64,000 bases of DNA from Escherichia phage EdH4, in sequence record MK327930.1; one strand, written 5' to 3'. Under the pieces are notes generated by a model. That model saw nothing but the letters and a program-made list of their open reading frames with translations. It was not told the origin of the DNA and made no database searches. Numbering within the stretch: the first letter of the stretch is position 1; every line of letters starts with the position of its first letter. Made by a program: the position numbers and the translations under genes. This document shows, one piece after another, positions 1 through 64,000 of this stretch.

Positions 1-479
1 GGCGGACGGAATGGGAATACTTCTCATTCTTATAACAATTCTCAAATATCGAGGCAGTGAGGCAAATTAATAGGTGAGGCCGTTCACATAGTGGCACAAC
101 ATTTGCAATCTATTTTGTGTGGGGGAATGAGAATACCTATCATTGTGAGAACTGTTATCATTACGGGCAATTTAACATAATACCCATTATGCGCACCACT
201 GGCGATACATACAGGGATTGATAACATGGGTTACTGTTTACGCACATAACAATTATATTTCTTACTATTTGTGTGGGATATAGTTAGCAGCCGATAGATT
301 AGATATTAACCTGCAGACTTCTGACCGTCCAGACGTCTAAACGCCCACACACCAAGGATTATACATACACTCCTGAATGTAAACAGGGCCGCAAAAATGC
401 TACCATACAAGCTTGTAAATTTTTCATGCAGCACTTGACAAAGAGGAGAAAAACTTGTCTGACATAATGTGACCTAACT

Positions 480-590
480 GACACAACATGACACTTTTAC
501 ACACCTATTAGTTTACACACTGGATTGTTTACATTTCTGATTGTTCACATGCTAACCATTTATATGATTGACTGTTTACACACCGATAAT
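480..590. repeat. Five spaced copies of a (T)GTTTACACA-like motif
   Basis: ttttacacacc, gtttacacac, gtttacattt, gttcacatgc, gtttacacacc at 15-25 bp spacing; resembles DnaA-box or iteron arrays. Confidence 0.5.
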
Positions 591-592
591 CA

Positions 593-843
593 GCCATGCC
601 ATTCGTTTGCATGACAATAATTATACATGACAATAATCGCACTGATTATAATTAGCATGACATAATATAAAAGCAGGGCAACTATTAGCAGATCTATAGT
701 TGCCTTGCTTGTTATGTCATGATTAACTAAATACAAGGCAACTATGATCTGATTAATAGTTTGCAGACAAACTATCACGGGGGTGATGGTTACTGCTTTT
801 ATATTATGTCGCGACTCCGTCGCGCCATGCCATTCGTTTGCAT
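593..843. repeat. 20-bp direct repeat GCCATGCCATTCGTTTGCAT (593-612, 824-843) flanking CATGACA(A)TAAT repeats and GGCAACTAT/ATAGTTGCC palindromes
   Basis: Exact 20-mer twice; 9-bp inverted repeat ggcaactat-N10-atagttgcc at about 677-704 plus further copies; operator-like or origin-like. Confidence 0.55.
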
Positions 844-1460
844 AGTTGCCTTATTGTTACGAATAAAACAATTGCATTGTTAATGATTTCTTATCTTTCT
901 CTTAGTCATCTAATGATTCCAGTCAGTATAGTAATGTACAGTAAACATTAGACGACTAAAGATTTCTCTGTTTATTATAACTCACCGTTATAATTTCGAG
1001 CTGTTTACGAAAAATGTTGACATCCTAGCCGATTTATGTTATGCAGTTTACACGAATAATTATTTTATGCAGGTATTGACTATTCCGTTATTCTATGGTT
1101 GGAATAAATACTTAGCAGGCTATAGACTGGTGAGCGTACGTAAATTCTGAGATCTGGCGGCTATAGTTATACTCGATTTTTCACGTAGAACACGCTTTTG
1201 TGGTTATGTAAGTGCATGACTTATAAAGATTTTTAGTTGTTGACAAGATATTGGAGATGTGCATCAGGTTAAAATTTGTGCAATAGCGGCATTACGTGCA
1301 ATTTTGGAAGGTAAAACGGGTAAAAATGGCCTTGCTACCACACAATGAAAAATTATGCAATAGTTATTTTCCATGTATATTTGTACAGTGTGTGGGATTG
1401 ATGGCTCGTCAATTATTCCACTTGCCAGGTAGGGCCGTTTATGGTAGGAAAAGAGAAGAC

Positions 1461-1485
1461 AAAAAGAAAGGGGCTTTAAGCCCCT
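1461..1485 (-). terminator. Rho-independent terminator ending the minus-strand early gene cluster
   Basis: Hairpin aggggctttaagcccct preceded on plus by an A-run (T-run on minus), just downstream of the stop of CDS 1505..1768. Confidence 0.6.
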
Positions 1486-1504
1486 GACCGTTCATCTTGT
1501 TGTA

Positions 1505-1768
1505 TTATTTGTTGCTCATCCAGTTTTCCCAAGCTGCCTGATAATCTGCCTCACTACGGCGGATCTCTTCTTGTTCTTCAAGTCGGATCTCTTCTTCCAG
1601 GTACCCCAAGATGTCAGCCTTTTTGGTCTGGCGTAGCATCCAGTCATCTTTTTTGCGGGTAAAGATCTTATAAGCTTTCTCGCAAACCTCTTTTTTGCTA
1701 CCTTTCTGGACTTCCAGAACACGATAAGCCATATATTGAACTAGTTTGAGCTGGTCAAGACGTTTCAT
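1505..1768 (-). CDS. Hypothetical small early protein
   Basis: 87-aa ORF co-oriented with neighbours; followed by terminator. Confidence 0.6.
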   Translation of the reverse strand: MKRLDQLKLVQYMAYRVLEVQKGSKKEVCEKAYKIFTRKKDDWMLRQTKKADILGYLEEEIRLEEQEEIRRSEADYQAAWENWMSNK

Positions 1769-1830
1769 GATGTTTTTCCTCTTTATGTGGTTTTTGTTTA
1801 GTGGGCCTTTTGGCCCGTGTCATTATCTTA

Positions 1831-2103
1831 TTACTTACGGCGGCAGAATTCAAGAGTTTTTAATTGATAATCTTCCTCAGCCTGGAGTACAACCGCCTCG
1901 ATCATTTCGTTGGCATTGTTGAAGCCATACCCTTTAGCGAACTCATCCGCACCACCTTCGTGATCATGTTCTGCGTTCATCGCTTCCACGAAATGGAATT
2001 CAAGATTATTGAGATAAGGGCTTGATGTTCCGTCCTCTTTTTCGATGAGATCCCAAATAGCATTAAAACGTGATTCGACTTCTTGATTAATCCAGCTTGA
2101 CAT
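1831..2103 (-). CDS. Hypothetical small acidic protein
   Basis: 90-aa ORF; promoter and 5' hairpin upstream. Confidence 0.6.
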   Translation of the reverse strand: MSSWINQEVESRFNAIWDLIEKEDGTSSPYLNNLEFHFVEAMNAEHDHEGGADEFAKGYGFNNANEMIEAVVLQAEEDYQLKTLEFCRRK

Positions 2104-2157
2104 AATGTTTTCCTCTCTTCTGGTTGTTGTGTGGGCACTTTTGCCCCTTCAAGATAA

Positions 2158-2186
2158 ATGTTACCCCACCACCTGGCAGATGTCAA
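2158..2186 (-). promoter_or_regulatory. Sigma70-like promoter (TTGACA-N17-TAACAT) followed by 5' hairpin
   Basis: Minus-strand TTGACA at 2181-2186, -10 at 2158-2163; hairpin gggcacttttgcccc at about 2133-2147 precedes the RBS. Confidence 0.5.
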
Positions 2187-2211
2187 CGGTTTTTATAGTT
2201 CTTATATGACA

Positions 2212-2256
2212 GGCAGGCCCGGTGATTGTCTCCCCCCGTCGCCAGGTGCCTGCCGT
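2212..2256 (-). repeat. GC-rich repeated element, copy C (inverted relative to copies at 11401 and 11555)
   Basis: 2212-2234 is the exact reverse complement of 11555-11577 (23 nt); 2234-2256 is a near reverse complement of 11401-11422. Confidence 0.7.
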
Positions 2257-2270
2257 GTAATAAGTATAAC

Positions 2271-2300
2271 AAAAAACAGGACCATTGCAAGCCCTGTTTT
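2271..2300 (-). terminator. Putative hairpin terminator (bidirectional-looking)
   Basis: aacagg-N12-cctgtt flanked by an A-run and a T-run, downstream of CDS 2315..2506. Confidence 0.4.
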
Positions 2301-2314
2301 CTAGTTAATAAGGA

Positions 2315-2506
2315 TTATATTTTTTCGCCTATGTAGTCCGGTCGGTTTTTCTCTGTCATGCGCTTTAGCAATTCTTGCATGTTACTTATGGCTTGTAGTG
2401 TATCCTCTTCCAGACTTGAATCAACATAATCAGGATCGTCTATGACCTTTCTATGATTATGATAACGCAGTACCGCCAATACCTTTCTAACTTGTTCAAC
2501 ATTCAT
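2315..2506 (-). CDS. Hypothetical protein
   Basis: 63-aa ORF co-oriented with neighbours. Confidence 0.45.
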   Translation of the reverse strand: MNVEQVRKVLAVLRYHNHRKVIDDPDYVDSSLEEDTLQAISNMQELLKRMTEKNRPDYIGEKI

Positions 2507-2655
2507 TTTTATCGCTCTTTAAAACAAGGTGCCAACCGTTTCTAGTAGATCACTGACCACCAGGACAATACTGATCAGCACATATCTAACCATAAGGGGA
2601 AAGAGCGCCAGCGATCCCGCCACAATCCCCAAGGTAATGATTATCTTTTTCACGG

Positions 2656-2940
2656 TTAACGGTTAACGTAAGCTTTACCGTTCACGGTTATGGGTAGATC
2701 CTCCAGGTCTGGATCTTCCTTAAGGTCGCGAGCAAGCTCACCGCACCGGATACCCTCGAATCCGTAGTACTCTGTTGTACCGTCATTAAAAGTTTTAGCG
2801 GCAAGGCATAAGCGATAAGTAACCCCGATTTGATTGACGGCATGGATATCCGTTAGATCAACCTCTTTTGCCAGCTCTTTAGCCATTACAGGCGCATTAA
2901 GTCCAACAACCAGGGCAACTACTGCGATCATCTTTTTCAT
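2656..2940 (-). CDS. Small secreted protein with N-terminal signal peptide
   Basis: MKKMIAVVALVVGLNAPVMA then a polar mature region with 2 Cys; RBS gaaagagga upstream. Confidence 0.6.
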   Translation of the reverse strand: MKKMIAVVALVVGLNAPVMAKELAKEVDLTDIHAVNQIGVTYRLCLAAKTFNDGTTEYYGFEGIRCGELARDLKEDPDLEDLPITVNGKAYVNR

Positions 2941-3031
2941 TGTGTCTATCCTCTTTCTGCTACGTTTAAGGCGGCAGTAACCGCCTGTTTATGATTTATT
3001 GGTTAATTTTCAGGTATCGCTATAAATTAAA

Positions 3032-3256
3032 CTATGCTGTACGCTCAACTATAACAACGGTTTGAGGGATCTCACCTTCCACCACTATCAAGGCCTTTTT
3101 CTGCGTGATGGATATCTTTACCCGTTGCAGCGTGGCGGTGAAGTCTTTCATTTCGTCACGTGGTGTTTTAGTGCAATGCCAGATCTCAGGCTTACCTATT
3201 TGCAAGCCGCGTAAAAATTCTGTTTTACCTGTCTTATTCGTGATCATTTGATTCAC
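3032..3256 (-). CDS. Hypothetical protein
   Basis: 74-aa ORF; AAGGTGA RBS-like upstream. Confidence 0.45.
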   Translation of the reverse strand: MNQMITNKTGKTEFLRGLQIGKPEIWHCTKTPRDEMKDFTATLQRVKISITQKKALIVVEGEIPQTVVIVERTA

Positions 3257-3257
3257 C

Positions 3258-3461
3258 TTAACCGATACCGTGGGAAGATAGGATCATGTTAGCCATAGTT
3301 GCAACCACTCCAACCGATAATGCCAGGCCAACTACTACAACCGTGAAAATTTTCTCTAACATGATTCTACCCTCATTAATGGGCGTTGCCTTATTGCCCC
3401 GCCCTACGAAATACAGTCTATCAAGTAATAAACTATTGTCAAGATTTATTTTACTTCCCAA
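3258..3461 (-). CDS. Hypothetical small membrane protein (start uncertain)
   Basis: 67-aa ORF with hydrophobic C-terminal segment VVVVGLALSVGVVATMANMIL. Confidence 0.35.
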   Translation of the reverse strand: MGSKINLDNSLLLDRLYFVGRGNKATPINEGRIMLEKIFTVVVVGLALSVGVVATMANMILSSHGIG

Positions 3462-3582
3462 ACGGAAAATTCACTACCTGGCGGAATCATCTTTTTAATC
3501 TTGTTTGCTGCTGCTACCAGATCCACGGCTTGTACTGTAATAATATAACCAATTGTCGAGGCTGTTGCGTTGAAAGTTTTCA
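3446..3582 (-). CDS. Hypothetical 45-aa protein (below ORF-track cutoff)
   Basis: ATG preceded by a GAGG RBS and the ggcgggaa..ttcccgc hairpin; MKTFNATASTIGYIITVQ... Confidence 0.35.
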
Positions 3583-3663
3583 TTAAATTACCCTCATTAA
3601 TGGCGGGAAGTATTCCCGCGCTATGTAGTACACTTTACCAGATTGTTGACTGTTGTCAAACTA

Positions 3664-3846
3664 TTTTAACGATAATCATCATATGCTTTATTGACCTGGC
3701 GAATATAACATTCAAAAGCTAGATCAATAGATTTATATTCACGGATATATTCACCATAGGAAACCACATACATTTCTATAGCTTCCTCATATGCGAGGAG
3801 AATAGAATCTAAGCCTACGATCTCAGTCTTTGCAATAATAGCCATG
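3664..3846 (-). CDS. Hypothetical 59-aa protein (below ORF-track cutoff)
   Basis: ATG at about 3846 with an agagga RBS; MAIIAKTEIVGLDSILLAYEEAIEMYVVSYGEYIREYK... Confidence 0.45.
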
Positions 3847-3920
3847 ATTTTTATCCTCTTTGTGGTTGGTGGGGCTTGTTGCCCCCTTTGATTTATATTC
3901 TACAGTCTTATAAGGTCATG

Positions 3921-4154
3921 TCAACTGTTTTCAAAAAATTTTTCTGCTGTAATATTTTTCCCGGTAGGGTTCGCTACTTTCAAAATTTTATCATGCACCG
4001 GACGCCCGAAAGAATAAGATCCGTATACAGTAAACCAATAATTGCCGTCAGGCTGTACTATTACCGCCGCATATGGTACGCCTTTTTCGTTTTTGCTGAC
4101 AAAATAGATCACATTGCCATTAATAGCCTCGGCGCGTTTAATTTGTTCCATCAT
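3921..4154 (-). CDS. Hypothetical protein
   Basis: 77-aa ORF. Confidence 0.55.
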   Translation of the reverse strand: MMEQIKRAEAINGNVIYFVSKNEKGVPYAAVIVQPDGNYWFTVYGSYSFGRPVHDKILKVANPTGKNITAEKFFENS

Positions 4155-4217
4155 GATGATTCACCTATCTTTATTTTTTCATAGTTTCAGGAGGGGGCCT
4201 TTTCGGCCCCGCCAGGT

Positions 4218-4502
4218 TTATTTATTGATAGCGTGCAGCGGGAAAGGTACGCCAGGTTGATAGATAACCTTTACAACCTCATCAGGACAAAAGAAATTGC
4301 AGAACTCACCGCAATAGGCCTCATCCTCTTTCAACTCTTCATCAACATACTCAAAAAAGTAGTCGATGCTTGGATAATCTTGCCCTGGGTTATAGTCAAC
4401 CATTGTCAGGACTAGTTCAAGATCGTTGCGTAGGATATGCATACCCGCTTTTAAGTATTTTGCTTCCATTTCCACTACATCGCCAACGGTAACAATAGCC
4501 AT
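4218..4502 (-). CDS. Hypothetical acidic protein
   Basis: 94-aa ORF; promoter-like TTGCAT-N16-GATAAT upstream at about 4560-4590. Confidence 0.55.
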   Translation of the reverse strand: MAIVTVGDVVEMEAKYLKAGMHILRNDLELVLTMVDYNPGQDYPSIDYFFEYVDEELKEDEAYCGEFCNFFCPDEVVKVIYQPGVPFPLHAINK

Positions 4503-4708
4503 GGTTTTAACTCCTATCTATCCGGTTAATGATTGGAGGCCTCACCGCCCCCCGACACCCTTTATTATCCATATTGTAGGACTTGATGCAAGTACTTCTT
4601 TAAAAATTTTTTAAGCGCCTTGGGGGCCGCTGTAACGCCAAAATAATAAAGGCTATGCAACCGCATAGCCTTTATGTGATTATATCGCTGCAGGCCCTGC
4701 CAGGGGCC

Positions 4709-5059
4709 TTATTTTGCATTCTTTCCTATATTGCCGCTACGGTACCAGCGTTTACGGTGAAAATGGTAATAATCACCATCGGCATTAAACATCAGATGAT
4801 TTTCAATAACCAGCTTACGAAGGTGGGCCGGATCTTGTTCCATTCTTGCCAGATTCTGGCGGCTGTTACGTAAGCGGATAAATTCTATATTCAGGCCGTT
4901 GATTGCAGCATGGATGTCAAAGTAACCACCTTTGAGACGTTCACGCATGGCGTTAAGCTCAACACAATATACAGATTTCTCACAAATCAAGGTATTAGCC
5001 AGGGCGCGGACCTGGGCAAGGGGGTTAAGCTCATTAAGGTAATATAGTTTTACTTTCAT
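4709..5059 (-). CDS. Hypothetical protein
   Basis: 116-aa ORF. Confidence 0.6.
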   Translation of the reverse strand: MKVKLYYLNELNPLAQVRALANTLICEKSVYCVELNAMRERLKGGYFDIHAAINGLNIEFIRLRNSRQNLARMEQDPAHLRKLVIENHLMFNADGDYYHFHRKRWYRSGNIGKNAK

Positions 5060-5076
5060 AAAATCACCTGCTGAAA

Positions 5077-5376
5077 TTAGTTTGAGAAAACATCGTTCAC
5101 AATAGCGATCACAATGCCGCCCACCTTGTCACGGTCAACAATGCACAAATCACCATAGATCATGTGGTAGTCTGGATGATCTTTGACGGAATAGTCGATA
5201 AGTGTTTTCTTGTCATCCAGCTTACTAACTTCCATTCTCATAACGATATGAGAATCATCAAAGGCATTATTCCGAAAAGTCATAACCTGACCGCCAGGGC
5301 ACCCGGTGATTTCCACCTCCACGCCGTCTACGATCTGACCATCAAAGAAATAAAGATTATTAGCCTGGATAAACAT
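5077..5376 (-). CDS. Hypothetical protein (start trimmed to ATG with AAAGGAG RBS)
   Basis: Track start at 5397 is a GTG; the ATG at 5376 has a canonical RBS. Confidence 0.55.
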   Translation of the reverse strand: MFIQANNLYFFDGQIVDGVEVEITGCPGGQVMTFRNNAFDDSHIVMRMEVSKLDDKKTLIDYSVKDHPDYHMIYGDLCIVDRDKVGGIVIAIVNDVFSN

Positions 5377-5418
5377 GATCATTACTCCTTTTTGCACTGA
5401 TTATTTTAACAGGGTTTA

Positions 5419-5464
5419 AATTTACTTTATTGATGGCCCTAGAGTCAAGGCCATCTAAAAATAA
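5419..5464 (-). promoter_or_regulatory. Conserved 45-bp intergenic element, copy 1 (promoter TTGACT-N18-TAAATT with palindrome over the -35)
   Basis: tttactttattgatggccctagagtcaaggccatctaaaaataa; palindrome GATGGCC-N10-GGCCATC; near-identical to copies at 9135 and 9756. Confidence 0.5.
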
Positions 5465-5467
5465 ATT

Positions 5468-5668
5468 TTACAGGCCTACAATCTCTTTAATTCGTTTTAC
5501 TGCTGCCTCAGCGCCTTGAGGGTAAAAATTATGGTAACCAATCACGCGAGTGATACTAATCGCCGTTTGATGATCTTCATAATCACCTTTAAAGATTTCT
5601 TGACCGTCAATCAGCACGGCAATTTTTTCTTCTTTTTTGAAGTTAATAACGCGGATATTGTTGCTCAT
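5468..5668 (-). CDS. Hypothetical protein
   Basis: 66-aa ORF. Confidence 0.5.
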   Translation of the reverse strand: MSNNIRVINFKKEEKIAVLIDGQEIFKGDYEDHQTAISITRVIGYHNFYPQGAEAAVKRIKEIVGL

Positions 5669-5727
5669 TTTGTTTCTCCTTTTGGAACTTTGTCTATGCG
5701 GTGGGGAGTGTCTCCCCGTTGATTGTT

Positions 5728-5755
5728 ATTATCCATATTCTGGATCGGATTGCAA
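5728..5755 (-). promoter_or_regulatory. Sigma70-like promoter TTGCAA-N16-GATAAT followed by 5' hairpin
   Basis: Hairpin ggggagtgtctcccc at about 5703-5717 lies between the -10 and the RBS of CDS 5468..5668. Confidence 0.45.
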
Positions 5756-5912
5756 CACTCAGGGAGAAAAAAATTTGAAAAGTTAGGCCCCCATGATCGG
5801 GGGCCGTTCTTAGTTACTTACAGCGATAAAGTACATCCCTACGCCTAGCAATATTTCAAGGGCGATAATCTCAAGCCATACCATAACGCGGCGCACCTTA
5901 TCGGTGCATGGC

Positions 5913-6095
5913 TTATCCTTGGTTGTCATCGTCTCCCCCTTTCCTTCTGGTAGTAGTGACGCGATCTACAATGGCCCCCAGGAGTCCTATCACGACACAC
6001 ACCACAAGAAAAATTATCTCCGCTGTTGTTCGATCCATTGTTATAAAATTCCTCAAGATCAGGCCTGAAAATAAAGCGTTCGTTATTGAATCCAT
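5913..6095 (-). CDS. Hypothetical small membrane protein (frame choice uncertain)
   Basis: Hydrophobic stretch IIFLVVCVVIGLLGAIV; the overlapping 87-aa ORF in another frame is low-complexity and less plausible. Confidence 0.35.
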   Translation of the reverse strand: MDSITNALFSGLILRNFITMDRTTAEIIFLVVCVVIGLLGAIVDRVTTTRRKGGDDDNQG

Positions 6096-6148
6096 CCCGC
6101 CAGGCGGCTGGCTTCAAATCTTCACTAAAGGGGTTAATTAACGTGGCA

Positions 6149-6520
6149 TTATTTAAACGGCTGGTCCACATATTTTCTATTCCTCTCAAATAGGCGATCC
6201 GCCTCAGTTAAACAAATCTCATGGGCGTGATCTCTGGTTTTAGCTTCATCGAAAACCTGTTGTGCAAGGCTGCAACGTAGGGAGACTGGAAGATCACTAT
6301 AATAGGCGTTGACAAACGTTTGAGCGTCGTACAGGTCTGAAAATACTTTACCCTTTCTATTATTCCCCTTGTCAACAATTGCAAGGATAACCAATACAAT
6401 AGTTGCAACCACCCCCAGGAAAATAGATATAATAAACCATAAAAAGGCGGATCTTCCCATCTTGCCAGCGATCCAGGCGTTAAACAAGGCAACCAATACA
6501 GCCAAAATAATAAATTCCAT
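6149..6520 (-). CDS. Membrane protein (two predicted TM helices)
   Basis: Start trimmed to the ATG with an AAGAGG RBS; MEFIILAVLVALFNAWIAG...FLWFIISIFLGVVATIVLVILAIV. Confidence 0.6.
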   Translation of the reverse strand: MEFIILAVLVALFNAWIAGKMGRSAFLWFIISIFLGVVATIVLVILAIVDKGNNRKGKVFSDLYDAQTFVNAYYSDLPVSLRCSLAQQVFDEAKTRDHAHEICLTEADRLFERNRKYVDQPFK

Positions 6521-6584
6521 TCTATGTACCTCTTTTACAGTTCTGATTAACAATAAGGCGGCAAATATGCCGCCTGCTACCTGA

Positions 6585-6965
6585 TTAAAAATTATCGCCG
6601 TAAATCTTTCCGCTTTCTACCCATACCACCACGCGAGGCATACTATCCCACACGTCTTGTTTTAGATTGAGCGCGTGCAATTCTTCGGTGGTGCTCATAC
6701 CGGGCACGGGCTGATTGTATACTGCAAAACGACCGCCTGCATAATCATAGGCCAGGGTTAAATCACACTGGATCATCTTTTTGATCATGGCATTAAGCAT
6801 GGCGTTAGCCGCATATTGATCACGTTTTAAAGGCAACTCTTTGATTAGTTTGCGATAGTTTTCGATATGGTCGCACACTGTTTCACGAGGAAGATCTTTC
6901 ATATCTTCACGGAATGTAACCAGGTTAAACATAACGGTGTCAATAGCCTTGGTAGTGTTTTTCAT
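6585..6965 (-). CDS. Hypothetical protein
   Basis: 126-aa ORF; promoter and hairpin upstream. Confidence 0.6.
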   Translation of the reverse strand: MKNTTKAIDTVMFNLVTFREDMKDLPRETVCDHIENYRKLIKELPLKRDQYAANAMLNAMIKKMIQCDLTLAYDYAGGRFAVYNQPVPGMSTTEELHALNLKQDVWDSMPRVVVWVESGKIYGDNF

Positions 6966-7019
6966 GATGTTATCCTCTTTGTTTTGTGTTGGGGCAAACG
7001 TCTTGCCCCCTTGAGTTTT

Positions 7020-7047
7020 AATATAGCAGGTTTTTAGGTTATTGCAA
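7020..7047 (-). promoter_or_regulatory. Sigma70-like promoter TTGCAA-N16-TATATT followed by 5' hairpin
   Basis: Hairpin ggggcaaacgtcttgcccc at about 6991-7010 downstream of the -10. Confidence 0.45.
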
Positions 7048-7055
7048 CACTTTAT

Positions 7056-7679
7056 TTATGAAAAAGTCATCTCACCATATTCATCGACATCAAACCGCCA
7101 ATCATTGGCCTCGATAAGGCCGATCAGGTTTTCTGCGGTTAACTGTTCTAGATAGGCCTCCTCCAGGTCTACGTAAACCTTGCGGGATAGCTCCCGTACC
7201 GTCTCGGTGATCAGTTCTTCCAGGTCTTCCACTTTGTTTTCTTGTTTGGCGGTCAGATCTAGCCAAGTGGTATCAATGTACCCGCTTACAGTGTTTTCAT
7301 GGCTGTAATGGCTGTACTTGTCGCGTTCAACACTGGCTGATAACTCGCCATCGTGCATTGTGCCGAACAAGTGACGAATTGATCGGAACTTGGTCAGGGC
7401 CTTTACTTTACGCAAAAATTTTTCTAAATCCACGTTTTCAGCACTGATTGACGCGCCGTCACCCTGGCACCAAAAGCCTGACCAATGTACTTCGGTATCT
7501 TCAAGGCCATACTCTGGAAAAACATATTCTTTATAGTATTCAATTACACTTTCTGCAAAAAAGTTATCCCCGCTGTGTTCTTCTCTTTCGCGGACCATTT
7601 CAACGGCTTTTTCTTTTTGTTCGTCGGTCAGCACGTCGAAAGATAAATTGTAACCTGCGGTAATGTTAACGGTGGTCAT
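7056..7679 (-). CDS. Hypothetical acidic protein
   Basis: 207-aa ORF with AGGAG RBS; motif HWSGFWCQGDGASI; no family confidently recognised. Confidence 0.65.
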   Translation of the reverse strand: MTTVNITAGYNLSFDVLTDEQKEKAVEMVREREEHSGDNFFAESVIEYYKEYVFPEYGLEDTEVHWSGFWCQGDGASISAENVDLEKFLRKVKALTKFRSIRHLFGTMHDGELSASVERDKYSHYSHENTVSGYIDTTWLDLTAKQENKVEDLEELITETVRELSRKVYVDLEEAYLEQLTAENLIGLIEANDWRFDVDEYGEMTFS

Positions 7680-7736
7680 GATATTTTCTCCTATTTTCTT
7701 TGTTAGTGGCGGGAAGTTTTCCCGCCTGTGTGTTTA

Positions 7737-7764
7737 AGTATACTTATTGAGGCTTACTTGTCAA
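7737..7764 (-). promoter_or_regulatory. Sigma70-like promoter TTGACA-N16-TATACT followed by 5' hairpin
   Basis: Hairpin ggcgggaagttttcccgcc at 7708-7726 sits 10 nt after the -10. Confidence 0.55.
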
Positions 7765-8014
7765 CACTATTTTTTAAATTATTGTGGCGCAAAATGTTTA
7801 AAATCTCCTCAACGTCATCAACACGGCGGCAATTTTTAAACGCTACCAATTGCCCCATGATTTTAATCACTGGGCGGCCTTGCCAGTGCCCCTGAAGAAA
7901 GCGCGCCCTGACTTTATCGGTGGAACTATCACGCCACCAAATAGCCTTGTTGTTGCAGTAGTAAAAATTATTCAGGATAACATCAACTTTATCAAAATTT
8001 TTTAATTTACGCAT
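7754..8014 (-). CDS. Hypothetical protein
   Basis: 86-aa ORF. Confidence 0.6.
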   Translation of the reverse strand: MRKLKNFDKVDVILNNFYYCNNKAIWWRDSSTDKVRARFLQGHWQGRPVIKIMGQLVAFKNCRRVDDVEEILNILRHNNLKNSVDK

Positions 8015-8046
8015 GGCGTTTACTCCTTTCTCTCTTTGATGTGGTT

Positions 8047-8074
8047 AGTATAGCTAACCTGTTGACGATGTCAA
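8047..8074 (-). promoter_or_regulatory. Sigma70-like promoter TTGACA-N16-TATACT
   Basis: Upstream of CDS 7754..8014, followed by an aaggag RBS. Confidence 0.5.
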
Positions 8075-8231
8075 TGATATTTTTAACGCCATGAAACGGC
8101 CCTGGGCGATGTTTTCAGGTTAAAGGGGCGATTGCATAGGTGGGGGCCTTTTTGGCGCTTACAGGGCCAACCAGGGGCGCTATTCGTAGGATAGAAATAA
8201 AAAGCCCCGCACAATGGCGGGGCGCTGGTTG

Positions 8232-8429
8232 TTATTTGTCTTTATGGCGGTATCGTTCTGCCTGTCGTTCACGTTCCAAAAGTAGGCCGGGCAATTTACG
8301 ATCATAATGATTACGCCAGATCTTCCCAAACCTTTTTGGCTTATTCAGTTTATTGTTACGCTGGCGGCGTTCTGGCAGCTCTTCGGAATCATGAGGGCGC
8401 TTTACAATTTTCTCGAAATTAATTTTCAT
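8232..8429 (-). CDS. Small basic protein (possible nucleic-acid binding)
   Basis: Start trimmed to MKINFEK; rich in R/K (PERRQRNNKLNKPKRFGKIWRNHYDRK). Confidence 0.5.
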   Translation of the reverse strand: MKINFEKIVKRPHDSEELPERRQRNNKLNKPKRFGKIWRNHYDRKLPGLLLERERQAERYRHKDK

Positions 8430-8772
8430 ATATTCCCCCCTTGCTAACTTCAATATTGGCCTGAATAGCCCGGATACGGCGCTTTATAACTTCCTGATCT
8501 GTGTGGTCGTATCCCCAAAAGTCTACAATTTTTGCGCCACCCGCCTCCAGGCGGTATAGTGTTTCCTGCATTTTGTAAGCCGGGATCGGTCGCGGTGTTA
8601 CTTGGTCACCTTCTTTATTTTTATACTTTATAATATAATCTTCGTTATCGTTGAATGCCCAAAATGGATATTCTGCAAGGGCGGTACTTCCTCTTTCCTT
8701 TTTATCCTGGATCTTATTTACAATTAAAGCCGTAGCAATAGCGCCAATAATAAAACTTGCCCCGCTGATCAT
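8419..8772 (-). CDS. Membrane-anchored protein (N-terminal TM helix)
   Basis: MISGASFIIGAIATALIVNKIQ then a soluble domain. Confidence 0.6.
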   Translation of the reverse strand: MISGASFIIGAIATALIVNKIQDKKERGSTALAEYPFWAFNDNEDYIIKYKNKEGDQVTPRPIPAYKMQETLYRLEAGGAKIVDFWGYDHTDQEVIKRRIRAIQANIEVSKGGIYEN

Positions 8773-8846
8773 GTACTTTCTCCTTTCATGGTGTTAATAA
8801 ATTATCTTTATAGATGGCCCTGCAACCAGGACCACCGAAAAAATAA

Positions 8847-9092
8847 CTATTTCACAATGCCTACAAAACAGATCCCGCCTTCACCTATATAAGCAATATC
8901 GGTCACTTTATAACTTGTCAAGATCTGCTTATTTAGTTCATTAATAAAATCGGTCATTGCGTTGGTGTAGTTGTCTTCCGTGTCTAAGGCATAATCCCAG
9001 GTGTACACCTTTTTACGTCCGAAGCCTTTTACCATGATACGGGCGCTTTTGGTGTTGGTAGGGGCATAATATTTGGTGATTAGTGCTGCCAT
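8847..9092 (-). CDS. Hypothetical protein
   Basis: 81-aa ORF. Confidence 0.6.
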   Translation of the reverse strand: MAALITKYYAPTNTKSARIMVKGFGRKKVYTWDYALDTEDNYTNAMTDFINELNKQILTSYKVTDIAYIGEGGICFVGIVK

Positions 9093-9134
9093 GGTTTTAA
9101 CTCCTATGCATTAGTTCAGTGTTAACAGTATAAA

Positions 9135-9179
9135 GTTTACTTTATTGATGGCCCTGGTGTCAAGGCCATCTAAAAATAA
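9135..9179 (-). promoter_or_regulatory. Conserved 45-bp intergenic element, copy 2 (promoter TTGACA-N18-TAAACT with palindrome over the -35)
   Basis: gtttactttattgatggccctggtgtcaaggccatctaaaaataa; identical to the copy at 9756. Confidence 0.5.
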
Positions 9180-9181
9180 GC

Positions 9182-9523
9182 TTACTCGTTTTCTTCCAGC
9201 TCCGCAAGCTCTTCTTTTGCTTCTTCTAACTCTGTCTGTAATTCCTGGTATTCTTCATCGTCCTCAATATCCAGGCTGTCGATGTAGTCGCTAAATCCGC
9301 AGCGGTAAGCGATAGGATCTAGCTCCTTGAGGATACGCGACGGAAGAAAAGAAATGTTTCCGATCATAATTTCGCCGTAGATCTCGTCTAACCATTCATC
9401 ATAGTTTTCGTCGTACTTGTCCTCGTCGATTTCAAAGTTATCGATCTTATTCTCAAGGTCTGCGATCTGTTTTTTCAGTTCAGCGATCTGCATAGCTTTT
9501 TCTGAGGCGGTCATAGTAGTCAT
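9182..9523 (-). CDS. Acidic coiled-coil protein
   Basis: 113-aa ORF; heptad-like QIAELKKQIADLENKIDNFEID and an acidic C-terminus. Confidence 0.6.
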   Translation of the reverse strand: MTTMTASEKAMQIAELKKQIADLENKIDNFEIDEDKYDENYDEWLDEIYGEIMIGNISFLPSRILKELDPIAYRCGFSDYIDSLDIEDDEEYQELQTELEEAKEELAELEENE

Positions 9524-9574
9524 GGTGTTTTTCTCCTTTTGTGTGTTCTGGGAAGTTTTCCCGTTTATGTGCTT

Positions 9575-9602
9575 ATTATATCGATTTAAGTTAGCTTGTC
9601 AA
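9575..9602 (-). promoter_or_regulatory. Sigma70 consensus promoter TTGACA-N16-TATAAT followed by 5' hairpin
   Basis: Hairpin gggaagttttccc at about 9550-9563. Confidence 0.55.
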
Positions 9603-9722
9603 TTAAAAGTTTAAGAAAAATTTTGCGACACCGTTGGCGCTACCCATCAACATTTGCGCCAGGATGTACCCAATGATGCAAACGATGATGGTTACCTTTG
9701 TGTGCTGGCGTGTAGTGCTCAT
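9603..9722 (-). CDS. Small hydrophobic protein, 39 aa (below ORF-track cutoff)
   Basis: Strong RBS aaaggagg then ATG; MSTTRQHTKVTIIVCIIGYILAQMLMGSANGVAKFFLNF. Confidence 0.45.
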   Translation of the reverse strand: MSTTRQHTKVTIIVCIIGYILAQMLMGSANGVAKFFLNF

Positions 9723-9755
9723 CTTTAAGCCTCCTTTTCCGCTCAACTGTGGTTA

Positions 9756-9800
9756 GTTTACTTTATTGATGGCCCTGGTGTCAAGGCCATCTAAAAATAA
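9756..9800 (-). promoter_or_regulatory. Conserved 45-bp intergenic element, copy 3
   Basis: Identical to copy 2; upstream of the small CDS 9603..9722. Confidence 0.5.
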
Positions 9801-9802
9801 AC

Positions 9803-10198
9803 TCAATAAGTTTTTAGTACTTTCCCGTCCAATCTGTCAAGCTGGATCTCGATAGCTGCAGAAAACCTATTGTAAACCACATCGCCCAGGGAGTCCAGCC
9901 AATCTATGACGTTATATACCTGCTCTTTATTCTTGCAAGTCCGGATCCGTTTCATTACGTAAGACGGATCAATATTAGCGCTCTCGTTGTTGTGGTCCTG
10001 CGCCTGGCCTGCTGCGCTAGTTATAGATTTTACAACCACCTGAAAGGGCTTTAAGGTGCCTTTTGCGTTCATCTCACGCGCTTTTGCGGCGCGGTTGTTA
10101 TATGTTACACAACGGCGGCAAATGTTGACCAAATGCATATCAATAATTTTTTCATCGTTTGCCAGTTCGTTCATGATGCGGCGTACGTTCTTATTCAT
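9803..10198 (-). CDS. Hypothetical protein
   Basis: 131-aa ORF. Confidence 0.6.
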   Translation of the reverse strand: MNKNVRRIMNELANDEKIIDMHLVNICRRCVTYNNRAAKAREMNAKGTLKPFQVVVKSITSAAGQAQDHNNESANIDPSYVMKRIRTCKNKEQVYNVIDWLDSLGDVVYNRFSAAIEIQLDRLDGKVLKTY

Positions 10199-10246
10199 GA
10201 TCTTTTTCCTTTGTGCTGGCGGGAAACATTCCCGCCTTTTGTGTCT

Positions 10247-10274
10247 AGTTTACTTAAATTTTGCAGCGTGTCAA
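10247..10274 (-). promoter_or_regulatory. Sigma70-like promoter TTGACA-N16-TAAACT followed by 5' hairpin
   Basis: Hairpin ggcgggaaacattcccgcc at about 10219-10237. Confidence 0.55.
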
Positions 10275-10280
10275 TGATTT

Positions 10281-10679
10281 TTATTCGTGGGCGCATGTTA
10301 CAATGTGTTTTTTATAGCCCAGGTGGTCAGCAAGTGCCGACAAAAACTCTTCTTCGTAGATCCAGCCGTCGGCAGTGATCCCCATAGCATTTAATGCGCT
10401 CTCAAGTGCTGCGTTAGCTTTATCGTAACCGTGACCGCTCGCCTTGCCGCCAGTATAACCGTACTTATTGTTCTTGTTGTCGTGAATCCAAAACACGCAG
10501 TAGTGAGTGTTCCCGCTGGCGGCGGCATAATACCGGATCTCAGCTACTTCGTGCAAATTATTGTCATCGTCCAGGCCCACCAGATTATAAGCCTTGTAAA
10601 ATCCACGATCACGGCGGCAGTTCTTGACATCAGAAAAAGAAAAGTCTGCATTATCAAAATTAAAGGTAGTGGTTTTCAT
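10281..10679 (-). CDS. Hypothetical protein
   Basis: 132-aa ORF. Confidence 0.6.
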   Translation of the reverse strand: MKTTTFNFDNADFSFSDVKNCRRDRGFYKAYNLVGLDDDNNLHEVAEIRYYAAASGNTHYCVFWIHDNKNNKYGYTGGKASGHGYDKANAALESALNAMGITADGWIYEEEFLSALADHLGYKKHIVTCAHE

Positions 10680-10711
10680 GATTTTATCCTCTTAGTGTCT
10701 TTTGTGCTTTT

Positions 10712-10740
10712 AGTGTATTTGGTGTCGGACTGTATGTCAA
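10712..10740 (-). promoter_or_regulatory. Sigma70-like promoter TTGACA-N17-TACACT
   Basis: Upstream of CDS 10281..10679. Confidence 0.45.
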
Positions 10741-10743
10741 TAC

Positions 10744-11019
10744 TTATTTTTTATTAAACCAGTGGTTGATCTGACCTTTTGTCAGGGCGCAACGATTAAG
10801 CTGTTGCAGGGTATAGCTATGACCGCGACGAAATTTATAAAGGCCTTGCCCGTTGTTGATGGTTACATCCACCCGGCAAATCACTTGATTGGTGACCACC
10901 TGGCGAGTGTTGCGACGTACTTTGATCCCGTATGCGTTCATAAATTTATCCTCTTTACTGGTTAGTGCGGTGTTGTTCACCTTGTAGGGTAATAATACCA
11001 TGATTAACCTTGTTGTCAA
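10744..11019 (-). CDS. Hypothetical protein
   Basis: 91-aa ORF. Confidence 0.55.
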   Translation of the reverse strand: MTTRLIMVLLPYKVNNTALTSKEDKFMNAYGIKVRRNTRQVVTNQVICRVDVTINNGQGLYKFRRGHSYTLQQLNRCALTKGQINHWFNKK

Positions 11020-11022
11020 CGA

Positions 11023-11196
11023 CTATTTTAAATTATTTTTATGATAGAATCCACCTGCCGCCCCCCGCCAGGTTAACCACCATTTTTCGTACTCTTCTTT
11101 ATGTTCCAACGCTCCCGCCATAGCCTTTTCAACCAGGGCGATAGCCTCAGAGTCATTAATAGCTACATTTTCCAGGGGGATCATATTACCTTTCAT
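11023..11196 (-). CDS. Hypothetical 57-aa protein (below ORF-track cutoff)
   Basis: RBS gaggagg then ATG; MKGNMIPLENVAINDSEAIALVEKAMAGALEHKEEYEKWW... Confidence 0.45.
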   Translation of the reverse strand: MKGNMIPLENVAINDSEAIALVEKAMAGALEHKEEYEKWWLTWRGAAGGFYHKNNLK

Positions 11197-11354
11197 TTTT
11201 GTACCTCCTCTTCAATTGTTACCTATCCTGTAGCATAGGCCCACCAGGTTTACAAGCCTTCATTCTCCCCTACCTGGTCAGTTAGGTCCTGCCAGGCTGG
11301 CCCCGCCAGGTTGCAGCGGTTAGCGCATCAGGTTAGAAAAATTTTTTGAAAAGT

Positions 11355-11383
11355 GTTGACAGCGGCCCCGCCAGGTGGCACAA
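11355..11383 (+). promoter_or_regulatory. Plus-strand sigma70-like promoter TTGACA-N17-CACAAT pointing into a non-coding region
   Basis: No plus-strand ORF downstream; the GC-rich element begins about 18 nt after the -10. Confidence 0.45.
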
Positions 11384-11400
11384 TATACCTATCGAAAGGA

Positions 11401-11437
11401 CGGCAGGCACCGGTGACGGGGGAGACAACCACCGGGG
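11401..11437 (+). repeat. GC-rich repeated element, copy A
   Basis: cggcaggcaccggtgacgggggagacaaccaccgggg; related to copies at 11555 and 2212. Confidence 0.6.
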
Positions 11438-11500
11438 ATGGGCGCTGCATAAAATGAGAACGGTTATCATTATCATTTAAAAATTTATGCAAAAAAATCC

Positions 11501-11531
11501 TTGCTTTCTTTGTCCTGTGTGATACTATAAT
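11501..11531 (+). promoter_or_regulatory. Plus-strand promoter TTGCTT-N16-TACTATAAT
   Basis: Transcribes toward the AT-rich iteron region; no ORF downstream. Confidence 0.45.
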
Positions 11532-11554
11532 AACAAGCCGGGGCAACAGGGGCC

Positions 11555-11577
11555 GGGAGACAATCACCGGGCCTGCC
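11555..11577 (+). repeat. GC-rich repeated element, copy B
   Basis: gggagacaatcaccgggcctgcc; exact reverse complement of 2212-2234. Confidence 0.7.
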
Positions 11578-11699
11578 CGTTATTCTGCAAACGAGAATGA
11601 TTATCATTCAAAATTCTAAATGAGAACTCCTAGCATTTAATAAATTTAATTAGCACGCTAATTACCCTCCGTAACAATTTACTATAAAATAGTATCCAC

Positions 11700-12190
11700 T
11701 AAAATATTCCCATATAGAAATTTTAAAAATCCATTTCTGAAAACGAAAAATCGATTTCGTCCCCAAAAATTTCAGGTTGAGAGCCGGAACGATTTCCAGA
11801 AAATCCGATTCAGAAAACGAAAAACAGATCGAGTACTGAGAAATTTATCGAGAAAAATTTTCAGAAAATCCAAGCCCTGAAATGAAAAGTAGATCGAGTA
11901 CCTGGAAAGCTGCACCGCAACTTCAAGATAGCGGTTAGATTGTTACCATAGAAGGTCAAGGGTAAGTGGAGGAAGTTCTAGTAGAGAGAGGTTAGCATGT
12001 GTGGGAAATCTATAATGGTGGCCTGGAATATGGTGCAAACGATAGGATGAGTTATTCAGCTTGTCGCGCCTACTCTGAAAAATCCATTTTAGTTTTCGAT
12101 CCATTTTCTGATTTTCTAAGAATTTTAAAATATCCAGCCCGGTGAAATATCAAAAGGAGGAAATCCATTTTAGAAATCCCCCTTATACTT
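11700..12190. repeat. AT-rich non-coding region with iteron-like direct repeats (candidate replication origin)
   Basis: Three copies of a unit agaaaatcc-N-cagaaaacgaaaa-N-agatcgagtac at about 11720-11905, plus aaaatccatttt copies at about 12075-12180; no ORF on either strand. Confidence 0.5.
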
Positions 12191-12213
12191 GATATGCCAG
12201 GAATTTTCAAGTA

Positions 12214-12543
12214 TCAGTTGTCTTTGTTTTTAGGTTTGTACATGCGCAGAGGTATGGTCTTTGTAACATTCCATTTCCTCAACCCTTCCCAGCTCCAGTT
12301 GTGGGCGTGGTATCCGGTTATGCATGCACTACTGGAGTGATCGTAAGCATAAGAGAACGCTAAGCGCACCAGGTGGGGCCAGTCCTTCCATGGTTGTGGA
12401 CCGTAAGCTTTTCTCCAACACCGACACAAACTAAATGTCTCAAGGATAGGAAGGATAACAAACCCATACACTGTCACCAAAATAGCCAGTGCAATGATTG
12501 TCAGGAATACATACCCTGCAGTTGAAATGATGATCTCTGTCAT
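12214..12543 (-). CDS. Membrane protein
   Basis: 109-aa ORF with N-terminal TM helix IISTAGYVFLTIIALAILVTVYGFVILPIL. Confidence 0.55.
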   Translation of the reverse strand: MTEIIISTAGYVFLTIIALAILVTVYGFVILPILETFSLCRCWRKAYGPQPWKDWPHLVRLAFSYAYDHSSSACITGYHAHNWSWEGLRKWNVTKTIPLRMYKPKNKDN

Positions 12544-12737
12544 TTGTCCTCCCCTTTCTTACGAATATAGATGTGAGATCCTGCCTGTATATAAATTTCT
12601 CGACCATCTTCTGCAAAGATATGAAATACACGATCACCTTCGTACTCGATACGAGATATTTTCATAATGGTCTTTCCACCTGGGATACGGATCTCGTCCC
12701 CCACAGCGATGTTCCATGCAGATTTAAGCTTAAACAT
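12540..12737 (-). CDS. Hypothetical protein (start trimmed to an internal Met)
   Basis: The track ORF overlaps the upstream gene by 74 nt; the internal ATG removes the overlap. Confidence 0.45.
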   Translation of the reverse strand: MFKLKSAWNIAVGDEIRIPGGKTIMKISRIEYEGDRVFHIFAEDGREIYIQAGSHIYIRKKGEDK

Positions 12738-12975
12738 CTGCACCTTCCTTTGGGAGCTCGAACTCTGGCATAGCCATATACGCCACAACAGGGTTGTAAT
12801 CAAAGTAGAAATGACCGTTAATTATCCCAGTTTTGTGAGCATAGTCACCAGATCCTGCAAGAACAACCTCGCAAACTCCGAAATCAACCTTGCCATTCTC
12901 ATCTGCCATGGCTACAATATACTTTCCTAGAGGCATGTTTTTAACGCCGTCTACAAATGTCCACCCTTTGTTCAT
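12730..12975 (-). CDS. Hypothetical protein
   Basis: 81-aa ORF. Confidence 0.5.
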   Translation of the reverse strand: MNKGWTFVDGVKNMPLGKYIVAMADENGKVDFGVCEVVLAGSGDYAHKTGIINGHFYFDYNPVVAYMAMPEFELPKEGADV

Positions 12976-12996
12976 AACTTTATCTCCTGGACTTTC

Positions 12997-13329
12997 TTAA
13001 GGTAACCAGTAAACAATTTCGCCTTTCAGTTCCATGTCGTTACCGACATAGATTTTCCAGCCATCCATTTTAGCCACTGCAGGAGTGAAGTCCGAAGAAC
13101 CACTAACCTCTTTCCAAGTCCCGTAGTCAGGTTGCCAGATATAGAATCCACCTTCCTTGTCCCATGCTCCATATACCACATCGAGCAGGTTGCCCATTGC
13201 AACAATAGTAGGCCGTGGGAATAATACATCTACAGATGCACCACAATTTCTGGTAGATTTTAAATTACAATCCCAAAAGATGTCTGCCAGTGTGGCGGCA
13301 ATAGCTTTACGTCTTTCCAATGTTACCAT
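12997..13329 (-). CDS. Hypothetical protein
   Basis: 110-aa ORF. Confidence 0.55.
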   Translation of the reverse strand: MVTLERRKAIAATLADIFWDCNLKSTRNCGASVDVLFPRPTIVAMGNLLDVVYGAWDKEGGFYIWQPDYGTWKEVSGSSDFTPAVAKMDGWKIYVGNDMELKGEIVYWLP

Positions 13330-13339
13330 GGCACGATAC

Positions 13340-13531
13340 TCACTTGTTGTTAAGAAGTTCTAAAACTTTCTGTTTTACTTTGTCAAGGTCTGTGGATTCA
13401 AAAACTGTACGATATCCCCAACTTTGCCCATAGGAGTGACTGCAATCCCCGTAGCACCATTGCTCAATTTGATAGTATTCAAGGAACGGGTGCTGTCTAA
13501 CTATGATACCATCCCGGTTAAAAATTACCAT
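13340..13531 (-). CDS. Hypothetical protein
   Basis: 63-aa ORF. Confidence 0.5.
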   Translation of the reverse strand: MVIFNRDGIIVRQHPFLEYYQIEQWCYGDCSHSYGQSWGYRTVFESTDLDKVKQKVLELLNNK

Positions 13532-13594
13532 AATACATCACCCTCTGTTAGTTTATGCGTATATTATACACTGCAGTTTTCAGATGTCAACCTC

Positions 13595-13789
13595 TTACAG
13601 ATTGCTCCAATACAATCGGCATTTACATTTTGGGCAATGAGGTTCTTTTATGTAGTAACCGTCAGTCTTTGGAACACTTTTTGGTGCAGTTTTAAGATTG
13701 TACCTGGTAAAACATCGGAAGCAGGTTACCTCTCCCACCTGTTGATCGTTGATCCACTCACCGGAGTAAAGTTCTTTCTTGTTTCTCAT
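13595..13789 (-). CDS. Small zinc-ribbon protein (CxxC...CxxC)
   Basis: Start trimmed to ATG with a GGGAGAG RBS; CFRCF...CPKCKC. Confidence 0.45.
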   Translation of the reverse strand: MRNKKELYSGEWINDQQVGEVTCFRCFTRYNLKTAPKSVPKTDGYYIKEPHCPKCKCRLYWSNL

Positions 13790-14015
13790 AATTCTCTCCC
13801 AAATCCTCTGCAATCTTATACCAAAATCTCCAGCCAGAAAGCACATGGGAACACTTTGAGGATTGAATCTTTACTTGGCTCGGAAGTTCTTTTTCCGTAT
13901 GGTAGGTAGAAATACCCTCCTGCAGATTCGAATATAGCTCCTTCGGTTGTATCTACCACAGCAAGAATTAAGATTTTAGTCTCCACAGTGCTCTCCTCTC
14001 TTAGTTGTCGTGGAA

Positions 14016-14044
14016 ACTATATCACCTCAGAAGATGGTCGTCAA
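14016..14044 (-). promoter_or_regulatory. Sigma70-like promoter TTGACG-N17-TATAGT
   Basis: Immediately downstream of the macrodomain gene stop. Confidence 0.4.
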
Positions 14045-14499
14045 CACTTTTTGTACTCCACCACGACAATATCTATGTCGAAAGTGGCAAGGTTAATAAC
14101 GTCCTCTACGTGTTCCCACTTCAAACCGCCTATGCCGCACCCGATCTTAGGGATGTAGAATGGTAAAGTCGATCCGCTGAATACTTCATTGACTAGCTCA
14201 AAGCCTTTCAGGATTGAGAAATACTCAGCATTAGGTCCTGGGTAGAACTGGGTATATAGATTGATTCCGTAGACAATACCTATCGGAGATAAGTGCTCCC
14301 ATCGGGAGAACGCACCCAGTTTACTTAGGCAACCGTATCTAGTCTCTTTGTCGGCTGACAGTGCTTGAGGAAACTCACGGGCAATCTGTTTTGCTATACC
14401 CTTGCCCATTGTGTGGAAGCAGTTACAACCGTGGATCAGGTGACCAGCACCGCTCTTAAAAAGGGAGATTAAATCTCCCTCTACAGTATCAATAATCAC
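14041..14499 (-). CDS. Macrodomain protein, TARG1/OARD1-like (putative ADP-ribose hydrolase)
   Basis: GAGHLIHGCNCFHTMGKGIAKQIAREF and PKIGCGIGGLKWEHVEDVI match recalled TARG1 blocks (LAHCISEDCRMGAGIA; MPRIGCGLDRLQWENV); start trimmed to a GTG overlapping the upstream stop. Confidence 0.6.
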   Translation of the reverse strand: MIIDTVEGDLISLFKSGAGHLIHGCNCFHTMGKGIAKQIAREFPQALSADKETRYGCLSKLGAFSRWEHLSPIGIVYGINLYTQFYPGPNAEYFSILKGFELVNEVFSGSTLPFYIPKIGCGIGGLKWEHVEDVINLATFDIDIVVVEYKKC

Positions 14500-14914
14500 G
14501 GTAAGCCAGCTCCTCTTCCGCAATTTCAAAAAACTCAGTCCAGCACTGTGGCATATTGGAGTTACCGAAGTGGCTTTCATAGTAAAGGTTCTTACCGCTA
14601 GGAAGGTAGAAATCTGTTACCTCATAAAATCCACAATCGTCGCACTCACCTTCTTCAAACTTGGCCTTAACCTTAATACCGAGGAAGGTGAAAAGTTTAT
14701 GGACATCTTCAGTTTCGAACTCCCAGGGAATGTTGTTTTCCGCATCGGTGTAGAACTGGATCAGCAGACCATTGTCCAGTTTACCAAAATACTCTGTGAA
14801 GTAACTTCCTTCCCAGAAATCTTTATGACAAATAATATCCATGCGTTTGCCCATAATAATGGTGTGAGCGTTTTGGGCATCGTCACGAATCAGTTTTGGC
14901 ATTTCATAGATCAT
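14489..14914 (-). CDS. Hypothetical protein
   Basis: 141-aa ORF, translationally coupled to the macrodomain gene. Confidence 0.55.
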   Translation of the reverse strand: MIYEMPKLIRDDAQNAHTIIMGKRMDIICHKDFWEGSYFTEYFGKLDNGLLIQFYTDAENNIPWEFETEDVHKLFTFLGIKVKAKFEEGECDDCGFYEVTDFYLPSGKNLYYESHFGNSNMPQCWTEFFEIAEEELAYRDY

Positions 14915-14982
14915 CTTAGTTCTCCGGGTTCAACAGGTGGTGGTGCTACAGGAAGATCATAAAACATGGCTATCACAGTCTC

Positions 14983-15180
14983 TTACACAGGAATTGCTTC
15001 AAATAGACCGTTATCTATACCGTCCTTCAGATAGAGATTATATTCTATATCGGTATCTGTATAAAGGGCAGCATCCAGCATTCTATCTGTGAGTCCATCC
15101 ATCGGGTGGAGAAACCACCACCCACGCCAGTCAAAGTAACAGCCTGGTGCATCTTCTCTTACACGGATTCGATAAATCAT
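14983..15180 (-). CDS. Hypothetical protein
   Basis: 65-aa ORF. Confidence 0.45.
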   Translation of the reverse strand: MIYRIRVREDAPGCYFDWRGWWFLHPMDGLTDRMLDAALYTDTDIEYNLYLKDGIDNGLFEAIPV

Positions 15181-15276
15181 GGGCAGTGGCCTCCTGTTAG
15201 TTATACATCCCAGTTTTCTTCGTTCATCACGTCCTCCCGTTCTATGAAGTTATAATTGCACACCTTTCAATCCGTG

Positions 15277-15693
15277 TCAACAGAAAACTTCAACAAATTC
15301 TTCCACAGTTTTAATGTCGTGGGAAAAAGGTTTACGGCTATAACGGGCAATAGCACTATCAACCACCGCCCGGTACTCCAAATCTTCAGAATATTTCATG
15401 AAGCATTGTAGCGTCTCTGGGCAGATAGCTAAATAGCTCCACCACCCCTCTTCAGATTGGTAGTCGAATCCCATACTCTCCAACCATGAAGCATATACGT
15501 CTGCACCCTCAAGCCAGTGAGTGTTTTCATCCAGGAACTTGTTAACAGACATGTGGGCTTCCAAGCATTTATCCAACTCTTTTCCGTTAACCAGCCACGC
15601 ACTGACCGTGGCGCATCCAAGGTCTACAGATTGAGTTGACAGGTTGTATTGGTCATAGTTCTCAGGCTTAACAATGATATCTTCTAATGTCAT
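15277..15693 (-). CDS. Hypothetical protein
   Basis: 138-aa ORF with a GGAG RBS. Confidence 0.55.
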   Translation of the reverse strand: MTLEDIIVKPENYDQYNLSTQSVDLGCATVSAWLVNGKELDKCLEAHMSVNKFLDENTHWLEGADVYASWLESMGFDYQSEEGWWSYLAICPETLQCFMKYSEDLEYRAVVDSAIARYSRKPFSHDIKTVEEFVEVFC

Positions 15694-15712
15694 TTTTCAG
15701 ATCTCCTTATAC

Positions 15713-15740
15713 AAAAATGCCCCACCCTTTCGGGCAGGGC
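15713..15740 (-). terminator. Rho-independent terminator after the SSB-like gene
   Basis: Hairpin gccccaccctttcgggcagggc plus T-run on minus; the same 22-nt hairpin recurs at 25850-25871. Confidence 0.65.
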
Positions 15741-15755
15741 TATGTTAACTAAATG

Positions 15756-16982
15756 TTAAAATGGGATGTCATCATCAAAGACGTACTGTGCTGGATTCTG
15801 ATCCATCGGGTCATCTTCCTCATCATTTACAGGAGGGGCGTCTACAGTGTTTTGCTGTGGAGCGGCTTCCTGTTTGGCAGCTTGAGGTTCTTGATGGTCA
15901 GTGGACTCAGCACCGTTCTTGATCCAATCGTACAACGGCTCAGCCAGATTAGTCAAGACATCTTTTGCTTCTGCAGTAATTGCCACTGCAAAATCATCAA
16001 CTTTCGTTTTCTTGTCAATACGGCGACAAGCGTTCAACACCGCATTACCGACACTGGCACCTACTTCATCTTCAGTTCGGTTGGTGGCTTGAGCATACTC
16101 TTTCTTAAGCTCAATGGTGACTACGTGCAGTGTTTTAGCCACGCCCAGTGGGTCGTCTACCTTAAACCCGCGATCCAGGATGATCTGCAACGCATTGATG
16201 CTATGCCCCGTTTCCACACCGATAGGGTCGTAAGAGGATTTACGCTTGCCACCAGAGCCTTGAGTGCCGTTCTCTGCCTTAGGAGGATAGGCCTTGAAAC
16301 CACTGATAATGTTTCCGGTGTCTTTGTCAACAATGGCTGCAACACGACCACCTACCACCAGGTCTTTAAGCTGCTCATCAGTTACAACCATAGCACCTTC
16401 GCCAATCTTGTGGTCATTAACAGTAACCACGTTGCCAACAATCTGAGTCACATCACCATAGATGCGTAAAACGTCCTGATTGGCATTCTGCTGAGGTTTC
16501 TGCTTCTGGCCTTGTGATTGTGCACCTTGTTGCTGTTTTTGCTGCTGAGTCGCTGCTGGAGCCTCTCCTGCACCCAGCTTAACCATCTTAGCCAGTGAGC
16601 CCTTGTAATAGGTCTTACCGTTATGCTCGTTTGCCTTCAAAGGTATATTTACGATCCATCCTGGCGTTACGGTTTCCCACTTGTCATCAATCTTAACAGA
16701 GACAGAGTCTTGATGACCTGGTTTAAGCAGCTTATCACCCATGCTGATCCAGACTTCTTCACCACCTTGAAGCAGGTTATCAGAGGAATCCAGTTCAGAA
16801 ATCAGTAAAGAGATGGTGTGGCTGGATTCAATTTTCTTACCTTGCCACACAGTGGTTTTAATACCTGTTGTAGGATCAGCACCTTTGATAGGCTTGATGC
16901 TAACACGTTTAATCATGCCGTGAGCCAGTAAAACAGTTTCACGCGGATTCATTGGGTTAGCGAATTGTTGAATAACGCTCAT
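15756..16982 (-). CDS. Single-stranded DNA-binding-like protein with SSB-type acidic C-terminal tail
   Basis: C-terminus ...DDDIPF is identical to the E. coli SSB tip; Q-rich linker QQQKQQQGAQSQGQKQKPQQ; 408 aa. Confidence 0.6.
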   Translation of the reverse strand: MSVIQQFANPMNPRETVLLAHGMIKRVSIKPIKGADPTTGIKTTVWQGKKIESSHTISLLISELDSSDNLLQGGEEVWISMGDKLLKPGHQDSVSVKIDDKWETVTPGWIVNIPLKANEHNGKTYYKGSLAKMVKLGAGEAPAATQQQKQQQGAQSQGQKQKPQQNANQDVLRIYGDVTQIVGNVVTVNDHKIGEGAMVVTDEQLKDLVVGGRVAAIVDKDTGNIISGFKAYPPKAENGTQGSGGKRKSSYDPIGVETGHSINALQIILDRGFKVDDPLGVAKTLHVVTIELKKEYAQATNRTEDEVGASVGNAVLNACRRIDKKTKVDDFAVAITAEAKDVLTNLAEPLYDWIKNGAESTDHQEPQAAKQEAAPQQNTVDAPPVNDEEDDPMDQNPAQYVFDDDIPF

Positions 16983-17347
16983 TATTTGTCTCCTTGTTCT
17001 TCGTTAGTGCTTGCCGTGTGTGCGAACCCTGCTTGAATTAATTTGTCCTGAACTTGAGCCAACAGGCCCATTGCAAAACTTGTAGTCCCAGAGAGGGCCA
17101 TCAGCATATCTCGTTGTTGAGCTACCCAACCTAAGGCATAGTCCAAACGACGATATTTTTCTTCTTCACGCAAAGCTTGGAATAATTGTTCAGCCTCTGG
17201 CTGTTGTGTAAGCTCCTGAAGTCTTCCCATGAAAGAAGAAAGCACTAGCAGAAGAGACACTTGATCTTTACTTAACCCTAAGAAAAATTCTTGAGGTTGT
17301 TCTTGCTCGTTCATCGCAACCGACGTTTGATCGTTCATTTGTTCCAT
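16982..17347 (-). CDS. Hypothetical protein
   Basis: 121-aa ORF, start overlaps the upstream stop. Confidence 0.55.
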   Translation of the reverse strand: MEQMNDQTSVAMNEQEQPQEFFLGLSKDQVSLLLVLSSFMGRLQELTQQPEAEQLFQALREEEKYRRLDYALGWVAQQRDMLMALSGTTSFAMGLLAQVQDKLIQAGFAHTASTNEEQGDK

Positions 17348-17430
17348 TATGGAATCTCCGATTTTATTTGAACAACATAGAAGGAGACACTATTTTAGCA
17401 TCCCCTTCTGTAAATTACAATAGGTATTTG

Positions 17431-17676
17431 TTAGCCAATCACTTCGAAAGTTCCCCAATTCCCGTCCAGCAGGCAGGTGATCGGATCCCCATCGTCGTCA
17501 AAGATTTCAAAGTTTTCAGCATCCAGGATGTGGCCCTCGAACACAATACTTTCGTCGCCACCACCAGAAATAACAGCGTATTCCTTACCTTGAGTCAAGT
17601 TTTGACACCCTTTGCCACCAAAACCTACTTCAACACAACGTACTTTCTGTCCTGCGCGAGCAACTACTTCAGTCAT
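17431..17676 (-). CDS. Hypothetical protein
   Basis: 81-aa ORF. Confidence 0.5.
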   Translation of the reverse strand: MTEVVARAGQKVRCVEVGFGGKGCQNLTQGKEYAVISGGGDESIVFEGHILDAENFEIFDDDGDPITCLLDGNWGTFEVIG

Positions 17677-17693
17677 CTTAAGGTCTCCTGATA

Positions 17694-18014
17694 TTAATCG
17701 TCAAGTTCAAAATAGATTTTAACAGCTTCATCAAAGATTGGAATCCCGATGTTGTTGATAAGCTGCCAAACTACCATATCTTTACCTGGGTCTGGGAGAA
17801 TGTCAACCTTTCTCCATGCGCTGTATATCCAGTTTGGACCACCTTCTGCACTAACTGGCAGATTTTCACCAGCCTCCTGCAGATACTTATACAGCAAAAG
17901 ATATTCTGGATACTCTAGAACACTGTCCTCTGTAGTATATAGCAGTTCACGGTATACTTTTAAGAACCCTGCTGGGGTGATGTTTTCAGTCTTCATTTGC
18001 TGCTTCTCCTGCAT
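17694..18014 (-). CDS. Hypothetical protein
   Basis: 106-aa ORF. Confidence 0.5.
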   Translation of the reverse strand: MQEKQQMKTENITPAGFLKVYRELLYTTEDSVLEYPEYLLLYKYLQEAGENLPVSAEGGPNWIYSAWRKVDILPDPGKDMVVWQLINNIGIPIFDEAVKIYFELDD

Positions 18015-18375
18015 TCATCAGATCTGCCATAGCGTCACCCACGAAGAGAACAACCACATCGTTGACCGCGTCAGCATCATCTTTGTTGACGTTGCTGAAT
18101 TTAGGACACACAGCAATAATCATATAGACACCGTTACCAACCTGAACTGTCCGTGTGGTGCACATCATGGCGGTATTTGTGCCATCTTTGAAGGCGAAGC
18201 CTTGAAGACGCTCCTCTAAAGTGTTACCGGTAGATTTCAGAAGCGCCAGCTCGTCCAAGGCATAGATGATATCTCCGGAAGTTAGTGTTGCCTTGCCATC
18301 AGACACCATAATCACTCCATCAGCACCGTCAAGCTTAGAGGCTTCAAAGATATCGATATCCCAAATATTTTTCAT
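17986..18375 (-). CDS. Hypothetical protein
   Basis: 129-aa ORF. Confidence 0.55.
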   Translation of the reverse strand: MKNIWDIDIFEASKLDGADGVIMVSDGKATLTSGDIIYALDELALLKSTGNTLEERLQGFAFKDGTNTAMMCTTRTVQVGNGVYMIIAVCPKFSNVNKDDADAVNDVVVLFVGDAMADLMNAGEAANED

Positions 18376-18692
18376 TACTCTTCCTCGTCTAAGGAGTTGA
18401 AGATTTCACCGAAGTATTCTAAGACTTCTAGCTCCCGTGTGGTGCAGAAAACACAGTCACCGTTGTCATCCTCGATAACGGCCTCTTTACCCAGTACATC
18501 TACTTCAAGTTTATCGTTCAACAGGACGGCCCCTGTGTAAACTTTGTCAGCTGTGCAGTCCCGAAAAGCAGAGTCCTTCTCTAGATAGTCTGGCTTAACC
18601 TTGGCTTTAATTCGTTGATATTGTTTGGTCATTGCTGTGGTCCCCTTTCGTTTTGATAGGACCATTGTATTAGGTCCTATCGCTGTTGTCAA
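18375..18692 (-). CDS. Small Cys-containing protein, paralogue family 1 (member a)
   Basis: Shares AF(R/K)DCT...D(N/E)GD(C/S)V(F/W)CT with the adjacent gene. Confidence 0.55.
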   Translation of the reverse strand: MTTAIGPNTMVLSKRKGTTAMTKQYQRIKAKVKPDYLEKDSAFRDCTADKVYTGAVLLNDKLEVDVLGKEAVIEDDNGDCVFCTTRELEVLEYFGEIFNSLDEEE

Positions 18693-18695
18693 GTA

Positions 18696-18950
18696 TTAAT
18701 GTTCAGTTTTTACAAAAACTACTTCGTTAACAGTGCACCAGACAGAGTCTCCTTCATCATCTTTAAAGGTAAGGCACTGTGCTGAGTTTTCCAGCTCATC
18801 AAGCTCTTCTTGTGATAGAGGGGCCCCTTCTTCCAAAAGGGCTTTTACCAAAGGGTTCTCACAAAACTCTGCTTCATAAGTAGCGCCAAGTGTGCAATCT
18901 TTAAAAGCTCGGTCGTTTGCAACGCATTCTGGTTTCAACATGATTTTCAT
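18696..18950 (-). CDS. Small Cys-containing protein, paralogue family 1 (member b)
   Basis: Paralogue of CDS 18375..18692. Confidence 0.55.
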   Translation of the reverse strand: MKIMLKPECVANDRAFKDCTLGATYEAEFCENPLVKALLEEGAPLSQEELDELENSAQCLTFKDDEGDSVWCTVNEVVFVKTEH

Positions 18951-19026
18951 CTTAGAGGTCTCCTTAATTATTTAACAATCAATACTCTGTTTGTGAGGAG
19001 TATCTTACATCTAACCTTACTTCTTG

Positions 19027-19425
19027 TCAACGACTATTTTCAATCATCCACCAAGGATCAAGGTAGGTTTGTTGACTTTTTGCCCACTGGCAAACATCTT
19101 CGTACATCTGAACTTCGTTTTCAGTCAGTTCACGAATAGGCTCATCTATACCCTCATTTTTGTGGTAATCCCAGTCGGCATCGATTTCCCACAACCATGA
19201 CTTGTTGTCACCACGCTTACGCACACAGAAGTCACCGGGACGGCCTGCCAATGCATTTAAGAACTCATTCTCCGCTCGCTCCTGAAGAATACTAAGGAGC
19301 AAAACGTTGGAGCATGACCGTAAAATATGCTTCAGCTCACAATCATCAATCTCAACTTCAATACGTTGTTTGACTGTGTGGGTACCTTTTACTAACATCC
19401 TACCTCCTCTAAACGAACTCTGCAA
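19027..19425 (-). CDS. Hypothetical protein
   Basis: 132-aa ORF. Confidence 0.5.
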   Translation of the reverse strand: MQSSFRGGRMLVKGTHTVKQRIEVEIDDCELKHILRSCSNVLLLSILQERAENEFLNALAGRPGDFCVRKRGDNKSWLWEIDADWDYHKNEGIDEPIRELTENEVQMYEDVCQWAKSQQTYLDPWWMIENSR

Positions 19426-19603
19426 GAGTTGTGTTGTTCACTGCACCGCAGTAAATGGAGTATCCCAGCCCATTAGAGTGCAGAAACCACGGCGTGCCGA
19501 AATTATCTTTCACGTAGACATCACCGTTGCTTGTAAAGGGCCAATATTCTTCACCAAGGGTGAAATACCTACTCATACCCTCAGCCAGATACTTTACTTT
19601 CAT
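19409..19603 (-). CDS. Small protein, paralogue family 2 (member a)
   Basis: Motif G-x-(P/I)-W-F-(L/I)-(S)-H shared with the next two genes. Confidence 0.5.
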   Translation of the reverse strand: MKVKYLAEGMSRYFTLGEEYWPFTSNGDVYVKDNFGTPWFLHSNGLGYSIYCGAVNNTTLAEFV

Positions 19604-19827
19604 AGGTCCTCTTCAACAGCTACAAACTTGGCAAGCAGGGTGGTTCCGTAGATATGATACTCACCGTTTGCCAGATGGGAGATAAACCAGGCAATCCCCT
19701 CCTCGTCTTTAATCATCTTGTTTGCACGATCTTTATCGTAATAAACCTCGTAGGTCTTTCCTTCTTTAAAGAAGGACAGGTCTGTCATCTTTTCTTCTAC
19801 AAAAGTAGCTTTAACCAAAGTTGTCAT
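19600..19827 (-). CDS. Small protein, paralogue family 2 (member b)
   Basis: EEGIAWFISHLANGEYHIYG; overlapping stop/start with its neighbours. Confidence 0.5.
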   Translation of the reverse strand: MTTLVKATFVEEKMTDLSFFKEGKTYEVYYDKDRANKMIKDEEGIAWFISHLANGEYHIYGTTLLAKFVAVEEDL

Positions 19828-20198
19828 TGATCGGTCTCCTTCTTGTTAAGTCTGAATACTGCAATAATAGCATTCCCAAGGTGCAGTGTCAAATCATTTC
19901 CAAGATACCACAACATTCCACGGTCATCTTTAATGAAAGGGTAACAATCCGGTGCCTTCCAGACATTGTACACCTTGCCAACCTGAAAGAAATCAGGCCC
20001 TGTTGGGATTTTGGTGCCAGGCCACACTTGAGATACCTGAACACACTCCACCTGCATAATAACAGGGATAGTCATGGATGTAAATGTTTTTGTTGGTTCT
20101 ACTACCATAAAAGTCTCCTCTTTACTCAACAACACTTCCATGTGTTGATAGTTTACATTAGTGACAATCACCCCAATTACGACCACACAAGTATTCAC
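19824..20198 (-). CDS. Small protein, paralogue family 2 (member c, longer)
   Basis: C-terminal DDRGMLWYLGNDLTLHLGN resembles the two preceding genes. Confidence 0.5.
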   Translation of the reverse strand: MNTCVVVIGVIVTNVNYQHMEVLLSKEETFMVVEPTKTFTSMTIPVIMQVECVQVSQVWPGTKIPTGPDFFQVGKVYNVWKAPDCYPFIKDDRGMLWYLGNDLTLHLGNAIIAVFRLNKKETDQ

Positions 20199-22935
20199 CT
20201 GTGATCTGGAACGGGACTCCCATCATTTTAGAAGCTTGCCAGAAGCAATGCACCACCATTTCACCCACAGGGCTCCAGATAAGTTCAAGCTTTCCGTCAT
20301 CGTTCAGGATAGGATCGTACACCGTGTTTCCGTCTCTGTCAACCACTTCGTTTCCGTCCTCATCCTTGCGTGCCTTTTTGTACTTATGACCGTCGAACAC
20401 ATGAAGTTTGGCTTCCTGCTCTGCCTTAAATGCTTCCAGTTCTTCAATTGTGTCGAAGGTGTACACAGTCTTATACTTCGGTGTGTCAGGCACTTGAAGC
20501 TGATATTCGTCATGGTAATAGATAATACGGCGAACACCTTCATCGTACCACCCACGCTTCACCATTTGGTGGTGCATGAGTATCCCAACTAAGTCACACA
20601 ACGATGCACCACCATTTTGTTGGTATGCATTAAGTAAAGAGTGTTTAGATCGGGTCCAGATGGCATGACCATCAAAAGAGTAGATAAACTTCTTACCCGT
20701 TGCTTCCCAGAATTTCTCCAGATCTTCTTTACGCCCCTTAAGACCGGGGTTGGCATCCCAAAGTGCATCGATTACCCTTTGTCCCAACTCTGGAGAGATA
20801 TCCAGCATGTCTGCAACTTTATCTTTTTGTGCCCCGTACATAACCCCATACGTGATAGGTTTACCGTCGTTACGAGACACCTCTCTACCTGCTACTTTTG
20901 TATATGCCTCAGCATTGTTTTGGTGTGCGTCCCCGTTACTTACAACATCGTAATACAGGCCGTTGTCGAACTCAAAGGCACCCCAAGCCCCGATAAGCTG
21001 CTCTAAGTTGGACCCGTCAATACCGATCTCAAAGTATCCTGGAGGAACACCCCACAGACTACGCATCTCTTTACCCATAACCACTTTAGGAGATGGTTTA
21101 GGCATGTTTGCACAAATACTGTGTTTCTGTCGGGAAGTGTTTGTTAATCCAGAACTTTTAGCAGGAAGCTTATGGTCAATCTTCAAACGTGGGTGATTAA
21201 GAAGACCAGTATCAACCTTATCCTCCTTGATTGGATCAAGGACCGATCTGCGGTTTCGCAATGATAACCACAAGACGATATCTTTAGCCATCTCTCCGTT
21301 CAATTTTTCAAGATTTGGGCATAGGTGTCCAAACGTATCTTTCAGTTGCGGAGAAGTAATAAGTGCCCTGGCTTTTCTACGTATTTTCCCGAACACTTCC
21401 TTTTTAATCCTTTCGGAGTTAGGAAAGCTTCGGAACTTGTGCACGGTTGTCTGAAACTTAGCATCAGTTTTGTTCCAGAAGTTGATAATCAGGTCACAAT
21501 ACTCTGACTCTAAAAGCTCGTCCATGTATGCATATACTCGTGCATCAACATCTGCATCAGGTAGAGCTTTCTTCTTGCTGTCTTTAGTTACATCCTTAGT
21601 TCTCCACATTGTCGGAAGCCAACCAGCACTGATCAGGTATCGCTTAATGTCGTCCTGATTGCTGATTTTCATAGGTATCTTGCAGTCAGGCATTCGCTTC
21701 TGCTGTAGATCACTTATTGCCTGATCCATCAGCTCTTTAGGTAAAGGTTGTGGTGTGGAAGTGCCCTTAATATAGCCTCTCAAGAAAGCAGCCATCTTAT
21801 CAGGGTCTTTGCAGCCCATCTCTTCACACCATTTTATCCCCATCTTACTGACATCTCCTGTGGAGGTAAATGCTCGCTTAGGTGGGGCTTTGAAATCTAA
21901 AGCGCTCATGTCCACAGGATAGCCAAGCTTATCTTTTAACCATTTCCAACCATTATTGGAGATTGTCCCATCTTGGTTAAACGGCTTTTCAGGGAACTTG
22001 GGCCGCTGAGATATTGACAACTCTTTTAAAGGGAGTTGAGGTTCAACACGATCAGCGATCTCTTTCATCCACGCATCGCAACGGTCACGTAAAGCAATAG
22101 CCCCATCTATGTCGAAATACACACCCTGACGGGCCTGCAGCTCCATCAGGAAGTGCTGCAGCATGCCTCGGCGTAATGCGTTCTTCCAGGTGATCTTCTT
22201 GAACCCTTTCGGCTTCTCTTTGGCAGGATCGTACATAAAGTTCTGCATGTCAGATTTGCCGTAGAATACACCTTTTGATTCCGCTACCAGCTCTTTCCAG
22301 AGCAGCTCCTGGATGATAACGTCCTCGAATACACGATCCACATACTTCCACAACGGAAGATCGCGCCAGTCATCAATTTGAACTTTCTGGTTACCAAGTG
22401 CGTAGCCCCATGCCATAAGGCCGTGAGGACCAACAGGCTGCATTTTCTTAGTAACCGGGTTGAATACGGAGTCAGGACAACCTTTTGGTAAAGGGCGATC
22501 AGGCCATAAGATTCGGCTCATCGCCAACGTATCAAACAGGTTAACCTGGTGGTCGTTGATAGTCCCCATGCATTTAGGATCACGGAACATATCAAAATGA
22601 ATACCGGATAATCTTTCCATCAGCATAAAGTCATAACTGTAGCAGTTATGGCAGTTCAAAGCTGTTGGTGACCAGTCGGAATTGCCTGTGAGCCAACCTT
22701 CCAACTCCGAAAAATCTGCTATGCGAACTTCAAAATCTTTATAAAGAGTTTTCTTTGCCAGAATGAAGTTCTTAGCCTTTTCTATATCCTCCTCGGAGTA
22801 GTGTGTGCGGTCATTTAGAGGAAGGAACAGCATAAAACGGTTCTTATTCAGCTCTTTAAACAGACCGCAGTGATAATAAAGATCTGGGTCTTCCAGCAAA
22901 CCGGATGACTCAAAATCGAAAGACCACATGCTCAT
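20158..22935 (-). CDS. DNA polymerase, family A, with 3'-5' exonuclease domain
   Basis: Exo I FDFESSG; motif A DGSNLEQLI; motif B RNDGKPITYGVMYGAQ; motif C YYHDEYQL; 925 aa. Confidence 0.9.
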   Translation of the reverse strand: MSMWSFDFESSGLLEDPDLYYHCGLFKELNKNRFMLFLPLNDRTHYSEEDIEKAKNFILAKKTLYKDFEVRIADFSELEGWLTGNSDWSPTALNCHNCYSYDFMLMERLSGIHFDMFRDPKCMGTINDHQVNLFDTLAMSRILWPDRPLPKGCPDSVFNPVTKKMQPVGPHGLMAWGYALGNQKVQIDDWRDLPLWKYVDRVFEDVIIQELLWKELVAESKGVFYGKSDMQNFMYDPAKEKPKGFKKITWKNALRRGMLQHFLMELQARQGVYFDIDGAIALRDRCDAWMKEIADRVEPQLPLKELSISQRPKFPEKPFNQDGTISNNGWKWLKDKLGYPVDMSALDFKAPPKRAFTSTGDVSKMGIKWCEEMGCKDPDKMAAFLRGYIKGTSTPQPLPKELMDQAISDLQQKRMPDCKIPMKISNQDDIKRYLISAGWLPTMWRTKDVTKDSKKKALPDADVDARVYAYMDELLESEYCDLIINFWNKTDAKFQTTVHKFRSFPNSERIKKEVFGKIRRKARALITSPQLKDTFGHLCPNLEKLNGEMAKDIVLWLSLRNRRSVLDPIKEDKVDTGLLNHPRLKIDHKLPAKSSGLTNTSRQKHSICANMPKPSPKVVMGKEMRSLWGVPPGYFEIGIDGSNLEQLIGAWGAFEFDNGLYYDVVSNGDAHQNNAEAYTKVAGREVSRNDGKPITYGVMYGAQKDKVADMLDISPELGQRVIDALWDANPGLKGRKEDLEKFWEATGKKFIYSFDGHAIWTRSKHSLLNAYQQNGGASLCDLVGILMHHQMVKRGWYDEGVRRIIYYHDEYQLQVPDTPKYKTVYTFDTIEELEAFKAEQEAKLHVFDGHKYKKARKDEDGNEVVDRDGNTVYDPILNDDGKLELIWSPVGEMVVHCFWQASKMMGVPFQITGEYLCGRNWGDCH

Positions 22936-22993
22936 ATACAGTTCTCCTTAAAGGGGAGGCGGTTGTACTACCCCTCCCACTCTTGGTTAAACA

Positions 22994-25072
22994 TTAAAAA
23001 GGCGTTTCATCGTCCTCAAAACCAGGGACAGGGTCAGAGGATGGATCATCGTACTGTAGGTCTTCTTGTGTGTCAACAGGCTTAACAGTAGGAGTTACAA
23101 CCTTATCAGCCACAACCTTGCCCATAGGTGTTTCTACAACTGCATGCTCCTGATCCTCAAACATAGCCTGGGGTCTCCAAACAACCTCCCCACCTTCTCC
23201 GTCTGTAAACATCTGCATTTCTTTGTCCCAGTACCAATTACTGGCATCATGGAACTTACCTGTATGCGGATCCATAACTAAAGTGTCAGCAATACCTAAA
23301 GTTTTTGCTGGACGGTTTTTAAGACCTACCAGACGGACACGTCCACGAGAACGATCCACCATTTCTTCGGCCTCGACACCTATGACTACCCAACTCAACT
23401 GTTCAAGCCCAGCCGATCCTCGCAAATTCTCTTTTCGCACAGGATACCAGAAAGGTAATGGGTTACCATCCTTGTCCTTAGGGGGCACAATCTCTGTACG
23501 TTTGAGGTGAGCGATCACCAAGATAAACACGTTAAACTGCTTACAAAACGCAGCCAGTTGGGTCATAGCCATGTCCAGTTCTTTTCGCTCATCCTTAACA
23601 TTAAGCCCTGAAATTACCATGGACAGGTGATCCAGCACAATATAACGACAATGGTACAGGCAAACCATTTGCTTAAGCTTGGTAATCAACTCGTCCACTG
23701 GAATAGACCCGAAATGTTTGAACACTTTGATTTTTCCAGCTTTTGCCCATGATTGGTGAATCTCTGCGTGTTCTTGATCAGTTAAAAACTGGCTAGGATC
23801 TTCAACAAACTCTTTAACATCAAACCCTAACTGGTTTGCATACAAGGAGTTAATTGCTTCCTCTGGGTCCTCCTCAAGATGAATCATGCATAGACGATCA
23901 TCCTCTTCGTAATCATCAGCCTTTGGACATGTCGGGTCCATTAGGTATCTTGCAATACAGTGTTCCAGTTTTTTAGCTACAGTTGTTTTACCGCCCCCTG
24001 ATGGACCTGTAAGCATTACGAGTGTCCCTTTGTGCAAGCCTTTTAGCATTTTTTGCAGTTTTGGGAACTCTGCGCTGATATCTACCCCGTTGGAAGTCTT
24101 TTTCCGCAAAGATTCGATAGAGAAGTCTTCTAAATCCGATACAGCATCCGGTACATACTTAACAGGATGCCGGAACATGTTTACAATATCTTCCAGCTTT
24201 TTAGCCTTCAGCATGTCACGGATATCTTTTACACCGTCAGGATCGTTTACTTCACCAGGGTACTCTACGTGGTAAACGTTATCAGCCATCAAAAATGCTG
24301 CGATATTGTGCGTAGCCTCAACACCTTTAATGACGTGTTTTTGCTTCTCTACCTCGTTAGCTGCATCGTTATCCATTGCCAGCACAACTGTTCCATAGCT
24401 ACGGATAAACTTCTCATTGTTTGCAAAAGTATCTACTGCGTTTGCACATCCACAGTTAATTCCAACAAAAGGTAGGCAGGGTTTTCCTGCCAGATCACCA
24501 CCGTTGATAACTGCATCGATCCCGTCCTGTACCTCTTTAGCCCACTGCTTCACCTTTGCCGGGGCTTTAGCGTTGGTGAGAATCCCTTTTACTTGTATCT
24601 GATATGCAGCCTGCCATGCTGCAATAACATCACCTTCTCCCTCGCAAACGTTAATCTGCTTACGGTTGTTGGAAGATGCACACAGCTTTTGCCCAAACAT
24701 CTGGGAGTTAGCCTTTACTATGCCAACAACGGAGAAATGGCCCCTTTGCTCTTTAGGAATCGTCCAGTCACGCTTTTTGAAACCTGACAGATTTCCGTAG
24801 CGGTCGTAATATGGGAAATATGTTGCAGTGACTGTCACACCGTCTTCTTGGGACAATGCTGATCGCACACCAAAATATTGTGCAGCCATCAGACCGATAT
24901 TTTGTTGTGGGACAGGGACAATTTTAGTATTTTCTAAAACAGTCTCTACAGTTTCAACTTCTTTTTCATCACGATAGTCTCGTTTCACACTCCCCCCACT
25001 TTTATACTTAGTTGCTTTCGGGTTTGGCTCACCGAAACGGTTGTATGCAGATGCCATAAATTTACTTCCCAT
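22994..25072 (-). CDS. Bifunctional primase-helicase (TOPRIM plus DnaB-like helicase)
   Basis: TOPRIM CEGEGD and VLAMDNDAAN; Walker A GPSGGGKT; acidic C-terminal tail ...FEDDETPF. Confidence 0.85.
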   Translation of the reverse strand: MGSKFMASAYNRFGEPNPKATKYKSGGSVKRDYRDEKEVETVETVLENTKIVPVPQQNIGLMAAQYFGVRSALSQEDGVTVTATYFPYYDRYGNLSGFKKRDWTIPKEQRGHFSVVGIVKANSQMFGQKLCASSNNRKQINVCEGEGDVIAAWQAAYQIQVKGILTNAKAPAKVKQWAKEVQDGIDAVINGGDLAGKPCLPFVGINCGCANAVDTFANNEKFIRSYGTVVLAMDNDAANEVEKQKHVIKGVEATHNIAAFLMADNVYHVEYPGEVNDPDGVKDIRDMLKAKKLEDIVNMFRHPVKYVPDAVSDLEDFSIESLRKKTSNGVDISAEFPKLQKMLKGLHKGTLVMLTGPSGGGKTTVAKKLEHCIARYLMDPTCPKADDYEEDDRLCMIHLEEDPEEAINSLYANQLGFDVKEFVEDPSQFLTDQEHAEIHQSWAKAGKIKVFKHFGSIPVDELITKLKQMVCLYHCRYIVLDHLSMVISGLNVKDERKELDMAMTQLAAFCKQFNVFILVIAHLKRTEIVPPKDKDGNPLPFWYPVRKENLRGSAGLEQLSWVVIGVEAEEMVDRSRGRVRLVGLKNRPAKTLGIADTLVMDPHTGKFHDASNWYWDKEMQMFTDGEGGEVVWRPQAMFEDQEHAVVETPMGKVVADKVVTPTVKPVDTQEDLQYDDPSSDPVPGFEDDETPF

Positions 25073-25826
25073 TAATTCTGCTCCTTACTACAGGCTCGTT
25101 TGCTAAGAATACGGCTTTTGCCCAGCCACGTGGTGTGAGACTTCGAATCATCTTCGTTCTTGCACTCTTTCCACCCAGCTTGGCGTGTTGCATAGAATAC
25201 CCGCTAACCGCGTCAACTATTTGCGGGACAGGTTTTGTGGGCGGGATTATAAATCCATTACCTATCCAGCCGCAAGTTATTTTTGGATAGGCATCACGTG
25301 GAGCTATAAATTCAGGAAACCAAGGGTTTACATCATCCTCCGGTAAATACCCACCATAGTCAGAAGGATGAAAACGGTAATCAGGTTTGCGCCACAGTGT
25401 GGACATAACACCCACAGGATTCTCTACATGCCACGGGCAATCGTAAATCTCTCCCAGCTCTTCCGCAACCCGAGCATCCTTTACGGCATTAATTTGGATC
25501 AGAGGGTCCTTAGCCAGCTTTTTCTTAAAATGTGCAGCACCTGATACCGCTAAATGCGTGCACGGAGGAAATGCAAGAATAAAGTCTGGAGCTGGGTACA
25601 TGCAAAAAGTTTCCTGAGGGAACCATGGGTCAATCCAATAATCCACATAGTGAATGTTGGGATGATCGGTTATAACCTCTGCATAACTGCCGTGATCAGC
25701 GCCTTCTGCATTAAAGCACAGGCACAGGTACCCAGCTTTTGCCCAGTCAATGACTGCACCACCAGACCCGTCAAATAGACTCCACACAACACCTTTGTGG
25801 TAGTGTTCTTTGTAGATAAATTTCAA
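25062..25826 (-). CDS. Putative DNA (cytosine-5)-methyltransferase-like protein
   Basis: Motif I SLFDGSGG; motif IV FPPCTHLAVSG; motif VI HVENPVG; start trimmed to a TTG with an AGGAG RBS because the track start lies inside the terminator hairpin. Confidence 0.5.
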   Translation of the reverse strand: MKFIYKEHYHKGVVWSLFDGSGGAVIDWAKAGYLCLCFNAEGADHGSYAEVITDHPNIHYVDYWIDPWFPQETFCMYPAPDFILAFPPCTHLAVSGAAHFKKKLAKDPLIQINAVKDARVAEELGEIYDCPWHVENPVGVMSTLWRKPDYRFHPSDYGGYLPEDDVNPWFPEFIAPRDAYPKITCGWIGNGFIIPPTKPVPQIVDAVSGYSMQHAKLGGKSARTKMIRSLTPRGWAKAVFLANEPVVRSRINGK

Positions 25827-25844
25827 TTTGCTGTCTCCTAATGC

Positions 25845-25871
25845 AAAAAGCCCCACCCTTTCGGGCAGGGC
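25845..25871 (-). terminator. Rho-independent terminator (same hairpin as 15719-15740)
   Basis: gccccaccctttcgggcagggc plus T-run on minus. Confidence 0.65.
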
Positions 25872-25877
25872 CTAGTG

Positions 25878-26360
25878 TTAAACCCGGATACCTATTGTAT
25901 ACTCGGTGGATACCAATGTCAAATCTAAATTTAAAATTTCTTGCATCTCATAATATGCGTCCAGGGTGAGATACATTTCCCCATCCTTTTCTACATACTT
26001 GTCAAGGTGTTTGAGGCACTTTGGATAACTATTAAGGGCAGCCTTTAGGCACTCAAACTCTGTGCTGTTGATGAATCCTTCCATCTTGGCTACCCGTTCT
26101 GGGGTAACGATAGCACTGTAGTGAGATTTAGCTTCCTGAATGCAATGGGTCCAAGCATCAACTTTCTCTTCGAAAAGTCCGAAGAACTTCTTTTTGGTGA
26201 GCTTCAGATTCTTTAAGTGCTTAAGCACTCGGTTGCCGATCACAGATACATCACGAAACTTAAAGATCACTTTGTCAATATCCTCGCGGCCTATTTTTAC
26301 AAAGCAAGCCTCGCACATTTCAGGAGAGGCATATCCTACTTTCCACATAAAATCTGACAT
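25878..26360 (-). CDS. Hypothetical protein
   Basis: 160-aa ORF. Confidence 0.55.
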   Translation of the reverse strand: MSDFMWKVGYASPEMCEACFVKIGREDIDKVIFKFRDVSVIGNRVLKHLKNLKLTKKKFFGLFEEKVDAWTHCIQEAKSHYSAIVTPERVAKMEGFINSTEFECLKAALNSYPKCLKHLDKYVEKDGEMYLTLDAYYEMQEILNLDLTLVSTEYTIGIRV

Positions 26361-26372
26361 AACACTCTCTCC

Positions 26373-26768
26373 TTATTCCTGAAAAGCAACGATATCATAT
26401 GCACTTACCAATGATTCCGGTGAAGAATGACTCCAGTCCAGGTTATCAGAGTATCCAGCGTGCTGTGCACCGCTACGTAGTTTGTATTTTACCCACTTAC
26501 CTGGTGCAGGGTTTTCACCACCTTCCCATGCTTCCCAGTCTTCTGACAGGCCGTCCTGAGAGCAGTCATCCACTTCACTGATAATCTTAGGGTTTGGCAC
26601 CAAGATCCCTGCAGGCTCCTCCTTCCGGATAAGTGTCCACACAGCGTAGGTGTCTGAGCAGGCGCATGATAGCAAAGTATATCCACTATTTAGAACTTCT
26701 GCAAGCTCTTTTTCAGCATCTTCCAATTTGGTTAAGTGGTATTGGATAATCTTCACACCTGTAATCAT
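26373..26768 (-). CDS. Hypothetical protein
   Basis: 131-aa ORF. Confidence 0.55.
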   Translation of the reverse strand: MITGVKIIQYHLTKLEDAEKELAEVLNSGYTLLSCACSDTYAVWTLIRKEEPAGILVPNPKIISEVDDCSQDGLSEDWEAWEGGENPAPGKWVKYKLRSGAQHAGYSDNLDWSHSSPESLVSAYDIVAFQE

Positions 26769-27112
26769 CAGAAACCTCCCACTTCTTCAGCAAATGCAGC
26801 TGCTGTCGTCGCTGCATCCAGATAGGACTCTAGTTCACGGACTGCACGTTTGTAAATTGAGTGGCGCATATCGTTTGGCAATTGGTGGAAGTCCACCTCT
26901 TCACCGTTGTGGTAAACATGCACATCGGTAATTTGTCTAAATCCGTAATAGTCAACATCAGAATCACGGCACTCTGGGTCTGGCAACTGGACAACTGCCT
27001 GAGCTTCCACAGTGAACATATCGTCAAGTTCGAAATCGATTTCAAAAGTGTATGGTTTATAACGTTTCATCATTTGATTGTACTCTTTATTGGTCAGACT
27101 TATCTTTCGCAA
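26768..27112 (-). CDS. Hypothetical protein
   Basis: 114-aa ORF. Confidence 0.55.
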   Translation of the reverse strand: MRKISLTNKEYNQMMKRYKPYTFEIDFELDDMFTVEAQAVVQLPDPECRDSDVDYYGFRQITDVHVYHNGEEVDFHQLPNDMRHSIYKRAVRELESYLDAATTAAAFAEEVGGF

Positions 27113-28412
27113 TTAAGGTCGGGGTAAGTTTGTAATAGCGGAAGCCACCACCACCTTCCCAGTTTACAGACTTAGAAATACCACCTTGATCTTCACCATC
27201 GATCACTTTTTCCAAGCGCGGAATAATATGGGTATGACAATGATCACCTATCTCGATTGAGATCCAACGTCTTTTCATCTTGTGAGCTACAGCAGCAGTA
27301 GTTCCCGAACCACCGAATGAATCCAATACCAAATCGCCTTCTCGCGTACACATTTCGAAAATTCGCTTCAAAAGCGCTTCTGGTTTTTTCCCATTTTTGA
27401 AACTAACGCCACCTTCATTTGCTATTCCATTCCAACTAATGTCTGTCCAAACATCAGTTATTAGTTCCGCAGGTTGCATATCACCGTCAATTTCCAAAAG
27501 CCTGTTGGAGTAAAAGACCATTTGCCTACCATTTACGATATAAAATCCTTCAACATCTTCATTTGGATGTACATAAACCTTATCCCTATCTTTCTTTGAC
27601 TTCTCGATAGTTTCTTTTCTCTTTACTTTAGCACCACCGCCGATTGCAACAGATTGAAATACACGTTCTGCATTATCAATTGCGAATTGTGCTAATTCAT
27701 CATCGAATGTATCAGGCAGTTTTTTCTTGGCCTCTTTTGCATCTTTATAGCCATTGGCCTTTGCAAACGCATCGGCAATACCGCACCACGTCCAATTTTT
27801 ATAATGGTCATCCGGGTTTAATAGGTATTTGTTATATCCTGTATCATACCCTTTAGGTATATAGATTTTGTTAAGCGGTTTCTGGGTGCGATCTTTTGCA
27901 TATACAAGCAAAAAGTTTGCTGTGGAGAAAACTGTGGCTCCTGTTGCCTTAAATCCCGAAGGGGAATTTGTGGTCATCGATATGGTATTTAACTGATTTG
28001 CACGACCAAAAATCTCGTCCATCAAAACTTTTAAATACGCCATTTCGCAATCATCTAAGTGAACGAATATTACCCCATCATCACTTAGAAGATTACGAAT
28101 TATTTCTAACCTATCCCTCATTAAGCCCAGCCAAATGGAATGCTCAAGGCTATCATCGTAGTGCTCAAAAGCCCTTCCAGTATTGAATGGTGGGTCTATG
28201 TAAACACACTTCACTTTGCCTGCATACTCTTGCTCTAGCGCCTTCAATGCTAATAAGTTATCTCCAAAAATCAGTTTATTATCAAAAATATCGTTTTCGG
28301 TCACTTTCTGGCTGTGGTAAGACTTGCTAGAATCTTCTAACAAAATGTGCGGCTCTAACTTTTTGCGCTCGTTTTTACCTATCCAGGTTAGTTCTAATTT
28401 GGTTTTACTCAT
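27087..28412 (-). CDS. DNA methyltransferase, beta-class (N6-adenine or N4-cytosine), Mod-like, apparently orphan
   Basis: Motif IV VYIDPPFNTG precedes motif I DSFGGSGTTAAVA (beta-class order); no restriction subunit nearby. Confidence 0.8.
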   Translation of the reverse strand: MSKTKLELTWIGKNERKKLEPHILLEDSSKSYHSQKVTENDIFDNKLIFGDNLLALKALEQEYAGKVKCVYIDPPFNTGRAFEHYDDSLEHSIWLGLMRDRLEIIRNLLSDDGVIFVHLDDCEMAYLKVLMDEIFGRANQLNTISMTTNSPSGFKATGATVFSTANFLLVYAKDRTQKPLNKIYIPKGYDTGYNKYLLNPDDHYKNWTWCGIADAFAKANGYKDAKEAKKKLPDTFDDELAQFAIDNAERVFQSVAIGGGAKVKRKETIEKSKKDRDKVYVHPNEDVEGFYIVNGRQMVFYSNRLLEIDGDMQPAELITDVWTDISWNGIANEGGVSFKNGKKPEALLKRIFEMCTREGDLVLDSFGGSGTTAAVAHKMKRRWISIEIGDHCHTHIIPRLEKVIDGEDQGGISKSVNWEGGGGFRYYKLTPTLIAKDKSDQ

Positions 28413-28473
28413 CGTTTGGTGCTCTCCTTAGTTTTTGTGGGGAGGAGTGCCTCCCCTTTATACTCACATCTTA

Positions 28474-28815
28474 CTACTCAAGGTCTTCAGAGTCAAGCTC
28501 AAAAAGAATCAAACTGTGCATACCTGCAGAGAGATTAACACACCCTGCAACAATAAGGGTTTGATAGTAAGGTTCAGCACCCTCAATGTCTTCGTTAAAA
28601 TCCACAACAAGGTAGTCACCTTTGTTAAAGGTGTATTTGTCCGATGTAAACGCAAAACCTGCCCAGTCCCCTACTGCAGGATCTTTATCAGTCACCTTTG
28701 TCAGCAGTAGATCTTTTTCACGAGATCTTTTAGTAAAATCGTGAATCACAACATCCTTCTCTTCAGGAGTTGGATTGCCACACACGTAGTTAACTATATT
28801 TCTCCACAAACTCAT
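28474..28815 (-). CDS. Hypothetical protein
   Basis: 113-aa ORF. Confidence 0.55.
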   Translation of the reverse strand: MSLWRNIVNYVCGNPTPEEKDVVIHDFTKRSREKDLLLTKVTDKDPAVGDWAGFAFTSDKYTFNKGDYLVVDFNEDIEGAEPYYQTLIVAGCVNLSAGMHSLILFELDSEDLE

Positions 28816-30182
28816 ACGTCCCCCTCTTCTGCTCTGGTTTCAAAATCTTTCCTGACAATTTTGTCTAAGTCAGGAAAGGTTGTATTGTAAAACTCTACTA
28901 CTCGCGGGTCAACAATAATGTCAACTTCTCTTAGTGGACGCAACAAGTTTATTCCTTGTATTGTCTTAACTCGACTCAAAGCAACATACGTCATCCCAGG
29001 AGAGAAAGCTCCGTTCTTTCCAAGGTCCAGGTTGTAACAATCTAGCGTAAGTCCTTGACTTTTATGAGATGTTACGGCGTACCCAGATTTCAGAGGGAGT
29101 TGCTTGTATGATCCAATCACTACCCTCTCTATAAACTTCTCCATCTTCCTTTCTGCAATGTTGTATCTTTGAGATGGCTTATACTCGTTATTCTCCCACA
29201 ACCTTTGTTCTATGTCAACCTGTGTTCCATCTTCAAGCTCCACCACCACCGCCTTGTTCTTAAATTTAACAATTGTGGCACGTGTTCCGTTAACATAATA
29301 AGGTACTTTGTGCGTCGGGTCAACATCGTTGGCGGTTATCATAACTTTCATGCCAATTTTCAACTTCATCTCCTGCTCAACTGGCAAGGTGGAGGGAAAC
29401 TTACCCTTCATTTCACCAGTGTATACCTTCTCTGGGGCGTTGATGGCATCATAGAACCTTCTGTTCACTTCCTCTGCTTGTTTGTTGGTGGCGCAAATTG
29501 TGATAGCGTCTGTTGGTACACCTCCTTTGTAACAGCGAGCATTAAGTTCTGCTACAACCTCTTTTATACGACGACCCTCACGAACACAGTTGAGCATTGT
29601 AGCAAATCGAATAGACTCCTGTCGGAACTGATCTATTAGGGCTATGTTGTGGAGGTCAAGCTCTTTCCAAGATTCGGTATAGCAACACAAGTCCGTATGG
29701 TAGAAGTTGAAGTAGGCTTCCTTCTCCATAGAAGAGACAACAGGAGGTGCCTGGTAAAAATCGCCAAACAATATGACCTGTATGCCTCCGAAAGGTTTGT
29801 CATTTTTTCGAAGGAAGCGGAGTTTCCTATCCATCTCTATAAACTTATCAGCACGGATCATAGAGATTTCATCGATAATTAGGATGGTAAATGCCTTGCT
29901 CTTCAAAGGCTTTGCTGTTTTTGCCCTTATTGCGGTCCAGTCTGACTCCATGCTCACACCTGCTGCAAGATCGAAGGTTCGGTGTGCTGTTGCTCCATTA
30001 ACGTTTAAAGCGGCTACCCCTGTCGGGGCAACCGTTATGCAAGAGTCTCCATACATTGACTGGATCATGTTGATGAGGTACGTCTTCCCACAACCTGCGG
30101 GTCCTGAAACGAAGACATTCTCACCGCTCATGATTGCAACGAGGGCAGCATCTGTGCCTACATCATACTGCCCTTTTTCCAT
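28812..30182 (-). CDS. Dda/RecD/Pif1-like superfamily 1 DNA helicase
   Basis: Walker A VSGPAGCGKT; IIDEISMI; AVTSHKSQGLTLD. Confidence 0.8.
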   Translation of the reverse strand: MEKGQYDVGTDAALVAIMSGENVFVSGPAGCGKTYLINMIQSMYGDSCITVAPTGVAALNVNGATAHRTFDLAAGVSMESDWTAIRAKTAKPLKSKAFTILIIDEISMIRADKFIEMDRKLRFLRKNDKPFGGIQVILFGDFYQAPPVVSSMEKEAYFNFYHTDLCCYTESWKELDLHNIALIDQFRQESIRFATMLNCVREGRRIKEVVAELNARCYKGGVPTDAITICATNKQAEEVNRRFYDAINAPEKVYTGEMKGKFPSTLPVEQEMKLKIGMKVMITANDVDPTHKVPYYVNGTRATIVKFKNKAVVVELEDGTQVDIEQRLWENNEYKPSQRYNIAERKMEKFIERVVIGSYKQLPLKSGYAVTSHKSQGLTLDCYNLDLGKNGAFSPGMTYVALSRVKTIQGINLLRPLREVDIIVDPRVVEFYNTTFPDLDKIVRKDFETRAEEGDV

Positions 30183-31387
30183 TACGCCTCCTCGTAAAGA
30201 ATGTCGATAGTGTTACCATCACGGTCAACCACGTATTCAATCGGATCGCCATCTTTGCGTGATTCCGGTGCTGCTACGATTTCGTAGCGGCATGCACGGC
30301 ACTTAGCACTGTTGTGTTGGTATGGCACACTAACCACATCCGCAGGGTCAACCATAACCATCATTACGGTGCCATAGCCCGCTGCATACTCTTTGCTGGC
30401 GCAGTGCAGGCCATAAGAACACGCAGCTTCCGGATCATCTTCTACAAAGTTACGAGGCATGGATACAAAAGCACCCTGGTATTGTGGAACTTTACCGCTG
30501 TGCCAATCCACCCACTTGCTTCCGTTAAACTGAACCCCCTTATAGCAAATGATTCGACCATCTTCTGCAACCTGGATGTCATTAGCCTGCATGAAATCGT
30601 AGAGCATGTTCACAGATTTTGCAGACGGGTTGCGTAGCAGACGGACAAGGAATTTAACATATCGGTCGTCCAGTGTTCCATCTATATAATCTTCCTCAAT
30701 TTTCTTTGCAATGGTAGATTGCATCTCTACACCGTAGTAATAGAGCTTACCATCTTTCATAATCAGGTTGTCTGCAAGTGTAGTGAACTCATTCTTGCGT
30801 TCCAACCAGACAAGGATTTCACCAATTGCCTCGTCATATTCCTGAACAGAGATATGGTCGAAGACTTTCTGGTAAACTTCCTCACTTTCGCTGCGGCGAA
30901 TTTCAAAAATGCCTTCGTTGCAGGTGATCTGGAGGAGTTCCCCACAAATAACCACCAAAGGCTCGATGTTTCGAGTCTGTTGCTGAGACACACTGCTCAC
31001 CACCTCCAGCACCGGATCTTTGACTTCTACTAAAGGTTCTTCTGACTTGATTGCCACCCCAGTGAACCCCACACCGTGAACAACACACAGTGGGTATACC
31101 ACGCCCCAACGTTTAACGGAACCTTCACCTAAATCTAAGATCATAGCGTACTTACCGTTATCTTCCAGACCGTATCGAAATAAACGGGCCTCTTCGCGGG
31201 TTTCAAAATCCTCACGGGTGTAGCAGACGCTGTCACGGTCAGGATCGAACAACTCTGGGGCACCAACTGCCAGTGTCCAGGTTGTGTCGCCTTTCTCAAT
31301 GGCACATGTGAAACCCTTCTTCTCAAGTTCTGCACGGCGGTCTCGTGCTTCTTTACGGGTTTTGAAATGTTCGTAGATGAAAATCAT
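30182..31387 (-). CDS. rIIB: rIIB-like protein
   Basis: C-terminal half matches recalled T4 rIIB blocks (NPSAKSVNMLYDFMQANDIQVAEDG; SYGLHCASKEY; VDPADVVSVPYQHNSAKCRACRYE); about 100-aa N-terminal extension. Confidence 0.7.
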   Translation of the reverse strand: MIFIYEHFKTRKEARDRRAELEKKGFTCAIEKGDTTWTLAVGAPELFDPDRDSVCYTREDFETREEARLFRYGLEDNGKYAMILDLGEGSVKRWGVVYPLCVVHGVGFTGVAIKSEEPLVEVKDPVLEVVSSVSQQQTRNIEPLVVICGELLQITCNEGIFEIRRSESEEVYQKVFDHISVQEYDEAIGEILVWLERKNEFTTLADNLIMKDGKLYYYGVEMQSTIAKKIEEDYIDGTLDDRYVKFLVRLLRNPSAKSVNMLYDFMQANDIQVAEDGRIICYKGVQFNGSKWVDWHSGKVPQYQGAFVSMPRNFVEDDPEAACSYGLHCASKEYAAGYGTVMMVMVDPADVVSVPYQHNSAKCRACRYEIVAAPESRKDGDPIEYVVDRDGNTIDILYEEA

Positions 31388-31397
31388 CTTGGTCTCC

Positions 31398-33380
31398 TTA
31401 TTTGATGTTATTCTTTGTATCGATCAGCTCACGGTATTCAATCATAGCAGGGGTGTCCCAATATTTCAAGCCCACATGCTTCAAAAGTGGATATTTCTTT
31501 TCCAATCTTGCAATATAGGCCTTCCCGCACTTAACCCGGTTGGCGATTAAGATTTTGGCACGATGATTTAGCTCACTGTGCTTCCACGCGGTGTTACCTT
31601 CCCACTTGTGGAAATGTGGCCGATAATTTCCAAAATCCTGCATGGGGATAATTTTCCCTAATTGTCTATACAAGCTGTCATATGAAGTTTCATTTGCTGC
31701 GCGAGTCAGTAAGAATTTCCAAGCATCCTCTTTCAACAAATGTTCCACATTCTTCTCTGTAACATACTGGCAATCAGGATCAGTCCAAAGCAGACGAGAT
31801 TCTGATACCAAGTACAGATCTTCACCTTCAGGAATCTGGAGTGCAGCACGCACACGGTCATAATTTTGCTGGTAGATGTTACTCAGCTGTCCCAGCCAAC
31901 AACTTCCACGTTGGATATCACCCTCATAAGGAATGCAGTGCTTAATCTTCTTGAACTCTGCCTTAGTAATACGTTCACGACGGAAGTAACCATCCTTCTC
32001 AAGCTTTTTAACCCAATAACCTGGCTCGTAATGAGTTTTTGTTTCACCTTTCTTCGCAGGTCGGCGAGGGAGCTCTGATAACAATTTGACAGTATCTGCA
32101 AAGAACGGATGGTGTGCCGCCTCTTTAAACTCTTTCACCAGATCCGTGTTCCGGCAATAGAAAACGTTGCGTCCGGTGATTTCGCTTAAGTAGTTACACT
32201 TATTTCGGTTATATTTACCATCTCCGTCGTTAAATACAAGGTATACACCTCGTAAGAACTCCGACTTTCCGTAACGAGCATAGCCTATGCGGCCTTTATT
32301 TAAGCCGCCAGCGAAAATTTCACAATCGCCTAAGTCGCCAAGCCCTGTTTCTTCCCAACGGTTCCACATAAAGTTTTTGCCGAAGATGTGTCCGAACACT
32401 CCACTATTCTTCATCATTTCACGTGCTTCTGCGGAGGTTTTTGCCGTCTCCAGTTCTGCAATAACTTCTGCCCCGCGAAGACGTATACCTTCTTTGACAA
32501 AGGCCTCCAGGCGATCCTGGAATCCACCGTCGTCATGGCCCTCTATGGTCCATTCACGCCCAGGGTTAATATTGCAATCCCCAATAGGAATTTCCACGCA
32601 GATTGCAGGGTAATCGGTCAATGTCTCCAGGAACTTGGAGCGGTAAGGTTGGTGACCCATCACAACACGGCTCTCATCAGAACTGGTATAACCTTTCAGG
32701 ATGGTCATTTTCCAGCCATCCTTCTCGTAATGATACTGTGCCTCAACCTTGTCACCTTCTAACATCTTACTGGTCATAGGATCGGTGACGATGAACGGAA
32801 ACTTCGCATAGCGTAAGCACGATGCAATAGCAGTGCGATATTTCAGGACATGCTCTTTCTTAACATGGAACTGAACTTTTACCCCGTTGTGCTCTTCAGT
32901 CTTCCGCTCACGGATCTTGGTAACGTTTGGGATACCCTGATCCAAGAACAATAGATATGTGCTTTCAACACCATTGTGCACACTGATAACATCGAAAGTG
33001 TCCACCATACTGAACGGAGCCTTTGAACCAACACCTTTATTACCTACCAGAGCGTTGCTGTTGCGCTTGGTTGACTCCCCGAGATTCATGAAAGTGTTGC
33101 GGACCATCTCTTCTGACATGCCCAATCCAACGTCCTGCACAAAGAAGTATGGTTCAAGGTCTGTAGGAGAGTGAATGATGATCGGTACATCACCCCGTCC
33201 AGACTCAACATGGGAGTCCACAGCATTGAAGATTGGTTCACGGCAGCTTGCCAGCACCTTATCTTCGTAAATCCCTTTAATGATTAGCCCAAAAGTCTCT
33301 TTGTTCAGAGAAATTGAGCCCCTGGTGACCTCCATATTTCCGGTCAGCACTGCTTTAGTTTCATTACTGTTTACAATCAT
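31398..33380 (-). CDS. rIIA: rIIA-like protein (GHKL-type ATPase fold)
   Basis: Bergerat motifs REPIFNAVDSH, VQDVGLGMS, GNKGVGSKAPFSMVDTF parallel the T4 rIIA N-terminus. Confidence 0.75.
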   Translation of the reverse strand: MIVNSNETKAVLTGNMEVTRGSISLNKETFGLIIKGIYEDKVLASCREPIFNAVDSHVESGRGDVPIIIHSPTDLEPYFFVQDVGLGMSEEMVRNTFMNLGESTKRNSNALVGNKGVGSKAPFSMVDTFDVISVHNGVESTYLLFLDQGIPNVTKIRERKTEEHNGVKVQFHVKKEHVLKYRTAIASCLRYAKFPFIVTDPMTSKMLEGDKVEAQYHYEKDGWKMTILKGYTSSDESRVVMGHQPYRSKFLETLTDYPAICVEIPIGDCNINPGREWTIEGHDDGGFQDRLEAFVKEGIRLRGAEVIAELETAKTSAEAREMMKNSGVFGHIFGKNFMWNRWEETGLGDLGDCEIFAGGLNKGRIGYARYGKSEFLRGVYLVFNDGDGKYNRNKCNYLSEITGRNVFYCRNTDLVKEFKEAAHHPFFADTVKLLSELPRRPAKKGETKTHYEPGYWVKKLEKDGYFRRERITKAEFKKIKHCIPYEGDIQRGSCWLGQLSNIYQQNYDRVRAALQIPEGEDLYLVSESRLLWTDPDCQYVTEKNVEHLLKEDAWKFLLTRAANETSYDSLYRQLGKIIPMQDFGNYRPHFHKWEGNTAWKHSELNHRAKILIANRVKCGKAYIARLEKKYPLLKHVGLKYWDTPAMIEYRELIDTKNNIK

Positions 33381-33877
33381 TTATTGCGCTCCTTGTAGTA
33401 GATATGGCTCCCGAATTGAGCTGTCCTCTGCATCTTTTTTGCCCATTTCGGTCGTACTTTGGTTGTATGGTAGTGTGTTGCTCCACCTGTTATGTCCATA
33501 GCCATGTATGCAACATGGTTGTTATTATAGACCTTTAGAAGCATCTTTGCAAGACTTTTAGCGTGATCCCATGAATCTTTTTCTGTCACCTTAAAAGTTT
33601 TGCCGTGGTTTGTCCACGAAAACTGGTTAGGTTGGTAGACAATCTTTCTTATAGTGTCTGGGTATTTAGGGTGGGATTTCCTGTTTAGTGTGGCAAACCC
33701 AGATGCCAGCATACCCATCGTGCCATCTCCTCTAGCTTCCCTGTAGATATTGCATGCCAGAATGTTTTCCTTAGTATCTGATGGCTTGCAAGTATGATAT
33801 ACTTTTTGTTTTGGTGCTGCAACAACAGGCAGCGATAAAAGTGCGCTCAAAATAATAGCAAAGATCTTAATTTTCAC
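33377..33877 (-). CDS. Cell-wall hydrolase, SleB-like, with N-terminal signal peptide
   Basis: MKIKIFAIILSALLSLPVVAAPKQ then the YREARGDG hydrolase motif. Confidence 0.7.
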   Translation of the reverse strand: MKIKIFAIILSALLSLPVVAAPKQKVYHTCKPSDTKENILACNIYREARGDGTMGMLASGFATLNRKSHPKYPDTIRKIVYQPNQFSWTNHGKTFKVTEKDSWDHAKSLAKMLLKVYNNNHVAYMAMDITGGATHYHTTKVRPKWAKKMQRTAQFGSHIYYKERNK

Positions 33878-33891
33878 AATGACTCCAAATA

Positions 33892-33914
33892 GAAAATCCC
33901 CGCCGAAGCGGGGG
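33892..33914 (-). terminator. Rho-independent terminator
   Basis: Hairpin ccccgccgaagcggggg plus T-run on minus; the same hairpin type recurs at 60333. Confidence 0.6.
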
Positions 33915-33926
33915 AGGTCTTAGAAA

Positions 33927-34307
33927 TTAATCGTAGTGTGCCAAAATCTCTCCATCGTTGCAAGTTCCCTCTACAAAGTTATGAAGATTCATGCACTCAT
34001 CTTGATAGAAGAATTTACCGCTTTTCAGCCGTAGGCCAAACAACTCCGCATCTCCACGATGGCAAGCCTCTACAAGTTCATAGATTTCATACGGCAACTC
34101 TCCGTCGTCATGGAAGAATCCAGCCTTATCGTTGACATAAATGAAGAAATAATCACTGCTATCGCAAGCGTCCAATATTTTAAACCAGACTTCATCTACA
34201 TCTTTTTCTCGGATATCGATCACGCAAGTGGAGCTGCATTCGTACTCCTTCTCCGGCTCCTCGGTCAATACCACCAGGTAGTTTCCCCGCTTACCTACTT
34301 TAGCCAT
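33927..34307 (-). CDS. Hypothetical acidic protein
   Basis: 126-aa ORF. Confidence 0.55.
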   Translation of the reverse strand: MAKVGKRGNYLVVLTEEPEKEYECSSTCVIDIREKDVDEVWFKILDACDSSDYFFIYVNDKAGFFHDDGELPYEIYELVEACHRGDAELFGLRLKSGKFFYQDECMNLHNFVEGTCNDGEILAHYD

Positions 34308-34318
34308 ACAACCCCCCC

Positions 34319-35503
34319 TTAAGCTTTAGCCAAAATGGCGCTAAACTCTTCACCAAACTCTTTTACAATCTTCATCAGGTTTGGGTATGCTTTGATCAGC
34401 TGAGCAACAATCTTGTCACGCCCTTTACCGATAAGCAAGGCATTTCCTAAGGCATTAGGTTTCATCATCGCCATAAAGACTGAGAATACAAAATCTCGGT
34501 TCTCGTCCTTGAAGTTTTCCCAAAGGAAATCGAGGAAGTTTGCCACGCAGCTGACAAGATCTTCGTCTGAGATACTTGCATTTTCCATCATATTGCGAAT
34601 AGCGATACAACCTTCAGATCCAAGAATCCACAAAATGTCTGGCTGCTTAGGACCTACGTATTCTTTGCAGCCACCTGCCATAATCCGACCGATTTCCGGT
34701 AAATTACGTTTCTTGGTGTGGTAAGTCCAGATCTCTACCGCTGCAGTGTGACCAATAGCACCTTGTAGAAGAACACGGGCCATAGCGTCAGAAATAATAC
34801 CGCTGTCAAAATCGTGCAAGATGTCAGATGCAGCAACCCAAGATCGTGGTGTGGCAAAAGATGGACAATTAATCTCAGCCATAGCCTCATAATTATCAAT
34901 AGCTGATGGAACTCTTTTCAGATACCCAATTACAGAGGAGTGAACCCCGTTGAGGAATGCGTAGTCCTCAATAAACACCTCTGCATTGCTTGTAACCTCT
35001 ACAATGATAAAACGGTTAGCCAGAGGGGCTTCGAGCGCCGAAAGAACCGCACCATCTGTAGAACGGTTACCCGCAGCCACAAAAACAGAACCCTTAGGGA
35101 ATGCATAGGTGCCGCACTTGTGGTCAAGCATAATTTGCATTGCAACCTTTTGCAGGTAGTTATCTGCATGAGTGAGCTCATCCAGAAAGATAATTCCGCT
35201 CCAGTCAGGATCCGCAGGCCAAAATTCTGGAATTGCAAACACTGTACGTGTAGTTCCATCCGCTTCTACAGGGATAGGTAGCCCAGATAAGTCGGCAGGA
35301 TCTTTATCTGACAGTCGCACGTCAACAAGGTTGTCATCTCGCTCACCGAACATATTATCAGCGATCTGCTTCATCACCTGGCTTTTACCCACACCCATTG
35401 GTCCCAAAATTAGGACAGATCGGCTATGACGTTGGGCAAACTGAATAATAGCTGGCAACTCACGGACAGTGATTTGACCACTTTCGAATACGTTTCTTGA
35501 CAT
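34319..35503 (-). CDS. MoxR-like AAA+ ATPase
   Basis: Walker A GPMGVGKS; Walker B IIFLDELTHA. Confidence 0.75.
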   Translation of the reverse strand: MSRNVFESGQITVRELPAIIQFAQRHSRSVLILGPMGVGKSQVMKQIADNMFGERDDNLVDVRLSDKDPADLSGLPIPVEADGTTRTVFAIPEFWPADPDWSGIIFLDELTHADNYLQKVAMQIMLDHKCGTYAFPKGSVFVAAGNRSTDGAVLSALEAPLANRFIIVEVTSNAEVFIEDYAFLNGVHSSVIGYLKRVPSAIDNYEAMAEINCPSFATPRSWVAASDILHDFDSGIISDAMARVLLQGAIGHTAAVEIWTYHTKKRNLPEIGRIMAGGCKEYVGPKQPDILWILGSEGCIAIRNMMENASISDEDLVSCVANFLDFLWENFKDENRDFVFSVFMAMMKPNALGNALLIGKGRDKIVAQLIKAYPNLMKIVKEFGEEFSAILAKA

Positions 35504-35772
35504 TAGTAAAAGTCCTCTACTTGTGTGTAAGTGTTTTCAAAGTTTTCCAAAACAGATATCACATCGAATCTGTCAATATCATACGTGACTCTCCAGTTGT
35601 ACGCAACCCTTTCTGCTGTTGCCTCTTCTGGCGCTAGTCGTCTGCTGGCATAAAAGAGTGTTGGAGTACACTTTCTTGCTTGCCCTCTAACTTTCCCATA
35701 ATAATATCTGTGAATATCTTTGTCAAAATTTAACTCTTTTTCTGCACGAAGTTCATATTGCTGGTATAACAT
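35503..35772 (-). CDS. Hypothetical protein
   Basis: 89-aa ORF. Confidence 0.5.
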   Translation of the reverse strand: MLYQQYELRAEKELNFDKDIHRYYYGKVRGQARKCTPTLFYASRRLAPEEATAERVAYNWRVTYDIDRFDVISVLENFENTYTQVEDFY

Positions 35773-35816
35773 CTCTACTACTCCTTAAGCGGCATCCTTG
35801 CCGCCATTCCTGCCCA

Positions 35817-36197
35817 CTAAAATGCAGTCCGAATCCAGACAAGGTTCTTATCTGCCCAATCATAGAGGCAAGTCATTGCACTATTGAATTGCTCACACGG
35901 AGGATAATCTTCTTCCATCTGGCGCATAGCAGAGCCTTGTGGGTAAAGCTCCCGTGCTGCAAACCACGCATCGTAGTCATCCACGGTATCGAAGTAGTAT
36001 ACAACATCCTCCAACTCAGGATCGAACTTTGAACTATCAGGATCCAGTTGTTCAGGGAACTTGGAGCGTAACTTGCCAGCCACAATACTTGCCAACTCGC
36101 TAACATGCTTATTGTCCCACTCCACTAGCTTCCCGTCTTCAGTGATGCGTCCTAACCACTGATCATGAAGGTCAACTGTTGTCTTCCACTGAGCCAT
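35817..36197 (-). CDS. Hypothetical protein
   Basis: 126-aa ORF. Confidence 0.55.
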   Translation of the reverse strand: MAQWKTTVDLHDQWLGRITEDGKLVEWDNKHVSELASIVAGKLRSKFPEQLDPDSSKFDPELEDVVYYFDTVDDYDAWFAARELYPQGSAMRQMEEDYPPCEQFNSAMTCLYDWADKNLVWIRTAF

Positions 36198-36199
36198 TA

Positions 36200-36457
36200 T
36201 CAGTCCACCTCTTCTTCTCGTTGTAGTTCAAGATACCCGTAGGTCTGGACATCTTGAAGGGTGTGGAACTCCCCCTCTGCCGCTAAGGCACGAACAACTT
36301 GGCACAAAACCTTATGAGGAACTTCATCCAAACCTAGATTCAGTGCAGGAAACACCTTATCTAAGTCAACAAAATAAACGAACTGTAGCTCACCAGCTTC
36401 AAAAGGTGTATCTTCAATAAACATCTTCTCGGCATTAGTCAAGATCTGCACTTTCAT
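36200..36457 (-). CDS. Hypothetical protein
   Basis: 85-aa ORF. Confidence 0.5.
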   Translation of the reverse strand: MKVQILTNAEKMFIEDTPFEAGELQFVYFVDLDKVFPALNLGLDEVPHKVLCQVVRALAAEGEFHTLQDVQTYGYLELQREEEVD

Positions 36458-36813
36458 TATTCTACCTCCTCTTCTTTTTCTTCGGCATTAGTTTCATGGC
36501 TACTCCACTCGGGAGTTTCCACCTCGATAGTAAACTCACGCACTACACGGTAATTGCCCATGAAGCGCTCTACTTCGTCAAGGCTTATGGAGAGGCCATT
36601 GGCAACCAGGTCTGCAGCACCCTCTTCTACCAGGTAGTCCAGATTGGCTTCCAGAGCCTCAGGTTCAAACCCTGTCAATGCAATAAGATAACCTTCCCCT
36701 TCATCAGGGAGGACAATACAGCCCAATTGATTTTCTTTAAAAAGGCAGTGACCATCATTATTGATTGGGTGTTCATTGCAGTAAATAGCTGCACGATAAG
36801 TAACTTTAGACAT
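36457..36813 (-). CDS. Hypothetical acidic protein (start trimmed to MSKVTYRA...)
   Basis: RBS TAAGGAGA 8 nt before the ATG; the track's first 7 codons translate the RBS. Confidence 0.55.
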   Translation of the reverse strand: MSKVTYRAAIYCNEHPINNDGHCLFKENQLGCIVLPDEGEGYLIALTGFEPEALEANLDYLVEEGAADLVANGLSISLDEVERFMGNYRVVREFTIEVETPEWSSHETNAEEKEEEVE

Positions 36814-36819
36814 CGGTAA
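36790..36819 (-). repeat. 29-bp inverted repeat, copy 1 (covers start codon and first 7 codons)
   Basis: taccgatgtctaaagttacttatcgtgca; exact copy on the plus strand at 38651-38680. Confidence 0.8.
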
Positions 36820-36826
36820 GGTCTCC

Positions 36827-37105
36827 TTAGGCAATTGTCATTTTACATTCTTGAAATTTTAACACAAGACGGTGATTGTGTCTAGTGTCTAAAAATATTT
36901 TTTCAACCATCAGGCACACGGTATAACCGTCCATCTTGTTGACAACAAAATCTCCAGGATGAGGGAGGATGTCTCCCGGATTGGGGAAACATAGTCCACT
37001 CAGAAAGGCATCGTCAGTGGTGGACTTAATAGATTTCCACACACTGTCTGCCTGAACATGTTCACCGACGTAATATACATTACCACACGCCTTCATCATA
37101 GTCAA
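36827..37105 (-). CDS. Hypothetical protein
   Basis: 92-aa ORF. Confidence 0.5.
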   Translation of the reverse strand: MTMMKACGNVYYVGEHVQADSVWKSIKSTTDDAFLSGLCFPNPGDILPHPGDFVVNKMDGYTVCLMVEKIFLDTRHNHRLVLKFQECKMTIA

Positions 37106-38001
37106 ACCCTCGCATAAATTAAACTTGTATCAGTATACTTCTTTAATGGGTAAATATCCTGTCCATAGATGCAATCATTAAACACCTCATCTACCCAAAG
37201 GCTACACTTATATCCCATCATTTCTAAAACACCCATCTCTTCTTCGGTAAACTTATCACCGCTCTTGCAAGATGTCAATACCTCATTCTGAACTCTTGCT
37301 ACCTCGAAGCGGTTATTGGCAATATCGCTATTGGCGATCAAATACTCACCTAGAGGGTGTGCGGCATTAAAGATGCACAGTGGACGGCTGACGTAATAGT
37401 CTCCAGGTGTATAAAAATTGTTGAGGTCTTTCACTAGAACATTCTTATCAGTCACTTCATTTATAACATCATGCATATCGCACATCTTTATATGTTTGAG
37501 GATTCCATCCCCCATCACAAAATAAAAACTTGCTGAGACACTTTCGGCATAGATCCTACTAGATCCGTTGTAGTTGTATTTTACTCGGATGCTAACGGGG
37601 GTTTTTCCTGTCGCGTTAGCCATCATCCAAAGAAATGGCAGCTCATACTTCTCCTCTGAGGAAACAAAAGGTGAGGTAGCCAGAGATCGAAAACCTCCAG
37701 AGAAGTTGAAAGTTACAGAACCGCTCCGGCGGTATGATACCGCGTATTCTACTTTTATATCGACATACCCATTGGAATAGGTGTGTCCTTCATTATCTAA
37801 ATATGTCCACTTATCAGACCCAGATACCAATCTACGCTCAATAACCTTCATCACTATAGGAATTAATGGGTTGGTACAAACCGCTTTTGAAGTAGCTTTA
37901 TCATCTAAAGCCTCGTAAATTGCAGAAAGGATGTCCCCAGCTGAAAGATTGGTTGTTATGTCCTGTTTCCACCGCGTACTAAAACTGTTAAGATTTGCCA
38001 T
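37102..38001 (-). CDS. Hypothetical protein
   Basis: 299-aa ORF, first gene of the minus-strand operon. Confidence 0.6.
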   Translation of the reverse strand: MANLNSFSTRWKQDITTNLSAGDILSAIYEALDDKATSKAVCTNPLIPIVMKVIERRLVSGSDKWTYLDNEGHTYSNGYVDIKVEYAVSYRRSGSVTFNFSGGFRSLATSPFVSSEEKYELPFLWMMANATGKTPVSIRVKYNYNGSSRIYAESVSASFYFVMGDGILKHIKMCDMHDVINEVTDKNVLVKDLNNFYTPGDYYVSRPLCIFNAAHPLGEYLIANSDIANNRFEVARVQNEVLTSCKSGDKFTEEEMGVLEMMGYKCSLWVDEVFNDCIYGQDIYPLKKYTDTSLIYARV

Positions 38002-38083
38002 AAGTAAGTGCTCCTATGTTAGTTTTCTTTCGAATGGGTGCACTATATTGTGGAGTTAGAGTAAAGTCAACACGTTTTTGATG

Positions 38084-38112
38084 TTGACATCTGTTGAGAC
38101 AATTGATACGAT
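38084..38112 (+). promoter_or_regulatory. Sigma70-like promoter TTGACA-N17-TACGAT for the plus-strand cluster
   Basis: The track's TTG/ATG start at 38078 lies inside this promoter. Confidence 0.5.
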
Positions 38113-38143
38113 TTCTTCACTTACAGAGCACGAGAGACGACTC

Positions 38144-39121
38144 ATGAATCTTGAAAAATATTATACACCAGAAGAGTTAGAGCGCTTGCTCAAAAAATAT
38201 AGACGCAAACAGAATAACGCACGGAAACGAGATATAGAGTTCGACCTGTCATGGGAAGAATACCTCCTATTTGGTAAAAAACTTTTAGGAGATGGAGTAT
38301 GCGACTATACCCTTATACCTTTTGACATGCACACAGATGAAAACGGGCTGGGGAATCCTTTCTACCCATCTCTGGAGCGGATAGATGATGAAGGTCCTTA
38401 TGCGGTTGATAACTGTTGTGTGGTGGGATTGAGATGCAACTCTCTAAAGGACTGTCTGGTAGATAAAAAGACTGCAGTCTTGATTAAAGACGAAACTGAT
38501 CGAAAAATTGTCCAGCAGATGATGCTCCACCTGAGCGAAGAGCGTATGGAGAAATTGAAAGGTGATTATACTTTTGAAGATTTCATCTTGCAATATGGAA
38601 CGGAAGAGGATAAACTAGCACTCTTTGACGAAGAAGAGGAGGAAGATATGCTACCGATGTCTAAAGTTACTTATCGTGCACCCAAGAAGCACATTTCCGA
38701 CATTGTAAACGAGCCTATCACAGAAGAGATTGAAGAAATGACGCAACAGGTGCATGAAGAGGAAAAAGAGACTCAGGAGGTCGAAGAGGAGCTTACAGAA
38801 GAGGTTCCTCCACTACCTGATGATGTTGAGATTGCCAAAGCTTACACTTTCTATTGTCAAACGTTCTACGATGTAGGTATGAAAGTTGATCTGTCGTTCA
38901 GCCAATTTAAGAGTTCGTATATTCGCAAATGCTGTGCTTTAACTGGTGAACGTCTTGGAGCTGGACTTAAACCCCTGTTGGTGACCGACTGGAATAAAGG
39001 TTTCACTAAAGGAAACTTTATGGTAGTATCTCCAATTATGGAGAAAGCTATGACAGATCTTATGAAGACCACCCGCATGACAATGACCGAGTTGGCAGGT
39101 ATTTTCAAACACGTTAAATAA
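38144..39121 (+). CDS. Hypothetical protein with Cys-rich N-terminal half and acidic C-terminal half
   Basis: Start trimmed to the ATG downstream of the promoter; contains in-frame copy 2 of the 29-bp repeat. Confidence 0.55.
   Translation: MNLEKYYTPEELERLLKKYRRKQNNARKRDIEFDLSWEEYLLFGKKLLGDGVCDYTLIPFDMHTDENGLGNPFYPSLERIDDEGPYAVDNCCVVGLRCNSLKDCLVDKKTAVLIKDETDRKIVQQMMLHLSEERMEKLKGDYTFEDFILQYGTEEDKLALFDEEEEEDMLPMSKVTYRAPKKHISDIVNEPITEEIEEMTQQVHEEEKETQEVEEELTEEVPPLPDDVEIAKAYTFYCQTFYDVGMKVDLSFSQFKSSYIRKCCALTGERLGAGLKPLLVTDWNKGFTKGNFMVVSPIMEKAMTDLMKTTRMTMTELAGIFKHVK
38651..38680 (+). repeat. 29-bp inverted repeat, copy 2 (in-frame LPMSKVTYRA inside CDS 38144..39121)
   Basis: Exact match to the reverse complement of 36790-36819. 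Confidence 0.8.
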
Positions 39122-39154
39122 TGACAGGGGCCAATGGCCCATTCTGGAGTTTTA

Positions 39155-40615
39155 ATGGATAGCAGAAGTTCAGAAATCATTGCCTCACAGAAAGATGATG
39201 CCCTGAGAATGTTGCAGGCTGCACGTATGTATCTCCTTGAAAAGCTGCCGTTTTATGGCACACTACTGTCAGGGTTGCAGTTCGTAGAAAACCACACATG
39301 GTGCTCCACCATGGCAACCGACCATAAACGCATCTACTACAGCCCTGAGTTCATTATGGGGTTGGCGGATGAGCGTAAAACCATTCTTAAAGCATCTCTG
39401 ACTGACAAGCAGTTTGAGATGGCTGAGGTTTTCTATTCCCCAAAATCTGTGAAAGAGGTGGCCTTTCTTCTGTCACATGAGGTGGGGCATATTATCTGTG
39501 ATCATCTGGTCCGTGGTAAAAGCTTTGAGCCGGAACTGTTCAATATTGCTTGTGATCACGTTATCAACACAGGTCTTGTGGTTGACTTTAGCAAGCCTCC
39601 TTGTGTTTTCTTCCCAAAGGGGAAAAGCACTGAGTTCGTAAAAGGTAAGCCTTTTGGCTTCTTAGCTAGTTGCTACTGCGACATGAAGTTTCATGGATGG
39701 ATTGCTGAGAACGTCTATGCAGTTCTTGATAAGCAAAGAGATCAGAATAACGGTAAAAGTAAGAGCGGCAAAGGTGAGAATTCTCAAGGAGATAAGCGAC
39801 AAACCGATGATCACATGAGCGGCAACGGTGGCACCAGCGATGATCTTGGAAAGGCTATGGGGTATGATCAGCCACAACCTGTAATCAGCCAATCTGATAA
39901 AGATCAGGCCATGCAGGACTCTGGTGATATGCTGGAGGCAGCAATGCAAGCGTCCGGAGGCCGTTGCCCTGAGGCGGTGCGTGAGTTTGTCAAGAACAGA
40001 GGTAAGCCTGTAATCAACTATATAGACATCATTAAGCAACGTATGTTGTCTAAAAGAAAGGCCGAACTGACCTACAGAAAACCTGGTCGCCGATCTGGGT
40101 CTTTGACCAGCACAATGCGAAAAGTTGGGGCTATAAACAAGAACCAGCACGTTATTGTTCCTGGTCGTAATCCGGAAAACACTATAGATATTGTGGTGGC
40201 TTTAGACGTTTCTGGCTCGATCTCTCAAAGAACTTTAAAGAAAATGTTCAATGAAATCACCGGATTGTGCAATCTGTATAAAGAGTTTAAGGTTACAATG
40301 TTCTGTTGGTCAACTGAGGTTGGAGAGGTTAAAGTATACACTCGCGGCAACATAGACGAGATGGTCAACTATGAGGTCCACTCAACATGGGGCACAACAG
40401 CTGCTTGCGTGTTCGAGTATCTGGATGCCAACATACCTAATGCAAAAGATGTCATCGTCCTGACCGACCTATACTTTGAGCATAACTTTGAACAAAAGGT
40501 TGTTGACAACAAGTGGAAAAAGTACGATACTCTATGGGTCCTCACTGAGGGGTATAATAAAAATTATATCCCGAGCTTTGGGAAAACTGTGGAATTAATC
40601 GAGTACGCTAAGTAA
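39155..40615 (+). CDS. Zinc metallopeptidase-like plus von Willebrand factor A domain protein
   Basis: HExxH in LLSHEVGHIICDH; VWA MIDAS motif VVALDVSGS; start trimmed to the ATG with a GGAG RBS. Confidence 0.7.
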   Translation: MDSRSSEIIASQKDDALRMLQAARMYLLEKLPFYGTLLSGLQFVENHTWCSTMATDHKRIYYSPEFIMGLADERKTILKASLTDKQFEMAEVFYSPKSVKEVAFLLSHEVGHIICDHLVRGKSFEPELFNIACDHVINTGLVVDFSKPPCVFFPKGKSTEFVKGKPFGFLASCYCDMKFHGWIAENVYAVLDKQRDQNNGKSKSGKGENSQGDKRQTDDHMSGNGGTSDDLGKAMGYDQPQPVISQSDKDQAMQDSGDMLEAAMQASGGRCPEAVREFVKNRGKPVINYIDIIKQRMLSKRKAELTYRKPGRRSGSLTSTMRKVGAINKNQHVIVPGRNPENTIDIVVALDVSGSISQRTLKKMFNEITGLCNLYKEFKVTMFCWSTEVGEVKVYTRGNIDEMVNYEVHSTWGTTAACVFEYLDANIPNAKDVIVLTDLYFEHNFEQKVVDNKWKKYDTLWVLTEGYNKNYIPSFGKTVELIEYAK

Positions 40616-40630
40616 GAGAGGAGGTTATTT

Positions 40631-40894
40631 ATGGCAACAGAGTTAAAATTTGCATCAAACCGTAAAACTAAGAAGTATCTGTCCTCAGTAGCTCCAGGCA
40701 CTGTGGTGATGTTTGTTGATGAACTTGGGGATGTGAATACAGCACTTGTTGTAAAATCACATCCTGCAAACATATATGTTGGGGTATTTGACCTGTTCAG
40801 AAAGGTGTTTGTAGAACTGCCTCACAGTTTGGTTGTTACAGAAATGGATGCCTGCATAGAAATTCTTGGCGAAGTTATGGTGGAGGAACAATAA
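40631..40894 (+). CDS. Small protein, tandem paralogue family 3 (member 1 of 4)
   Basis: 87 aa; shares the pattern K..F..G.VV...D...V.K.....VF.L..........VTE.D..I.ILGE with the next three genes. Confidence 0.6.
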   Translation: MATELKFASNRKTKKYLSSVAPGTVVMFVDELGDVNTALVVKSHPANIYVGVFDLFRKVFVELPHSLVVTEMDACIEILGEVMVEEQ

Positions 40895-41157
40895 TGGCTA
40901 CCAGCATTGTATTCAATTCTAAGGTGAAGAACAAAAAGCGTGCAGACAGTTTTCCGTGTGGGACCGTGGTAAGTTGCGACGGAGACGGCATTCAAAACAT
41001 AGTTATGATTGTCAAAACAGGAGAACATTGTGTGTGGGGGTTCGATTTAGAAAATAATGAGTTGTACGATCTGCCGCCAAACATGAAAGTTACAGAGCTT
41101 GACACCAAAATTACCATCCTTGGAGAGACAAGCTATTCAAAAGAAGGAGGAGAATAA
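40894..41157 (+). CDS. Small protein, tandem paralogue family 3 (member 2)
   Basis: 87 aa; TAATG overlap with the previous gene. Confidence 0.6.
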   Translation: MATSIVFNSKVKNKKRADSFPCGTVVSCDGDGIQNIVMIVKTGEHCVWGFDLENNELYDLPPNMKVTELDTKITILGETSYSKEGGE

Positions 41158-41420
41158 TGACCACAAAAATCACTATCGCAGAACCGAAAGCTAACACTCA
41201 GCCTATCGAAAAGTTTAAGTGCGGTGAGGTGGTAACATTCACACCAGATAATGAAGATGCTAAGATTTTCGCAATGGTCACAGCTGAGTGGATGTGTGAC
41301 AACACCACACAGGTTCTGCGTTTTGACACCTACCTTACAGATGAAATCAGGAACGATAAGATCGTGACTGGTGTAGATACTGAAATTATTTTCTACAAGA
41401 GCTTTTTAGAGGGTTTCTAA
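41157..41420 (+). CDS. Small protein, tandem paralogue family 3 (member 3)
   Basis: 87 aa; TAATG overlap with the previous gene. Confidence 0.6.
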   Translation: MTTKITIAEPKANTQPIEKFKCGEVVTFTPDNEDAKIFAMVTAEWMCDNTTQVLRFDTYLTDEIRNDKIVTGVDTEIIFYKSFLEGF

Positions 41421-41421
41421 T

Positions 41422-41658
41422 ATGGCGAAAATTCGTAAATTATCCAACAATCAGGTTGTTAAAGATTTTGAACCCGGGGAGATTCTGTATGTTCGTGATG
41501 CAGATGACGAAGGAGAAGATCTTGTTATGCTGCTAGGACACGCTGCTGAGGACGGATGCATCCAGGCTGTTTTTCTTGAAACAGCTATGGTGCACTGGAT
41601 AGAGCTGGACATGAAAGCACGAAAACCTAAAGCAGAAATCCTGATTTACGAAGATTAA
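41422..41658 (+). CDS. Small protein, tandem paralogue family 3 (member 4, divergent)
   Basis: 78 aa; conserved FEPGEILYV...VFLETAMVHWIELD. Confidence 0.55.
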   Translation: MAKIRKLSNNQVVKDFEPGEILYVRDADDEGEDLVMLLGHAAEDGCIQAVFLETAMVHWIELDMKARKPKAEILIYED

Positions 41659-41674
41659 CAAAAAGGAGAGAGCC

Positions 41675-42124
41675 GTGTTGAGCAAACGTGAATGCGACAG
41701 CATTAGCCTGAATTCTTATAAGAAACAATGGTTTGGGGTAGAAGTTTGCCGACTGCGGCTAGGCTCCTACCTGAACTTCGTTTATTACGAGAGCGACAGT
41801 CGTATCGTTTCTTATGAAGTGTTCTACACTAAGAACACATTCGAACTGCGCCGTAAAGTAGAGGGAGGGAGAACTACCACCCAGAATAATTGGGAAACTA
41901 TTCTGCCTCCAGATGTTATAGGAAGTCCCCTGAATGTATCTGAAGATGAAAATCTTATGGTTCATGCTATGATGGGACTTGACAGCTTAGAGCTGGCGAT
42001 CTATGATATGTCCATCGAAGCAGTTAAGCTGGACTACATCGAAAACACTTTAGAGGAAGGTATCAAGAAGTTTCTCAGTGAGAAATTAAAAGATCACTTT
42101 CATAAGGAGCTATACCTGTTATGA
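41675..42124 (+). CDS. Hypothetical protein
   Basis: GTG start with an AGGAGAG RBS; 149 aa. Confidence 0.55.
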   Translation: MLSKRECDSISLNSYKKQWFGVEVCRLRLGSYLNFVYYESDSRIVSYEVFYTKNTFELRRKVEGGRTTTQNNWETILPPDVIGSPLNVSEDENLMVHAMMGLDSLELAIYDMSIEAVKLDYIENTLEEGIKKFLSEKLKDHFHKELYLL

Positions 42125-42366
42125 AGACCCGTAAAGAACGTAACAAAATTTTACCTGGAGCTCTCGAACACCTGATGAAGTGCAGATCTATTTGGCACTC
42201 TGCCAAGGAAGGGCAGAAGGTGGTTGTGGTTAGTGACAATACCAACCCGTTTGGAGATTATACCACCATGATGGCCCCATATGTCCGTGATGGCGTTGTA
42301 GAAGTGGTCCCTTACAACGGTTTGCATGAACGGCACTTTGAAAGCACTTTGCTAGTGGAGCTATAG
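42121..42366 (+). CDS. Hypothetical protein
   Basis: 81-aa ORF, overlapping stop/start. Confidence 0.5.
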   Translation: MKTRKERNKILPGALEHLMKCRSIWHSAKEGQKVVVVSDNTNPFGDYTTMMAPYVRDGVVEVVPYNGLHERHFESTLLVEL

Positions 42367-42368
42367 TC

Positions 42369-42935
42369 ATGGCGGTCAATGTGGCTTACAACACAGGAAA
42401 GCTTGACAGAGACATTGGGTGTCTTGTCCTTTCAGATACAGAAGAGTATTGGGGTTATGGGTTGCTGTCAGACCCACACCCGAGCAACCTTGTATCAACA
42501 GTGCTATACCGCTACGACCCTGTGCCAACGGTACACGACAAAGACATTCACGACCTTCGGATCAAGTGTCTGGAAGATCTGCTGAACAATGGTTGCAACG
42601 ATCTGCGGGTAGCCAAGGAGAAGCTTACAAACATTCACAAAGAGGAAGTGATGAGTACCCTCAGTAAAAGATCAGTGCACAAAAAGATGATGCTGATCTT
42701 TGCAATGGGTATCTACATGGATGGGTATAAGGGAGGGGATCCGATCCTCAAGCTTCGCTGCCCGACACTGTGGGAAAGAGTGGTTGACAGTAAGGACGGG
42801 ACTGCCCTGCTCGAACTCCACACTGCAGGTTGGATTTGGCGGTATGTAGACGGATACCCTCTGTGGGCATGTGGACCTGGGGAATTTGTTGACAGACCTA
42901 GCGCGGTGGTGGACTTACTATTGCAGTTTGAATAA
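42369..42935 (+). CDS. Hypothetical protein
   Basis: 188-aa ORF. Confidence 0.55.
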   Translation: MAVNVAYNTGKLDRDIGCLVLSDTEEYWGYGLLSDPHPSNLVSTVLYRYDPVPTVHDKDIHDLRIKCLEDLLNNGCNDLRVAKEKLTNIHKEEVMSTLSKRSVHKKMMLIFAMGIYMDGYKGGDPILKLRCPTLWERVVDSKDGTALLELHTAGWIWRYVDGYPLWACGPGEFVDRPSAVVDLLLQFE

Positions 42936-42992
42936 AAAGGTGAGTTATAAGGTATTCATACACCTACCAACAATACAACAGGAGAGACTAAG

Positions 42993-43268
42993 ATGACGAA
43001 AGAAGAGGCCGACGTATTAGATTTTGCACTAGAGGCTACGCAGGAGGCTTTGGTGTTAGCTTGGAAAATGAACCAGCGTGCTGCAGAATGCAACCGCCGC
43101 ATCAATGAGATCTTGGGCATGTCTATGTATGATTTCACCATGCATGCAGGAGAGATTCCTGAATTAACTGCCGAGATGAATGATCTTGACGATAAAATTA
43201 ATATCATTCTGAAGACAGCAGAAACAACTCACCAAACCGCCCGTAAATTTATCAACGAGAAGGTGTGA
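42993..43268 (+). CDS. Hypothetical protein
   Basis: 91-aa ORF. Confidence 0.5.
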   Translation: MTKEEADVLDFALEATQEALVLAWKMNQRAAECNRRINEILGMSMYDFTMHAGEIPELTAEMNDLDDKINIILKTAETTHQTARKFINEKV

Positions 43269-43735
43269 ATATGGACTACAGCTACTGCGGGGAAGAAGTC
43301 CCTTTTAATTACAGCAATCTTACCACGAGCAATCCATATGAGACTCGCCACGGCACGCACATCATTGCCATCGACTTTGATGGAACGTTTAATGCGAGCC
43401 CTTTCATCTTCTCCAGCCTGATCAGGGATCTGAAGAAGGAGGGGTGGACAGTCTACCTTGTGACTTTCCGATTCATTACTCAAGACAATGTAGACATTGA
43501 GTATTGGCGCAAGGAGCTCGATGTTGGTGTGTTCTACACAGGTGGTGTTCAGAAGGCAGCCTACCTGGCGCAGTTTGATATCTACCCAGATATCTGGGTT
43601 GATGATTCTCCGGCATGTATTCCGGCTAAGAATCAGTTAGAGTTTGCAATGAAGGAGATTGAGTATAAGTCTGAGGCTAAGCGGAACGGATGGCCCTTTA
43701 TTATTGAAGATTACCCAGATCCTGAACCGGAGTAA
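43265..43735 (+). CDS. HAD-superfamily phosphatase (5'-nucleotidase-like)
   Basis: HAD motif I IIAIDFDGTF; motif IV-like VDDSP. Confidence 0.6.
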   Translation: MNMDYSYCGEEVPFNYSNLTTSNPYETRHGTHIIAIDFDGTFNASPFIFSSLIRDLKKEGWTVYLVTFRFITQDNVDIEYWRKELDVGVFYTGGVQKAAYLAQFDIYPDIWVDDSPACIPAKNQLEFAMKEIEYKSEAKRNGWPFIIEDYPDPEPE

Positions 43736-43740
43736 GAGCC

Positions 43741-43911
43741 ATGAGGCGAAGATATCATTACCTGATGTGGAAGTTATATCAAAATGCTGCCAAAGCCTAT
43801 CATATCATGTTTGGCAATGACGATCACTACATCATGTTACATCTCACCGCTATTGAGCATCACAATGAGTGGATTCATGCAATCGTGGCAGGTGATAAAG
43901 ACTTTAAGTAA
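43741..43911 (+). CDS. Hypothetical 56-aa protein (below ORF-track cutoff)
   Basis: GGAG RBS then ATG; MRRRYHYLMWKLYQNAAKAYHIMFG... Confidence 0.35.
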   Translation: MRRRYHYLMWKLYQNAAKAYHIMFGNDDHYIMLHLTAIEHHNEWIHAIVAGDKDFK

Positions 43912-43961
43912 AGTATACCTCAAAAACGTATAGTGCGGCTTTCTAGACGGAGACTGATTAA

Positions 43962-44342
43962 ATGTGCAAGTGTAAATCCTATAATTGGAAAGTGAAAGGT
44001 GCCAAGCATCCAAATGTTATCGTTGATGTGCCTAAAAATCTTCGTGACGGCAAAAAACGTGTGTGCCTTGATAAGTGTATGGCTAAGCCTATCATGAGTT
44101 TGTGGGCAGCAGGTTTGAAAACGCTAAACTGCTGCTGTGGTCATAACAAAGATATTCCAAGCATCATTATCCCAGAAGATGCAGATCCTAAAGCTTATGC
44201 CAAAATACTGACCCGCTATCCCAGCACCTTCCTGATCGGAAAATGGTGTCACGATGAACTCCAATGGTGGATAGCCTATGGTAGTATAGGCACTACTTTT
44301 GGCTTCCCAGCTTTGTCAGAGCGCTATGTCAAAGTGTCATAA
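43962..44342 (+). CDS. Cys-rich protein
   Basis: 126 aa; CKCK...CLDKC...CCCGH; followed by hairpin aggcctcaaacgaggcct. Confidence 0.55.
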   Translation: MCKCKSYNWKVKGAKHPNVIVDVPKNLRDGKKRVCLDKCMAKPIMSLWAAGLKTLNCCCGHNKDIPSIIIPEDADPKAYAKILTRYPSTFLIGKWCHDELQWWIAYGSIGTTFGFPALSERYVKVS

Positions 44343-44446
44343 TAGAATTTAAGGCCTCAAACGAGGCCTGTGCCTTCATAAATTTCTCCACCCTGTGCGA
44401 TTGCCTTCCTGAATAAAATACCCTCTCAGATCTCTTAAAATTAAGC

Positions 44447-44475
44447 TTGACACCACCACCAGATCTATATATAAT
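44447..44475 (+). promoter_or_regulatory. Sigma70 consensus promoter TTGACA-N17-TATAAT
   Basis: Perfect -35 and -10; the track's TTG start at 44447 is the -35 hexamer. Confidence 0.6.
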
Positions 44476-44503
44476 TCTCACCAACCAAACAGAGGAGATC
44501 GTC

Positions 44504-44911
44504 ATGGATAATCTTGCAGATGTAAATGTCGAAATTGTTAAACTAAAGTTCTTGGGCTTTCGAGACCCTTATTCTTTAACAGCCATACTAATGGATACTC
44601 ACTTCACACCAGGTAAAGAGTACACTGCCTTCCGTTATATTTGCGGAGATCACGAATCAGCTTACAGTGTGAATACAAACCTCGGCGAGGGATATTTCAT
44701 CAGAGATATCACAGATCACTTGTGGGGTATGTGGGAGTTGGTGGAGGAAGAGAATAAATCCCTTCCTAAAGAGATTTGGGTGCACACCTTCCACACAGGT
44801 AAGTTTGGAGGTACGGAACATAAGTCTATCCACTATGATGAAGAAAGTGCCATCAAACAACAAGCTGTGCTTGGTGGATCTATAGAAAAATTTGTTAAAT
44901 GCGAGGACTGA
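44504..44911 (+). CDS. Hypothetical protein (start moved to the ATG with an AGAGGAG RBS)
   Basis: MDNLADVNVEIVKLKF...; 135 aa. Confidence 0.55.
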   Translation: MDNLADVNVEIVKLKFLGFRDPYSLTAILMDTHFTPGKEYTAFRYICGDHESAYSVNTNLGEGYFIRDITDHLWGMWELVEEENKSLPKEIWVHTFHTGKFGGTEHKSIHYDEESAIKQQAVLGGSIEKFVKCED

Positions 44912-44914
44912 GAA

Positions 44915-45115
44915 ATGGCTGATTTTTGTAAAGATTGCTCTGAAGAGTTGTTTGGCTTTGACTGCAAAGATTTGGAAGGTCTGATCACTGAGGATCAGTG
45001 GAAGGAAGGCTATGCAGCACCTGTTATTTGTGAAGGTTGTGGCTATACCTATGTTGACCATAAAGGTAAGCGCGTCAAGCCGTCTGAAGATGGGGCATGT
45101 TGGGAGTATTACTAA
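44915..45115 (+). CDS. Small zinc-ribbon protein
   Basis: CKDC...CEGCG...C; 66 aa. Confidence 0.5.
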   Translation: MADFCKDCSEELFGFDCKDLEGLITEDQWKEGYAAPVICEGCGYTYVDHKGKRVKPSEDGACWEYY

Positions 45116-45117
45116 CT

Positions 45118-45150
45118 ATAAAAAGAAAGGGGCCGTTTGGCCCCTTTTTA
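45118..45150. terminator. Bidirectional rho-independent terminator between convergent gene blocks
   Basis: aaaagaaaggggccgtttggcccctttttattt: hairpin flanked by an A-run and a T-run. Confidence 0.75.
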
Positions 45151-45162
45151 TTTACCCCCTTG

Positions 45163-48100
45163 TTAACGAGAAAAGGTTGCGTAGGCTTCTAGACGATACT
45201 GCTGGTCACCAGGGAACATAACACCTATAGAGGCTGTCCCTAGAATCCTGCCTTCCTTTCCAGACTCCATTCTGAACCCTACCCATCCTGAACTCCTTGC
45301 AGCCTCGATGTTGTCGCTATACCCGAAAGTGGCAAGATCGTCAACACCAGCCCCAAACAGCAACTGAAGCTGACTTCTCGGAAGCCCTATAATTTCAGGA
45401 ATATACGCACCAAAGTACACCATCTGCCCTACCTTAGGACCGCTGCCGTACTCCATCGGTTTGCTTGTAGAGAAAGTCTTCATACCAGAAGTACCTGCCG
45501 GATTAGGGTATGCCCCGTTTGTTGCTGTACCTATCCACATTCTCCACTGTGGTGCCATCTGTTTGACAGTAAAAGATGTTGAAGACGTTTTGCGCCCTGC
45601 ATCATCAGTAACTACAAACTTTATGGTGACATTCCCAGTAGCTTTAAATGTTACCAGCCCTGTGGCAGCATCCACTGTTGCAATGTTGGTATTACTACTT
45701 TCCCAAGTCTTTCTAATACCGGATACGTTGGAAGGGGTAATAGAAGGTTCCTGCATCTGCAGTTTACCACCCACAATCCCTATGCCGTTACCTGGATTAT
45801 ACAGCACACCAACCTCGTCTACAATGTTCCCTGCTTTGAGACTATACTTCCTTGAGAAGTTGTAGGTTCCGTTATAAGTGTGTGTCCCTGAGAAGGTGAC
45901 ATCTGCCTTCCCGTAAGAGATGCAAACCAAAGCATACTTCCTGTCAGGCAACGTTTCTCCAGTCTCTGGGTGAGTTTTACCTACCTGGAACACACTCGGG
46001 TCAGTAGAGTCGTGACTATCACTAACGGCGCTTGGACCGCCCATCAACTGTGACAAACAATTCCTTACCCATGTCCAGTTATTATCGCTGGAGAAGTCCA
46101 CAGTCAAATCAAACACAACCCACTCATTTGGCTTCCACACAGGTGTTGTAATGGACTTGCCTACACCACCTCCTTGGAGTGTTGCCGACTGTTCAGTGAT
46201 CAGGGCCGCATAGGCCAGAGTTCCTAAACTCAGAGTCTGGCTTGCTGTCCTCACTACCTTAGAATCAGCATCTGTGAAGTTGTTGATGATTTGGAATGTG
46301 CCATAAGTGTTTTTACAGGTAATTCTGGCGTTCAGTGTGTCAATCTTCCTCACATCTGCCATAGCAGTGTTAGACACAGAGAAGTCAGAAGCTTTAGCTG
46401 AGTTTGCCGCAACAGCAGGATCAACGTTAAGAGTTGCGTTGAACTGACAGGCAGGGGTAACCAGCAGCTTGTTATCACCTATTTGCTTCCATGAAATACT
46501 TTGGACAGGTAGATTCCATTTAATACCTGAGAAAACTTTAGCAACCCTTGGCCCCAAAGCTCCAGTCCTGTTGTCTTTACAGCACATAGACATAGTGATC
46601 GTTGACGGAGTTGCCTGACCGAACAATTCCTGTGCTTTTGCAGAGGACATAGTGTAGAAATTGTCCTTAACAAACTCATCAGCGGCTAAAGATCCGTCAG
46701 CCCTCCACCACTGCACCTGGTACCCGGTCTTATCCCAGCCACCGACCTGCTTCAGGTCTTCCCAGGAGATTTCCAGATCCCCAGTGGTAGGGTTGATTGC
46801 AGCAGCTCCTGGTGTTCCAGAGGACCATAATGGGATATCGAACCACGCTGGTTTAGCAGACTGCACTGCACTAGGCCCTATTGCAGCAGCAAGTTGCTGG
46901 CCCATCAATACACGAGCATCTTTCACCAGACCCCACTCGATCATGGACCCGGAGTAACCTTCTTTCTTGTAGGCTGAGGATCCGTTCAAATGGATGAGTC
47001 GGCTTGTGCCAAAGTTATATGCTCCACCACCGTTGTCGTCTGCAAAATTGTATATAACCCTATCTCTGATATCTTTCCATGCTCTACCGCCAATCTCGTA
47101 GTCATGGTCATAACATCTTTGCAATGTTGTCCAGCAAATGATCGCCATCCTTCTGCCGTCACTAAAGCCAAAGGCCTGATCGTTAAGCTCTCTCCACAAG
47201 TAGCAGTTAGTGGTCCACATAGCTCTGTGAATGTTGAACCAATTTATAGACCTGGCTGCATTGTTGTAGGCGGTGCCTTCTAGCGTAGGCCACACTGCAT
47301 TAACCAGCATATCCTCTGTCCCTGCGTCTATCAGGAATCCTCTCACTTTCTTACCCATTCCTATCCTATCCTTGGCAATCCATGAGCCGAACAATTTCAG
47401 TTTAGGACCGATTACGGCATCCTCTGGATGCTCAAGAGAGACATACTTCAAGTATACTGTAGGATCACCGTAGGTGCCATCACAAACAGCTTTGTGCATG
47501 TTTTCACCAAGGTCCAGACGGATACCTGTGAGAGTTTTGGTATCATCTGTGAACTTATCTGTCAAATCAAACTCGTACCACCACCACCCGGCTCCAAGTA
47601 AAACTTTCTTACAGCGCTTGGAGTCTGTGTCGGAGATTCTTTTATCCCCTGCATATGGTGAGTCTGCAAACTGGTAGTGCAGAGCAACTTCAAAAGGATG
47701 TGTGGATGTTCCGTTTTCTGCAAGAACTTGCTTCCCGATCAGATCGCATTTAATAATCATCACGACACGTCTGTATCCATTGGCAACTGGAACGTCGAAC
47801 GGATACCTCGCACCATCCATATTCGCATGCAAAGCTGCGAAATTTATGTATGGGTCAACAGCGTTACCTAAAGTTTCAGGCCCTGGGATCATCTTGTACT
47901 TCTTGACCTGTCCCATAATATAGTCGCTGCCGTAGGTTGCAGCCTCGAAGCAAGAGCCGCTGTCAGGCAGTTCAGCAGGCCCCCAAAAGTATGCTCCGTA
48001 ACAATTATAGAACCATTTGTTAGGGTCGTAGTTATTCTTGAAGGTCTGAACCTCGTTGGCCTGTTTTGTCAAGAAAACCTGCGTATCTGTAAAGATTGCA

Positions 48101-50799
48101 GGATTTACCCTTGCCTGACGCGGAGGGTAACCTGTAGTTTGGTTAAACCACAAATTACAAGAGTAATCCCTCATATAGTCATAATCAGAGTATTTGTTTG
48201 CATCCTCGTTCCAACACATGTTCAGGTTGGTACCGCCCATGCATACAATATATTCTGCGACATACTTATCACTTCTGGTAGGAATACCTATGAACCATCT
48301 GTTAACAGGTTCATCCCAAGCTGTGCGCTCATCTTTAACGCAGATAGCAATCCAGTCATGTGTTCCTGTTTTCTTGCACACATCCCGCTTCATACCATAG
48401 TAGAACTCTTTAGTATTCGGCTCAGGTGCATTTATCAGGTAACTCCATGCCTGATTTGCATAAGTTCCATTGGTGCGTGGATCATGATCAAAGGCATACA
48501 TGATGATCCTTTCCCCACCAAGATGTTCGCCAAGAGTAACTTTGACATTCACATCGCCGTAACCATTGCGAACAACATCCATATTGTCAATAGATATACC
48601 TCTGGGAGTGTAGGCAATCTTCAGTGAGTTATCCTCACTAGTGCCACCAAGTGTAATCCCTATGTTGTTTGTTGTCCCATCGGCATATCTTACTGTAGCT
48701 TCCCAGCGTATTCCGAAATATCCTACATCATGGCTGACAATTTTCAGTGTACGAGCGCCAGGGTGAGGTTTTCCAGGATCAGGCCAAGGGTCTGGGTGTT
48801 CGTGGACAGTCAACGACGTTCCGTTTTGCTCGTTAACCTGCAACATTTTACCACCTCTGCCGTTAGGGTTGAACTCCCATACGGCCTGTGTCTGCACCAA
48901 GTTGTTGTAGGTATTTCGTCTCTGATCATAAATCTCTTGGGTAACATCATAAGTGACTGATCCAGCATCCATTCTGTGGAGTCGGACCATATACGATGTA
49001 TCCCCTTCTACTGCAGGCTGAGTCCCATTCAGTCCGAAGTATACAGTATCGTTAACATGGAACTGCTTGTTTCTACCAACGGTATGCCACTTGCCGTTGG
49101 ACGGATACGCAGGAACTATGGTGTTCCAGTTCAAAGTCCTTGTTGTGTGAGTTCTGCCTGTGCCATGCTTGTCATGATAGGTTATTTTTACAGAGTACAG
49201 GCCACGTCTGTTAACATTTCTGTTATACTGGGTAACAACAACTTCATTGGCCCCGCCGTGGTTCCAGTTGGTGGAGAATTGGTAATTTGCATCTGTAACA
49301 ACCGTACCTGCAGCATTCACCAGTTCAATCTTGTCAATGATGAACGTAGCTCCCTCTGGCTGAGGCTTCAATTTCATCTTGACCGTGTCACCAATGTAGA
49401 TATTGCTAACACTGCTAACACCATTAACGTCGAAAATATCATCAACGCCCCAACTGTCTACTGGGACATTTTTATACCAATTCTCAGGAACCTCTGTGAA
49501 CCCCTGACTATTAAGTCTGCCGCCAAACAGGTTATTAGAGCCTGTAAAACTTCCCCTTGGGATACCTGACCACCAAAGTTTACCATTAACAACAGTAAAG
49601 GTCCCTAAGAAACCTTCTCTGTGGATGCCTTGGAAATAAACACTCTCTGTCCAGCTGACTGGCAGGCGTTGCTCAACATATTTAGCTGTAGCAAGAGCTT
49701 GATAGTGGATAAAATCGGCCCTAGGACTATTGTTTGCAGATTGTGCACCAATATCATTACATAAGTTGCGAGAGAACCCACGATACTGCTTAGTGCCATT
49801 ATTGAAGAAAATGCCACTTGTGCCGTACCCACGAGCCATCATTACCTCATGGGTGTAGGTGATATTCAGTTCCCGCCATGTATCATCTCCCCAAATGTTT
49901 TGACCATAAAATACGTTAACAAGCTGCTGGTCATCGGGTCTATGCATCCTCTGTGTAGCAATTACTGCCCCGTTAGGACCACACATAAACCCTTTCCACT
50001 CCTCATCTGCAGGAATGCCCCTCAAATCGTTACGAGTAATCTGCACAGGAGGCCAAACAAGGTCGTTTCTACTGTTATTTCTCAGAAAGTCGTATCCAGC
50101 AATCCAGAAACCCCTAGGACCACCGAAAATAACAGAGTTGTCATGCACCTCACAGTTGATGCTTGGGTTTTTCCAAGGGCCTGTTTCAGGATCTTCCGAT
50201 GTCTCACCAATCTTTACAGGGGTTGCATGCTGATTTTTATCTACATGCAAAGATCCGTAGGTGTTGTTACCAGATCCATACAGGTTAAGTATGCCAGCAC
50301 CTTCTGCCTCTGCAATAACCCAGACAGTGTTGTTAATACCGCCCATCACCTCAATAAGGCGTTCTGGGTGGGTGTCAAGGTGCAATCCTTTAACAATCTG
50401 CTCTGGGAGTGGTGTCCACTCGTTTACGCAAACATCATTACCGCCTGCCGCAGTGGATCCGATAAGACCTGCAGTGCAGCCGATGTAGAAAAACTGGTTA
50501 TCAAAAGTCCGGATCACAAACGCGCGGTCTGCTCTCCACACATGATCAACATTCCAGGCTGTTTCGCTCGGATAGTTTATAGGGCTACGATCCCCAGTGC
50601 GGCACTCTCCGAACTTGTTATAGCCAGTAATATTAAGCTGACCATCATCAAAAAGTATAGCTAAGCTATTTACATAGGATACTGTGTTGCTTGTACCATC
50701 ACTGTTGTCTATTGGGTATGACAGAACAGCAAGTTCCTTAATTCCACCCCTCTTATCGAGGAAATGACGACCAAGTTTTAGCAAAGGGATTGGAAGCAT
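45163..50799 (-). CDS. Very large tail fibre or host-range protein with C-terminal Ig-like (BIG2-type) domain
   Basis: 1878 aa; C-terminal NVSGIRKTWESSNTNIATVDAATGLVTFKATGNVTIKFVVTDDAGRKTSSTSFTV resembles a bacterial Ig-like fold; last gene of the tail module. Confidence 0.6.
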   Translation of the reverse strand: MLPIPLLKLGRHFLDKRGGIKELAVLSYPIDNSDGTSNTVSYVNSLAILFDDGQLNITGYNKFGECRTGDRSPINYPSETAWNVDHVWRADRAFVIRTFDNQFFYIGCTAGLIGSTAAGGNDVCVNEWTPLPEQIVKGLHLDTHPERLIEVMGGINNTVWVIAEAEGAGILNLYGSGNNTYGSLHVDKNQHATPVKIGETSEDPETGPWKNPSINCEVHDNSVIFGGPRGFWIAGYDFLRNNSRNDLVWPPVQITRNDLRGIPADEEWKGFMCGPNGAVIATQRMHRPDDQQLVNVFYGQNIWGDDTWRELNITYTHEVMMARGYGTSGIFFNNGTKQYRGFSRNLCNDIGAQSANNSPRADFIHYQALATAKYVEQRLPVSWTESVYFQGIHREGFLGTFTVVNGKLWWSGIPRGSFTGSNNLFGGRLNSQGFTEVPENWYKNVPVDSWGVDDIFDVNGVSSVSNIYIGDTVKMKLKPQPEGATFIIDKIELVNAAGTVVTDANYQFSTNWNHGGANEVVVTQYNRNVNRRGLYSVKITYHDKHGTGRTHTTRTLNWNTIVPAYPSNGKWHTVGRNKQFHVNDTVYFGLNGTQPAVEGDTSYMVRLHRMDAGSVTYDVTQEIYDQRRNTYNNLVQTQAVWEFNPNGRGGKMLQVNEQNGTSLTVHEHPDPWPDPGKPHPGARTLKIVSHDVGYFGIRWEATVRYADGTTNNIGITLGGTSEDNSLKIAYTPRGISIDNMDVVRNGYGDVNVKVTLGEHLGGERIIMYAFDHDPRTNGTYANQAWSYLINAPEPNTKEFYYGMKRDVCKKTGTHDWIAICVKDERTAWDEPVNRWFIGIPTRSDKYVAEYIVCMGGTNLNMCWNEDANKYSDYDYMRDYSCNLWFNQTTGYPPRQARVNPAIFTDTQVFLTKQANEVQTFKNNYDPNKWFYNCYGAYFWGPAELPDSGSCFEAATYGSDYIMGQVKKYKMIPGPETLGNAVDPYINFAALHANMDGARYPFDVPVANGYRRVVMIIKCDLIGKQVLAENGTSTHPFEVALHYQFADSPYAGDKRISDTDSKRCKKVLLGAGWWWYEFDLTDKFTDDTKTLTGIRLDLGENMHKAVCDGTYGDPTVYLKYVSLEHPEDAVIGPKLKLFGSWIAKDRIGMGKKVRGFLIDAGTEDMLVNAVWPTLEGTAYNNAARSINWFNIHRAMWTTNCYLWRELNDQAFGFSDGRRMAIICWTTLQRCYDHDYEIGGRAWKDIRDRVIYNFADDNGGGAYNFGTSRLIHLNGSSAYKKEGYSGSMIEWGLVKDARVLMGQQLAAAIGPSAVQSAKPAWFDIPLWSSGTPGAAAINPTTGDLEISWEDLKQVGGWDKTGYQVQWWRADGSLAADEFVKDNFYTMSSAKAQELFGQATPSTITMSMCCKDNRTGALGPRVAKVFSGIKWNLPVQSISWKQIGDNKLLVTPACQFNATLNVDPAVAANSAKASDFSVSNTAMADVRKIDTLNARITCKNTYGTFQIINNFTDADSKVVRTASQTLSLGTLAYAALITEQSATLQGGGVGKSITTPVWKPNEWVVFDLTVDFSSDNNWTWVRNCLSQLMGGPSAVSDSHDSTDPSVFQVGKTHPETGETLPDRKYALVCISYGKADVTFSGTHTYNGTYNFSRKYSLKAGNIVDEVGVLYNPGNGIGIVGGKLQMQEPSITPSNVSGIRKTWESSNTNIATVDAATGLVTFKATGNVTIKFVVTDDAGRKTSSTSFTVKQMAPQWRMWIGTATNGAYPNPAGTSGMKTFSTSKPMEYGSGPKVGQMVYFGAYIPEIIGLPRSQLQLLFGAGVDDLATFGYSDNIEAARSSGWVGFRMESGKEGRILGTASIGVMFPGDQQYRLEAYATFSR

Positions 50800-50810
50800 T
50801 GTGTTCTCCA

Positions 50811-50840
50811 GATAAGAAAACCGCCCCGTCAGGAGCGGTT
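50811..50840 (-). terminator. Putative terminator between the 581-aa fibre gene and the 1878-aa gene
   Basis: aaccgc-N10-gcggtt hairpin followed by T-rich sequence on minus. Confidence 0.45.
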
Positions 50841-50847
50841 AGATATA

Positions 50848-52593
50848 TTAACGTTGTGCAATTACTACGTCTACGATATCACCAACACCACAATACGTTA
50901 ATTGCAGCAAGGTAACACTGTTAGCCTTGTTGTTAATAACAGGTGTTGCCGACAGGATAGCATACTTATCGTGCAAAGTCACGTTGTGACCTACAGCATC
51001 CTGAATTACATAGATAACCGCAGTGAATGGATAAGGTTTATCTTCCGCTGATGTCCCAGGCCACTGCCCTATTGTAAAATCCCCTTTAGCGTGGACAACA
51101 TACATACTGGCCTGCCCGTTAGGTGTCCATGTCCCACTGGACGCGTCAACCTCCTCTAAATCGAAATCTACCTTCCCTGCGTGGAAAGTAGGGGCAGTGA
51201 TGGTTTTACCAGCCTCAATTTCTTGAGAGGTGGTTATCTTACCACTGGAGTTAATGCCATTACAAACAAAGTTGACATTAGAGAAGTCTGGCAGCCACCC
51301 GGTCACTGTGCCGGATATTTCAAGATTGTGAAGGTGGGTGGTGCCAGTCCCTGCGGCGTTTAAACTAACATCTCCATTTACCTGCAAGTTTCTGGTAATG
51401 TTGCAGTTTTCAGAGTTTGCAGTTGTTGCAGTTAAAGTGGTGGTGGTCAGCTCGGTAATTGTACCTCTATTGGCTGTAAGCCCTTCTCCTTCAAAAGTTG
51501 CACGCTCATTGACTCTTAGAGTATTCAGAGCTATATTTTGGATAGAGGCTGTACCTCGAATAACTACAGACCCGCCAACCTCCAAATCGCCATTTATCAA
51601 TGCATCACCCGTGCTTTCAATATAGCTAGGGTAGATCATGGTGCCATCGACAGAGTATGTTATCCCTGTAACGGTACCTGTCACCTCAAGGTTCTTAACC
51701 CTGGTGGTCCCATCGACCTGCAATGTCGGTTCGGTTGCTGCCTTCATGGCATTACCACGAATGTACACGTAGTCAAAAAAGTTATTACCTAGACCATCAA
51801 AATGCACATCGTTATTATTAGCCACTGGTTTCCCAGAAGTTATAGTGTCAGCTATAATCCTGTGGGTGGACACTTCATGAGGTTGCAGCTCTGTGCTTCT
51901 CCAGTCTGCATGCTTAGGATCGCTCCACGCAAAAGTAAGTGTAGAAGTATTTGCCGTGAGGATTAGATTCCTGAAGCGTGCAGTAGAATCTGCTCCATTA
52001 ACAGGCCCATGTAAGGTGAGGGTGCCACCGACTATGGTGTTAGCGAGTTCTGTAAGACCTTTTACCACCAAAGACCCTACAGTAACTTTCATCCCCTCCA
52101 TGGCTTTAAATATACTATCAACATAGTCAACAACAAACTCTGTGTTTGCTATGGACTCTGACTTATCGTCCATTGGAGGTGTAGGTACTCGCGGGTCACC
52201 TTCGAACCTCGGGCTGTTAAGTTTTGCGTAGTATTTTGCCATTACTGCAGAGTCGGTATATAATCTCCAGTTTGGAGATTGTGAAGGATCTGCTGGCATT
52301 CTAACCGGGTTAGATTTTGATGCTGCGGGAGCGTACCACCACTGAGGACCTGTATCCCCCTTAAACTCATACAGCTGGTTAAAAACTGTTGTGGATGCAC
52401 CATACGCCCAAGGGATCGGTGGCGTTTTAAAATAAAGGGTGTCAAGCATGGCTTTTCGTACCGTAGGGATGGTGGTCCCATCCTCTACGACAACTTCATC
52501 CACAGCGTTACCGTTGACAATCAGGTGCAAACGTTCAGAATCAACAATTACTTGATCTACCGCCTGCTCAAAGCTTGTCATGTCTTGCGCCAT
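50848..52593 (-). CDS. Tail fibre protein with beta-helix-like repeats
   Basis: 581 aa; Thr/Gly/Asn-rich repeats (TLQVDGTTRVKNLEVTGTVTGITYSVDG...). Confidence 0.6.
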   Translation of the reverse strand: MAQDMTSFEQAVDQVIVDSERLHLIVNGNAVDEVVVEDGTTIPTVRKAMLDTLYFKTPPIPWAYGASTTVFNQLYEFKGDTGPQWWYAPAASKSNPVRMPADPSQSPNWRLYTDSAVMAKYYAKLNSPRFEGDPRVPTPPMDDKSESIANTEFVVDYVDSIFKAMEGMKVTVGSLVVKGLTELANTIVGGTLTLHGPVNGADSTARFRNLILTANTSTLTFAWSDPKHADWRSTELQPHEVSTHRIIADTITSGKPVANNNDVHFDGLGNNFFDYVYIRGNAMKAATEPTLQVDGTTRVKNLEVTGTVTGITYSVDGTMIYPSYIESTGDALINGDLEVGGSVVIRGTASIQNIALNTLRVNERATFEGEGLTANRGTITELTTTTLTATTANSENCNITRNLQVNGDVSLNAAGTGTTHLHNLEISGTVTGWLPDFSNVNFVCNGINSSGKITTSQEIEAGKTITAPTFHAGKVDFDLEEVDASSGTWTPNGQASMYVVHAKGDFTIGQWPGTSAEDKPYPFTAVIYVIQDAVGHNVTLHDKYAILSATPVINNKANSVTLLQLTYCGVGDIVDVVIAQR

Positions 52594-52602
52594 GATTTCT
52601 CC

Positions 52603-52869
52603 TTAAGCTTTTTGCTCTTCGTTTTTAACGTGGTCAGGGTGCTGGCAACCCCACCGGAGCGAGATGAATTTGCTAATAAGCTGGGGGCAAGCTACTGAAG
52701 GCGCGTATATCCACGCATACCATTCAGGAAGCGTATCATTATACCCCATATGAATAAACACCCCAGTCATCACCGCCATGCCTATGTTCGACCATAGCTT
52801 AGATTGGGACACTTTCGTAGGGTCATCAGATGCCGCAACCAGTCCCCATAAAAACTGAGTTAGTTTCAT
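52603..52869 (-). CDS. Small membrane protein embedded in the tail-fibre module
   Basis: 88 aa; hydrophobic segments LWGLVAA and IGMAVMTGVFIHM. Confidence 0.5.
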   Translation of the reverse strand: MKLTQFLWGLVAASDDPTKVSQSKLWSNIGMAVMTGVFIHMGYNDTLPEWYAWIYAPSVACPQLISKFISLRWGCQHPDHVKNEEQKA

Positions 52870-52880
52870 TTACCCTCTTT

Positions 52881-53927
52881 TTAAGCATAAGATATAGTGA
52901 TCCATTGACCATTTACAAGTTTTTGGATAGCACCTGTCCAGTAATCACCTTGATAAGGGTGTTTATAAGCGTAGTTGCCAGAGCACATCACATGTCCAGG
53001 GTAGACTCTTGACTCTCTGTAGGTGGTTTTGAAACGGTTTGCTATCCTTACATCGTCAACCCCTCTGCTGGGCATAGGGATAGTAAGGTTACCACTACTG
53101 TCTGCGCTGTTACCGTTTACCCTGCGGACCACGTTTCTTCCACCAACGGTTGCATATTGGCCTCTAACGGTTTCATCGTTACAATCAACTCTTCCACCTA
53201 TTTGAGCGCTTCCGCAGGATTGTTGTCCGTTAACAGTGGCTCTTGGTATCGTGACCGCATTGGCATTTGCAGAGGAACTTTTTGCATCGTTGCATTCAAG
53301 ATTTCCTTGGATAGCTAGTCTTGCACGGTTGGCAGTTATAGCATTGAGCTTCATAGCCGAAAACACAGGCTGCCCACCAGAAGGTTGAAATCTCCAACGG
53401 AACCCGTCTATTTGGTGAGAAGGATCATCAAGGTCTGTGCCGTCAGCACCACCGATGTTGTCCATAATCCAGAAATCCATCGTCGTCTTGTCTGGCGTTA
53501 TGGTGGTATATATTGCCGCACTGTCTGTTGACGCAGATGCAAACTCGATTCTTTGAAGACCTAAAGTTTGAGTCTGAGTCATTATGTCTCCGGACTTGTC
53601 AATATATAGATCGTCCATTTCTTCAGGCGAGTATACATTGAGAACTTGACGTGCAGCAGCTTTGTCTGGAACGTCTGCTAGATTATTAGTGACCCTTAAG
53701 AATCTATTATCCCATCCTGGGACAACATCTTCTGTTAAATGCTTTAACCACGCAGAAAGCATGTGAAGTTCAAAGTTAACAACTTCACATGCCACTCTTT
53801 GTGTCATATCCCAACCTTTCAATCTCTCTTCTTTTTTTGGTTGAGACTTATTCAACTCTCCCGTATTTTCAAGCACAACATCCTGATTGGCCCAAATATC
53901 AAGAGGGATAACTGGTTTAGTCATCAC
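52881..53927 (-). CDS. Receptor-binding tail fibre protein, paralogue B
   Basis: 348 aa; conserved N-terminus (KPVIPLDIWANQD) and C-terminus (QKLVNGQWITISYA) shared with CDS 54939..55979; centre divergent. Confidence 0.65.
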   Translation of the reverse strand: MMTKPVIPLDIWANQDVVLENTGELNKSQPKKEERLKGWDMTQRVACEVVNFELHMLSAWLKHLTEDVVPGWDNRFLRVTNNLADVPDKAAARQVLNVYSPEEMDDLYIDKSGDIMTQTQTLGLQRIEFASASTDSAAIYTTITPDKTTMDFWIMDNIGGADGTDLDDPSHQIDGFRWRFQPSGGQPVFSAMKLNAITANRARLAIQGNLECNDAKSSSANANAVTIPRATVNGQQSCGSAQIGGRVDCNDETVRGQYATVGGRNVVRRVNGNSADSSGNLTIPMPSRGVDDVRIANRFKTTYRESRVYPGHVMCSGNYAYKHPYQGDYWTGAIQKLVNGQWITISYA

Positions 53928-54013
53928 GTTCTCCTGAGAAAATTCCTTAGGACTATTTTAACACTTTAGGGAACAAAATGCAAGAACGGAGTCCTTTCCG
54001 TTCTGACCTTTGT

Positions 54014-54328
54014 TTACCTTTTACTATGCTCTACGAGCATGTGCAAAATCTTTTGTACATCGGCTCTGATGCCGGAGACATCTGTCCTGACATCCTGCTT
54101 AAGGTCGTTAATATCGGCCTCTAGCTTGCTTAACCGGGTCTCTATAACGGAATCAAGTTTATCTTTTGTAACCATACTGTTTTTCACTAAGATGAGGTCT
54201 TTCTCCAGCTCATCCAACCTCTTGGAAATGCCTTTCCATTTGGTGTGCCACTGGTTGAAAGCCCATACACAGATCGGGACAACGGTACCCATGCAGATAC
54301 CGTACAATGCCGCCAAATCCAACTCCAC
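54014..54328 (-). CDS. Small membrane-anchored coiled-coil protein
   Basis: 104 aa; TM helix LAALYGICMGTVVPICVWAF then coiled coil. Confidence 0.5.
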   Translation of the reverse strand: MELDLAALYGICMGTVVPICVWAFNQWHTKWKGISKRLDELEKDLILVKNSMVTKDKLDSVIETRLSKLEADINDLKQDVRTDVSGIRADVQKILHMLVEHSKR

Positions 54329-54339
54329 AACACCTCCTC

Positions 54340-54924
54340 TTAGAGGGTAGGTCGCTCCGGGAAGAAAATGTCAGGGGCTTTAGATGTATCTATTTCAAGA
54401 AGTTTTACCCTGTACATTTTCAAATCTCTGATGTTACGTTTCTGGTCATCAGTAAGATCATATTCAAGGTCAATCATGTCTTGATAGGCACCAATTCTAG
54501 CAGTAGCCCAAGCAAGTTCTGTCTCTATGACACCCTCTGCCTGTTGAACAAAGAATTCATTGTCTGTGACAAATTCATCACCAACTAAACGCAAAGCGTC
54601 GTGGTGAAGCATAATGTTTTCTGGTACCTCTTCTTTTTTGGCGATAACCACACGAAGACCTGGAGCAGGCCATAAGGCATCAGGTTCTTCTGTAGATGTC
54701 TTAAGAATTCCCTTCTCGTCAACAAGTAGGAAGATACACCCTGGATTTTCTTGTCGTAATGTTCGTGACTGCACATACCAATCACCATCATCATTACGTA
54801 AAAAATACCCAGTGTATGCGGTGTAATCCTCGACCTCTTGAGGGGTCAGCTCCTTGGTTTCCTTATTGGAGTGGTATTCGCCAGATCCCGGTTGGTAAAG
54901 TTTAAACTCTTGAAGTATTTTCAT
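54340..54924 (-). CDS. Tail fibre assembly chaperone (Tfa-like)
   Basis: 194 aa; C-terminus YRVKLLEIDTSKAPDIFFPERP matches the lambda Tfa / P2 gpG C-terminal signature. Confidence 0.7.
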   Translation of the reverse strand: MKILQEFKLYQPGSGEYHSNKETKELTPQEVEDYTAYTGYFLRNDDGDWYVQSRTLRQENPGCIFLLVDEKGILKTSTEEPDALWPAPGLRVVIAKKEEVPENIMLHHDALRLVGDEFVTDNEFFVQQAEGVIETELAWATARIGAYQDMIDLEYDLTDDQKRNIRDLKMYRVKLLEIDTSKAPDIFFPERPTL

Positions 54925-54938
54925 GCTAGTCCTCCGAT

Positions 54939-55979
54939 CTATGCATAATTAACAGTGATCCATTGACCATTTACAAGTTTTTGTAAAGGTCCTGCCCAGT
55001 AGGTTGAACCACGCATCTCTTTTTTGTCACCGAAATGCCAGCCTGTGACAACGTATCCGTTGCGGATTGGGGATTCAGAAACGCCGTCCACAAGTCTTGC
55101 ACCGATTCTGATGTCTTGCACACCTGTCTGCGGGATAGTGATCGTTACATCACCGTTACCGTTAGCCGTCACTCCATTCACGGAGCGCACCACATTTCTG
55201 TTACCGACAACACAGTGCTGGCTTCTTACAACCATACTGTCACAACTTGCACCACCATTAACATATACTGACCCAGCCGTCAACTGACTGGCCACATTAC
55301 AGTTGGTGAATGTTGCTGTATTGCTGATAGTAAGGTTATTGCACCTCATGTTATCGACAACTTCAACATTGCCTACCACTTTCAACAGCGCACGATTAGC
55401 CGTGATCGCGTTAAGGTACATCAAAGTGAACTCTGGATTAATATCCGGCTGAGTTGGCTGGAATCTCCAACGAAACGCATCTACTGTAGATGTACCACCA
55501 TCATCAAACGACCCGGTATTATCACTTAGCCCAAAGTCGAGGGTTGTCTTATCTGGGCCAATAGTTGTCTCTATCCAAGCCTTATCTGTCTCGGCAGCTT
55601 TAAAGTTGATACGTTGCAACCCCAAGGGGCCTGTCATTGTATCACCTGTAACTTTTACATACCTGGCGTCTGCCTCTTCCTTAGTGATAATCCCAAGGTT
55701 TCTACGGGCAACAGGAATGTTCAAAAGATCGCTCAAGTTATTATCACGTACCAGATAACGGCCTTCTTGAGCTGGGATCTGCTCGTCAGCAATGTATTTT
55801 GCCCAAGTCCCGAGCATATTGAAAATATAGTTAAGTTCTTCACATGAGGGCTTTTGACCAAGATCCCAACCTTTTCTCCACAAATCATCAATCGGGCGTA
55901 GCCTGTTCTGTCTGTGGGTGTTAGGCAGAACCTGATCCTCCTCTGCCCAAATCTCTAATGGAAAACTAGGTTTTGACAT
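54939..55979 (-). CDS. Receptor-binding tail fibre protein, paralogue A
   Basis: 346 aa; C-terminus PLQKLVNGQWITVNYA resembles the P2 gpH tip; followed by Tfa. Confidence 0.65.
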   Translation of the reverse strand: MSKPSFPLEIWAEEDQVLPNTHRQNRLRPIDDLWRKGWDLGQKPSCEELNYIFNMLGTWAKYIADEQIPAQEGRYLVRDNNLSDLLNIPVARRNLGIITKEEADARYVKVTGDTMTGPLGLQRINFKAAETDKAWIETTIGPDKTTLDFGLSDNTGSFDDGGTSTVDAFRWRFQPTQPDINPEFTLMYLNAITANRALLKVVGNVEVVDNMRCNNLTISNTATFTNCNVASQLTAGSVYVNGGASCDSMVVRSQHCVVGNRNVVRSVNGVTANGNGDVTITIPQTGVQDIRIGARLVDGVSESPIRNGYVVTGWHFGDKKEMRGSTYWAGPLQKLVNGQWITVNYA

Positions 55980-55991
55980 TTTATCTCCTGA

Positions 55992-58064
55992 TTATGAGAA
56001 GTCTGGCGGGACAACATCTTCTACATACCCTTTCAGAGCAACCTGCCCCATATGAAGCACGGTAGAATCTCTAGCGGTAACAGTGATGCTGTCAGACATT
56101 ACTTGCGGGTATGCCCACACATACTGTTTTACCTCAGGATATCTATACTCTATAGTTGCCATGTTTCCGCAAATACATCTCCATAAAAATTCTTGGTAAT
56201 TCCTGGTTGGGTCGTAACCATATACCGGAGCAAGCTCTTTACTAGGAACGAACCCTGCAAGGTATTGTATTTCAGACGGTTGCCAACCTAACTTAACGAT
56301 AGGTATGTTTACAGACTCTTTTGCCTTTTCAATACCTCCCTGCATCACCCAATCGTAGCACTCGGTGCAGAAGAAATCAAGAGCACCTGCTTCCTTTTTA
56401 TATTGGTCAGCAAGGTTAAGCTTTTGCGTAAGCTCGGTTTCCATAATGGTTGGGAAAAACAGCAGAGCTGTCATCTGAGCTGATGCAGCGTGTGCCTTTA
56501 TTGCCTTTGAAATAGCCGCAATACGAGCGCCAAGCTTACCACGACAAAATGCTACATACTTATCGTAAACACCGCCAGTTTTAGGATCGTCAATAGTCCC
56601 AATATCTAATGCATACTCGCCTGTCTCATCATAAAACGCCTGTTTTGTAGGGTAATCATAAATACAAGGTCTACGAGTATCGGTATTGTACCACCACCAC
56701 GGTTCACCAACCTGCATAATCACTGGCAGGTTGTTTCTCATAGCGGCTGATGCAAAATTCTTAAATACTGCAGTAAGGAAATTCATACCCTCTTCAATGG
56801 TTGGAGACAGGAGGTAGCTACAAGGTGTATACCCTGTTTTAGCGTAGTTATCGTTCCAGTCTCTTTGGGTCCATTCCAACGGGCAGGCATCGCTGAAAAG
56901 CTCAAAACTTACAGATTGCATAACGTCGAAGTTATGTCGTTTGGCATTGTACATAAAATCATCATGCCATTTATAAGCTGCAGCGTTTAGCGCTCCTGTT
57001 CTGTTTATAGACCATTGGGTTCCTGACCATGTGTAGTCATAATAATGACTCATACCAACATAATGGTTTATGGTTCCGGTATAGCCCAGACGCTTGATAT
57101 TGTTCAACACCCTTAAAGGAGACACGTTCCACATATCGTCATATGCGGTGCAGATCCCAACATCGTGCTCTCTCACCTGGATATTGTTAAGTTGCATCAT
57201 TTTCCAGCCTGTGTCTGGCTGAAGCAGATCTAGGCGCAACTCACACTCTACATTTTCCGTTCTCGGGTCTGTGCTATTACTTACCCAGTCTTTAGGCATA
57301 AGCGGTATTAAAATCCTTCTCACCTGCCGAGGATCAACACCCATCATGTTGTTGTTCTGATCCATCCCGACGCAGTCCTCAAAATCAATATGAATTTCTG
57401 CAACATTCTTATCCTCTGAGATGCTGACAGCATATTGAGCTAAAGGAACATAGATGATTGTGCCATCAACAAGGTCTACAGTCATAATCATCTTTTCAGG
57501 AGTGGAGAAGTTGCTGGCGTTGGTTATTGACATTCTGAACCAAAGCTTGGTGTTTCTCATCTCATAGTGATCATCAAACCCAATACCGAAATGGTCATAC
57601 TTGTCAACTGTTTCCCAAATGCACCCAGCCATACCTCCATATGTTCTTGACACTAAACGGTTAATACAACAGTTGTTATCTGCAACAATACAGGTACTTT
57701 CAGTCTGCTGAGTGGTTGTAACCCAATATCTTGGGTGAAACATTCTCTCCTCAACAGTATCCCAAGATATCCTGTCAAGATTCTCATCTGAAACTATTGT
57801 ACATTTCGCCCTTTGTGTTCCAATCATCACCCCTTGAGATTTTGATGAAAACTCCATAAAGAAGCTTCTTGGCAACCTGTTGGGTAATTTGTCAACAATT
57901 TCCACGGGGATCTCAATACTGGTTGCCCCAACTGGGATAGTTACATCGCCCTCAACATGATCATAATCCCTACCAGGAACGGCAGTATCCTGAACTGTTC
58001 GGTAATGAAACCGTGCAGCCATTGTAGAGTAATCACGGTAAGGTTTAAAAACAGCTGTTGCCAT
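55992..58064 (-). CDS. Tail-associated structural protein (possible carbohydrate-active domain)
   Basis: 690 aa; N-terminal beta-sandwich-like segment then a large Trp/Tyr-rich domain; no confident family. Confidence 0.55.
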   Translation of the reverse strand: MATAVFKPYRDYSTMAARFHYRTVQDTAVPGRDYDHVEGDVTIPVGATSIEIPVEIVDKLPNRLPRSFFMEFSSKSQGVMIGTQRAKCTIVSDENLDRISWDTVEERMFHPRYWVTTTQQTESTCIVADNNCCINRLVSRTYGGMAGCIWETVDKYDHFGIGFDDHYEMRNTKLWFRMSITNASNFSTPEKMIMTVDLVDGTIIYVPLAQYAVSISEDKNVAEIHIDFEDCVGMDQNNNMMGVDPRQVRRILIPLMPKDWVSNSTDPRTENVECELRLDLLQPDTGWKMMQLNNIQVREHDVGICTAYDDMWNVSPLRVLNNIKRLGYTGTINHYVGMSHYYDYTWSGTQWSINRTGALNAAAYKWHDDFMYNAKRHNFDVMQSVSFELFSDACPLEWTQRDWNDNYAKTGYTPCSYLLSPTIEEGMNFLTAVFKNFASAAMRNNLPVIMQVGEPWWWYNTDTRRPCIYDYPTKQAFYDETGEYALDIGTIDDPKTGGVYDKYVAFCRGKLGARIAAISKAIKAHAASAQMTALLFFPTIMETELTQKLNLADQYKKEAGALDFFCTECYDWVMQGGIEKAKESVNIPIVKLGWQPSEIQYLAGFVPSKELAPVYGYDPTRNYQEFLWRCICGNMATIEYRYPEVKQYVWAYPQVMSDSITVTARDSTVLHMGQVALKGYVEDVVPPDFS

Positions 58065-58750
58065 TAACCCTCCTGTCTAGTTGCGTTTACTGTAATACTT
58101 TCACAATAAATGGTTGTGGTGTCCCAATCAGGTCTTACGTCAGGAACATACAGCAAAGTAGCCAGCCCACCAACTCCAAACTGGTTTTCTTCCCATACTG
58201 ATCCGAAGCCAAGAGCTGTAGAGTCCCCTTCAAAACCAAAAGCTTGCCCTTGCGATTCTGTAAGACGCAAATGACAAGGCAATGGTAGCATATCTAAGAT
58301 CTGATCGATAGACTGCAATATGTCAAAGCAAGTTTTTCTAATATTTATGTCAAACCTGAAGTTGTCTCCTTTCCACGTATCGAAATTGTCTCTTCCGAAC
58401 AATTGTCGCAAGGTGGAGATGACATCTTCGCGAGTCCCGCCCCTTGATGCTGCGGCCTGCTGAATAATTAGTGTGGCACGAAAATCAGCATCTGAAAGTC
58501 CATTCCTAAGAATACCAAGTTGATTACCAACTTCGTCAAGGTATCTTCCGCTGGCATTGTTAAGCAATCTTCCTTCAGCCAAACCTACCAGCATCTTATC
58601 AACATCCTCCAACCTTTTAAGGTATACGGTTAAGAATGTGACTAAATTAACCTTCTCAGCCAGAAAATCTCCAGGCAGGTAGTCAAGACCTCCCTGAACA
58701 AAATCTGGCAGAGTGTGGATGTGGTTAACATCCGACTTAATCTCTGCCAT
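58064..58750 (-). CDS. Putative baseplate or tail-fibre-associated protein
   Basis: 228 aa; position equivalent to P2 gpI after a baseplate-J-like gene; sequence similarity not confirmed. Confidence 0.5.
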   Translation of the reverse strand: MAEIKSDVNHIHTLPDFVQGGLDYLPGDFLAEKVNLVTFLTVYLKRLEDVDKMLVGLAEGRLLNNASGRYLDEVGNQLGILRNGLSDADFRATLIIQQAAASRGGTREDVISTLRQLFGRDNFDTWKGDNFRFDINIRKTCFDILQSIDQILDMLPLPCHLRLTESQGQAFGFEGDSTALGFGSVWEENQFGVGGLATLLYVPDVRPDWDTTTIYCESITVNATRQEG

Positions 58751-58761
58751 ATCTCGCCGCC

Positions 58762-60252
58762 TTAAATAGTTTGTTGGAAAGTTATATTACTTTCGTCGAG
58801 GTCAAACACCTCAGTCATGTTCGCAACAATATCGTTTGTAGTGTAAGCTTCATCAGAAGCTCCTACGGATTTAACTTGAATTACCAGTCTATTAAATCTG
58901 CCTATTGACACAGCAGCAGATGCAGCACCTACCAATTGGATATTATACAACGTATCTGCAACATCCAGTCCGTTAACAACCTGCAAAAGAGCCTCTATAA
59001 TGGCATCTTTTTCGGTTGTGGAAAGCGCAGCACCGGAGTAGGTAATTCTCATATCCAGGCGGTAGGTATTTGCCTTGGAGTAATAAATTCTTTCAGTCTG
59101 ACCGTCAGATGTAGTGACATCGTAGAAAATATTACCATAAGTCCTGTTCGTACAGGCTATAGTTTGGTAAAGTGCCTGGCAGATATCCTCTGTTGCACCA
59201 CCAAACACCACCACTTGAAACTTATAAGGTGGTATACCTTTCGCATCCGTTTTATCGGTGTTGTTAGAGAACACTCTTACTTTCTCAACACCTTTCACCT
59301 CGCTTACAGCGCTAAGAATTGCAGGACGGGTAGCCTTAGATGTTAACTGTTTTGTGCTGGAAGCTCTTAAGCGATACTCTGAGTCTTTCTCAACATCCCT
59401 GCCCTCATTGAATCTTTCTCTGTTGGTAAGCTTGATAAATCCACTGGGAGTAGGTGACATTGTTGTCACGGTTTCTGCCTCTCTTGACAGCTCACCAGCC
59501 TCGTTAGCGATAACATCCAAGGTGATAGTTCTTTCCCCTACAATCGGGGATACTCTGAAATCTACCCTGCTATTAAGTCCAACTTGATCAAGATTTGAAT
59601 TGTACCCTATCCACAACGTTCCTGTCAACATATCGATCTGAATCAAATCGTCGTTCAACAGAGTTGTATTATCGACAATGAATTGCTTAATCTCTCCGTA
59701 AAAGCTTGGCAGATCAGAAGAGTCCAGAGCCTTATCTGTTAAAACCAGACTTTTTGTTTTGATACTTCCATCTGTCTGGTTGGTAATTTGAAAGTTGTAT
59801 TTACCAATCCTTAGGTCTGGAGCATTTATTCTGTGAGCAATAAGATTCCCTGCTACTTGCACATCATTGCTAAGAACAAAGTTGCCACTATCCAACGTAT
59901 AAGTTTTGGAATCGTAAATCATATTGTACGGCACAGTTGTGTTGATCGTCAACTGGCAGGTACCTGATGATTTAGAACGGCCTCTTCGGTAAATACCTCG
60001 TCTTCCAAGAAGTTCGTCTAGGTAAATACCTTCTGCCCCATACAGCGTTTGTGATGCGTACACAGATGCTGCCATAAGAATAAGTTGATACTCTCGCTCG
60101 TTGAAAATAGTGGTCAGCTTATCTGCAACGGAGTTACTTTGTACGTTGAAGTTTTCGCCAAAAGCACGGATCAGGCTTTGCTTAGTTTCAACGATTAGGT
60201 CATTTAGGGTTGGTATAACGAAACCAGCCTCTGTCAATCCATACTTAGCCAC
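58762..60252 (-). CDS. Baseplate J-like protein
   Basis: 496 aa; block VEKDSEYRLRASSTKQLTSKATRPAILSAVSEVKGVEKVRV parallels recalled P2 gpJ ESDTDYRLRIQQAF...GRVADISV. Confidence 0.55.
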   Translation of the reverse strand: MAKYGLTEAGFVIPTLNDLIVETKQSLIRAFGENFNVQSNSVADKLTTIFNEREYQLILMAASVYASQTLYGAEGIYLDELLGRRGIYRRGRSKSSGTCQLTINTTVPYNMIYDSKTYTLDSGNFVLSNDVQVAGNLIAHRINAPDLRIGKYNFQITNQTDGSIKTKSLVLTDKALDSSDLPSFYGEIKQFIVDNTTLLNDDLIQIDMLTGTLWIGYNSNLDQVGLNSRVDFRVSPIVGERTITLDVIANEAGELSREAETVTTMSPTPSGFIKLTNRERFNEGRDVEKDSEYRLRASSTKQLTSKATRPAILSAVSEVKGVEKVRVFSNNTDKTDAKGIPPYKFQVVVFGGATEDICQALYQTIACTNRTYGNIFYDVTTSDGQTERIYYSKANTYRLDMRITYSGAALSTTEKDAIIEALLQVVNGLDVADTLYNIQLVGAASAAVSIGRFNRLVIQVKSVGASDEAYTTNDIVANMTEVFDLDESNITFQQTI

Positions 60253-60322
60253 GTCACTCCTCCGGTATGAAAATCTCTACAAGGTATTTTACCAAATTTT
60301 GTAACAATAGTCAATCTGAGCA

Positions 60323-60348
60323 TAAAAATAAACCCCGCCGAAGCGGGG
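60323..60348 (-). terminator. Rho-independent terminator after the J-like gene
   Basis: Hairpin ccccgccgaagcgggg with T-run on minus. Confidence 0.6.
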
Positions 60349-60357
60349 CTTTAAAGA

Positions 60358-63300
60358 TTAGTCGTGAGACTCGTTCCAAGGTCCCTGGAAGCTTGAGTTA
60401 GAACGACTAACGATCACAGTGGGACAGGAGATTGTGACACCTGTCACGCTCGACGTTGACCACGGTGTGTAAATCTCGATAACAATGTCTATAGTTTGTT
60501 CACCCAGACCTGTTATCCCTACCGCACACATGCCGTTGTTGTCGTTAAAATACTTCTTGCCAGCAAGGATCTGATGACCAGCTATCCATGCATTCAGTTG
60601 GGAGCTGGCAAGAGTACCATTCAGTTTAAAGAAGAATGTTACGTTCTTACCCTGACCTGAAACGTTATCTACGTATCTCCACCTCCAACGGCAAACCCTT
60701 TGCTGGGAGTTATATACTGGAGCACAATCTCCGTAAGTCCTGTGTGCAACAATCGCACCTTCGAACTGGTTAGCACGGATAACAGAAGCTTCTACACGAC
60801 CACGGAAGGTACCTCCGGTTGCATCTATGGTGCCTCTAAAGCTACCATTATTGGCATAAACATCACCACGGAAGGTACCACTGGTGGCGTTAACTGCCCC
60901 TGTGAAGTTACCAGAACTGGCGTTGATGTTGCCTTTCACCCACACATCCATAAATTGGGCGTGCCCGTTCTTGTTAATATACCAACCGTATTTATGGTAC
61001 CCGTTGCCATCGTAGTTGTTTGACGAAATTTCTTGTGCGATCTTGGCAGAGGAGATCGTGCCATTCTCTATAAAAGCGTCTTTCAAGAACGCTTGGTTGT
61101 TCTTGATTGCGAAAGCAAGGGTTGCTGTTCCATTTCCAGGGTTGTATACCGCAAAATTGTTTGCACTAACCATGAAGTAGGATTGAACTTGTCCTCCAGA
61201 CCCCTCCATGCCCAGCTGGATACCTGCAACATACTTATTCCCTGCAGAGTCTACCTGAATCTTAGCTCCCCACTGAGCATCTATTTTACCCTCAAGTGTT
61301 GTTACAGCTTTAGAGGTATTAGATACTGTAGCCCTGAGCTCATCAATATTACCCATTTCGTCAACAATTTCTTGTTTTGCAGAGGTAAGTTCTTGACGGA
61401 TCGCTGCGGCTGTATTATTAACAAGATCAACTGTTGTACTATTAGTTTCTTGAATAGATGCTTGCAGATTGGCAACCTCTTTCTGCACATCATCTTCCAG
61501 CTTGGTGATCTTCCCTGTAGCTGCCACCAGATCCTGCTTAATAGCTTCCGTTGTCTTATTTAGCAGATCGGTTGTTGCCTTGTTGGTTTCTTGAATAGAG
61601 GAGTTAAGTTTGCTCTCAGTATTCTTCAACTCTTCCCGCAGAGTACCTTGAGTTGCAGTTATTTGCTCACTCAATGCTTGAGTTTTACGATTAACAAGAT
61701 CAACGGTTGATCTATTTGTTGTCTCGATTAGTGACCCAAGCCTACCAGACTCTGCTGCAAGTTTATCGTCAAAGGATTGCTGAGCTGCTACCAGCTTACT
61801 GTTAAGGGCAGAAATTTCTCCATTAACCCCTGTAAATTTTTCTGTCGTCTCTCTGACAACACCCTCTATTGTATCCCCAAGCTCTTCAAAAATGCTAGTA
61901 ACACGGTCATTGACTGCACCAACATTTTTATCCATTTCCTTGACTGCATTATCAAGATTGGCGGTAAGCTCTTTATAAGTCTCTGTCTTTTTGAACTCAG
62001 CATCAATCTGTGGCATAAGATCTTCTATGGATGTGTAACAGCGGGCTGCACACTCCACAAAAGCAGATGAACCAAAAGCATTTGTTGTCCTGATATACCA
62101 GTAATAAATCTTATCGTTCTGCAGACCTTCAGATGTCCAAGTTGAACCAACACCCATACGAGTGGCTTTTGAAGTAACGGTTGCATCACTGGTATCTGGC
62201 AATCTTGTCATCCCAGATGTCCAAAAGTCGTACTGGGTGCTTACACTTGCTAAATCCCTACTATGCGGAATCAAGGTGATAGCAAAGTATCCTTGCTTAA
62301 CCTCTACAGAAACCGGAGCTTCAGGTGCCTGAATGTTAAACTCACAGTACGCTTCTGGAGATACACCACCTTTATAAGATGTTGCAACCACGGTTGCTGT
62401 GTATGACCCTTTGGTCAAACCTTCTACTCTGACAAACTGCTCAACTGTCTGTGCTGTCCAAACAATCTCTCCGTTCTTTCTTACCTGCACAATATTTTGA
62501 GCGTAAGTCCCAACGTTGTCCCAAGCCAAAACACCGTGAGTTACTTCCCCAGCTTGGAGAACGGAGTATCTGAAGTTTTGCGGCTGAGCTACACCGGACG
62601 GGGATATCGGAATATCTACATCACCGGAATCCGGAAGTTGCCCTGTGGCATCATTCCACTCTTTAGCATCTTGACGAAGTTTTACCTTGACACCGCCCTT
62701 TTTGGTGAACTCCCATTCAAGAACCCTCATTTCTTGGCCCACTATACCAATACTTGGGAGGTCCATTGTAACGTAACGACCAGGTTTAAATTTGAAACCT
62801 CGCATATTGCAGGTGACTTCAATAATCCTGCCAGCTCTGGCACGTCTTAGGAAGATTGCAGAAACACGCTGAGCTTGATAAGGACTGGTAACAAAGCGAT
62901 AGTCTATATCGATTATCTTTCTTTCTCCATCCTTCTCTATCCACTCTGGGACAAACACTGATGGGAAATCTGTTTCAGAATACCCTTTGGTAGGACTGGT
63001 GAATCTGCCAGTTATTGTGTTGGATCTTTTGTCAAATGAGGCTTCCGGATAGATCTTGACCTCACCACAGACACAATCCTCACTCAGTGTCATTGTTGCC
63101 GGGCCATAGTATGCACCAACCAGCAAACCATACTTACCAGCTACATAGCTGAGATCTGCACCACAAGCTTTCAGCATTTCTGCCATAATGCTTGCTGGGG
63201 CCTCATCCATGTCAAACTCACCGTTAATGGTGTAACGTCGCTCACTGGTTCCGTCAGCGTTTTTTACCGCCTCGTCGCATATGTTGGCAGCCTCCTTGAA

Positions 63301-63957
63301 GGACTCCCAGTTAATGGTTTCGTCAGGACATTTAAGGTACGTTCTTAAATAGTCTAGGATCACCAAGGCCGCGTTATTGGTATACACCTCTTTACTGATA
63401 CGAGGATCATAGCATTTTTTACCAACCTTGACAAGTGTAACGTTTGGCAACCCAAAAGGAAACTTGTTAGGGTCAAACCTGAAGCTGGCACGTAGCCAAC
63501 TGATCCCTCTACCTATCATGTCGGGTGACCATGATGGGCAGTGTGCACCCATGAAAGGATCAGATGTTTTTCTGTCGTTATGTAGCTCCCACGATACCAG
63601 ATCTCCATACGAGGAAATAGGATTACCGTCGATAAGTATATCTTCTATACCTTCCAGAGGGTGATTGGCAAGAACAATAGCACAATGGAGGGTTCTGTCG
63701 CTATCCTGCTCCAAAAACGCAAGCAATCCGGATGTGCGTGTCTTCCCATACACTACAGAGCAGGGTGCAGCAGAAGATCTGAGAAGCTTTTGTCTATCTT
63801 GCTGACTTCTGTAAGATTTGTTGCCCTCAAAAATCTTATCCAGAGTTCTGGTGGTAACAGTGTTCAGGCTGTCAGCCAGAGCTGCCTTGGATGCGTTCCA
63901 GTCATAACTTGAAGATCTTGCAGAAGCAACGATGTTATCAATCATTGCAATTGGCAT
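60358..63957 (-). CDS. Central tail fibre / host-specificity protein, lambda gpJ-like
   Basis: 1199 aa; VEVKQGYFAITLIPH, IYYWYIRTTNAFGSSAFVE, NKYVAGIQLGMEGS and C-terminal fibre repeats align to recalled lambda J blocks. Confidence 0.85.
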   Translation of the reverse strand: MPIAMIDNIVASARSSSYDWNASKAALADSLNTVTTRTLDKIFEGNKSYRSQQDRQKLLRSSAAPCSVVYGKTRTSGLLAFLEQDSDRTLHCAIVLANHPLEGIEDILIDGNPISSYGDLVSWELHNDRKTSDPFMGAHCPSWSPDMIGRGISWLRASFRFDPNKFPFGLPNVTLVKVGKKCYDPRISKEVYTNNAALVILDYLRTYLKCPDETINWESFKEAANICDEAVKNADGTSERRYTINGEFDMDEAPASIMAEMLKACGADLSYVAGKYGLLVGAYYGPATMTLSEDCVCGEVKIYPEASFDKRSNTITGRFTSPTKGYSETDFPSVFVPEWIEKDGERKIIDIDYRFVTSPYQAQRVSAIFLRRARAGRIIEVTCNMRGFKFKPGRYVTMDLPSIGIVGQEMRVLEWEFTKKGGVKVKLRQDAKEWNDATGQLPDSGDVDIPISPSGVAQPQNFRYSVLQAGEVTHGVLAWDNVGTYAQNIVQVRKNGEIVWTAQTVEQFVRVEGLTKGSYTATVVATSYKGGVSPEAYCEFNIQAPEAPVSVEVKQGYFAITLIPHSRDLASVSTQYDFWTSGMTRLPDTSDATVTSKATRMGVGSTWTSEGLQNDKIYYWYIRTTNAFGSSAFVECAARCYTSIEDLMPQIDAEFKKTETYKELTANLDNAVKEMDKNVGAVNDRVTSIFEELGDTIEGVVRETTEKFTGVNGEISALNSKLVAAQQSFDDKLAAESGRLGSLIETTNRSTVDLVNRKTQALSEQITATQGTLREELKNTESKLNSSIQETNKATTDLLNKTTEAIKQDLVAATGKITKLEDDVQKEVANLQASIQETNSTTVDLVNNTAAAIRQELTSAKQEIVDEMGNIDELRATVSNTSKAVTTLEGKIDAQWGAKIQVDSAGNKYVAGIQLGMEGSGGQVQSYFMVSANNFAVYNPGNGTATLAFAIKNNQAFLKDAFIENGTISSAKIAQEISSNNYDGNGYHKYGWYINKNGHAQFMDVWVKGNINASSGNFTGAVNATSGTFRGDVYANNGSFRGTIDATGGTFRGRVEASVIRANQFEGAIVAHRTYGDCAPVYNSQQRVCRWRWRYVDNVSGQGKNVTFFFKLNGTLASSQLNAWIAGHQILAGKKYFNDNNGMCAVGITGLGEQTIDIVIEIYTPWSTSSVTGVTISCPTVIVSRSNSSFQGPWNESHD
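61320..62010 (-). repeat. Internal tandem repeats encoding a coiled-coil stalk inside the J-like gene
   Basis: Repeated peptide IQETN(K/S)(A/T)TTDL(L/V)N(K/N)T(T/A)(E/A)AI(K/R)Q(D/E)L and repeated nucleotide blocks (ttggtttcttgaatag...). Confidence 0.55.
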
Positions 63958-64000
63958 TAATACCTCCAGACATCAACAACTATAGAATCTTTCATGTCGA
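63957..64000 (-). CDS. 3' end of the upstream tail gene (partial, truncated by the window edge)
   Basis: Open frame ending ...DMKDSIVVDVWRY with TAATG overlap onto the J start. Confidence 0.4.
   Translation of the reverse strand, partial: DMKDSIVVDVWRY

What the first reader, a model, noticed from the sequence alone, without database searches (positions are those of the whole stretch)
34319..40615. MoxR-like AAA+ ATPase and metallopeptidase-VWA protein encoded on opposite strands
MoxR-type ATPases (GPMGVGKS, IIFLDELTHA) normally work with a VWA-domain partner. Here the VWA protein (HEVGHIICDH plus DxSGS MIDAS) is 3.6 kb away and transcribed divergently. Together they could form a chaperone or protease-like remodelling machine. 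The split arrangement is unusual compared with the usual operon pairing.
Basis: partly seen in the sequence, partly recalled or inferred. Interest (0 to 1): 0.5.

Follow-up and report, generated by a model that had tools for sequence, protein, structure and literature searches.

The report
Split phage MoxR ATPase–VWA peptidase pair
Two genes of an rV5-like E. coli phage, a MoxR-type motor ATPase and a zinc-peptidase/VWA adaptor, are the split-up version of a two-gene module (phage N4 gp24/gp25) that sits side by side in most other phages and bacteria; they almost certainly still work together, but nobody knows on what.

Summary
ORF 34319-35503(-) encodes a divergent MoxR-class AAA+ ATPase. ORF 39134-40615(+) encodes a DUF2201 protein: a zincin HExxH domain, a disordered linker and a VWA domain with a full MIDAS. 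They lie 3.6 kb apart, transcribed away from one back-to-back promoter gap (38002-38143).

The window is a Vequintavirus (99% identical to phage Murica), and GenBank already calls these genes 'MoxR ATPase' and 'putative metallopeptidase'. They are homologues of coliphage N4 gp24/gp25, two of the 14 N4-like core genes.

The ATPase sits directly upstream of the DUF2201 gene in:
- 70 of 72 testable viral loci;
- about 73 of 74 bacterial loci;
- N4, Aeromonas phages and Certrevirus CR9.

The divergent split is confined to a Vequintavirinae subclade (rV5, PVP-SE1, Hena1, KNP2). One inversion with a breakpoint between the two genes explains it. Starting from the DUF2201 gene, 85 of 86 testable loci have the ATPase within 10 kb, and the one exception keeps it elsewhere on the same contig. 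A second clade separated the genes independently.

The functional pairing is therefore well supported, and 'unusual split' is partly right. The substrate and biological role remain unknown. This is a known kind of system, already annotated and of moderate interest.

The parts
34319..35503 (-). MoxR-class AAA+ ATPase, 394 aa (rV5 gp004-type; homologue of N4 gp24). Walker A at 35381-35404, Walker B at 35165-35194.
   Evidence: ORF. phrog_1297 'ATPase' at 2e-110. Invariant Walker A/B, N146, R164 and R220. AlphaFold2 model has pLDDT 82.9; top Foldseek matches are NorQ 3.5e-8 and CbbQ 1.3e-7. The profile hits midasin at 3.8e-10. tblastn to the N4 gp24 region gives 2.9e-26. Annotated 'MoxR ATPase' in rV5, LL12 and PVP-SE1.
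39134..40615 (+). DUF2201 protein, 493 aa as the longest ORF; the probable real start is 39155 (486 aa). Homologue of N4 gp25. Layout: zincin-like N-domain (about aa 1-205), disordered acidic/Gly-rich linker (about aa 209-235), helical region, VWA domain (about aa 340-493).
   Evidence: Pfam PF13203 at 2.5e-28 plus PF09967 at 3e-11. Model pLDDT is 79.4, with pLDDT below 50 at residues 209-235. tblastn to N4 gp25 gives 1e-13 to 5e-19. The PHROG and RefSeq label 'HNH endonuclease' is a mis-annotation.
39476..39505 (+). HEVGHIICDH: the zincin HExxH motif (H115, E116, H119) plus invariant H124. The third metal ligand is H124 or D141.
   Evidence: Translation; invariance. The N-domain profile matches the solved minimal zincin MJ1213 at E 4e-4 across the edge strand and HExxH helix, and BepA/HtpX (M48) at about 0.06.
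40151..40612 (+). VWA domain with a complete MIDAS: D358-x-S360-G-S362 (40205-40219), T421 and D445.
38002..38143 (.). Divergent intergenic region with back-to-back sigma70-like promoters. Leftward: -35 TTGACT (38070-38065) and -10 TATAGT (38047-38042). Rightward: -35 TTGACA (38084-38089) and -10 TACGAT (38107-38112, with TG). The two -35 boxes form an inverted repeat.
   Evidence: GC skew flips at 38000. The PVP-SE1 record annotates a promoter at the equivalent position. Caveat: promoter-like sites in the region as a whole are not enriched over shuffles (20 against 14.7 +/- 4.5).
35503..38001 (-). Six small or unknown ORFs between the promoter and the ATPase, forming the leftward transcription unit. 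The ATPase is gene 7 of 8.
   Evidence: Only o126 (35817-36197) has a homologue in PVP-SE1. None is shared with CR9.
38078..39121 (+). Srd/Srh-like 'anti-sigma factor' ORF (annotated start 38144). It is the first gene of the rightward unit, directly upstream of the DUF2201 gene.
   Evidence: phrog_3118 at 1.5e-112, phrog_4592 'decoy of host sigma70' at 5.8e-15, phrog_1400 'Srd anti-sigma' at 3.7e-10. Conserved upstream of DUF2201 in PVP-SE1, Hena1 and L100.
33898..33913 (-). Intrinsic terminator-like hairpin (CCCCGC-TTCG-GCGGGG followed by a T-run) that ends the leftward unit after ORF 33927-34307.

Best explanation
The two genes encode the two subunits of one MoxR-VWA remodelling machine, the N4 gp24/gp25-type module. 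Inferred mechanism, by analogy with NorQ/NorD and CbbQ/CbbO: the ATPase forms a hexameric ring and the VWA domain of the DUF2201 protein docks on it. The MIDAS metal captures an acidic residue of a target protein. ATP hydrolysis pulls on the disordered linker and so repositions or activates the N-terminal zincin domain, which then cleaves the bound target or otherwise acts on it through its metal site. The machine would act in the early-to-middle phase of infection, alongside transcription-takeover and DNA-metabolism genes. The opposite-strand layout is a historical accident. In the ancestor of Vequintavirus, Seunavirus, Henunavirus and the KNP2-like phages, one inversion of the segment [bidirectional promoter ... 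HD-phosphohydrolase ... ATPase] had a breakpoint between the ATPase and DUF2201 genes. It put the two genes on either side of the same promoter gap, which plausibly preserves co-expression. What is shown: domain identities, catalytic-residue conservation, near-universal co-occurrence and adjacency elsewhere, the clade distribution of the split, and synteny markers. What is inferred: physical interaction, protease activity, timing, target and co-regulation.
For: 1. Identity of the parts. The ATPase fold is closest to NorQ and CbbQ, both MoxR ATPases with VWA partners. The DSSP string of the model shows a beta-hairpin after helix 2 (res 75-90), short strands before sensor 1, and R164 just before strand 5. 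Kaur et al. describe this arginine-finger position for MoxR (PMC7159879). DUF2201 has the NorD-like layout of N-domain, disordered linker and VWA with MIDAS (NorD layout from PMC9976466).
2. Linkage from the ATPase side. In 70 of 80 IMG/VR loci with ATPase relatives, DUF2201 lies directly downstream on the same strand (median gap 72 nt). Eight of the other ten end less than 110 nt after the ATPase.
3. Linkage from the DUF2201 side. 85 of 86 testable viral loci have the ATPase within 10 kb. The exception, L100, has an intact ATPase elsewhere on the same 136-kb contig (L186).
4. Named examples of adjacency: N4 gp24/gp25, Certrevirus CR9 with a 66-bp gap, Aeromonas phage 4L372XY with a 64-bp gap, Sulfurivermis, and about 73 of 74 testable gammaproteobacterial loci.
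5. Retention after the split. 114 of 121 Vequintavirus-like records hold at least 80% of the 7-kb block. 117 records carry the ATPase and 118 the DUF2201 protein at 95% identity or more. 19 of 20 Vequintavirinae-type metagenomic loci are divergent with gaps of 3.4-5.1 kb.
6. Inversion model. The CR9 gp122 HD-hydrolase homologue lies upstream of and co-directional with the ATPase in CR9, Hena1 and PVP-SE1. The CR9 gp139 homologue lies downstream of and co-directional with DUF2201 in CR9 and PVP-SE1.
7. Timing and context. N4 gp24/gp25 are middle genes and 2 of 14 N4-like core genes (PMC4193335). Recurrent neighbours are RNAP2, ThyX, 5'-3' exonuclease and dCTP deaminase.
8. Mechanistic template from the NorQD cryo-EM work: VWA finger in the pore, linker remodelling, MIDAS binding the target rather than the ATPase (PMC13036017 and PMC9976466).
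Against: There is no experimental evidence of interaction, ATPase activity or proteolysis for any member of this family. I found no functional paper on N4 gp24/gp25 or the rV5 genes. The window ATPase fails every Pfam AAA gathering threshold. The zincin assignment of the N-domain rests on Pfam plus a modest profile hit (E 4e-4); fold searches returned only VWA matches. I could not tell whether the DUF2201 VWA has the 'finger' that NorD inserts into the NorQ pore. The genes tolerate separation: 1.4-8.5 kb on the same strand in one clade, and at least 36 kb in the L100/L186 lineage. So tight translational coupling is not needed, and independent roles are not excluded. The promoter calls are consensus matches that are not enriched over shuffles. 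The inversion scenario is the most parsimonious reading of three markers, not a reconstruction.
Confidence: 0.7

Rival explanations
1. Metal-insertase or chelatase-like chaperone, not a protease. As with NorQ/NorD (Fe into NO reductase), CobS/CobT or BchI/BchD, the pair would load or exchange a metal cofactor in a phage or host enzyme, for example one in nucleotide metabolism. The HExxH site would hold the metal for delivery and would not hydrolyse peptide bonds.
For: The nearest solved relatives of the ATPase are NorQ and CbbQ, and BchD and NorD VWA domains are among the VWA matches. NorQD is a metal-insertion machine (PMC13036017). Neighbours are often nucleotide-metabolism enzymes. In Sulfurivermis a ferrochelatase gene lies two genes downstream.
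Against: The glutamate of HExxH (E116), the general base of zincin hydrolysis, is invariant across phage and bacterial members. The best N-domain matches are real peptidases: MJ1213, BepA and HtpX. NCBIfam gives no CobS, CobT or chelatase hit. No candidate metalloenzyme client is consistently linked.
Confidence: 0.15
2. The two proteins now act independently in rV5-like phages. After the inversion the ATPase serves another partner or client, while the DUF2201 protein is a stand-alone protease or adhesin-like factor, perhaps working with the adjacent anti-sigma-like protein.
For: The genes are in different transcription units. DUF2201 has acquired a conserved new upstream neighbour, the Srd-like ORF, in all split lineages. 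Separation of at least 36 kb is tolerated in one lineage.
Against: Both genes are retained with all catalytic residues in every split lineage examined, and no genome was found with only one of them. Identity to the window falls in step for the two proteins: PVP-SE1 50% and 45%, Hena1-type 43% and 44%, CR9 35% and 35%, N4 27% and 22%.
Confidence: 0.1
3. Virion or tail assembly chaperone, like the MoxR-type/VWA pair of the archaeal virus ATV that Kaur et al. cite as a 'phage-tail assembly system'.
For: There is a precedent for a viral MoxR-VWA pair involved in virion morphogenesis (cited in PMC7159879).
Against: In the window the genes lie among rIIA/rIIB, a Dda-like helicase and an anti-sigma-like gene. 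In N4 they lie among middle genes next to dCTP deaminase. In other phages they lie next to RNAP2, ThyX and an exonuclease. None of these is a structural module. The pair also occurs in bacterial chromosomes with no phage context.
Confidence: 0.05

Closest known systems
Coliphage N4 gp24 / gp25 (core genes of N4-like phages, Schitoviridae)
   Same: Homologous proteins: tblastn of the window proteins against the N4 locus gives 2.9e-26 and 5.2e-19 (N4 gp25 is also hit at 1e-13). The domain content is the same (AAA+ ATPase; DUF2201_N plus DUF2201). Both sit in early/middle, non-structural regions near rIIA-like genes.
   Different: In N4 the genes are adjacent and co-directional (167-bp gap). Here they are divergent and 3.6 kb apart. 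Identity is only 22-27%. The rV5-type ATPase has about 35 extra C-terminal residues, and the rV5-type zincin domain has an insertion of about 35-40 residues before the HExxH helix. The function of N4 gp24/gp25 is itself unknown.
NorQ/NorD and CbbQ/CbbO (MoxR AAA+ ATPase with a VWA partner; CbbQ/NorQ subfamily)
   Same: These are the best structural matches for the ATPase, and NorD VWA is among the top matches for the VWA domain. The partner has the same architecture: N-terminal domain, disordered linker and C-terminal VWA with MIDAS. In relatives the two genes form an operon.
   Different: The N-terminal domain of the partner is a zincin HExxH domain, not the NorD or CbbO N-domain. The client is unknown. 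Sequence identity is 16-22%. The presence of the pore-inserting VWA finger was not established.
Bacterial DUF2201 ('predicted metal-dependent peptidase' / 'vWA domain-containing protein') with an upstream AAA_5 ATPase
   Same: Same two Pfam domains, same invariant HExxH...H...D and MIDAS residues, and the same ATPase-then-DUF2201 gene order.
   Different: The sulfur-oxidiser clade surveyed carries a third gene of about 380 aa directly downstream (47 loci). That gene is absent from all phage loci and from the window. The bacterial proteins are shorter (about 415 aa).
FtsH-type AAA+ zinc proteases
   Same: Conceptually, an AAA+ motor combined with an HExxH zinc peptidase.
   Different: FtsH is a single polypeptide with a classical-clade AAA module and an M41 peptidase, and it has no VWA domain. 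Here the motor is MoxR-class and the peptidase sits on a separate VWA adaptor. This is an analogy only, with no detected homology beyond the AAA+ and zincin superfamilies.

Membership tests
MoxR-class AAA+ ATPase | Walker A, Walker B, sensor 1, arginine finger just N-terminal to core strand 5, sensor 2 | tested here: met
   G34-S41 (GPMGVGKS), D108/E109, N146, R164 (immediately before strand 165-170) and R220 are invariant in 24 sequences. They sit at the expected places in the model. The arginine-finger position is as Kaur et al. describe for MoxR (PMC7159879).
MoxR-class AAA+ ATPase | Helix-2 insert (clade 7 feature; contacts the VWA finger in NorQ) | tested here: met
   The model has a beta-hairpin at 75-81/84-90 between helix 69-73 and the Walker B strand 102-108. 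This comes from a predicted model only (pLDDT 70-83 in that stretch).
MoxR-class AAA+ ATPase | Scores above the curated threshold for Pfam AAA_3 (PF07726) or AAA_5 (PF07728) | tested here: not met
   For the window protein AAA_5 scores 16.7 bits against a cut-off of 22, and there is no AAA_3 hit. None of the 16 Vequintavirinae-type members match. All 8 members of the 360-aa clade do (best 2.4e-9 and 3.1e-8), and 3 of them also match bpMoxR. These members are linked to the window protein at E about 1e-44.
MoxR-class AAA+ ATPase | Closest solved structures are MoxR proteins | tested here: met
   Foldseek ranks 1-15 are NorQ and CbbQ (3.5e-8 to 7e-7, TM about 0.65 on the target). CHU_0153 (2r44) and cso-CbbQ also appear in the list. 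The profile hits the midasin AAA domains at 3.8e-10.
MoxR-class AAA+ ATPase | Gene adjacent to a VWA-domain partner gene | tested here: not met
   In the window the partner is 3.6 kb away on the other strand. The feature is met in most relatives.
MoxR-class AAA+ ATPase | Hexamer formation and ATPase activity coupled to the VWA partner | not testable with these tools
   This needs biochemistry, or at least a multimer structure prediction, which was not available.
DUF2201 family (PF13203 + PF09967) | Both Pfam domains above the gathering score, in N-to-C order | tested here: met
   PF13203 scores 99.9 bits (cut-off 23.2) at residues 95-321. PF09967 scores 43.9 bits (cut-off 26.4) at residues 353-488.
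Zincin metallopeptidase (HExxH) | HExxH on an active-site helix preceded by an edge strand, with a third metal ligand | tested here: inconclusive
   HExxH, H124 and D141 are invariant, and the HExxH lies in helix 106-125. The profile aligns strand plus helix to the solved zincin MJ1213 at E 4e-4, and to BepA and HtpX at about 0.06. No fold-level match to a peptidase was recovered because VWA hits dominate. The third ligand is not assigned and catalysis is untested.
VWA domain with MIDAS | Rossmann-like VWA fold with DxSxS...T...D | tested here: met
MoxR-partner VWA (NorD/CbbO/ViaA type) | Finger-like extension of the VWA that inserts into the MoxR pore | tested here: inconclusive
   The feature is described in PMC9976466 and PMC13036017. 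NorD VWA is a top Foldseek match, but I could not inspect coordinates to see whether an equivalent protrusion exists. The conserved basic segment Y314-x-x-x-x-R319-R320 before the VWA is one candidate contact.
N4 gp24/gp25 module | Homology of both proteins to N4 gp24 and gp25 | tested here: met
   tblastn of the window proteins against the N4 locus gives 2.9e-26 for the ATPase (gp24 region, 3975-4976 of L089) and 5.2e-19 for DUF2201 (gp25 region).
HNH endonuclease (label of phrog_1314 and several RefSeq records) | HNH/His-Me finger domain | tested here: not met
   There is no HNH Pfam hit; only DUF2201_N and DUF2201 match. The label is a propagated mis-annotation.
Known anti-phage defence systems (PADLOC) | Significant match to a defence-system model | tested here: not met
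   Only P-loop-level hits for the ATPase at E of 0.003 or worse, and none for DUF2201.

The most novel reading that the evidence does not exclude
The gp24/gp25-type pair is a two-piece, ATP-dependent, substrate-selective protease. A MoxR motor drives a VWA-tethered zincin, which diverse lytic phages (N4-like, rV5-like, jumbo and Aeromonas phages) use early or mid-infection to cleave or dismantle a specific conserved host protein complex. In the rV5 lineage it has been re-wired to be co-transcribed with an anti-sigma-like factor, which would point to the host transcription machinery as the target. This would be a new class of AAA+ protease architecture and a new host-takeover mechanism.
Probability: 0.15. 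Interest if true: 0.75.

Novelty: new member of a known kind. Interest (0 to 1): 0.35.

Why it matters
The module is widespread and conserved. It is one of only 14 core gene pairs of N4-like phages, it is fixed in all rV5-like phages (many of which are therapy candidates), and it occurs in jumbo phages and in bacterial chromosomes. Even so, I found no functional study of it. Three things are useful here:
- The rV5 genes are placed in the N4 gp24/gp25 family.
- The common 'HNH endonuclease' label is shown to be wrong.
- The pair survives inversion and even long-range separation, which makes a focused case that the two proteins depend on each other.

The work also gives a testable mechanistic template from NorQ/NorD. 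It does not reveal a new kind of system.

Tried and rejected
1. Active DNA inversion at the 29-nt perfect inverted repeat that brackets the promoter (36790-36818 / 38652-38680). A chimeric junction query found 0 of 118 records with the inverted configuration. The repeat is absent from PVP-SE1 and CR9. Rejected as a switch.
2. A natural ATPase-DUF2201 gene fusion in a Nitrosomonadales MAG (L263). The junction is a run of N ('XXXX'). Artefact.
3. A conserved third partner in phages. Clustering of neighbours in 40 dereplicated groups gave no family in more than 13 groups. The recurrent unknowns have no informative PHROG. The bacterial third gene is absent from phages.
4. Single-sequence searches of both proteins against PDB sequences gave only P-loop-level hits or nothing.
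6. Functional or expression data. CRISPRi-ART (its SUSP1 phage has only 138 CDS and neither MoxR nor rV5 is mentioned), phage Tn-seq, PA5oct RNA-seq and searches on DUF2201, Vequintavirus plus MoxR, and rV5 transcriptomes gave nothing on these genes.
7. Defence-system (PADLOC) and CobS/CobT-type (NCBIfam) assignments: no hits.
8. The search for related loci with the full DUF2201 alignment failed for lack of a conserved stretch. Solved with sub-alignments.

Full report
**What is in the window.**
The 64-kb window is a Vequintavirus (rV5-like myophage of E. coli). The 7-kb block 34000-41000 is 99.3% identical to Escherichia phage Murica, and 121 phage records match it at 90% identity or more. The four quoted motifs translate exactly at 35381-35404, 35165-35194, 39476-39505 and 40205-40219. 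Public records already label these genes 'MoxR ATPase' and 'putative metallopeptidase' or 'VWA-like domain containing protein'. Some RefSeq and PHROG labels call the second gene 'HNH endonuclease', which Pfam does not support. The DUF2201 CDS probably starts at 39155 (M8), not 39134.

**The ATPase.**
- On its own the protein misses every Pfam AAA gathering score (AAA_5 16.7 bits against 22). Against PDB sequences only its P-loop aligns.
- A database search gave about 45 close, roughly 400-aa relatives from large phage contigs. It also gave thousands of 360-aa relatives at about 35% identity (E about 1e-44) that carry AAA_3, AAA_5 and sometimes bpMoxR domains.
- In a 24-sequence alignment the Walker A residues G37/G39/K40/S41, Walker B D108/E109, N146, R147, R164 and R220 are invariant.
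- An AlphaFold2 model (pLDDT 82.9) shows a beta-hairpin inserted after helix 2, short strands before sensor 1, and R164 immediately before core strand 5. Kaur et al. give this arginine-finger position for MoxR (PMC7159879).
- Foldseek ranks NorQ and CbbQ first (3.5e-8 to 1.3e-7, TM about 0.65 on the target). The alignment profile hits midasin AAA domains at 3.8e-10.
- I conclude that it is a divergent MoxR-class ATPase of the NorQ/CbbQ type.

**The DUF2201 protein.**
- Pfam gives DUF2201_N ('putative metallopeptidase domain', 2.5e-28) and DUF2201 ('VWA-like', 3e-11).
- Across 26 phage and bacterial sequences H115-E116-x-x-H119, H124, R127 and D141 are invariant, as is the full MIDAS set D358-x-S360-G-S362, T421 and D445.
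- The model (pLDDT 79.4) has a helical N-domain, a disordered acidic/Gly-rich linker (residues 209-235, pLDDT below 50) and a C-terminal alpha/beta domain.
- Fold searches did not place the N-domain. A cut-out N-domain profile (A6) matches the solved minimal zincin MJ1213 at E 4e-4, across the edge strand and the HExxH helix. It also matches the M48 proteases BepA and HtpX at about 0.06.
- The N-domain / disordered linker / VWA layout is that of NorD (PMC9976466).

**Are the two genes a pair?**
- From the ATPase side: of 80 IMG/VR loci with ATPase relatives, 70 have a DUF2201 gene directly downstream on the same strand (median gap 72 nt). Eight of the other ten end within 110 nt of the ATPase. 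Only L026 and L073 lack a DUF2201 gene where there was room for one.
- From the DUF2201 side: 85 of 86 testable viral loci have the ATPase within 10 kb. The exception, L100, has an intact ATPase (59% identity) on the same 136-kb contig. It lies about 98 kb away, or about 36 kb if the genome is circularly permuted.
- The pair is adjacent in coliphage N4 as gp24/gp25, in Aeromonas phage 4L372XY, in Certrevirus CR9, in Sulfurivermis fontis, and in about 73 of 74 testable gammaproteobacterial loci.
- N4 gp24 and gp25 are two of the 14 core genes of N4-like phages and are middle genes (PMC4193335).
- No third gene is consistently linked in phages. A downstream gene of about 380 aa is confined to the bacterial clade.

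**Why the genes are on opposite strands here.**
- The divergent layout is not special to this phage. It is shared by Seunavirus PVP-SE1, Henunavirus Hena1, Klebsiella phage KNP2 (4.6 kb) and 19 of 20 Vequintavirinae-type metagenomic loci (gaps of 3.4-5.1 kb).
- Certrevirus CR9, in the same subfamily, keeps the genes adjacent.
- Two markers polarise the change. An HD-phosphohydrolase gene lies upstream of and co-directional with the ATPase in CR9, Hena1 and PVP-SE1. A CR9-gp139 homologue lies downstream of and co-directional with DUF2201 in CR9 and PVP-SE1.
- One inversion of the segment [bidirectional promoter ... HD ... ATPase], with a breakpoint between the ATPase and DUF2201, is enough to convert the CR9 order into the rV5 order. 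This is an inference. The window itself has lost the HD gene.
- In the window the only sizeable intergenic gap (38002-38143) carries back-to-back sigma70-like promoters whose -35 boxes form an inverted repeat. GC skew flips there. A strong terminator-like hairpin at 33898-33913 closes the leftward unit.
- Both genes are therefore within 4 kb of one control region, so co-expression is plausible but untested. The promoter scan is not enriched over shuffles, so these sites are only candidates.
- A different phage clade has the ATPase 1.4-8.5 kb upstream on the same strand (about 19 loci). The module has therefore been pulled apart more than once without losing either gene.

**Mechanism.**
I propose a NorQ/NorD-like machine.
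- The hexameric MoxR ring binds the VWA domain.
- The MIDAS engages an acidic residue of a client. In NorD the MIDAS binds the target, not the ATPase (PMC9976466).
- ATP-driven movement is transmitted through the linker. NorQ remodels the NorD linker (PMC13036017).

The difference here is that the effector end is a zincin domain with an invariant catalytic glutamate, so I favour regulated proteolysis of a bound client. Metal delivery is the main alternative. The genomic context suggests a role in host takeover or replication, not virion assembly. That context is rIIA/rIIB, a Dda-like helicase and an anti-sigma-like gene here, and RNAP2, ThyX, exonuclease and dCTP deaminase elsewhere. The client is unknown, and I found no experimental work on any member.

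**Verdict.**
The interpretation (a MoxR-VWA partnership) is well supported by comparative genomics, though not by experiment. The 'unusual split' is real, but it is a clade-wide, probably inversion-derived arrangement and not something new. The system is a new, already annotated member of a known kind. What is new here is the link to N4 gp24/gp25, the correction of the HNH label, and the evidence that the pair is retained through rearrangements.

Noticed in passing
window 36790-36818 and 38652-38680: A perfect 29-nt inverted repeat, with arms 1833 nt apart, brackets the divergent promoter gap. It reads in-frame as (P)MSKVTYRA in both places: at the annotated start of ORF 36457-36813(-) and internally in the anti-sigma-like ORF 38078-39121(+). 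No sequenced relative carries the inverted configuration (0 of 118), and the repeat is absent from PVP-SE1 and CR9. Its origin and purpose are unexplained. An internal translation start in the anti-sigma ORF is one possibility.
   Followed up: partly
window 40631-41658 (+): Four tandem small ORFs (87, 87, 87 and 78 aa) lie directly downstream of the DUF2201 gene. Their N-terminal regions look similar by eye, so they may be a paralogous gene array. The first matches phrog_10698, of unknown function. Paralogy was not tested by alignment.
   Followed up: no
phage database records, e.g. MG065635.1 'Campylobacter phage C12': Sixteen records named 'Campylobacter phage' (host given as C. jejuni) are about 99% identical to E. 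coli rV5-like phages over this 7-kb block. They are probably mislabelled or contaminant sequences.
   Followed up: no
window 38078-39121 (+): The 'anti-sigma factor' ORF matches PHROGs labelled HNH endonuclease, 'decoy of host sigma70' and 'Srd anti-sigma factor' but has no Pfam hit. It is the conserved first gene upstream of DUF2201 in every split lineage (PVP-SE1, Hena1, L100) and is absent from that position in CR9. The longest ORF starts at TTG 38078, inside the predicted rightward promoter. The annotated start is ATG 38144.
   Followed up: partly
L002 7297-8409; L263 6254-7420; 47 of the loci L217-L296: In sulfur-oxidising Gammaproteobacteria the ATPase-DUF2201 pair is followed by a conserved gene of about 380 aa with no Pfam domain, making a bacterial three-gene cluster. 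This gene is absent from all phage loci. In Sulfurivermis a ferrochelatase gene follows it.
   Followed up: partly
L073 (IMGVR_UViG_3300048042_000013), ATPase at 10001-11176: A full-length, rV5-type-length ATPase relative (28% identity, 413-aa ORF) has no DUF2201 gene within 10 kb on either side. This may be another split lineage, or a real loss of the partner. The rest of the 61-kb contig was not examined.
   Followed up: no
window 35503-35772 (-): The 89-aa ORF overlapping the ATPase start codon belongs to phrog_13164, which is labelled 'ATPase', and several records annotate it as a second 'ATPase'. It has no P-loop and is too small. The label probably spilled over from the neighbouring gene.
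   Followed up: no
window 37102-38001 (-): The 299-aa ORF next to the promoter is annotated 'putative alpha 1-3 fucosyltransferase' in many records. It has no Pfam hit, and its only PHROG match is a family of unknown function. The annotation looks unsupported.
   Followed up: no

What the first reader, a model, noticed from the sequence alone, without database searches (positions are those of the whole stretch)
40631..41658. Array of four tandem, translationally coupled paralogous genes (about 87 aa each)
Four consecutive plus-strand ORFs of 87, 87, 87 and 78 aa share a clear sequence pattern (K..F.CG.VV.....D......V.K....VFDL.....L....VTE.D..I.ILGE). The first three are joined by TAATG stop/start overlaps. 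Tandem amplification and divergence of a small protein is typical of loci under diversifying selection, such as inhibitors that each target a variant of a host factor or defence protein. The family is not one I can name.
Basis: seen in the sequence. Interest (0 to 1): 0.7.

Follow-up and report, generated by a model that had tools for sequence, protein, structure and literature searches.

The report
Four-gene array of small phage beta-barrel proteins
Four adjacent small genes in this rV5-like E. coli phage are old copies of one narrowly distributed family of acidic SH3-like barrel proteins that the phage can lose in the laboratory, so they are probably optional host-manipulating factors, though no function has been shown.

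Summary
ORFs A (40631-40894), B (40894-41157), C (41157-41420) and D (41422-41658) are real, co-oriented genes with Shine-Dalgarno sites. A/B and B/C share TAATG overlaps. A and B are plainly related (E about 1e-11). C and D join the family only through profiles (hhalign about 90%, E about 1e-6) and a shared predicted SH3-like five-strand barrel.

The window is a Vequintavirus, and the genes correspond to rV5 gp14-gp16. The family is tiny: six real hits among 1.84 billion representative proteins.

The "diversifying selection" reading is only partly right.
- C and D occur in all 117 records. They are strongly conserved (C: dN = 0 with dS 0.38-0.84).
- Only the first slot varies. It holds A+B in about 43 records and one gp14-type gene, about 40% identical to each, in about 74. 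The swap borders are sharp.
- Related lineages carry a single copy.
- Every measurable dN/dS is 0.34 or lower.

Published transposon data for phage Bas54, whose C protein is identical, call all three array genes non-essential on E. coli K-12. They are also not co-required with the neighbouring MoxR and metallopeptidase genes on strain CFE311.

Best reading: dispensable, probably early-expressed, protein-binding accessory factors. Function is unproven and interest is moderate.

The parts
38084..38112 (+). Sigma-70-type promoter-like site (TTGACA, 17 nt, TACGAT with an upstream TG). It lies at the position of rV5 promoter P11 and is the likely start of the transcription unit that holds the array.
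   Evidence: Consensus scan. rV5 annotates P11 74-102 nt upstream of the gp11 start. [quoted passage not shown] Activity was not tested.
38078..39121 (+). Orthologue of rV5 gp11, a Srd-like putative anti-sigma factor and the first gene of the unit. The annotated start in relatives corresponds to about 38144.
   Evidence: PHROG hits to Srd anti-sigma factor and sigma-70 decoy families. rV5 and Bas54 annotations.
39134..40615 (+). DUF2201 putative metallopeptidase with a VWA-like domain (rV5 gp12/13, Bas54_0055), immediately upstream of the array.
   Evidence: Pfam DUF2201_N at 2.5e-28 and DUF2201 at 3e-11. 98% identical to bas54_0055.
40631..40894 (+). Paralogue A, 87 aa. First gene of the variable slot.
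   Evidence: ORF. phrog_10698 at 7.6e-43. 100% identical in phage Murica. 58% identical orthologue in the divergent lineage L006, with dN/dS 0.23.
40894..41157 (+). Paralogue B, 87 aa. Second gene of the variable slot.
   Evidence: phrog_10698 at 4.8e-41. Present at 80% identity or more in 43 of 117 Vequintavirus records. AlphaFold model with pLDDT 80.4, all-beta.
40643..41154 (+). Swapped cassette: the coding bodies of A and B. rV5-type phages carry one 85-aa gp14-type gene here instead.
   Evidence: Alignment of the window with rV5 runs at about 97% identity up to codon 4 of A and again from the TAATG at the start of C. The stretch between cannot be aligned.
41157..41420 (+). Paralogue C, 87 aa (rV5 gp15, Bas54_0053). 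Its protein sequence is almost invariant.
   Evidence: phrog_12861. At least 94% identical in 117 of 117 records. dN = 0 with dS 0.38-0.84. 100% identical to bas54_0053, which is non-essential on K-12.
41422..41658 (+). Paralogue D, 78 aa (rV5 gp16, Bas54_0052). It has the barrel core but lacks the long N-terminal strand.
   Evidence: phrog_12046. At least 87% identical in 117 of 117 records. dN/dS 0.03-0.10. AlphaFold model with pLDDT 80.3.
41675..42124 (+). Orthologue of rV5 gp17, 149 aa. It is not a family member. In other Vequintavirinae genera it follows the metallopeptidase gene directly.
   Evidence: phrog_6790. Synteny in loci L014-L018. Not matched by the family HMM.
34319..35503 (-). 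Orthologue of rV5 gp4 and Bas54_0063, annotated as a MoxR ATPase, in the divergent unit. It is the presumed partner of the VWA-metallopeptidase and is listed as context only.
   Evidence: It has the same length and position as the Murica and rV5 gene. Pfam here gives only a weak AAA_14 hit below threshold. Bas54_0063 is needed on strain CFE311.

Best explanation
**Shown.**
- A, B, C and D are real genes of an rV5-like Vequintavirus.
- They are ancient paralogues of one narrowly distributed family of proteins of about 80-90 aa.
- All four are acidic (pI 4.5-5.0).
- The predicted fold is an SH3-like (Tudor/KOW-like) five-strand barrel. In A and B a short basic N-terminal strand precedes it.
- Orthologues are dispensable on E. 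coli K-12 and carry no virion mass-spectrometry annotation.
- C and D are fixed in the genus and strongly conserved.
- The first slot carries alternative cassettes: A+B, or one gp14-type gene.

**Inferred.**
- The genes lie in the unit driven by a host-type sigma-70 promoter, so they are probably made early.
- With no catalytic motif and an acidic surface, each most likely acts by binding a protein partner, either a host protein or one from a competing element.
- That would make them conditionally useful host-takeover or counter-defence factors.
- C and D would then address invariant partners. The slot-1 paralogues would address partners that differ among hosts.
- Overlapping stops and starts would give roughly matched protein amounts.
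For: - **Genes and paralogy:**
- **Charge:** pI 4.5-5.0 for the four window paralogues, barrel net charge about -8, and N-terminal 20 residues +4 in A and B.
- **Narrow family:** six real hits among 1.84 billion representatives. No phage hit outside Vequintavirus.
- **Transcription context:** a sigma-70 promoter-like site and no internal terminator. rV5 unit 11-26.
- **Not in the virion list:** rV5 genes 14-16 have no homologue and no 'MS evidence' note in Table S3, and are absent from the MS-detected proteins named in the text.
- **Dispensable:** in Bas54, transposons hit 17/17, 13/15 and 12/12 TA sites in the slot-1, C and D genes. All three are called non-essential. The Bas54 C protein is 100% identical to the window's.
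- **Selection:** C has dN = 0 at dS 0.38-0.84. D has dN/dS 0.03-0.10. dN for A and B is about 15 times higher. A C-type gene is 82% identical in a lineage whose metallopeptidase is 47% identical.
- **Variable slot and copy number:**
Against: - No experiment shows a binding partner, a phenotype or the timing of expression.
- D's model was built with the other paralogues in its alignment, so its agreement with B's model is not independent.
- On the one natural isolate with retrievable data (CFE311), insertions in C and the slot-1 gene were not depleted. D was only weakly depleted and not significantly. No condition is yet known in which the genes matter.
- Strong conservation of a dispensable gene fits many roles other than host takeover.
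Confidence: 0.5

Rival explanations
1. The small barrels are adaptors, substrates or regulators of the neighbouring MoxR ATPase and VWA-metallopeptidase pair. A preprint reports that the MoxR gene is needed to overcome a predicted E. coli defence, DS-28.
For: A family member lies directly downstream of the DUF2201 gene in the window, rV5, L006 and the single-copy lineage L009. On strain CFE311, MoxR (log2FC -7.23, q = 0) and the metallopeptidase (-2.20, q = 0.009) are depleted. D (-1.32) and gp17 (-2.28, p = 0.028) trend the same way.
Against: On CFE311, C (+0.33) and the slot-1 gene (+0.46) are not depleted, and D is not significant (q = 0.68). Five other Vequintavirinae lineages and an N4-like phage carry the DUF2201 gene with no family member nearby. 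Family members occur away from the DUF2201 gene in L012 and L020-L024.
Confidence: 0.12
2. One reading: the array is a set of inhibitors kept diverse by diversifying selection, each aimed at a different variant of one host factor or defence protein.
For: Slot 1 holds at least four types that are about 40% identical to one another: A, B, gp14-type and P0042-type. They are exchanged within genomes that are otherwise about 97% identical. Copy number is 1, 3 or 4. All the genes are dispensable on K-12.
Against: Every measurable dN/dS is 0.34 or lower. Each type is well conserved internally (gp14-type about 0.1). C and D are nearly invariant and universal in the genus. The paralogues share only core residues, which suggests different partners rather than variants of one partner.
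Confidence: 0.15
3. They are KOW/Tudor-like factors that dock on host RNA polymerase, the ribosome or nucleic acid, and act with the Srd-like gp11 to redirect gene expression.
Confidence: 0.1
4. The four proteins form a hetero-oligomer that serves phage assembly or replication, in a structural or chaperone role.
For: Overlapping stop and start codons and similar sizes. Small barrels of this fold class often oligomerise (general knowledge).
Against: All three Bas54 orthologues tolerate insertions. rV5 Table S3 marks none of genes 14-16 as having virion mass-spectrometry evidence. Related lineages carry a single member, or C alone.
Confidence: 0.04

Closest known systems
SH3-like small beta-barrel fold class (Tudor, KOW, uL2 and EF-P/eIF5A N-terminal domains)
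   Different: No sequence-family membership: Pfam gives nothing at E up to 1. The barrel is acidic. A and B add a long N-terminal strand. These are stand-alone phage proteins, not domains of larger proteins.
Phage accessory regions: variable hot spots between conserved genes, rich in counter-defence genes (Silas et al., bioRxiv 10.1101/2023.04.06.535777)
   Same: Slot 1 shows alternative gene content with sharp borders in near-identical genomes. The genes are small, uncharacterised and non-essential.
   Different: C and D are not variable at all. No counter-defence phenotype is known. That paper does not mention rV5-like phages.
Small uncharacterised barrel proteins of other phages, such as N4 Gp21 and proteins of phages 172-1, LAMP, Cronus and ES17 (BFVD models)
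   Same: Similar size (70-90 aa) and similar predicted fold. Both the B and D models hit them at TM 0.5-0.7.
   Different: 10-23% identity, Foldseek E only 1e-3 to 1e-1, and no sequence link. All are themselves uncharacterised.
MoxR AAA+ ATPase and VWA-protein pairs, here the phage MoxR and DUF2201 metallopeptidase
   Same: Physical neighbourhood in Vequintavirus and in L009.
   Different: The barrels are neither ATPase nor VWA proteins. They are absent from most phages that carry the pair. They were not co-required with it on CFE311.
Classic small early host-takeover proteins such as T7 Gp2 or T4 AsiA (own knowledge, not tested here)
   Same: Small, acidic, in a host-promoter-driven (presumably early) unit, without a catalytic motif, and conserved within their phage group.
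   Different: No sequence or demonstrated structural relationship, and no known target.

Membership tests
Tandem paralogue array | The members are significantly similar to one another. | tested here: met
   A-B E about 1e-11. C and D join through hhalign (E 2e-6 and 1.4e-6) and an HMM-versus-shuffle test.
Tandem paralogue array | The members are adjacent, on the same strand, with nothing between them. | tested here: met
   Overlaps or gaps are at most one base.
SH3-like small beta-barrel fold | A five-strand barrel whose closest structural matches are SH3, Tudor or KOW domains. | tested here: met
KOW / Tudor / SH3 sequence families (Pfam) | A match to the family profile at or near its threshold. 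| tested here: not met
   No such Pfam hit at E up to 1 for any of the four proteins. The PDB profile search has its best E at 0.39.
Sm/Hfq-like ring proteins | An N-terminal helix followed by a bent five-strand sheet, with ring assembly. | tested here: not met
Phage accessory region | Different gene content between conserved flanks in closely related genomes. | tested here: met
   Met for slot 1 only: A+B in about 43 records and a gp14-type gene in about 74, with sharp borders. Not met for C and D, which are universal.
Phage accessory region | The genes are dispensable for growth on a permissive host. | tested here: met
   Taken from the literature, not measured here: Bas54 orthologues are called non-essential, and orthology was checked.
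Locus under diversifying selection | dN/dS above 1, or an excess of amino-acid change between orthologues. | tested here: not met
   dN/dS is 0-0.34 wherever dS is measurable. Site models were not run, and several slot-1 pairs are saturated.
Known anti-defence or host-takeover protein families | A sequence match to a characterised family. | tested here: not met
   The matching PHROGs have unknown function and none is in the host-takeover category. No dedicated anti-defence profile library was available.
Obligate partner of the MoxR / VWA-metallopeptidase module | Co-occurs with the module across phages and shares its phenotype. | tested here: not met
   The module occurs without barrels in other genera. 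Barrels occur elsewhere in L012 and L020. C and the slot-1 gene are not depleted on CFE311.
Early phage gene | Transcribed early from a host-type promoter. | not testable with these tools
   There is only a consensus promoter match and the rV5 authors' proposed unit. No expression data were found.

The most novel reading that the evidence does not exclude
C and D are invariant binders of a highly conserved E. coli hub protein, and the slot-1 paralogues are interchangeable specificity modules of the same system. Together they would form a modular small-barrel host-takeover or counter-defence device. That would explain why an 87-aa protein that is dispensable in the laboratory shows no amino-acid change across synonymous divergence of 0.4-0.8.
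Probability: 0.1. Interest if true: 0.7.

Novelty: new member of a known kind. Interest (0 to 1): 0.4.

Why it matters
rV5-like phages are among the E. coli phages most often isolated and are candidates for therapy and biocontrol, yet most of their presumably early genes have no known role. This work merges three "unknown" PHROG families into one barrel family. It separates a variable slot from two strongly conserved members and links them to published essentiality data. That yields short, clear deletion and pull-down targets. Gene C is the most pointed case: it is dispensable in the laboratory but shows no amino-acid change, so it must matter under some natural condition. If the partners prove to be host defence or core host proteins, the array would be a compact model for how gene duplication and cassette exchange shape phage counter-measures.

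Tried and rejected
- **A fifth paralogue.** The 81-aa ORF at 42121-42366 (gp18) scores -0.6 bits against the family HMM, and 669 of 2000 shuffles do as well. Rejected.
- **gp14-type gene as an A/B chimera from unequal crossing-over.** Segment identities lean weakly that way (11/22 against 7/20, then 4/19 against 8/19). The counts are too small to be significant.
- **The 86-87-aa gene upstream of the metallopeptidase in Seunavirus, Avunavirus and Klebsiella phages as a displaced homologue.** No HMM signal.
- **Named families.** Pfam, NCBIfam and PDB sequence searches gave nothing useful.
- **Locus searches.** IMG/VR held only two loci with C.
- **DNA-level features.** No DNA repeats between the copies. 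No internal promoter or terminator above background. No tRNA genes in the window.
- **Literature.** The rV5 paper lists genes 14-16 without homologues. The accessory-gene preprint does not cover rV5-like phages. The daunorubicin paper is not relevant to these genes.
- **BASEL phenotypes.** Raw plating data exist. They were not mined, because all Vequintavirinae behave alike towards the abortive-infection systems tested and restriction sensitivity tracks recognition-site counts.
- **A second HIDEN-SEQ host (CFE303).** The data could not be retrieved. The sheet with that title carries the CFE311 comparison.

Full report
**1. What is there**

A/B and B/C share a TAATG in which the stop and the start overlap by one base. 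C and D are one base apart. Each start has a Shine-Dalgarno-like site. No DNA-level repeat links the copies. No internal promoter or terminator stands out above background.

**2. Are they paralogues?**

A and B are clearly related, at 37-39% identity with E 2.7e-12 to 2e-11. Pairwise, C and D are only marginal: B-C gives 4e-4 with composition correction off and 0.017 with defaults, C-D gives 0.003 and B-D gives 0.022.

Orthologue profiles settle the matter.
- The A/B/gp14 group against the C orthologues gives 89.5% probability, E 2e-6, over 73 columns.
- After adding two divergent members found later, the profile matches the D orthologues at 90.5%, E 1.4e-6, over 69 columns.
- An HMM built without D scores D at 22.3 bits, against a best of 15.1 in 2000 shuffles.
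- That HMM finds only these four ORFs among all ORFs of at least 40 aa in the window.
- The nearby 81-aa ORF at 42121-42366 is not related.

**3. Which genome, and what is annotated**

The window is an rV5-like Vequintavirus. It is 98.8% identical to phages naswa and C12, and 118 records match. The genes are orthologues of rV5 gp14-gp16, annotated everywhere as hypothetical.

They sit between a DUF2201 VWA-metallopeptidase gene (39134-40615) and gp17. [quoted passage not shown] A matching TTGACA-17-TACGAT site lies at 38084-38112.

rV5 Table S3 lists genes 14-16 with no homologues and no note of virion mass-spectrometry evidence. They are also absent from the MS-detected proteins named in the paper's text.

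**4. How wide is the family?**

It is very narrow. A word-indexed search of 5.8 billion proteins and an exhaustive HMMER search of 1.84 billion representatives returned only Vequintavirus-like proteins. The exhaustive search gave six real hits. tblastn against 50,697 phage records found nothing convincing outside the genus. Pfam, NCBIfam and PDB sequence searches were empty. PHROGs splits the four genes into three families of unknown function.

**5. Copy number and the variable slot**

Among 117 Vequintavirus records, about 43 carry A+B. About 74 carry a single 85-aa gp14-type gene that is about 40% identical to both A and B.

In an alignment of the window with rV5, identity is about 97% up to codon 4 of A. 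It returns at the TAATG that starts C. The stretch between cannot be aligned. So the coding bodies of slot 1 are exchanged as a cassette. Both configurations occur within one species, Vequintavirus murica (Murica and Pr121LW).

More distant relatives show other arrangements.

| Lineage | Metallopeptidase identity to window | Family members present |
|---|---|---|
| L006-L008 | 82% | Four genes |
| L009/L010 (metagenomic) | 62% | One member (P0044) in the same slot; it hits A, B, C and D about equally (E 4.5e-4 to 4e-3) |
| L012 | not determined | A slot-1-type gene (P0042) in a different context |
| L020-L024 | 47% | C-type gene only, about 2 kb upstream of the metallopeptidase gene |

Five other Vequintavirinae lineages and an N4-like phage have the metallopeptidase gene but no family member near it.

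**6. Selection**

Two comparisons show how differently the genes evolve.

*Window against the divergent four-gene lineage L006:*

| Gene | Amino-acid identity | dN | dS | dN/dS |
|---|---|---|---|---|
| Metallopeptidase | 82% | 0.127 | saturated | not computable |
| A | 58% | 0.32 | 1.37 | 0.23 |
| B | 70% | 0.285 | saturated | not computable |
| C | 96.6% | 0.020 | 0.67 | 0.03 |
| D | 93.6% | 0.022 | 0.69 | 0.03 |

*Window against rV5 and Pr121LW:*

| Gene | Result |
|---|---|
| C | 16-20 synonymous differences, no amino-acid change (dS 0.38-0.52) |
| D | dN 0.022, dS 0.30-0.33 |
| gp17-gp19 | dS 0.08-0.14 |
| Metallopeptidase (Pr121LW only) | dS 0.20 |

Other results point the same way.
- rV5 C against an IMG/VR contig is 100% identical at dS 0.84.
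- gp14-type alleles have dN/dS of about 0.1.
- In lineage L020, C has dN 0.12 while its neighbours have 0.42-0.67.
- C is at least 94% identical in all 117 records, and D at least 87%.

No comparison shows diversifying selection. Because synonymous sites in C vary freely, its conservation acts on the protein and not on the DNA. The higher dS in C and D next to the cassette suggests old haplotypes linked to the two slot-1 states. That last point is inference.

**7. Fold**

| Model | Mean pLDDT | pTM | Strands |
|---|---|---|---|
| B (15-sequence alignment) | 80.4 | 0.67 | 2-16, 25-30, 33-42, 47-51, 56-60, 65-76 |
| D | 80.3 | 0.67 | 21-25, 32-37, 46-51, 56-61, 65-67 |

D has the same five-strand core as B but lacks the long N-terminal strand. 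D's alignment included the other paralogues, so the two models are not fully independent.

- Against BFVD, the B model finds the independently built models of the A and gp14-type orthologues first, and the D orthologue at rank 13.
- The D model finds its own orthologue (99% identical) first and the A orthologue at rank 9.
- Both models share hits to small uncharacterised phage proteins such as N4 Gp21.
- The four window paralogues are acidic (pI 4.5-5.0), as are their relatives (down to 4.2). In A and B the first 20 residues carry +4 and the rest -8.

**8. Experimental data from the literature**

A 2025 preprint on HIDEN-SEQ (10.1101/2025.11.20.689424) mapped transposon insertions in Bas54 (MaxBurger, MZ501093). 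I checked orthology directly.

| Bas54 gene | Window counterpart | Identity | TA sites hit on K-12 | log2FC, K-12 against CFE311 |
|---|---|---|---|---|
| bas54_0054 | slot 1 (gp14-type) | about 40% to A and B | 17/17 | +0.46 |
| bas54_0053 | C | 100% | 13/15 | +0.33 |
| bas54_0052 | D | 93.6% | 12/12 | -1.32 (q = 0.68) |
| bas54_0051 | gp17 | 99% | 30/33 | -2.28 (p = 0.028, q = 0.195) |
| bas54_0055 | metallopeptidase | 98% | 81/86 | -2.20 (q = 0.009) |
| bas54_0063 | MoxR ATPase | not compared | 60/64 | -7.23 (q = 0) |

All of these genes are called non-essential on K-12.

The authors report that the MoxR gene and bas54_0140 are needed to overcome a predicted defence, DS-28. The barrels are therefore dispensable in the laboratory. 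On this host they are not co-required with the neighbouring MoxR and metallopeptidase genes.

**9. Interpretation**

*Shown:* a four-member array of ancient paralogues from a tiny family with a predicted SH3-like barrel; two universal and strongly conserved members; one swappable slot; dispensability on K-12; and no virion mass-spectrometry annotation.

*Inferred:* early expression from a host-type promoter, and action by binding a protein partner. The barrels have no catalytic motif and an acidic surface. A gene that is dispensable yet so conserved fits a conditionally useful host-takeover or counter-defence factor.

The rivals are less likely, but none is excluded.
- A cofactor role for the MoxR/VWA module is weakened by the phyletic pattern and the CFE311 data.
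- Diversifying selection is contradicted for C and D and unsupported by dN/dS for slot 1.
- The RNA polymerase or ribosome idea rests on generic fold hits alone.

**10. Novelty and score**

Tandem families of small, dispensable, uncharacterised proteins in presumably early gene regions are common in large phages, so this is a new member of a known kind. Three things are new here.
- Three PHROG families are merged into one barrel family.
- The array is shown to combine a variable slot with a frozen core.
- The genes are linked to published essentiality data.

C is a sharp and testable puzzle. Interest is 0.4.

Noticed in passing
L009:2119-3258 (also in L010): A TnpB-type gene sits between the divergent gp10-like and gp11-like genes of a 124-kb rV5-like metagenomic phage contig. 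Pfam gives Cas12f1-like_TNB at 1.6e-19 and OrfB_IS605 at 4e-7, both above threshold. It looks like an IS605-family insertion in a lytic-type phage.
   Followed up: partly
phage records MG0656xx (for example MG065635.1, hits H1 and H26): Sixteen GenBank records named 'Campylobacter phage', with host Campylobacter jejuni, are 97-99% identical to E. coli Vequintaviruses across this region. The host label looks doubtful.
   Followed up: no
window 39134-40615 compared with L002:1257-2718: The rV5 reference record splits the DUF2201 metallopeptidase into gp12 (441 aa) and an overlapping gp13 (81 aa). The window, Murica and Bas54 have one intact ORF of 486-493 aa. This is probably a frameshift or sequencing error in rV5.
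   Followed up: no
window 41157-41658: Synonymous divergence from rV5-type phages is 2-5 times higher in C and D (dS 0.30-0.52) than in gp17-gp19 downstream (0.08-0.14). It looks as if old haplotypes linked to the two slot-1 states extend into C and D.
   Followed up: partly
window 43962-44342: A cysteine-rich 126-aa ORF (CxC...CCCGH) has no Pfam match. Its homologues lie directly beside family members in two other lineages: after P0042 in L012 and before the C-type gene in L020.
   Followed up: partly
L009:6938-8128: The gp19 homologue is duplicated in tandem (197 and 183 aa) in the lineage that has only one barrel gene. Different small families have expanded in different lineages of this unit.
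   Followed up: no
window 41675-42124, 39134-40615 and 38078-39121: The PHROG-derived labels look wrong. gp17 is called 'tail protein', and the metallopeptidase and the Srd-like gene are called 'HNH endonuclease'. gp17 lies in the gene 11-26 unit and is non-essential in Bas54. These labels have spread into several GenBank records.
   Followed up: partly
supplement file 9 of 10.1101/2025.11.20.689424, sheet 'Data S6': The sheet titled 'resampling_K-12_vs_CFE303' records a command line for sample 311. Its numbers match the next sheet, so the CFE303 comparison seems to be missing from the stored file.
   Followed up: partly
L025 (Bas54) genes bas54_0051 and bas54_0055; window 41675-42124 and 39134-40615: On strain CFE311 the metallopeptidase gene (q = 0.009) and gp17 (p = 0.028, q = 0.195) are depleted along with MoxR. 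The preprint's text names only MoxR and bas54_0140. The VWA-metallopeptidase may belong to the same counter-defence.
   Followed up: no

What the first reader, a model, noticed from the sequence alone, without database searches (positions are those of the whole stretch)
45163..50799. 1878-aa terminal fibre protein with Ig-like domain and large unassigned regions
The last gene of the tail operon, bracketed by terminators, encodes an unusually large protein. Its C-terminal segment resembles a BIG2-type Ig-like domain, and the remaining roughly 1700 residues have no family I can assign. Proteins of this size at fibre loci often carry enzymatic depolymerase or adhesin modules that determine host range.
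Basis: partly seen in the sequence, partly recalled or inferred. Interest (0 to 1): 0.45.

Follow-up and report, generated by a model that had tools for sequence, protein, structure and literature searches.

The report
Giant rV5-type phage tail-module adhesin
This is the intact copy of a known but uncharacterised 1878-residue gene of rV5-like E. coli phages (rV5 gp27). It reads as an optional surface-binding accessory protein with a propeller-shaped front end, antibody-like domains and a ~1000-residue core found nowhere else, not as a classical tail fibre or sugar-cutting enzyme.

Summary
The ORF is real: minus strand 45163..50799, 1878 aa. It is 92-95% nucleotide-identical, and up to 97% protein-identical, to the same gene in over 100 Vequintavirus genomes. 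These include rV5 gp27 and BASEL bas48_0041/bas54_0041, annotated 'lateral tail fiber protein with intimin domain'. It is the last gene of the tail-fibre module and sits between two terminator hairpins. Big_2 is confirmed at aa 1682-1733.

New here:
- Residues ~1-440 are an RCC1-like seven-bladed propeller. Much shorter 'tail proteins' (564-891 aa) at the same genomic position in Seunavirus and Phapecoctavirus share it.
- Residues ~441-640 look like degenerate Ig-like domains.
- A profile of residues 441-1440 found no relative outside this gene family among 1.84 billion representatives of about 15 billion proteins. The region is nevertheless under strong purifying selection (dN/dS 0.03-0.13).
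- No depolymerase, beta-helix, coiled-coil or fibre-chaperone signature was found.

Published data show weak detection in rV5 virions and tolerance of transposon disruption on E. coli K-12.

Best reading (about 0.5): a low-copy, dispensable, tail-associated adhesin expressed by terminator read-through. The gene is already known; its function is not. Interest is modest.

The parts
45163..50799 (-). Complete ORF of 1878 aa plus stop codon; orthologue of rV5 gp27, bas48_0041 and bas54_0041; PHROG 15684
   Evidence: ORF; 92-95% nt identity over 100% of the gene in 107 records; phrog_15684 matched 1-1878; orthologue annotations
49480..50799 (-). aa 1-440: invariant N-terminal peptide (M-x-P-I-P) followed by an RCC1-like seven-bladed beta-propeller; the most conserved part of the protein and the proposed virion-docking module
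   Evidence: Same-position homologues hit Pfam RCC1 and the RCC1-like domain. hhalign of A1 against SKA64 gives 99.6% probability over aa 1-491. The family profile A5 matches HERC1/HERC2/UVR8 RCC1-like domains in the PDB at 3e-19 to 3e-14. The AF2 model (pLDDT 49, pTM 0.60) returns 45 RCC1-like propellers in its first 47 Foldseek PDB hits. This protein alone gives no Pfam RCC1 hit.
48880..49479 (-). aa ~441-640: probable degenerate Ig-like beta-sandwich domains, corresponding to the two Big_2 domains that end the short homologues (boundaries approximate)
   Evidence: hhalign of A1 against GAP31 aligns aa 395-621 with 352-533 (E 6e-4, probability 28%). The SKA64 alignment runs to aa 491. P0003 has a weak Bact_surface_Ig-like hit at aa 506-558. 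This is weak evidence.
46480..48879 (-). aa 641-1440: conserved, Trp/Cys/Tyr-rich core with no detectable relative outside this gene family; contains the internal variability hot spot at aa ~900-1260
   Evidence: A profile of aa 441-1440 searched against 1.84 billion representatives gave only 3 hits, all from the same family or fragments of it. There are no Pfam, NCBIfam or PDB hits. dN/dS is 0.05-0.13. Identity profile. The AF2 model was not usable.
45799..46479 (-). aa 1441-1667: the segment most diverged between the two clades of the family; possibly a second, degenerate Big_2-like domain at aa ~1586-1639
   Evidence: Column identity is 0.22-0.29 against 0.5-0.8 elsewhere. hhalign self-match of the Big_2 block to aa 1586-1639 has E 0.087. 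phrog_215 coverage begins at aa 1593.
45550..45798 (-). aa 1668-1750: Big_2 bacterial Ig-like domain (Pfam match aa 1682-1733 = window 45601-45756); this short match is the source of the 'intimin' label in some annotations
   Evidence: PF02368, 35.3 bits, cut-off 22.8; intimin matched only over ~40-50 aa; NCBIfam 22 bits against a cut-off of 1400
45166..45549 (-). aa 1751-1878: C-terminal domain of unknown fold that exists in at least two alleles among Vequintavirus genomes; candidate distal ligand-binding tip
   Evidence: Identical to Bas48 but dN 0.27 against Bas54, with saturated dS. tblastn identity classes for the last 288 aa are about 95-99% (72 records, including the >=99% band) and about 78-82% (about 39 records). 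Identity profile. Covered by phrog_215.
50810..50840 (-). Terminator-like hairpin AACCGCTCC-TGAC-GGGGCGGTT plus a T-rich tail, filling the gap between the 581-aa fibre gene and this gene; proposed leaky terminator that limits expression
   Evidence: -17.8 kcal/mol for the 71-nt segment, which also includes a small second helix. It is rV5 t028. A hairpin with an unrelated stem sequence occupies the same position in four lineages.
50805..50809 (-). GGAGA ribosome-binding site, 5 nt upstream of the ATG
   Evidence: read directly from the sequence
45117..45147 (-). Terminator hairpin AAAGGGGCC-AAAC-GGCCCCTTT plus T-run after the stop codon; it lies between convergent transcription units and is probably bidirectional
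   Evidence: rV5 t027 (minus strand) and t026 (plus strand)
53954..53963 (-). Nearest upstream exact match to the rV5 late-promoter core (TGTTAAAATA), ahead of the 348-aa short-tail-fibre gene; inferred start of the transcript that must read through the hairpin to reach this gene
   Evidence: exact match; none in the 50800-50847 gap; rV5 P030. This is inference, not shown.

Best explanation
The gene encodes a low-copy, non-essential, virion-associated accessory adhesin of the tail module. It is not one of the classical trimeric fibres.

Anatomy (shown). It has an invariant N-terminal peptide followed by an RCC1-like seven-bladed propeller (aa ~1-440). Next come probable degenerate Ig-like domains (aa ~441-640). 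A lineage-specific core of about 800-1000 aa has no relatives anywhere else. Then follow a diverged segment, one Big_2 Ig-like domain and a 128-aa C-terminal domain that occurs in at least two alleles.

The short ancestral form, a propeller plus two Big_2 domains (564-567 aa), occupies the same last-gene position in Seunavirus. An 891-aa form does so in Phapecoctavirus. The rV5 lineage extended it by about 1200 residues.

Mechanism (inferred). The conserved N-terminal peptide and propeller dock the protein on the baseplate or fibre network shared by these genera. The rest projects outward. The variable C-terminal domain, the Ig-like domains and the variable patch at aa ~900-1260 make weak, probably glycan-directed contacts with cell surfaces, which helps adsorption on some hosts or in some environments. 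The protein is not needed on E. coli K-12.

Expression (inferred). Transcription depends on read-through of a conserved terminator hairpin immediately upstream, which keeps the copy number low.
For: Identity and conservation:
- The ORF is intact.
- Over 100 orthologues exist.
- dN/dS is 0.03-0.13 in every segment.

Position:
- It is the last gene of the fibre module in Vequintavirus, in a divergent metagenomic relative, and in Seunavirus and Phapecoctavirus.

N-terminal propeller:
- Homologues hit Pfam RCC1 at 23.7-36.1 bits (cut-off 21.7) and the RCC1-like domain at 1e-8 to 7e-11.
- hhalign gives 99.6% probability over aa 1-491.
- The family profile matches PDB RCC1-like domains at 3e-19.
- Foldseek hits to the AF2 model are almost all RCC1-like propellers.
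- M1, P3, I4 and P5 are invariant across the four lineages in the five-sequence alignment A4.

Adhesin-type content:
- Big_2 is present and the short homologues carry two Big_2 domains.

Variability where a binding surface would be expected:
- The C-terminal domain has at least two alleles, and aa ~900-1260 is a hot spot.

Dispensability:
- bas54_0041 is the orthologue and tolerated disruptive transposon insertions on K-12 (preprint 10.1101/2025.11.20.689424).
- The gene is split in phages naswa and V18.

Virion presence and low abundance:
- rV5 gp27 gave 3 peptides, 9 spectra and 3.1% coverage (PMC3606486 Table S5).
- Cryo-EM of Bas49 and Bas54 resolved only three fibres out of nine annotated fibre proteins (PMC12143355).

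Read-through expression:
- A hairpin plus T-run lies directly upstream in four lineages, each with a different stem sequence.
- There is no late-promoter motif in the 48-nt gap.
Against: - Location on the virion, oligomeric state and any ligand are all untested.
- The rV5 mass-spectrometry evidence is weak. The three peptides have non-tryptic ends, two have poor preliminary-score ranks (9 and 14), and DeltCN is as low as 0.11.
- This protein alone does not reach any Pfam RCC1 threshold, and the AF2 propeller model has low confidence (pLDDT 49).
- About 1000 residues are structurally opaque and could hide an enzyme or a trimerisation module.
- The orientation could be the reverse. A Pseudomonas phage PollyC protein named for a T7-fibre-like N-terminal domain also matched the RCC1-like propeller model.
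- Whether the hairpin terminates transcription, and how efficiently, has not been measured. One-mismatch late-promoter-like motifs exist inside the upstream gene.
Confidence: 0.5

Rival explanations
1. It is a canonical trimeric lateral tail fibre, one of the three fibre sets seen on rV5/phi92-type baseplates. It would be anchored by its N-terminus and bind a receptor with its C-terminal tip, as current BASEL annotations imply.
For: It sits at the end of the fibre module. It is annotated 'lateral tail fiber protein'. It has a conserved N-terminus and a C-terminus with allelic variation, the classical fibre pattern. BASEL lists the three largest fibre genes as allelically variable (PMC8594841). 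phi92 fibre II is still unassigned (PMC13450770).
Against: No fibre N-terminal anchor, coiled coil, beta-helix, internal repeats, Peptidase_S74 domain or adjacent chaperone was found. The N-terminus is a closed RCC1-like propeller. Its N-terminus resembles no other fibre-module protein of this phage. It is dispensable on K-12 and gave few spectra in virions. The shortest homologues are just a propeller plus two Ig domains.
Confidence: 0.15
2. It is a virion-borne polysaccharide depolymerase or other glycan-modifying enzyme. The unassigned core (aa ~641-1440) would be a catalytic domain too diverged for sequence methods, and the Ig-like and propeller domains would be carbohydrate-binding accessories.
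For: The core is strongly conserved and rich in invariant Trp, Tyr, Glu and Asp residues, for example EDMLV (aa 1162-1166), NWFNxHRAMW (aa 1186-1195) and EGYxxSMIEWG (aa 1280-1290). It is under purifying selection. Neighbouring fibre genes in this module carry glycosidase or deacetylase annotations. Beta-propellers and Ig-like domains often flank glycoside hydrolases (general knowledge).
Against: No hydrolase, lyase or esterase family appears in Pfam, NCBIfam, PHROGs or PDB sequence searches at permissive thresholds. The exhaustive profile search found no relatives, whereas enzymes usually retain detectable superfamily signals. The catalytic reading of the motifs is my speculation only.
Confidence: 0.15
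3. It is not a functional virion component. It could be a non-structural late protein acting inside or on the infected cell, for example the RCC1-like 'DNA condensation' type annotation or a superinfection or defence-related role. Alternatively it could be a gene drifting towards loss.
For: The mass-spectrometry evidence is weak. The gene is dispensable. It is split in several isolates. Phage RCC1-like proteins are often annotated 'DNA condensation protein'.
Against: dN/dS of about 0.1 along the whole 5.6 kb and an intact ORF in about 90% of genomes argue against decay. It is co-oriented with, and immediately follows, the fibre genes in four lineages. Big_2 domains are typical of exposed surface proteins. 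RCC1-like proteins were found in Septuagintavirus W70 virions (PMC11370258).
Confidence: 0.1

Closest known systems
rV5 gp27 and its Vequintavirus orthologues (PHROG 15684; BASEL bas48_0041 and bas54_0041, 'lateral tail fiber protein with intimin domain'; RefSeq 'Ig-like domain-containing protein')
   Same: It is the same gene: 1876-1878 aa, 90-97% amino-acid identity, same position, same flanking terminators.
   Different: Nothing material. This copy carries the Murica/Bas48-type C-terminal allele rather than the Bas54 type. No function has been established for any member.
Seunavirus and Phapecoctavirus 'tail proteins' of PHROG 11922 (PVP-SE1 gp40, GAP31_232, FENT2 CDS0071, and the phAPEC8/SKA64 891-aa Ig-like protein)
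   Same: They are homologous over the N-terminal ~440-490 aa (RCC1-like propeller, invariant MxPIP start). They hold the same last-gene position after a fibre gene, are preceded by the same kind of hairpin, and contain Big_2 domains.
   Different: They are 564-891 aa. After the propeller they carry two clear Big_2 domains, and the Seunavirus forms end there. The rV5-type protein continues for about 1200 residues that have no counterpart in them.
Cellular RCC1-like domain proteins (RCC1, HERC1/2 RLDs, UVR8, RPGR)
   Same: The seven-bladed propeller built from RCC1 repeats is shared. The family profile matches them at 3e-19 to 1e-4, and they make up almost all of the top Foldseek hits.
   Different: They have no functional relationship to phage particles. 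Identity is about 10-16%. The phage domain is fused to Ig-like and lineage-specific modules.
Ig-like-domain accessory proteins on phage particles (T4 Hoc; Ig-like domains appended to tail and capsid proteins, as surveyed by Fraser et al. 2006 - from my own knowledge)
   Same: They carry exposed bacterial-type Ig-like domains, are dispensable in the laboratory, and are proposed to bind surface carbohydrates weakly.
   Different: Hoc is a small capsid decoration encoded in the head module. This protein is 1878 aa, is encoded in the tail-fibre module, starts with a propeller, and has only one clear Big_2 domain. No sequence relationship beyond the Ig fold was found.
Intimin/invasin family of bacterial adhesins
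   Same: There is one Big_2-type Ig-like domain (about 40-50 aa aligned).
   Different: NCBIfam intimin scores 22 bits against a cut-off of 1400. There is no beta-barrel anchor, LysM domain or C-type-lectin tip. The 'intimin domain' label reflects the Ig fold only.

Membership tests
rV5 gp27 orthologue group (PHROG 15684) | Full-length, end-to-end match to the family profile and to named orthologues | tested here: met
   phrog_15684 matched 1-1878 of 1878 at 4470 bits. Protein identity is 89.7-97.3% over 100% of the query to the full-length records listed, including Bas54 and the rV5_ev phages. rV5 gp27 is listed as 1878 aa.
rV5 gp27 orthologue group (PHROG 15684) | Conserved genomic position: last gene of the fibre module, after the 581-aa fibre gene, convergent with the next block | tested here: met
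RCC1-like beta-propeller (Pfam PF00415 / PF25390) | Significant match of the protein itself to RCC1 repeat or RCC1-like-domain HMMs | tested here: not met
   No RCC1 family was reported for this protein at E up to 1. The 58%-identical relative P0003 reaches only E 3e-3 for PF25390.
RCC1-like beta-propeller (Pfam PF00415 / PF25390) | Homology, by profile, to proteins that do pass the RCC1 thresholds | tested here: met
   hhalign against SKA64 gives 99.6% probability over aa 1-491. SKA64, GAP31, FENT2 and SF1-1 pass the PF00415 cut-off at 23.7-36.1 bits against 21.7. Profile A5, which includes this protein, hits the HERC1 RLD at 3.3e-19, UVR8 at 3e-14 and RCC1 at 1e-4.
RCC1-like beta-propeller (Pfam PF00415 / PF25390) | Seven-bladed propeller fold | tested here: inconclusive
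   The AF2 model of aa 1-450 is all-beta with about seven four-strand groups, but confidence is low (pLDDT 49, pTM 0.60). Of the first 47 Foldseek PDB hits, 45 are RCC1-like propellers, with target-normalised TM-scores up to 0.55.
Big_2 bacterial Ig-like domain (PF02368) | Score above the Pfam gathering threshold | tested here: met
   35.3 bits against 22.8, aa 1682-1733
Canonical trimeric phage tail fibre or tailspike | Recognisable fibre anchor, shaft or trimerisation elements (T4 gp10/12, T7 gp17 or P22-type N-terminus; coiled coil; triple beta-helix or beta-helix; Peptidase_S74 or a dedicated chaperone) | tested here: not met
   None was found in Pfam, NCBIfam, PHROG or PDB sequence searches. 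There are no internal repeats. No chaperone gene lies adjacent. Absence of detectable signal in the unassigned core is not proof of absence.
Canonical trimeric phage tail fibre or tailspike | Encoded within the tail-fibre gene module and present in virions | tested here: inconclusive
   The module position is met. Virion presence rests on three low-quality rV5 peptides.
Canonical trimeric phage tail fibre or tailspike | Homotrimeric assembly | not testable with these tools
   No multimer prediction or experiment was available.
Phage polysaccharide depolymerase | Catalytic domain of a known hydrolase, lyase or esterase family (pectate-lyase-like beta-helix, GH, SGNH, sialidase and others) | tested here: not met
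   There are no such hits at E up to 1, in PHROGs or in PDB sequence or profile searches.
Phage polysaccharide depolymerase | Glycan-degrading activity | not testable with these tools
   Requires an enzyme assay.
Intimin/invasin adhesins | Full-length architecture scoring above the NCBIfam cut-off | tested here: not met
   NF033627 scores 22 bits against a cut-off of 1400, aligned only over aa 1696-1734.

The most novel reading that the evidence does not exclude
The conserved core (aa ~641-1440, possibly extending to aa 1667) has no detectable relative outside this gene family among about 15 billion predicted proteins, yet it evolves under strong purifying selection. It could be one or more new protein folds that arose within the rV5 lineage and carry a new activity. 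Candidates are a new glycan-binding module or an undescribed surface-glycan-modifying enzyme, which would give these broad-host-range phages an extra, conditionally used route through capsules, O-antigen or mucus.
Probability: 0.25. Interest if true: 0.6.

Novelty: already known. Interest (0 to 1): 0.3.

Why it matters
rV5-like phages are broad-host-range candidates for therapy and biocontrol. It is openly acknowledged that nobody knows which genes build which of their fibres (PMC8594841).

This largest gene of the module is probably not a classical fibre. It looks like an expanded member of an RCC1-propeller/Ig-like 'tail protein' family, so it should not be fitted into the three fibre densities. 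It becomes a specific target for knockout difference maps.

Its 1000-residue lineage-specific core is a compact test case for how phages build new surface modules. The conserved upstream hairpin suggests a simple way of setting the copy number of an accessory virion protein.

For annotation, 'intimin domain' and 'lateral tail fiber' are over-interpretations.

Tried and rejected
1. AF2 on aa 1-1000 with an 8-sequence alignment gave pLDDT 38. The model was unusable and was not sent to fold search.
2. A word-index homologue search with the full protein returned only 15 family members. With aa 1-450 alone it returned only 3 near-identical fragments. A profile that included the short homologues was needed to reach 11 diverse sequences.
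3. The exhaustive HMMER profile search of aa 441-1440 returned nothing outside the family. A deeper alignment for the core is therefore impossible at present.
4. PDB sequence and profile searches with the whole protein returned only Ig-like noise.
5. Self-BLAST found no internal repeats. hhalign found only a weak second Big_2-like segment.
6. I checked a literature lead that 'LL12 gp27' resembles the phi92 gp150 N-terminus. By N-terminal sequence, the lead fits the neighbouring 581-aa fibre protein rather than this protein, so I dropped it.
7. The O177-phage 'proteomics' paper contains no virion mass spectrometry. The BASEL-completion, phiTE and RBPseg papers say nothing specific about this protein.
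8. The intimin relationship is rejected.
9. Foreign origin is rejected. GC content is 0.45-0.48, similar to the surrounding genome.
Full report
**Observation.** The window carries an ATG-initiated ORF on the minus strand, 45163..50799, encoding 1878 aa. A GGAGA ribosome-binding site lies 5 nt upstream. It is the last minus-strand gene of a run of tail and baseplate genes, and the next genes converge on it from the plus strand.

Two terminator-like hairpins flank it. One is at 50840-50819, filling most of the 48-nt gap to the preceding 581-aa fibre gene. The other is at 45147-45126. Pfam finds one domain, Big_2, at aa 1682-1733 (35.3 bits, cut-off 22.8). The observation as written is confirmed, with one correction: about 130 residues follow the Ig-like domain.

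**What the locus is.** The window is from an rV5-like E. coli myophage (Vequintavirus).
- The gene is 92-95% nucleotide-identical over its whole length to 107 GenBank phage records.
- It is up to 97% protein-identical to them.
- It matches PHROG 15684 end to end.
- It is rV5 gp27 (1878 aa, 208 kDa, 'conserved hypothetical, Big_2'; PMC3606486 Table S3).
- It is also BASEL bas48_0041 and bas54_0041, annotated 'lateral tail fiber protein with intimin domain'.
- The rV5 paper already listed the two flanking terminators as t028 and t027/t026.

The gene is therefore catalogued, but no function has been shown for any member.

**N-terminal module.** A direct scan gives nothing for aa 1-1680, apart from a PHROG 'tail protein' match at aa 41-197. 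tblastn shows that aa 1-197 are about 41% identical to the start of the last gene of the fibre module in Phapecoctavirus. The identity is about 30% in Seunavirus.

Those proteins are much shorter: 891 aa in SKA64, 786 aa in SF1-1, 567 aa in GAP31 and 564 aa in FENT2. They occupy the same position after a fibre gene. They pass the Pfam RCC1 repeat cut-off (23.7-36.1 bits against 21.7). They hit the RCC1-like domain family at 1e-8 to 7e-11, and they carry two Big_2 domains.

Further support:
- hhalign of the gp27-family alignment against SKA64 gives 99.6% probability over aa 1-491.
- The alignment shows an invariant M-x-P-I-P start.
- A 17-sequence N-terminal profile that includes this protein hits the HERC1 RCC1-like domain at 3.3e-19, HERC2 at 2.8e-17, UVR8 at about 3e-14 and RCC1 at 1e-4 in the PDB.
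- AF2 on aa 1-450 with that alignment gave an all-beta model of low confidence (pLDDT 49, pTM 0.60).
- Of the first 47 Foldseek PDB hits to this model, 45 are RCC1-like propellers.
- Its BFVD hits are fragments of the same gene, the short homologues and many phage RCC1-like proteins.

I conclude that aa ~1-440 form an RCC1-like seven-bladed propeller. The caveats are that the protein alone fails the Pfam test and that the model is weak.

**Middle and C-terminus.** Residues ~441-640 align weakly with the Big_2 pair of the short homologues (hhalign E 6e-4), so they are probably degenerate Ig-like domains.

A profile of aa 441-1440 was searched with HMMER against 1.84 billion representatives of about 15 billion proteins. 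It returned three hits, all from the same family or fragments of it. The word-index search of 5.8 billion clusters found only 15 family members in total. The core is therefore truly lineage-specific. AF2 could not fold it (pLDDT 38 for aa 1-1000).

It is not junk. Nei-Gojobori dN/dS against Bas48 and Bas54 is 0.03-0.13 for every segment with measurable dS, apart from 0.21 for aa 1441-1680 against Bas54, where dS is only 0.04. This includes the core. dS swings from 0 to 1.4 between segments, which shows mosaic recombination.

Within Vequintavirus the variable patches are aa ~900-1260, a propeller segment at aa 241-300, and the C-terminal 128-140 residues. The C-terminal region exists in at least two alleles: it is identical to Bas48 here, with dN 0.27 against Bas54. 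Between the two clades of the family, aa 1441-1680 is the most diverged segment. A weak second Big_2-like segment lies at aa 1586-1639.

**What it is not.** No fibre anchor, coiled coil, beta-helix, Peptidase_S74 domain or depolymerase family appears in Pfam, NCBIfam, PHROG or PDB searches. There are no internal repeats. Its N-terminus resembles no other protein of the fibre module. The 'intimin' label comes from about 40-50 aligned residues of Ig fold, scoring 22 bits against a cut-off of 1400.

**Experimental context from the literature.**
- rV5 virion mass spectrometry lists gp27 with 3 peptides, 9 spectra and 3.1% coverage. The peptides have non-tryptic ends and two have poor ranks, so this is weak evidence.
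- In the HIDEN-SEQ preprint, bas54_0041 is among the fibre genes that tolerated disruptive transposon insertions on K-12. Some fibre genes were conditionally essential on clinical isolates, but the text does not say which. I verified that bas54_0041 is the orthologue.
- Cryo-EM of Bas49 and Bas54 resolved three fibres out of nine annotated fibre proteins.
- In phage naswa the gene is split into two CDSs. In V18 it is split into four, with a deletion of about 1.1 kb.
- RCC1-like proteins were found in Septuagintavirus W70 virions.

**Regulation.** A GC-rich hairpin plus T-run sits directly between the preceding fibre gene and this gene's ribosome-binding site in four lineages: Vequintavirus, the divergent P0015 contig, Phapecoctavirus and Seunavirus. 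The stem sequences are unrelated, so the structure is conserved but the sequence is not. The 48-nt gap has no late-promoter motif. The nearest exact match, TGTTAAAATA, is at 53954-53963, ahead of the short-tail-fibre gene, and corresponds to rV5 P030. I infer that the gene is expressed by read-through of a leaky terminator, which would fit a low copy number. This step is inferred, not shown.

**Best explanation (about 0.5).** It is a low-copy, dispensable, tail-associated accessory adhesin. The N-terminal peptide and propeller dock to a structure shared by these genera. The Ig-like domains, the lineage-specific core and the allelic C-terminal domain project outward and make host- or environment-dependent surface contacts.

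**Rivals.**
- A true trimeric lateral fibre (0.15).
- A cryptic depolymerase in the core (0.15).
- A non-structural or decaying gene (0.1).

The orientation, meaning which end binds the virion, is itself uncertain.

**Novelty and score.** The gene is already known and widely annotated. What this analysis adds:
- the domain-level reading (RCC1-like propeller, kinship with the short propeller-Ig 'tail proteins', a core with no relatives elsewhere);
- the conserved upstream hairpin;
- the point that the 'fibre', 'intimin' and 'depolymerase' labels lack support.

Interest is 0.3. It would be higher only if the core proves to be a new fold with a new activity.

Noticed in passing
window 50810-50840 (-); L004 ~7972-7993; L003 ~8962-8981; L005 and L006 ~3961-3984: A terminator-like hairpin plus T-run lies directly upstream of this gene in four phage lineages, each with an unrelated stem sequence. 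The structure is conserved but the sequence is not, which suggests a conserved attenuator for the last gene of the fibre module.
   Followed up: partly
window 40631-41420 (+): Three head-to-tail ORFs of exactly 264 nt (87 aa each) at 40631-40894, 40894-41157 and 41157-41420. They are annotated as three hypothetical proteins in Bas48 and look like a tandem triplication.
   Followed up: no
GenBank MG0656xx records (hits H18-H23, H32, H34 and others): Fifteen or sixteen unannotated 'Campylobacter phage' records, with host given as Campylobacter jejuni, carry this E. coli Vequintavirus gene at 92-99% identity. The host label is probably wrong or the samples were contaminated.
   Followed up: no
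P0018 (318 aa, NCBI 'hypothetical protein, partial [Eggerthella lenta]'): Over the stretch it shares with this coliphage protein (13% of the 450-aa N-terminal query), this protein is 98% identical. It sits on a 955-bp contig, so it is most likely coliphage contamination of a bacterial assembly.
   Followed up: no
L008 (phage naswa) 301-5936; L009 (phage V18) 301-4863: The orthologous gene is annotated as two CDSs in naswa (788 and 1076 aa). In V18 it is four CDSs with about 1.1 kb missing. Fragments from the ime, ECP26 and APECc02 phages appear in BFVD. Whether these are real disruptions or sequencing errors was not determined.
   Followed up: partly
window 50848-52593 (-), the 581-aa upstream fibre gene: By eye, its N-terminus (MAQDMTSFEQAVDQVIVDSERLHLIVNG...) resembles the N-terminus of the Phapecoctavirus colanic-acid-degrading tailspike (SKA64, 1017 aa). 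Its homologue in contig L004 carries the Pfam families Phage_phiTE_241_N and Phage_phiTE_241_C. This suggests a shared anchor domain with swapped distal parts.
   Followed up: no
window ~38000-45100: A plus-strand block of small genes interrupts the minus-strand late and replication genes. The GC skew flips sign exactly there, to +0.11 to +0.15 against about -0.1 elsewhere. It includes a 493-aa ORF (39134-40615) that is annotated as a putative metallopeptidase (DUF2201-type) in relatives.
   Followed up: no
window 34319-35503 (-): This 394-aa ORF corresponds by position to the MoxR-type ATPase bas48_0063. The HIDEN-SEQ preprint reports the Bas54 orthologue bas54_0063 as required to overcome a predicted defence system, DS-28.
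   Followed up: no
precomputed Pfam column for P0001 and P0021-P0028: Pfam family PF26918 is listed both for the 94%-identical orthologue of this protein and for the short Seunavirus-type homologues. It was not reported by the Pfam scans run here, so I could not establish which segment it covers.
   Followed up: no
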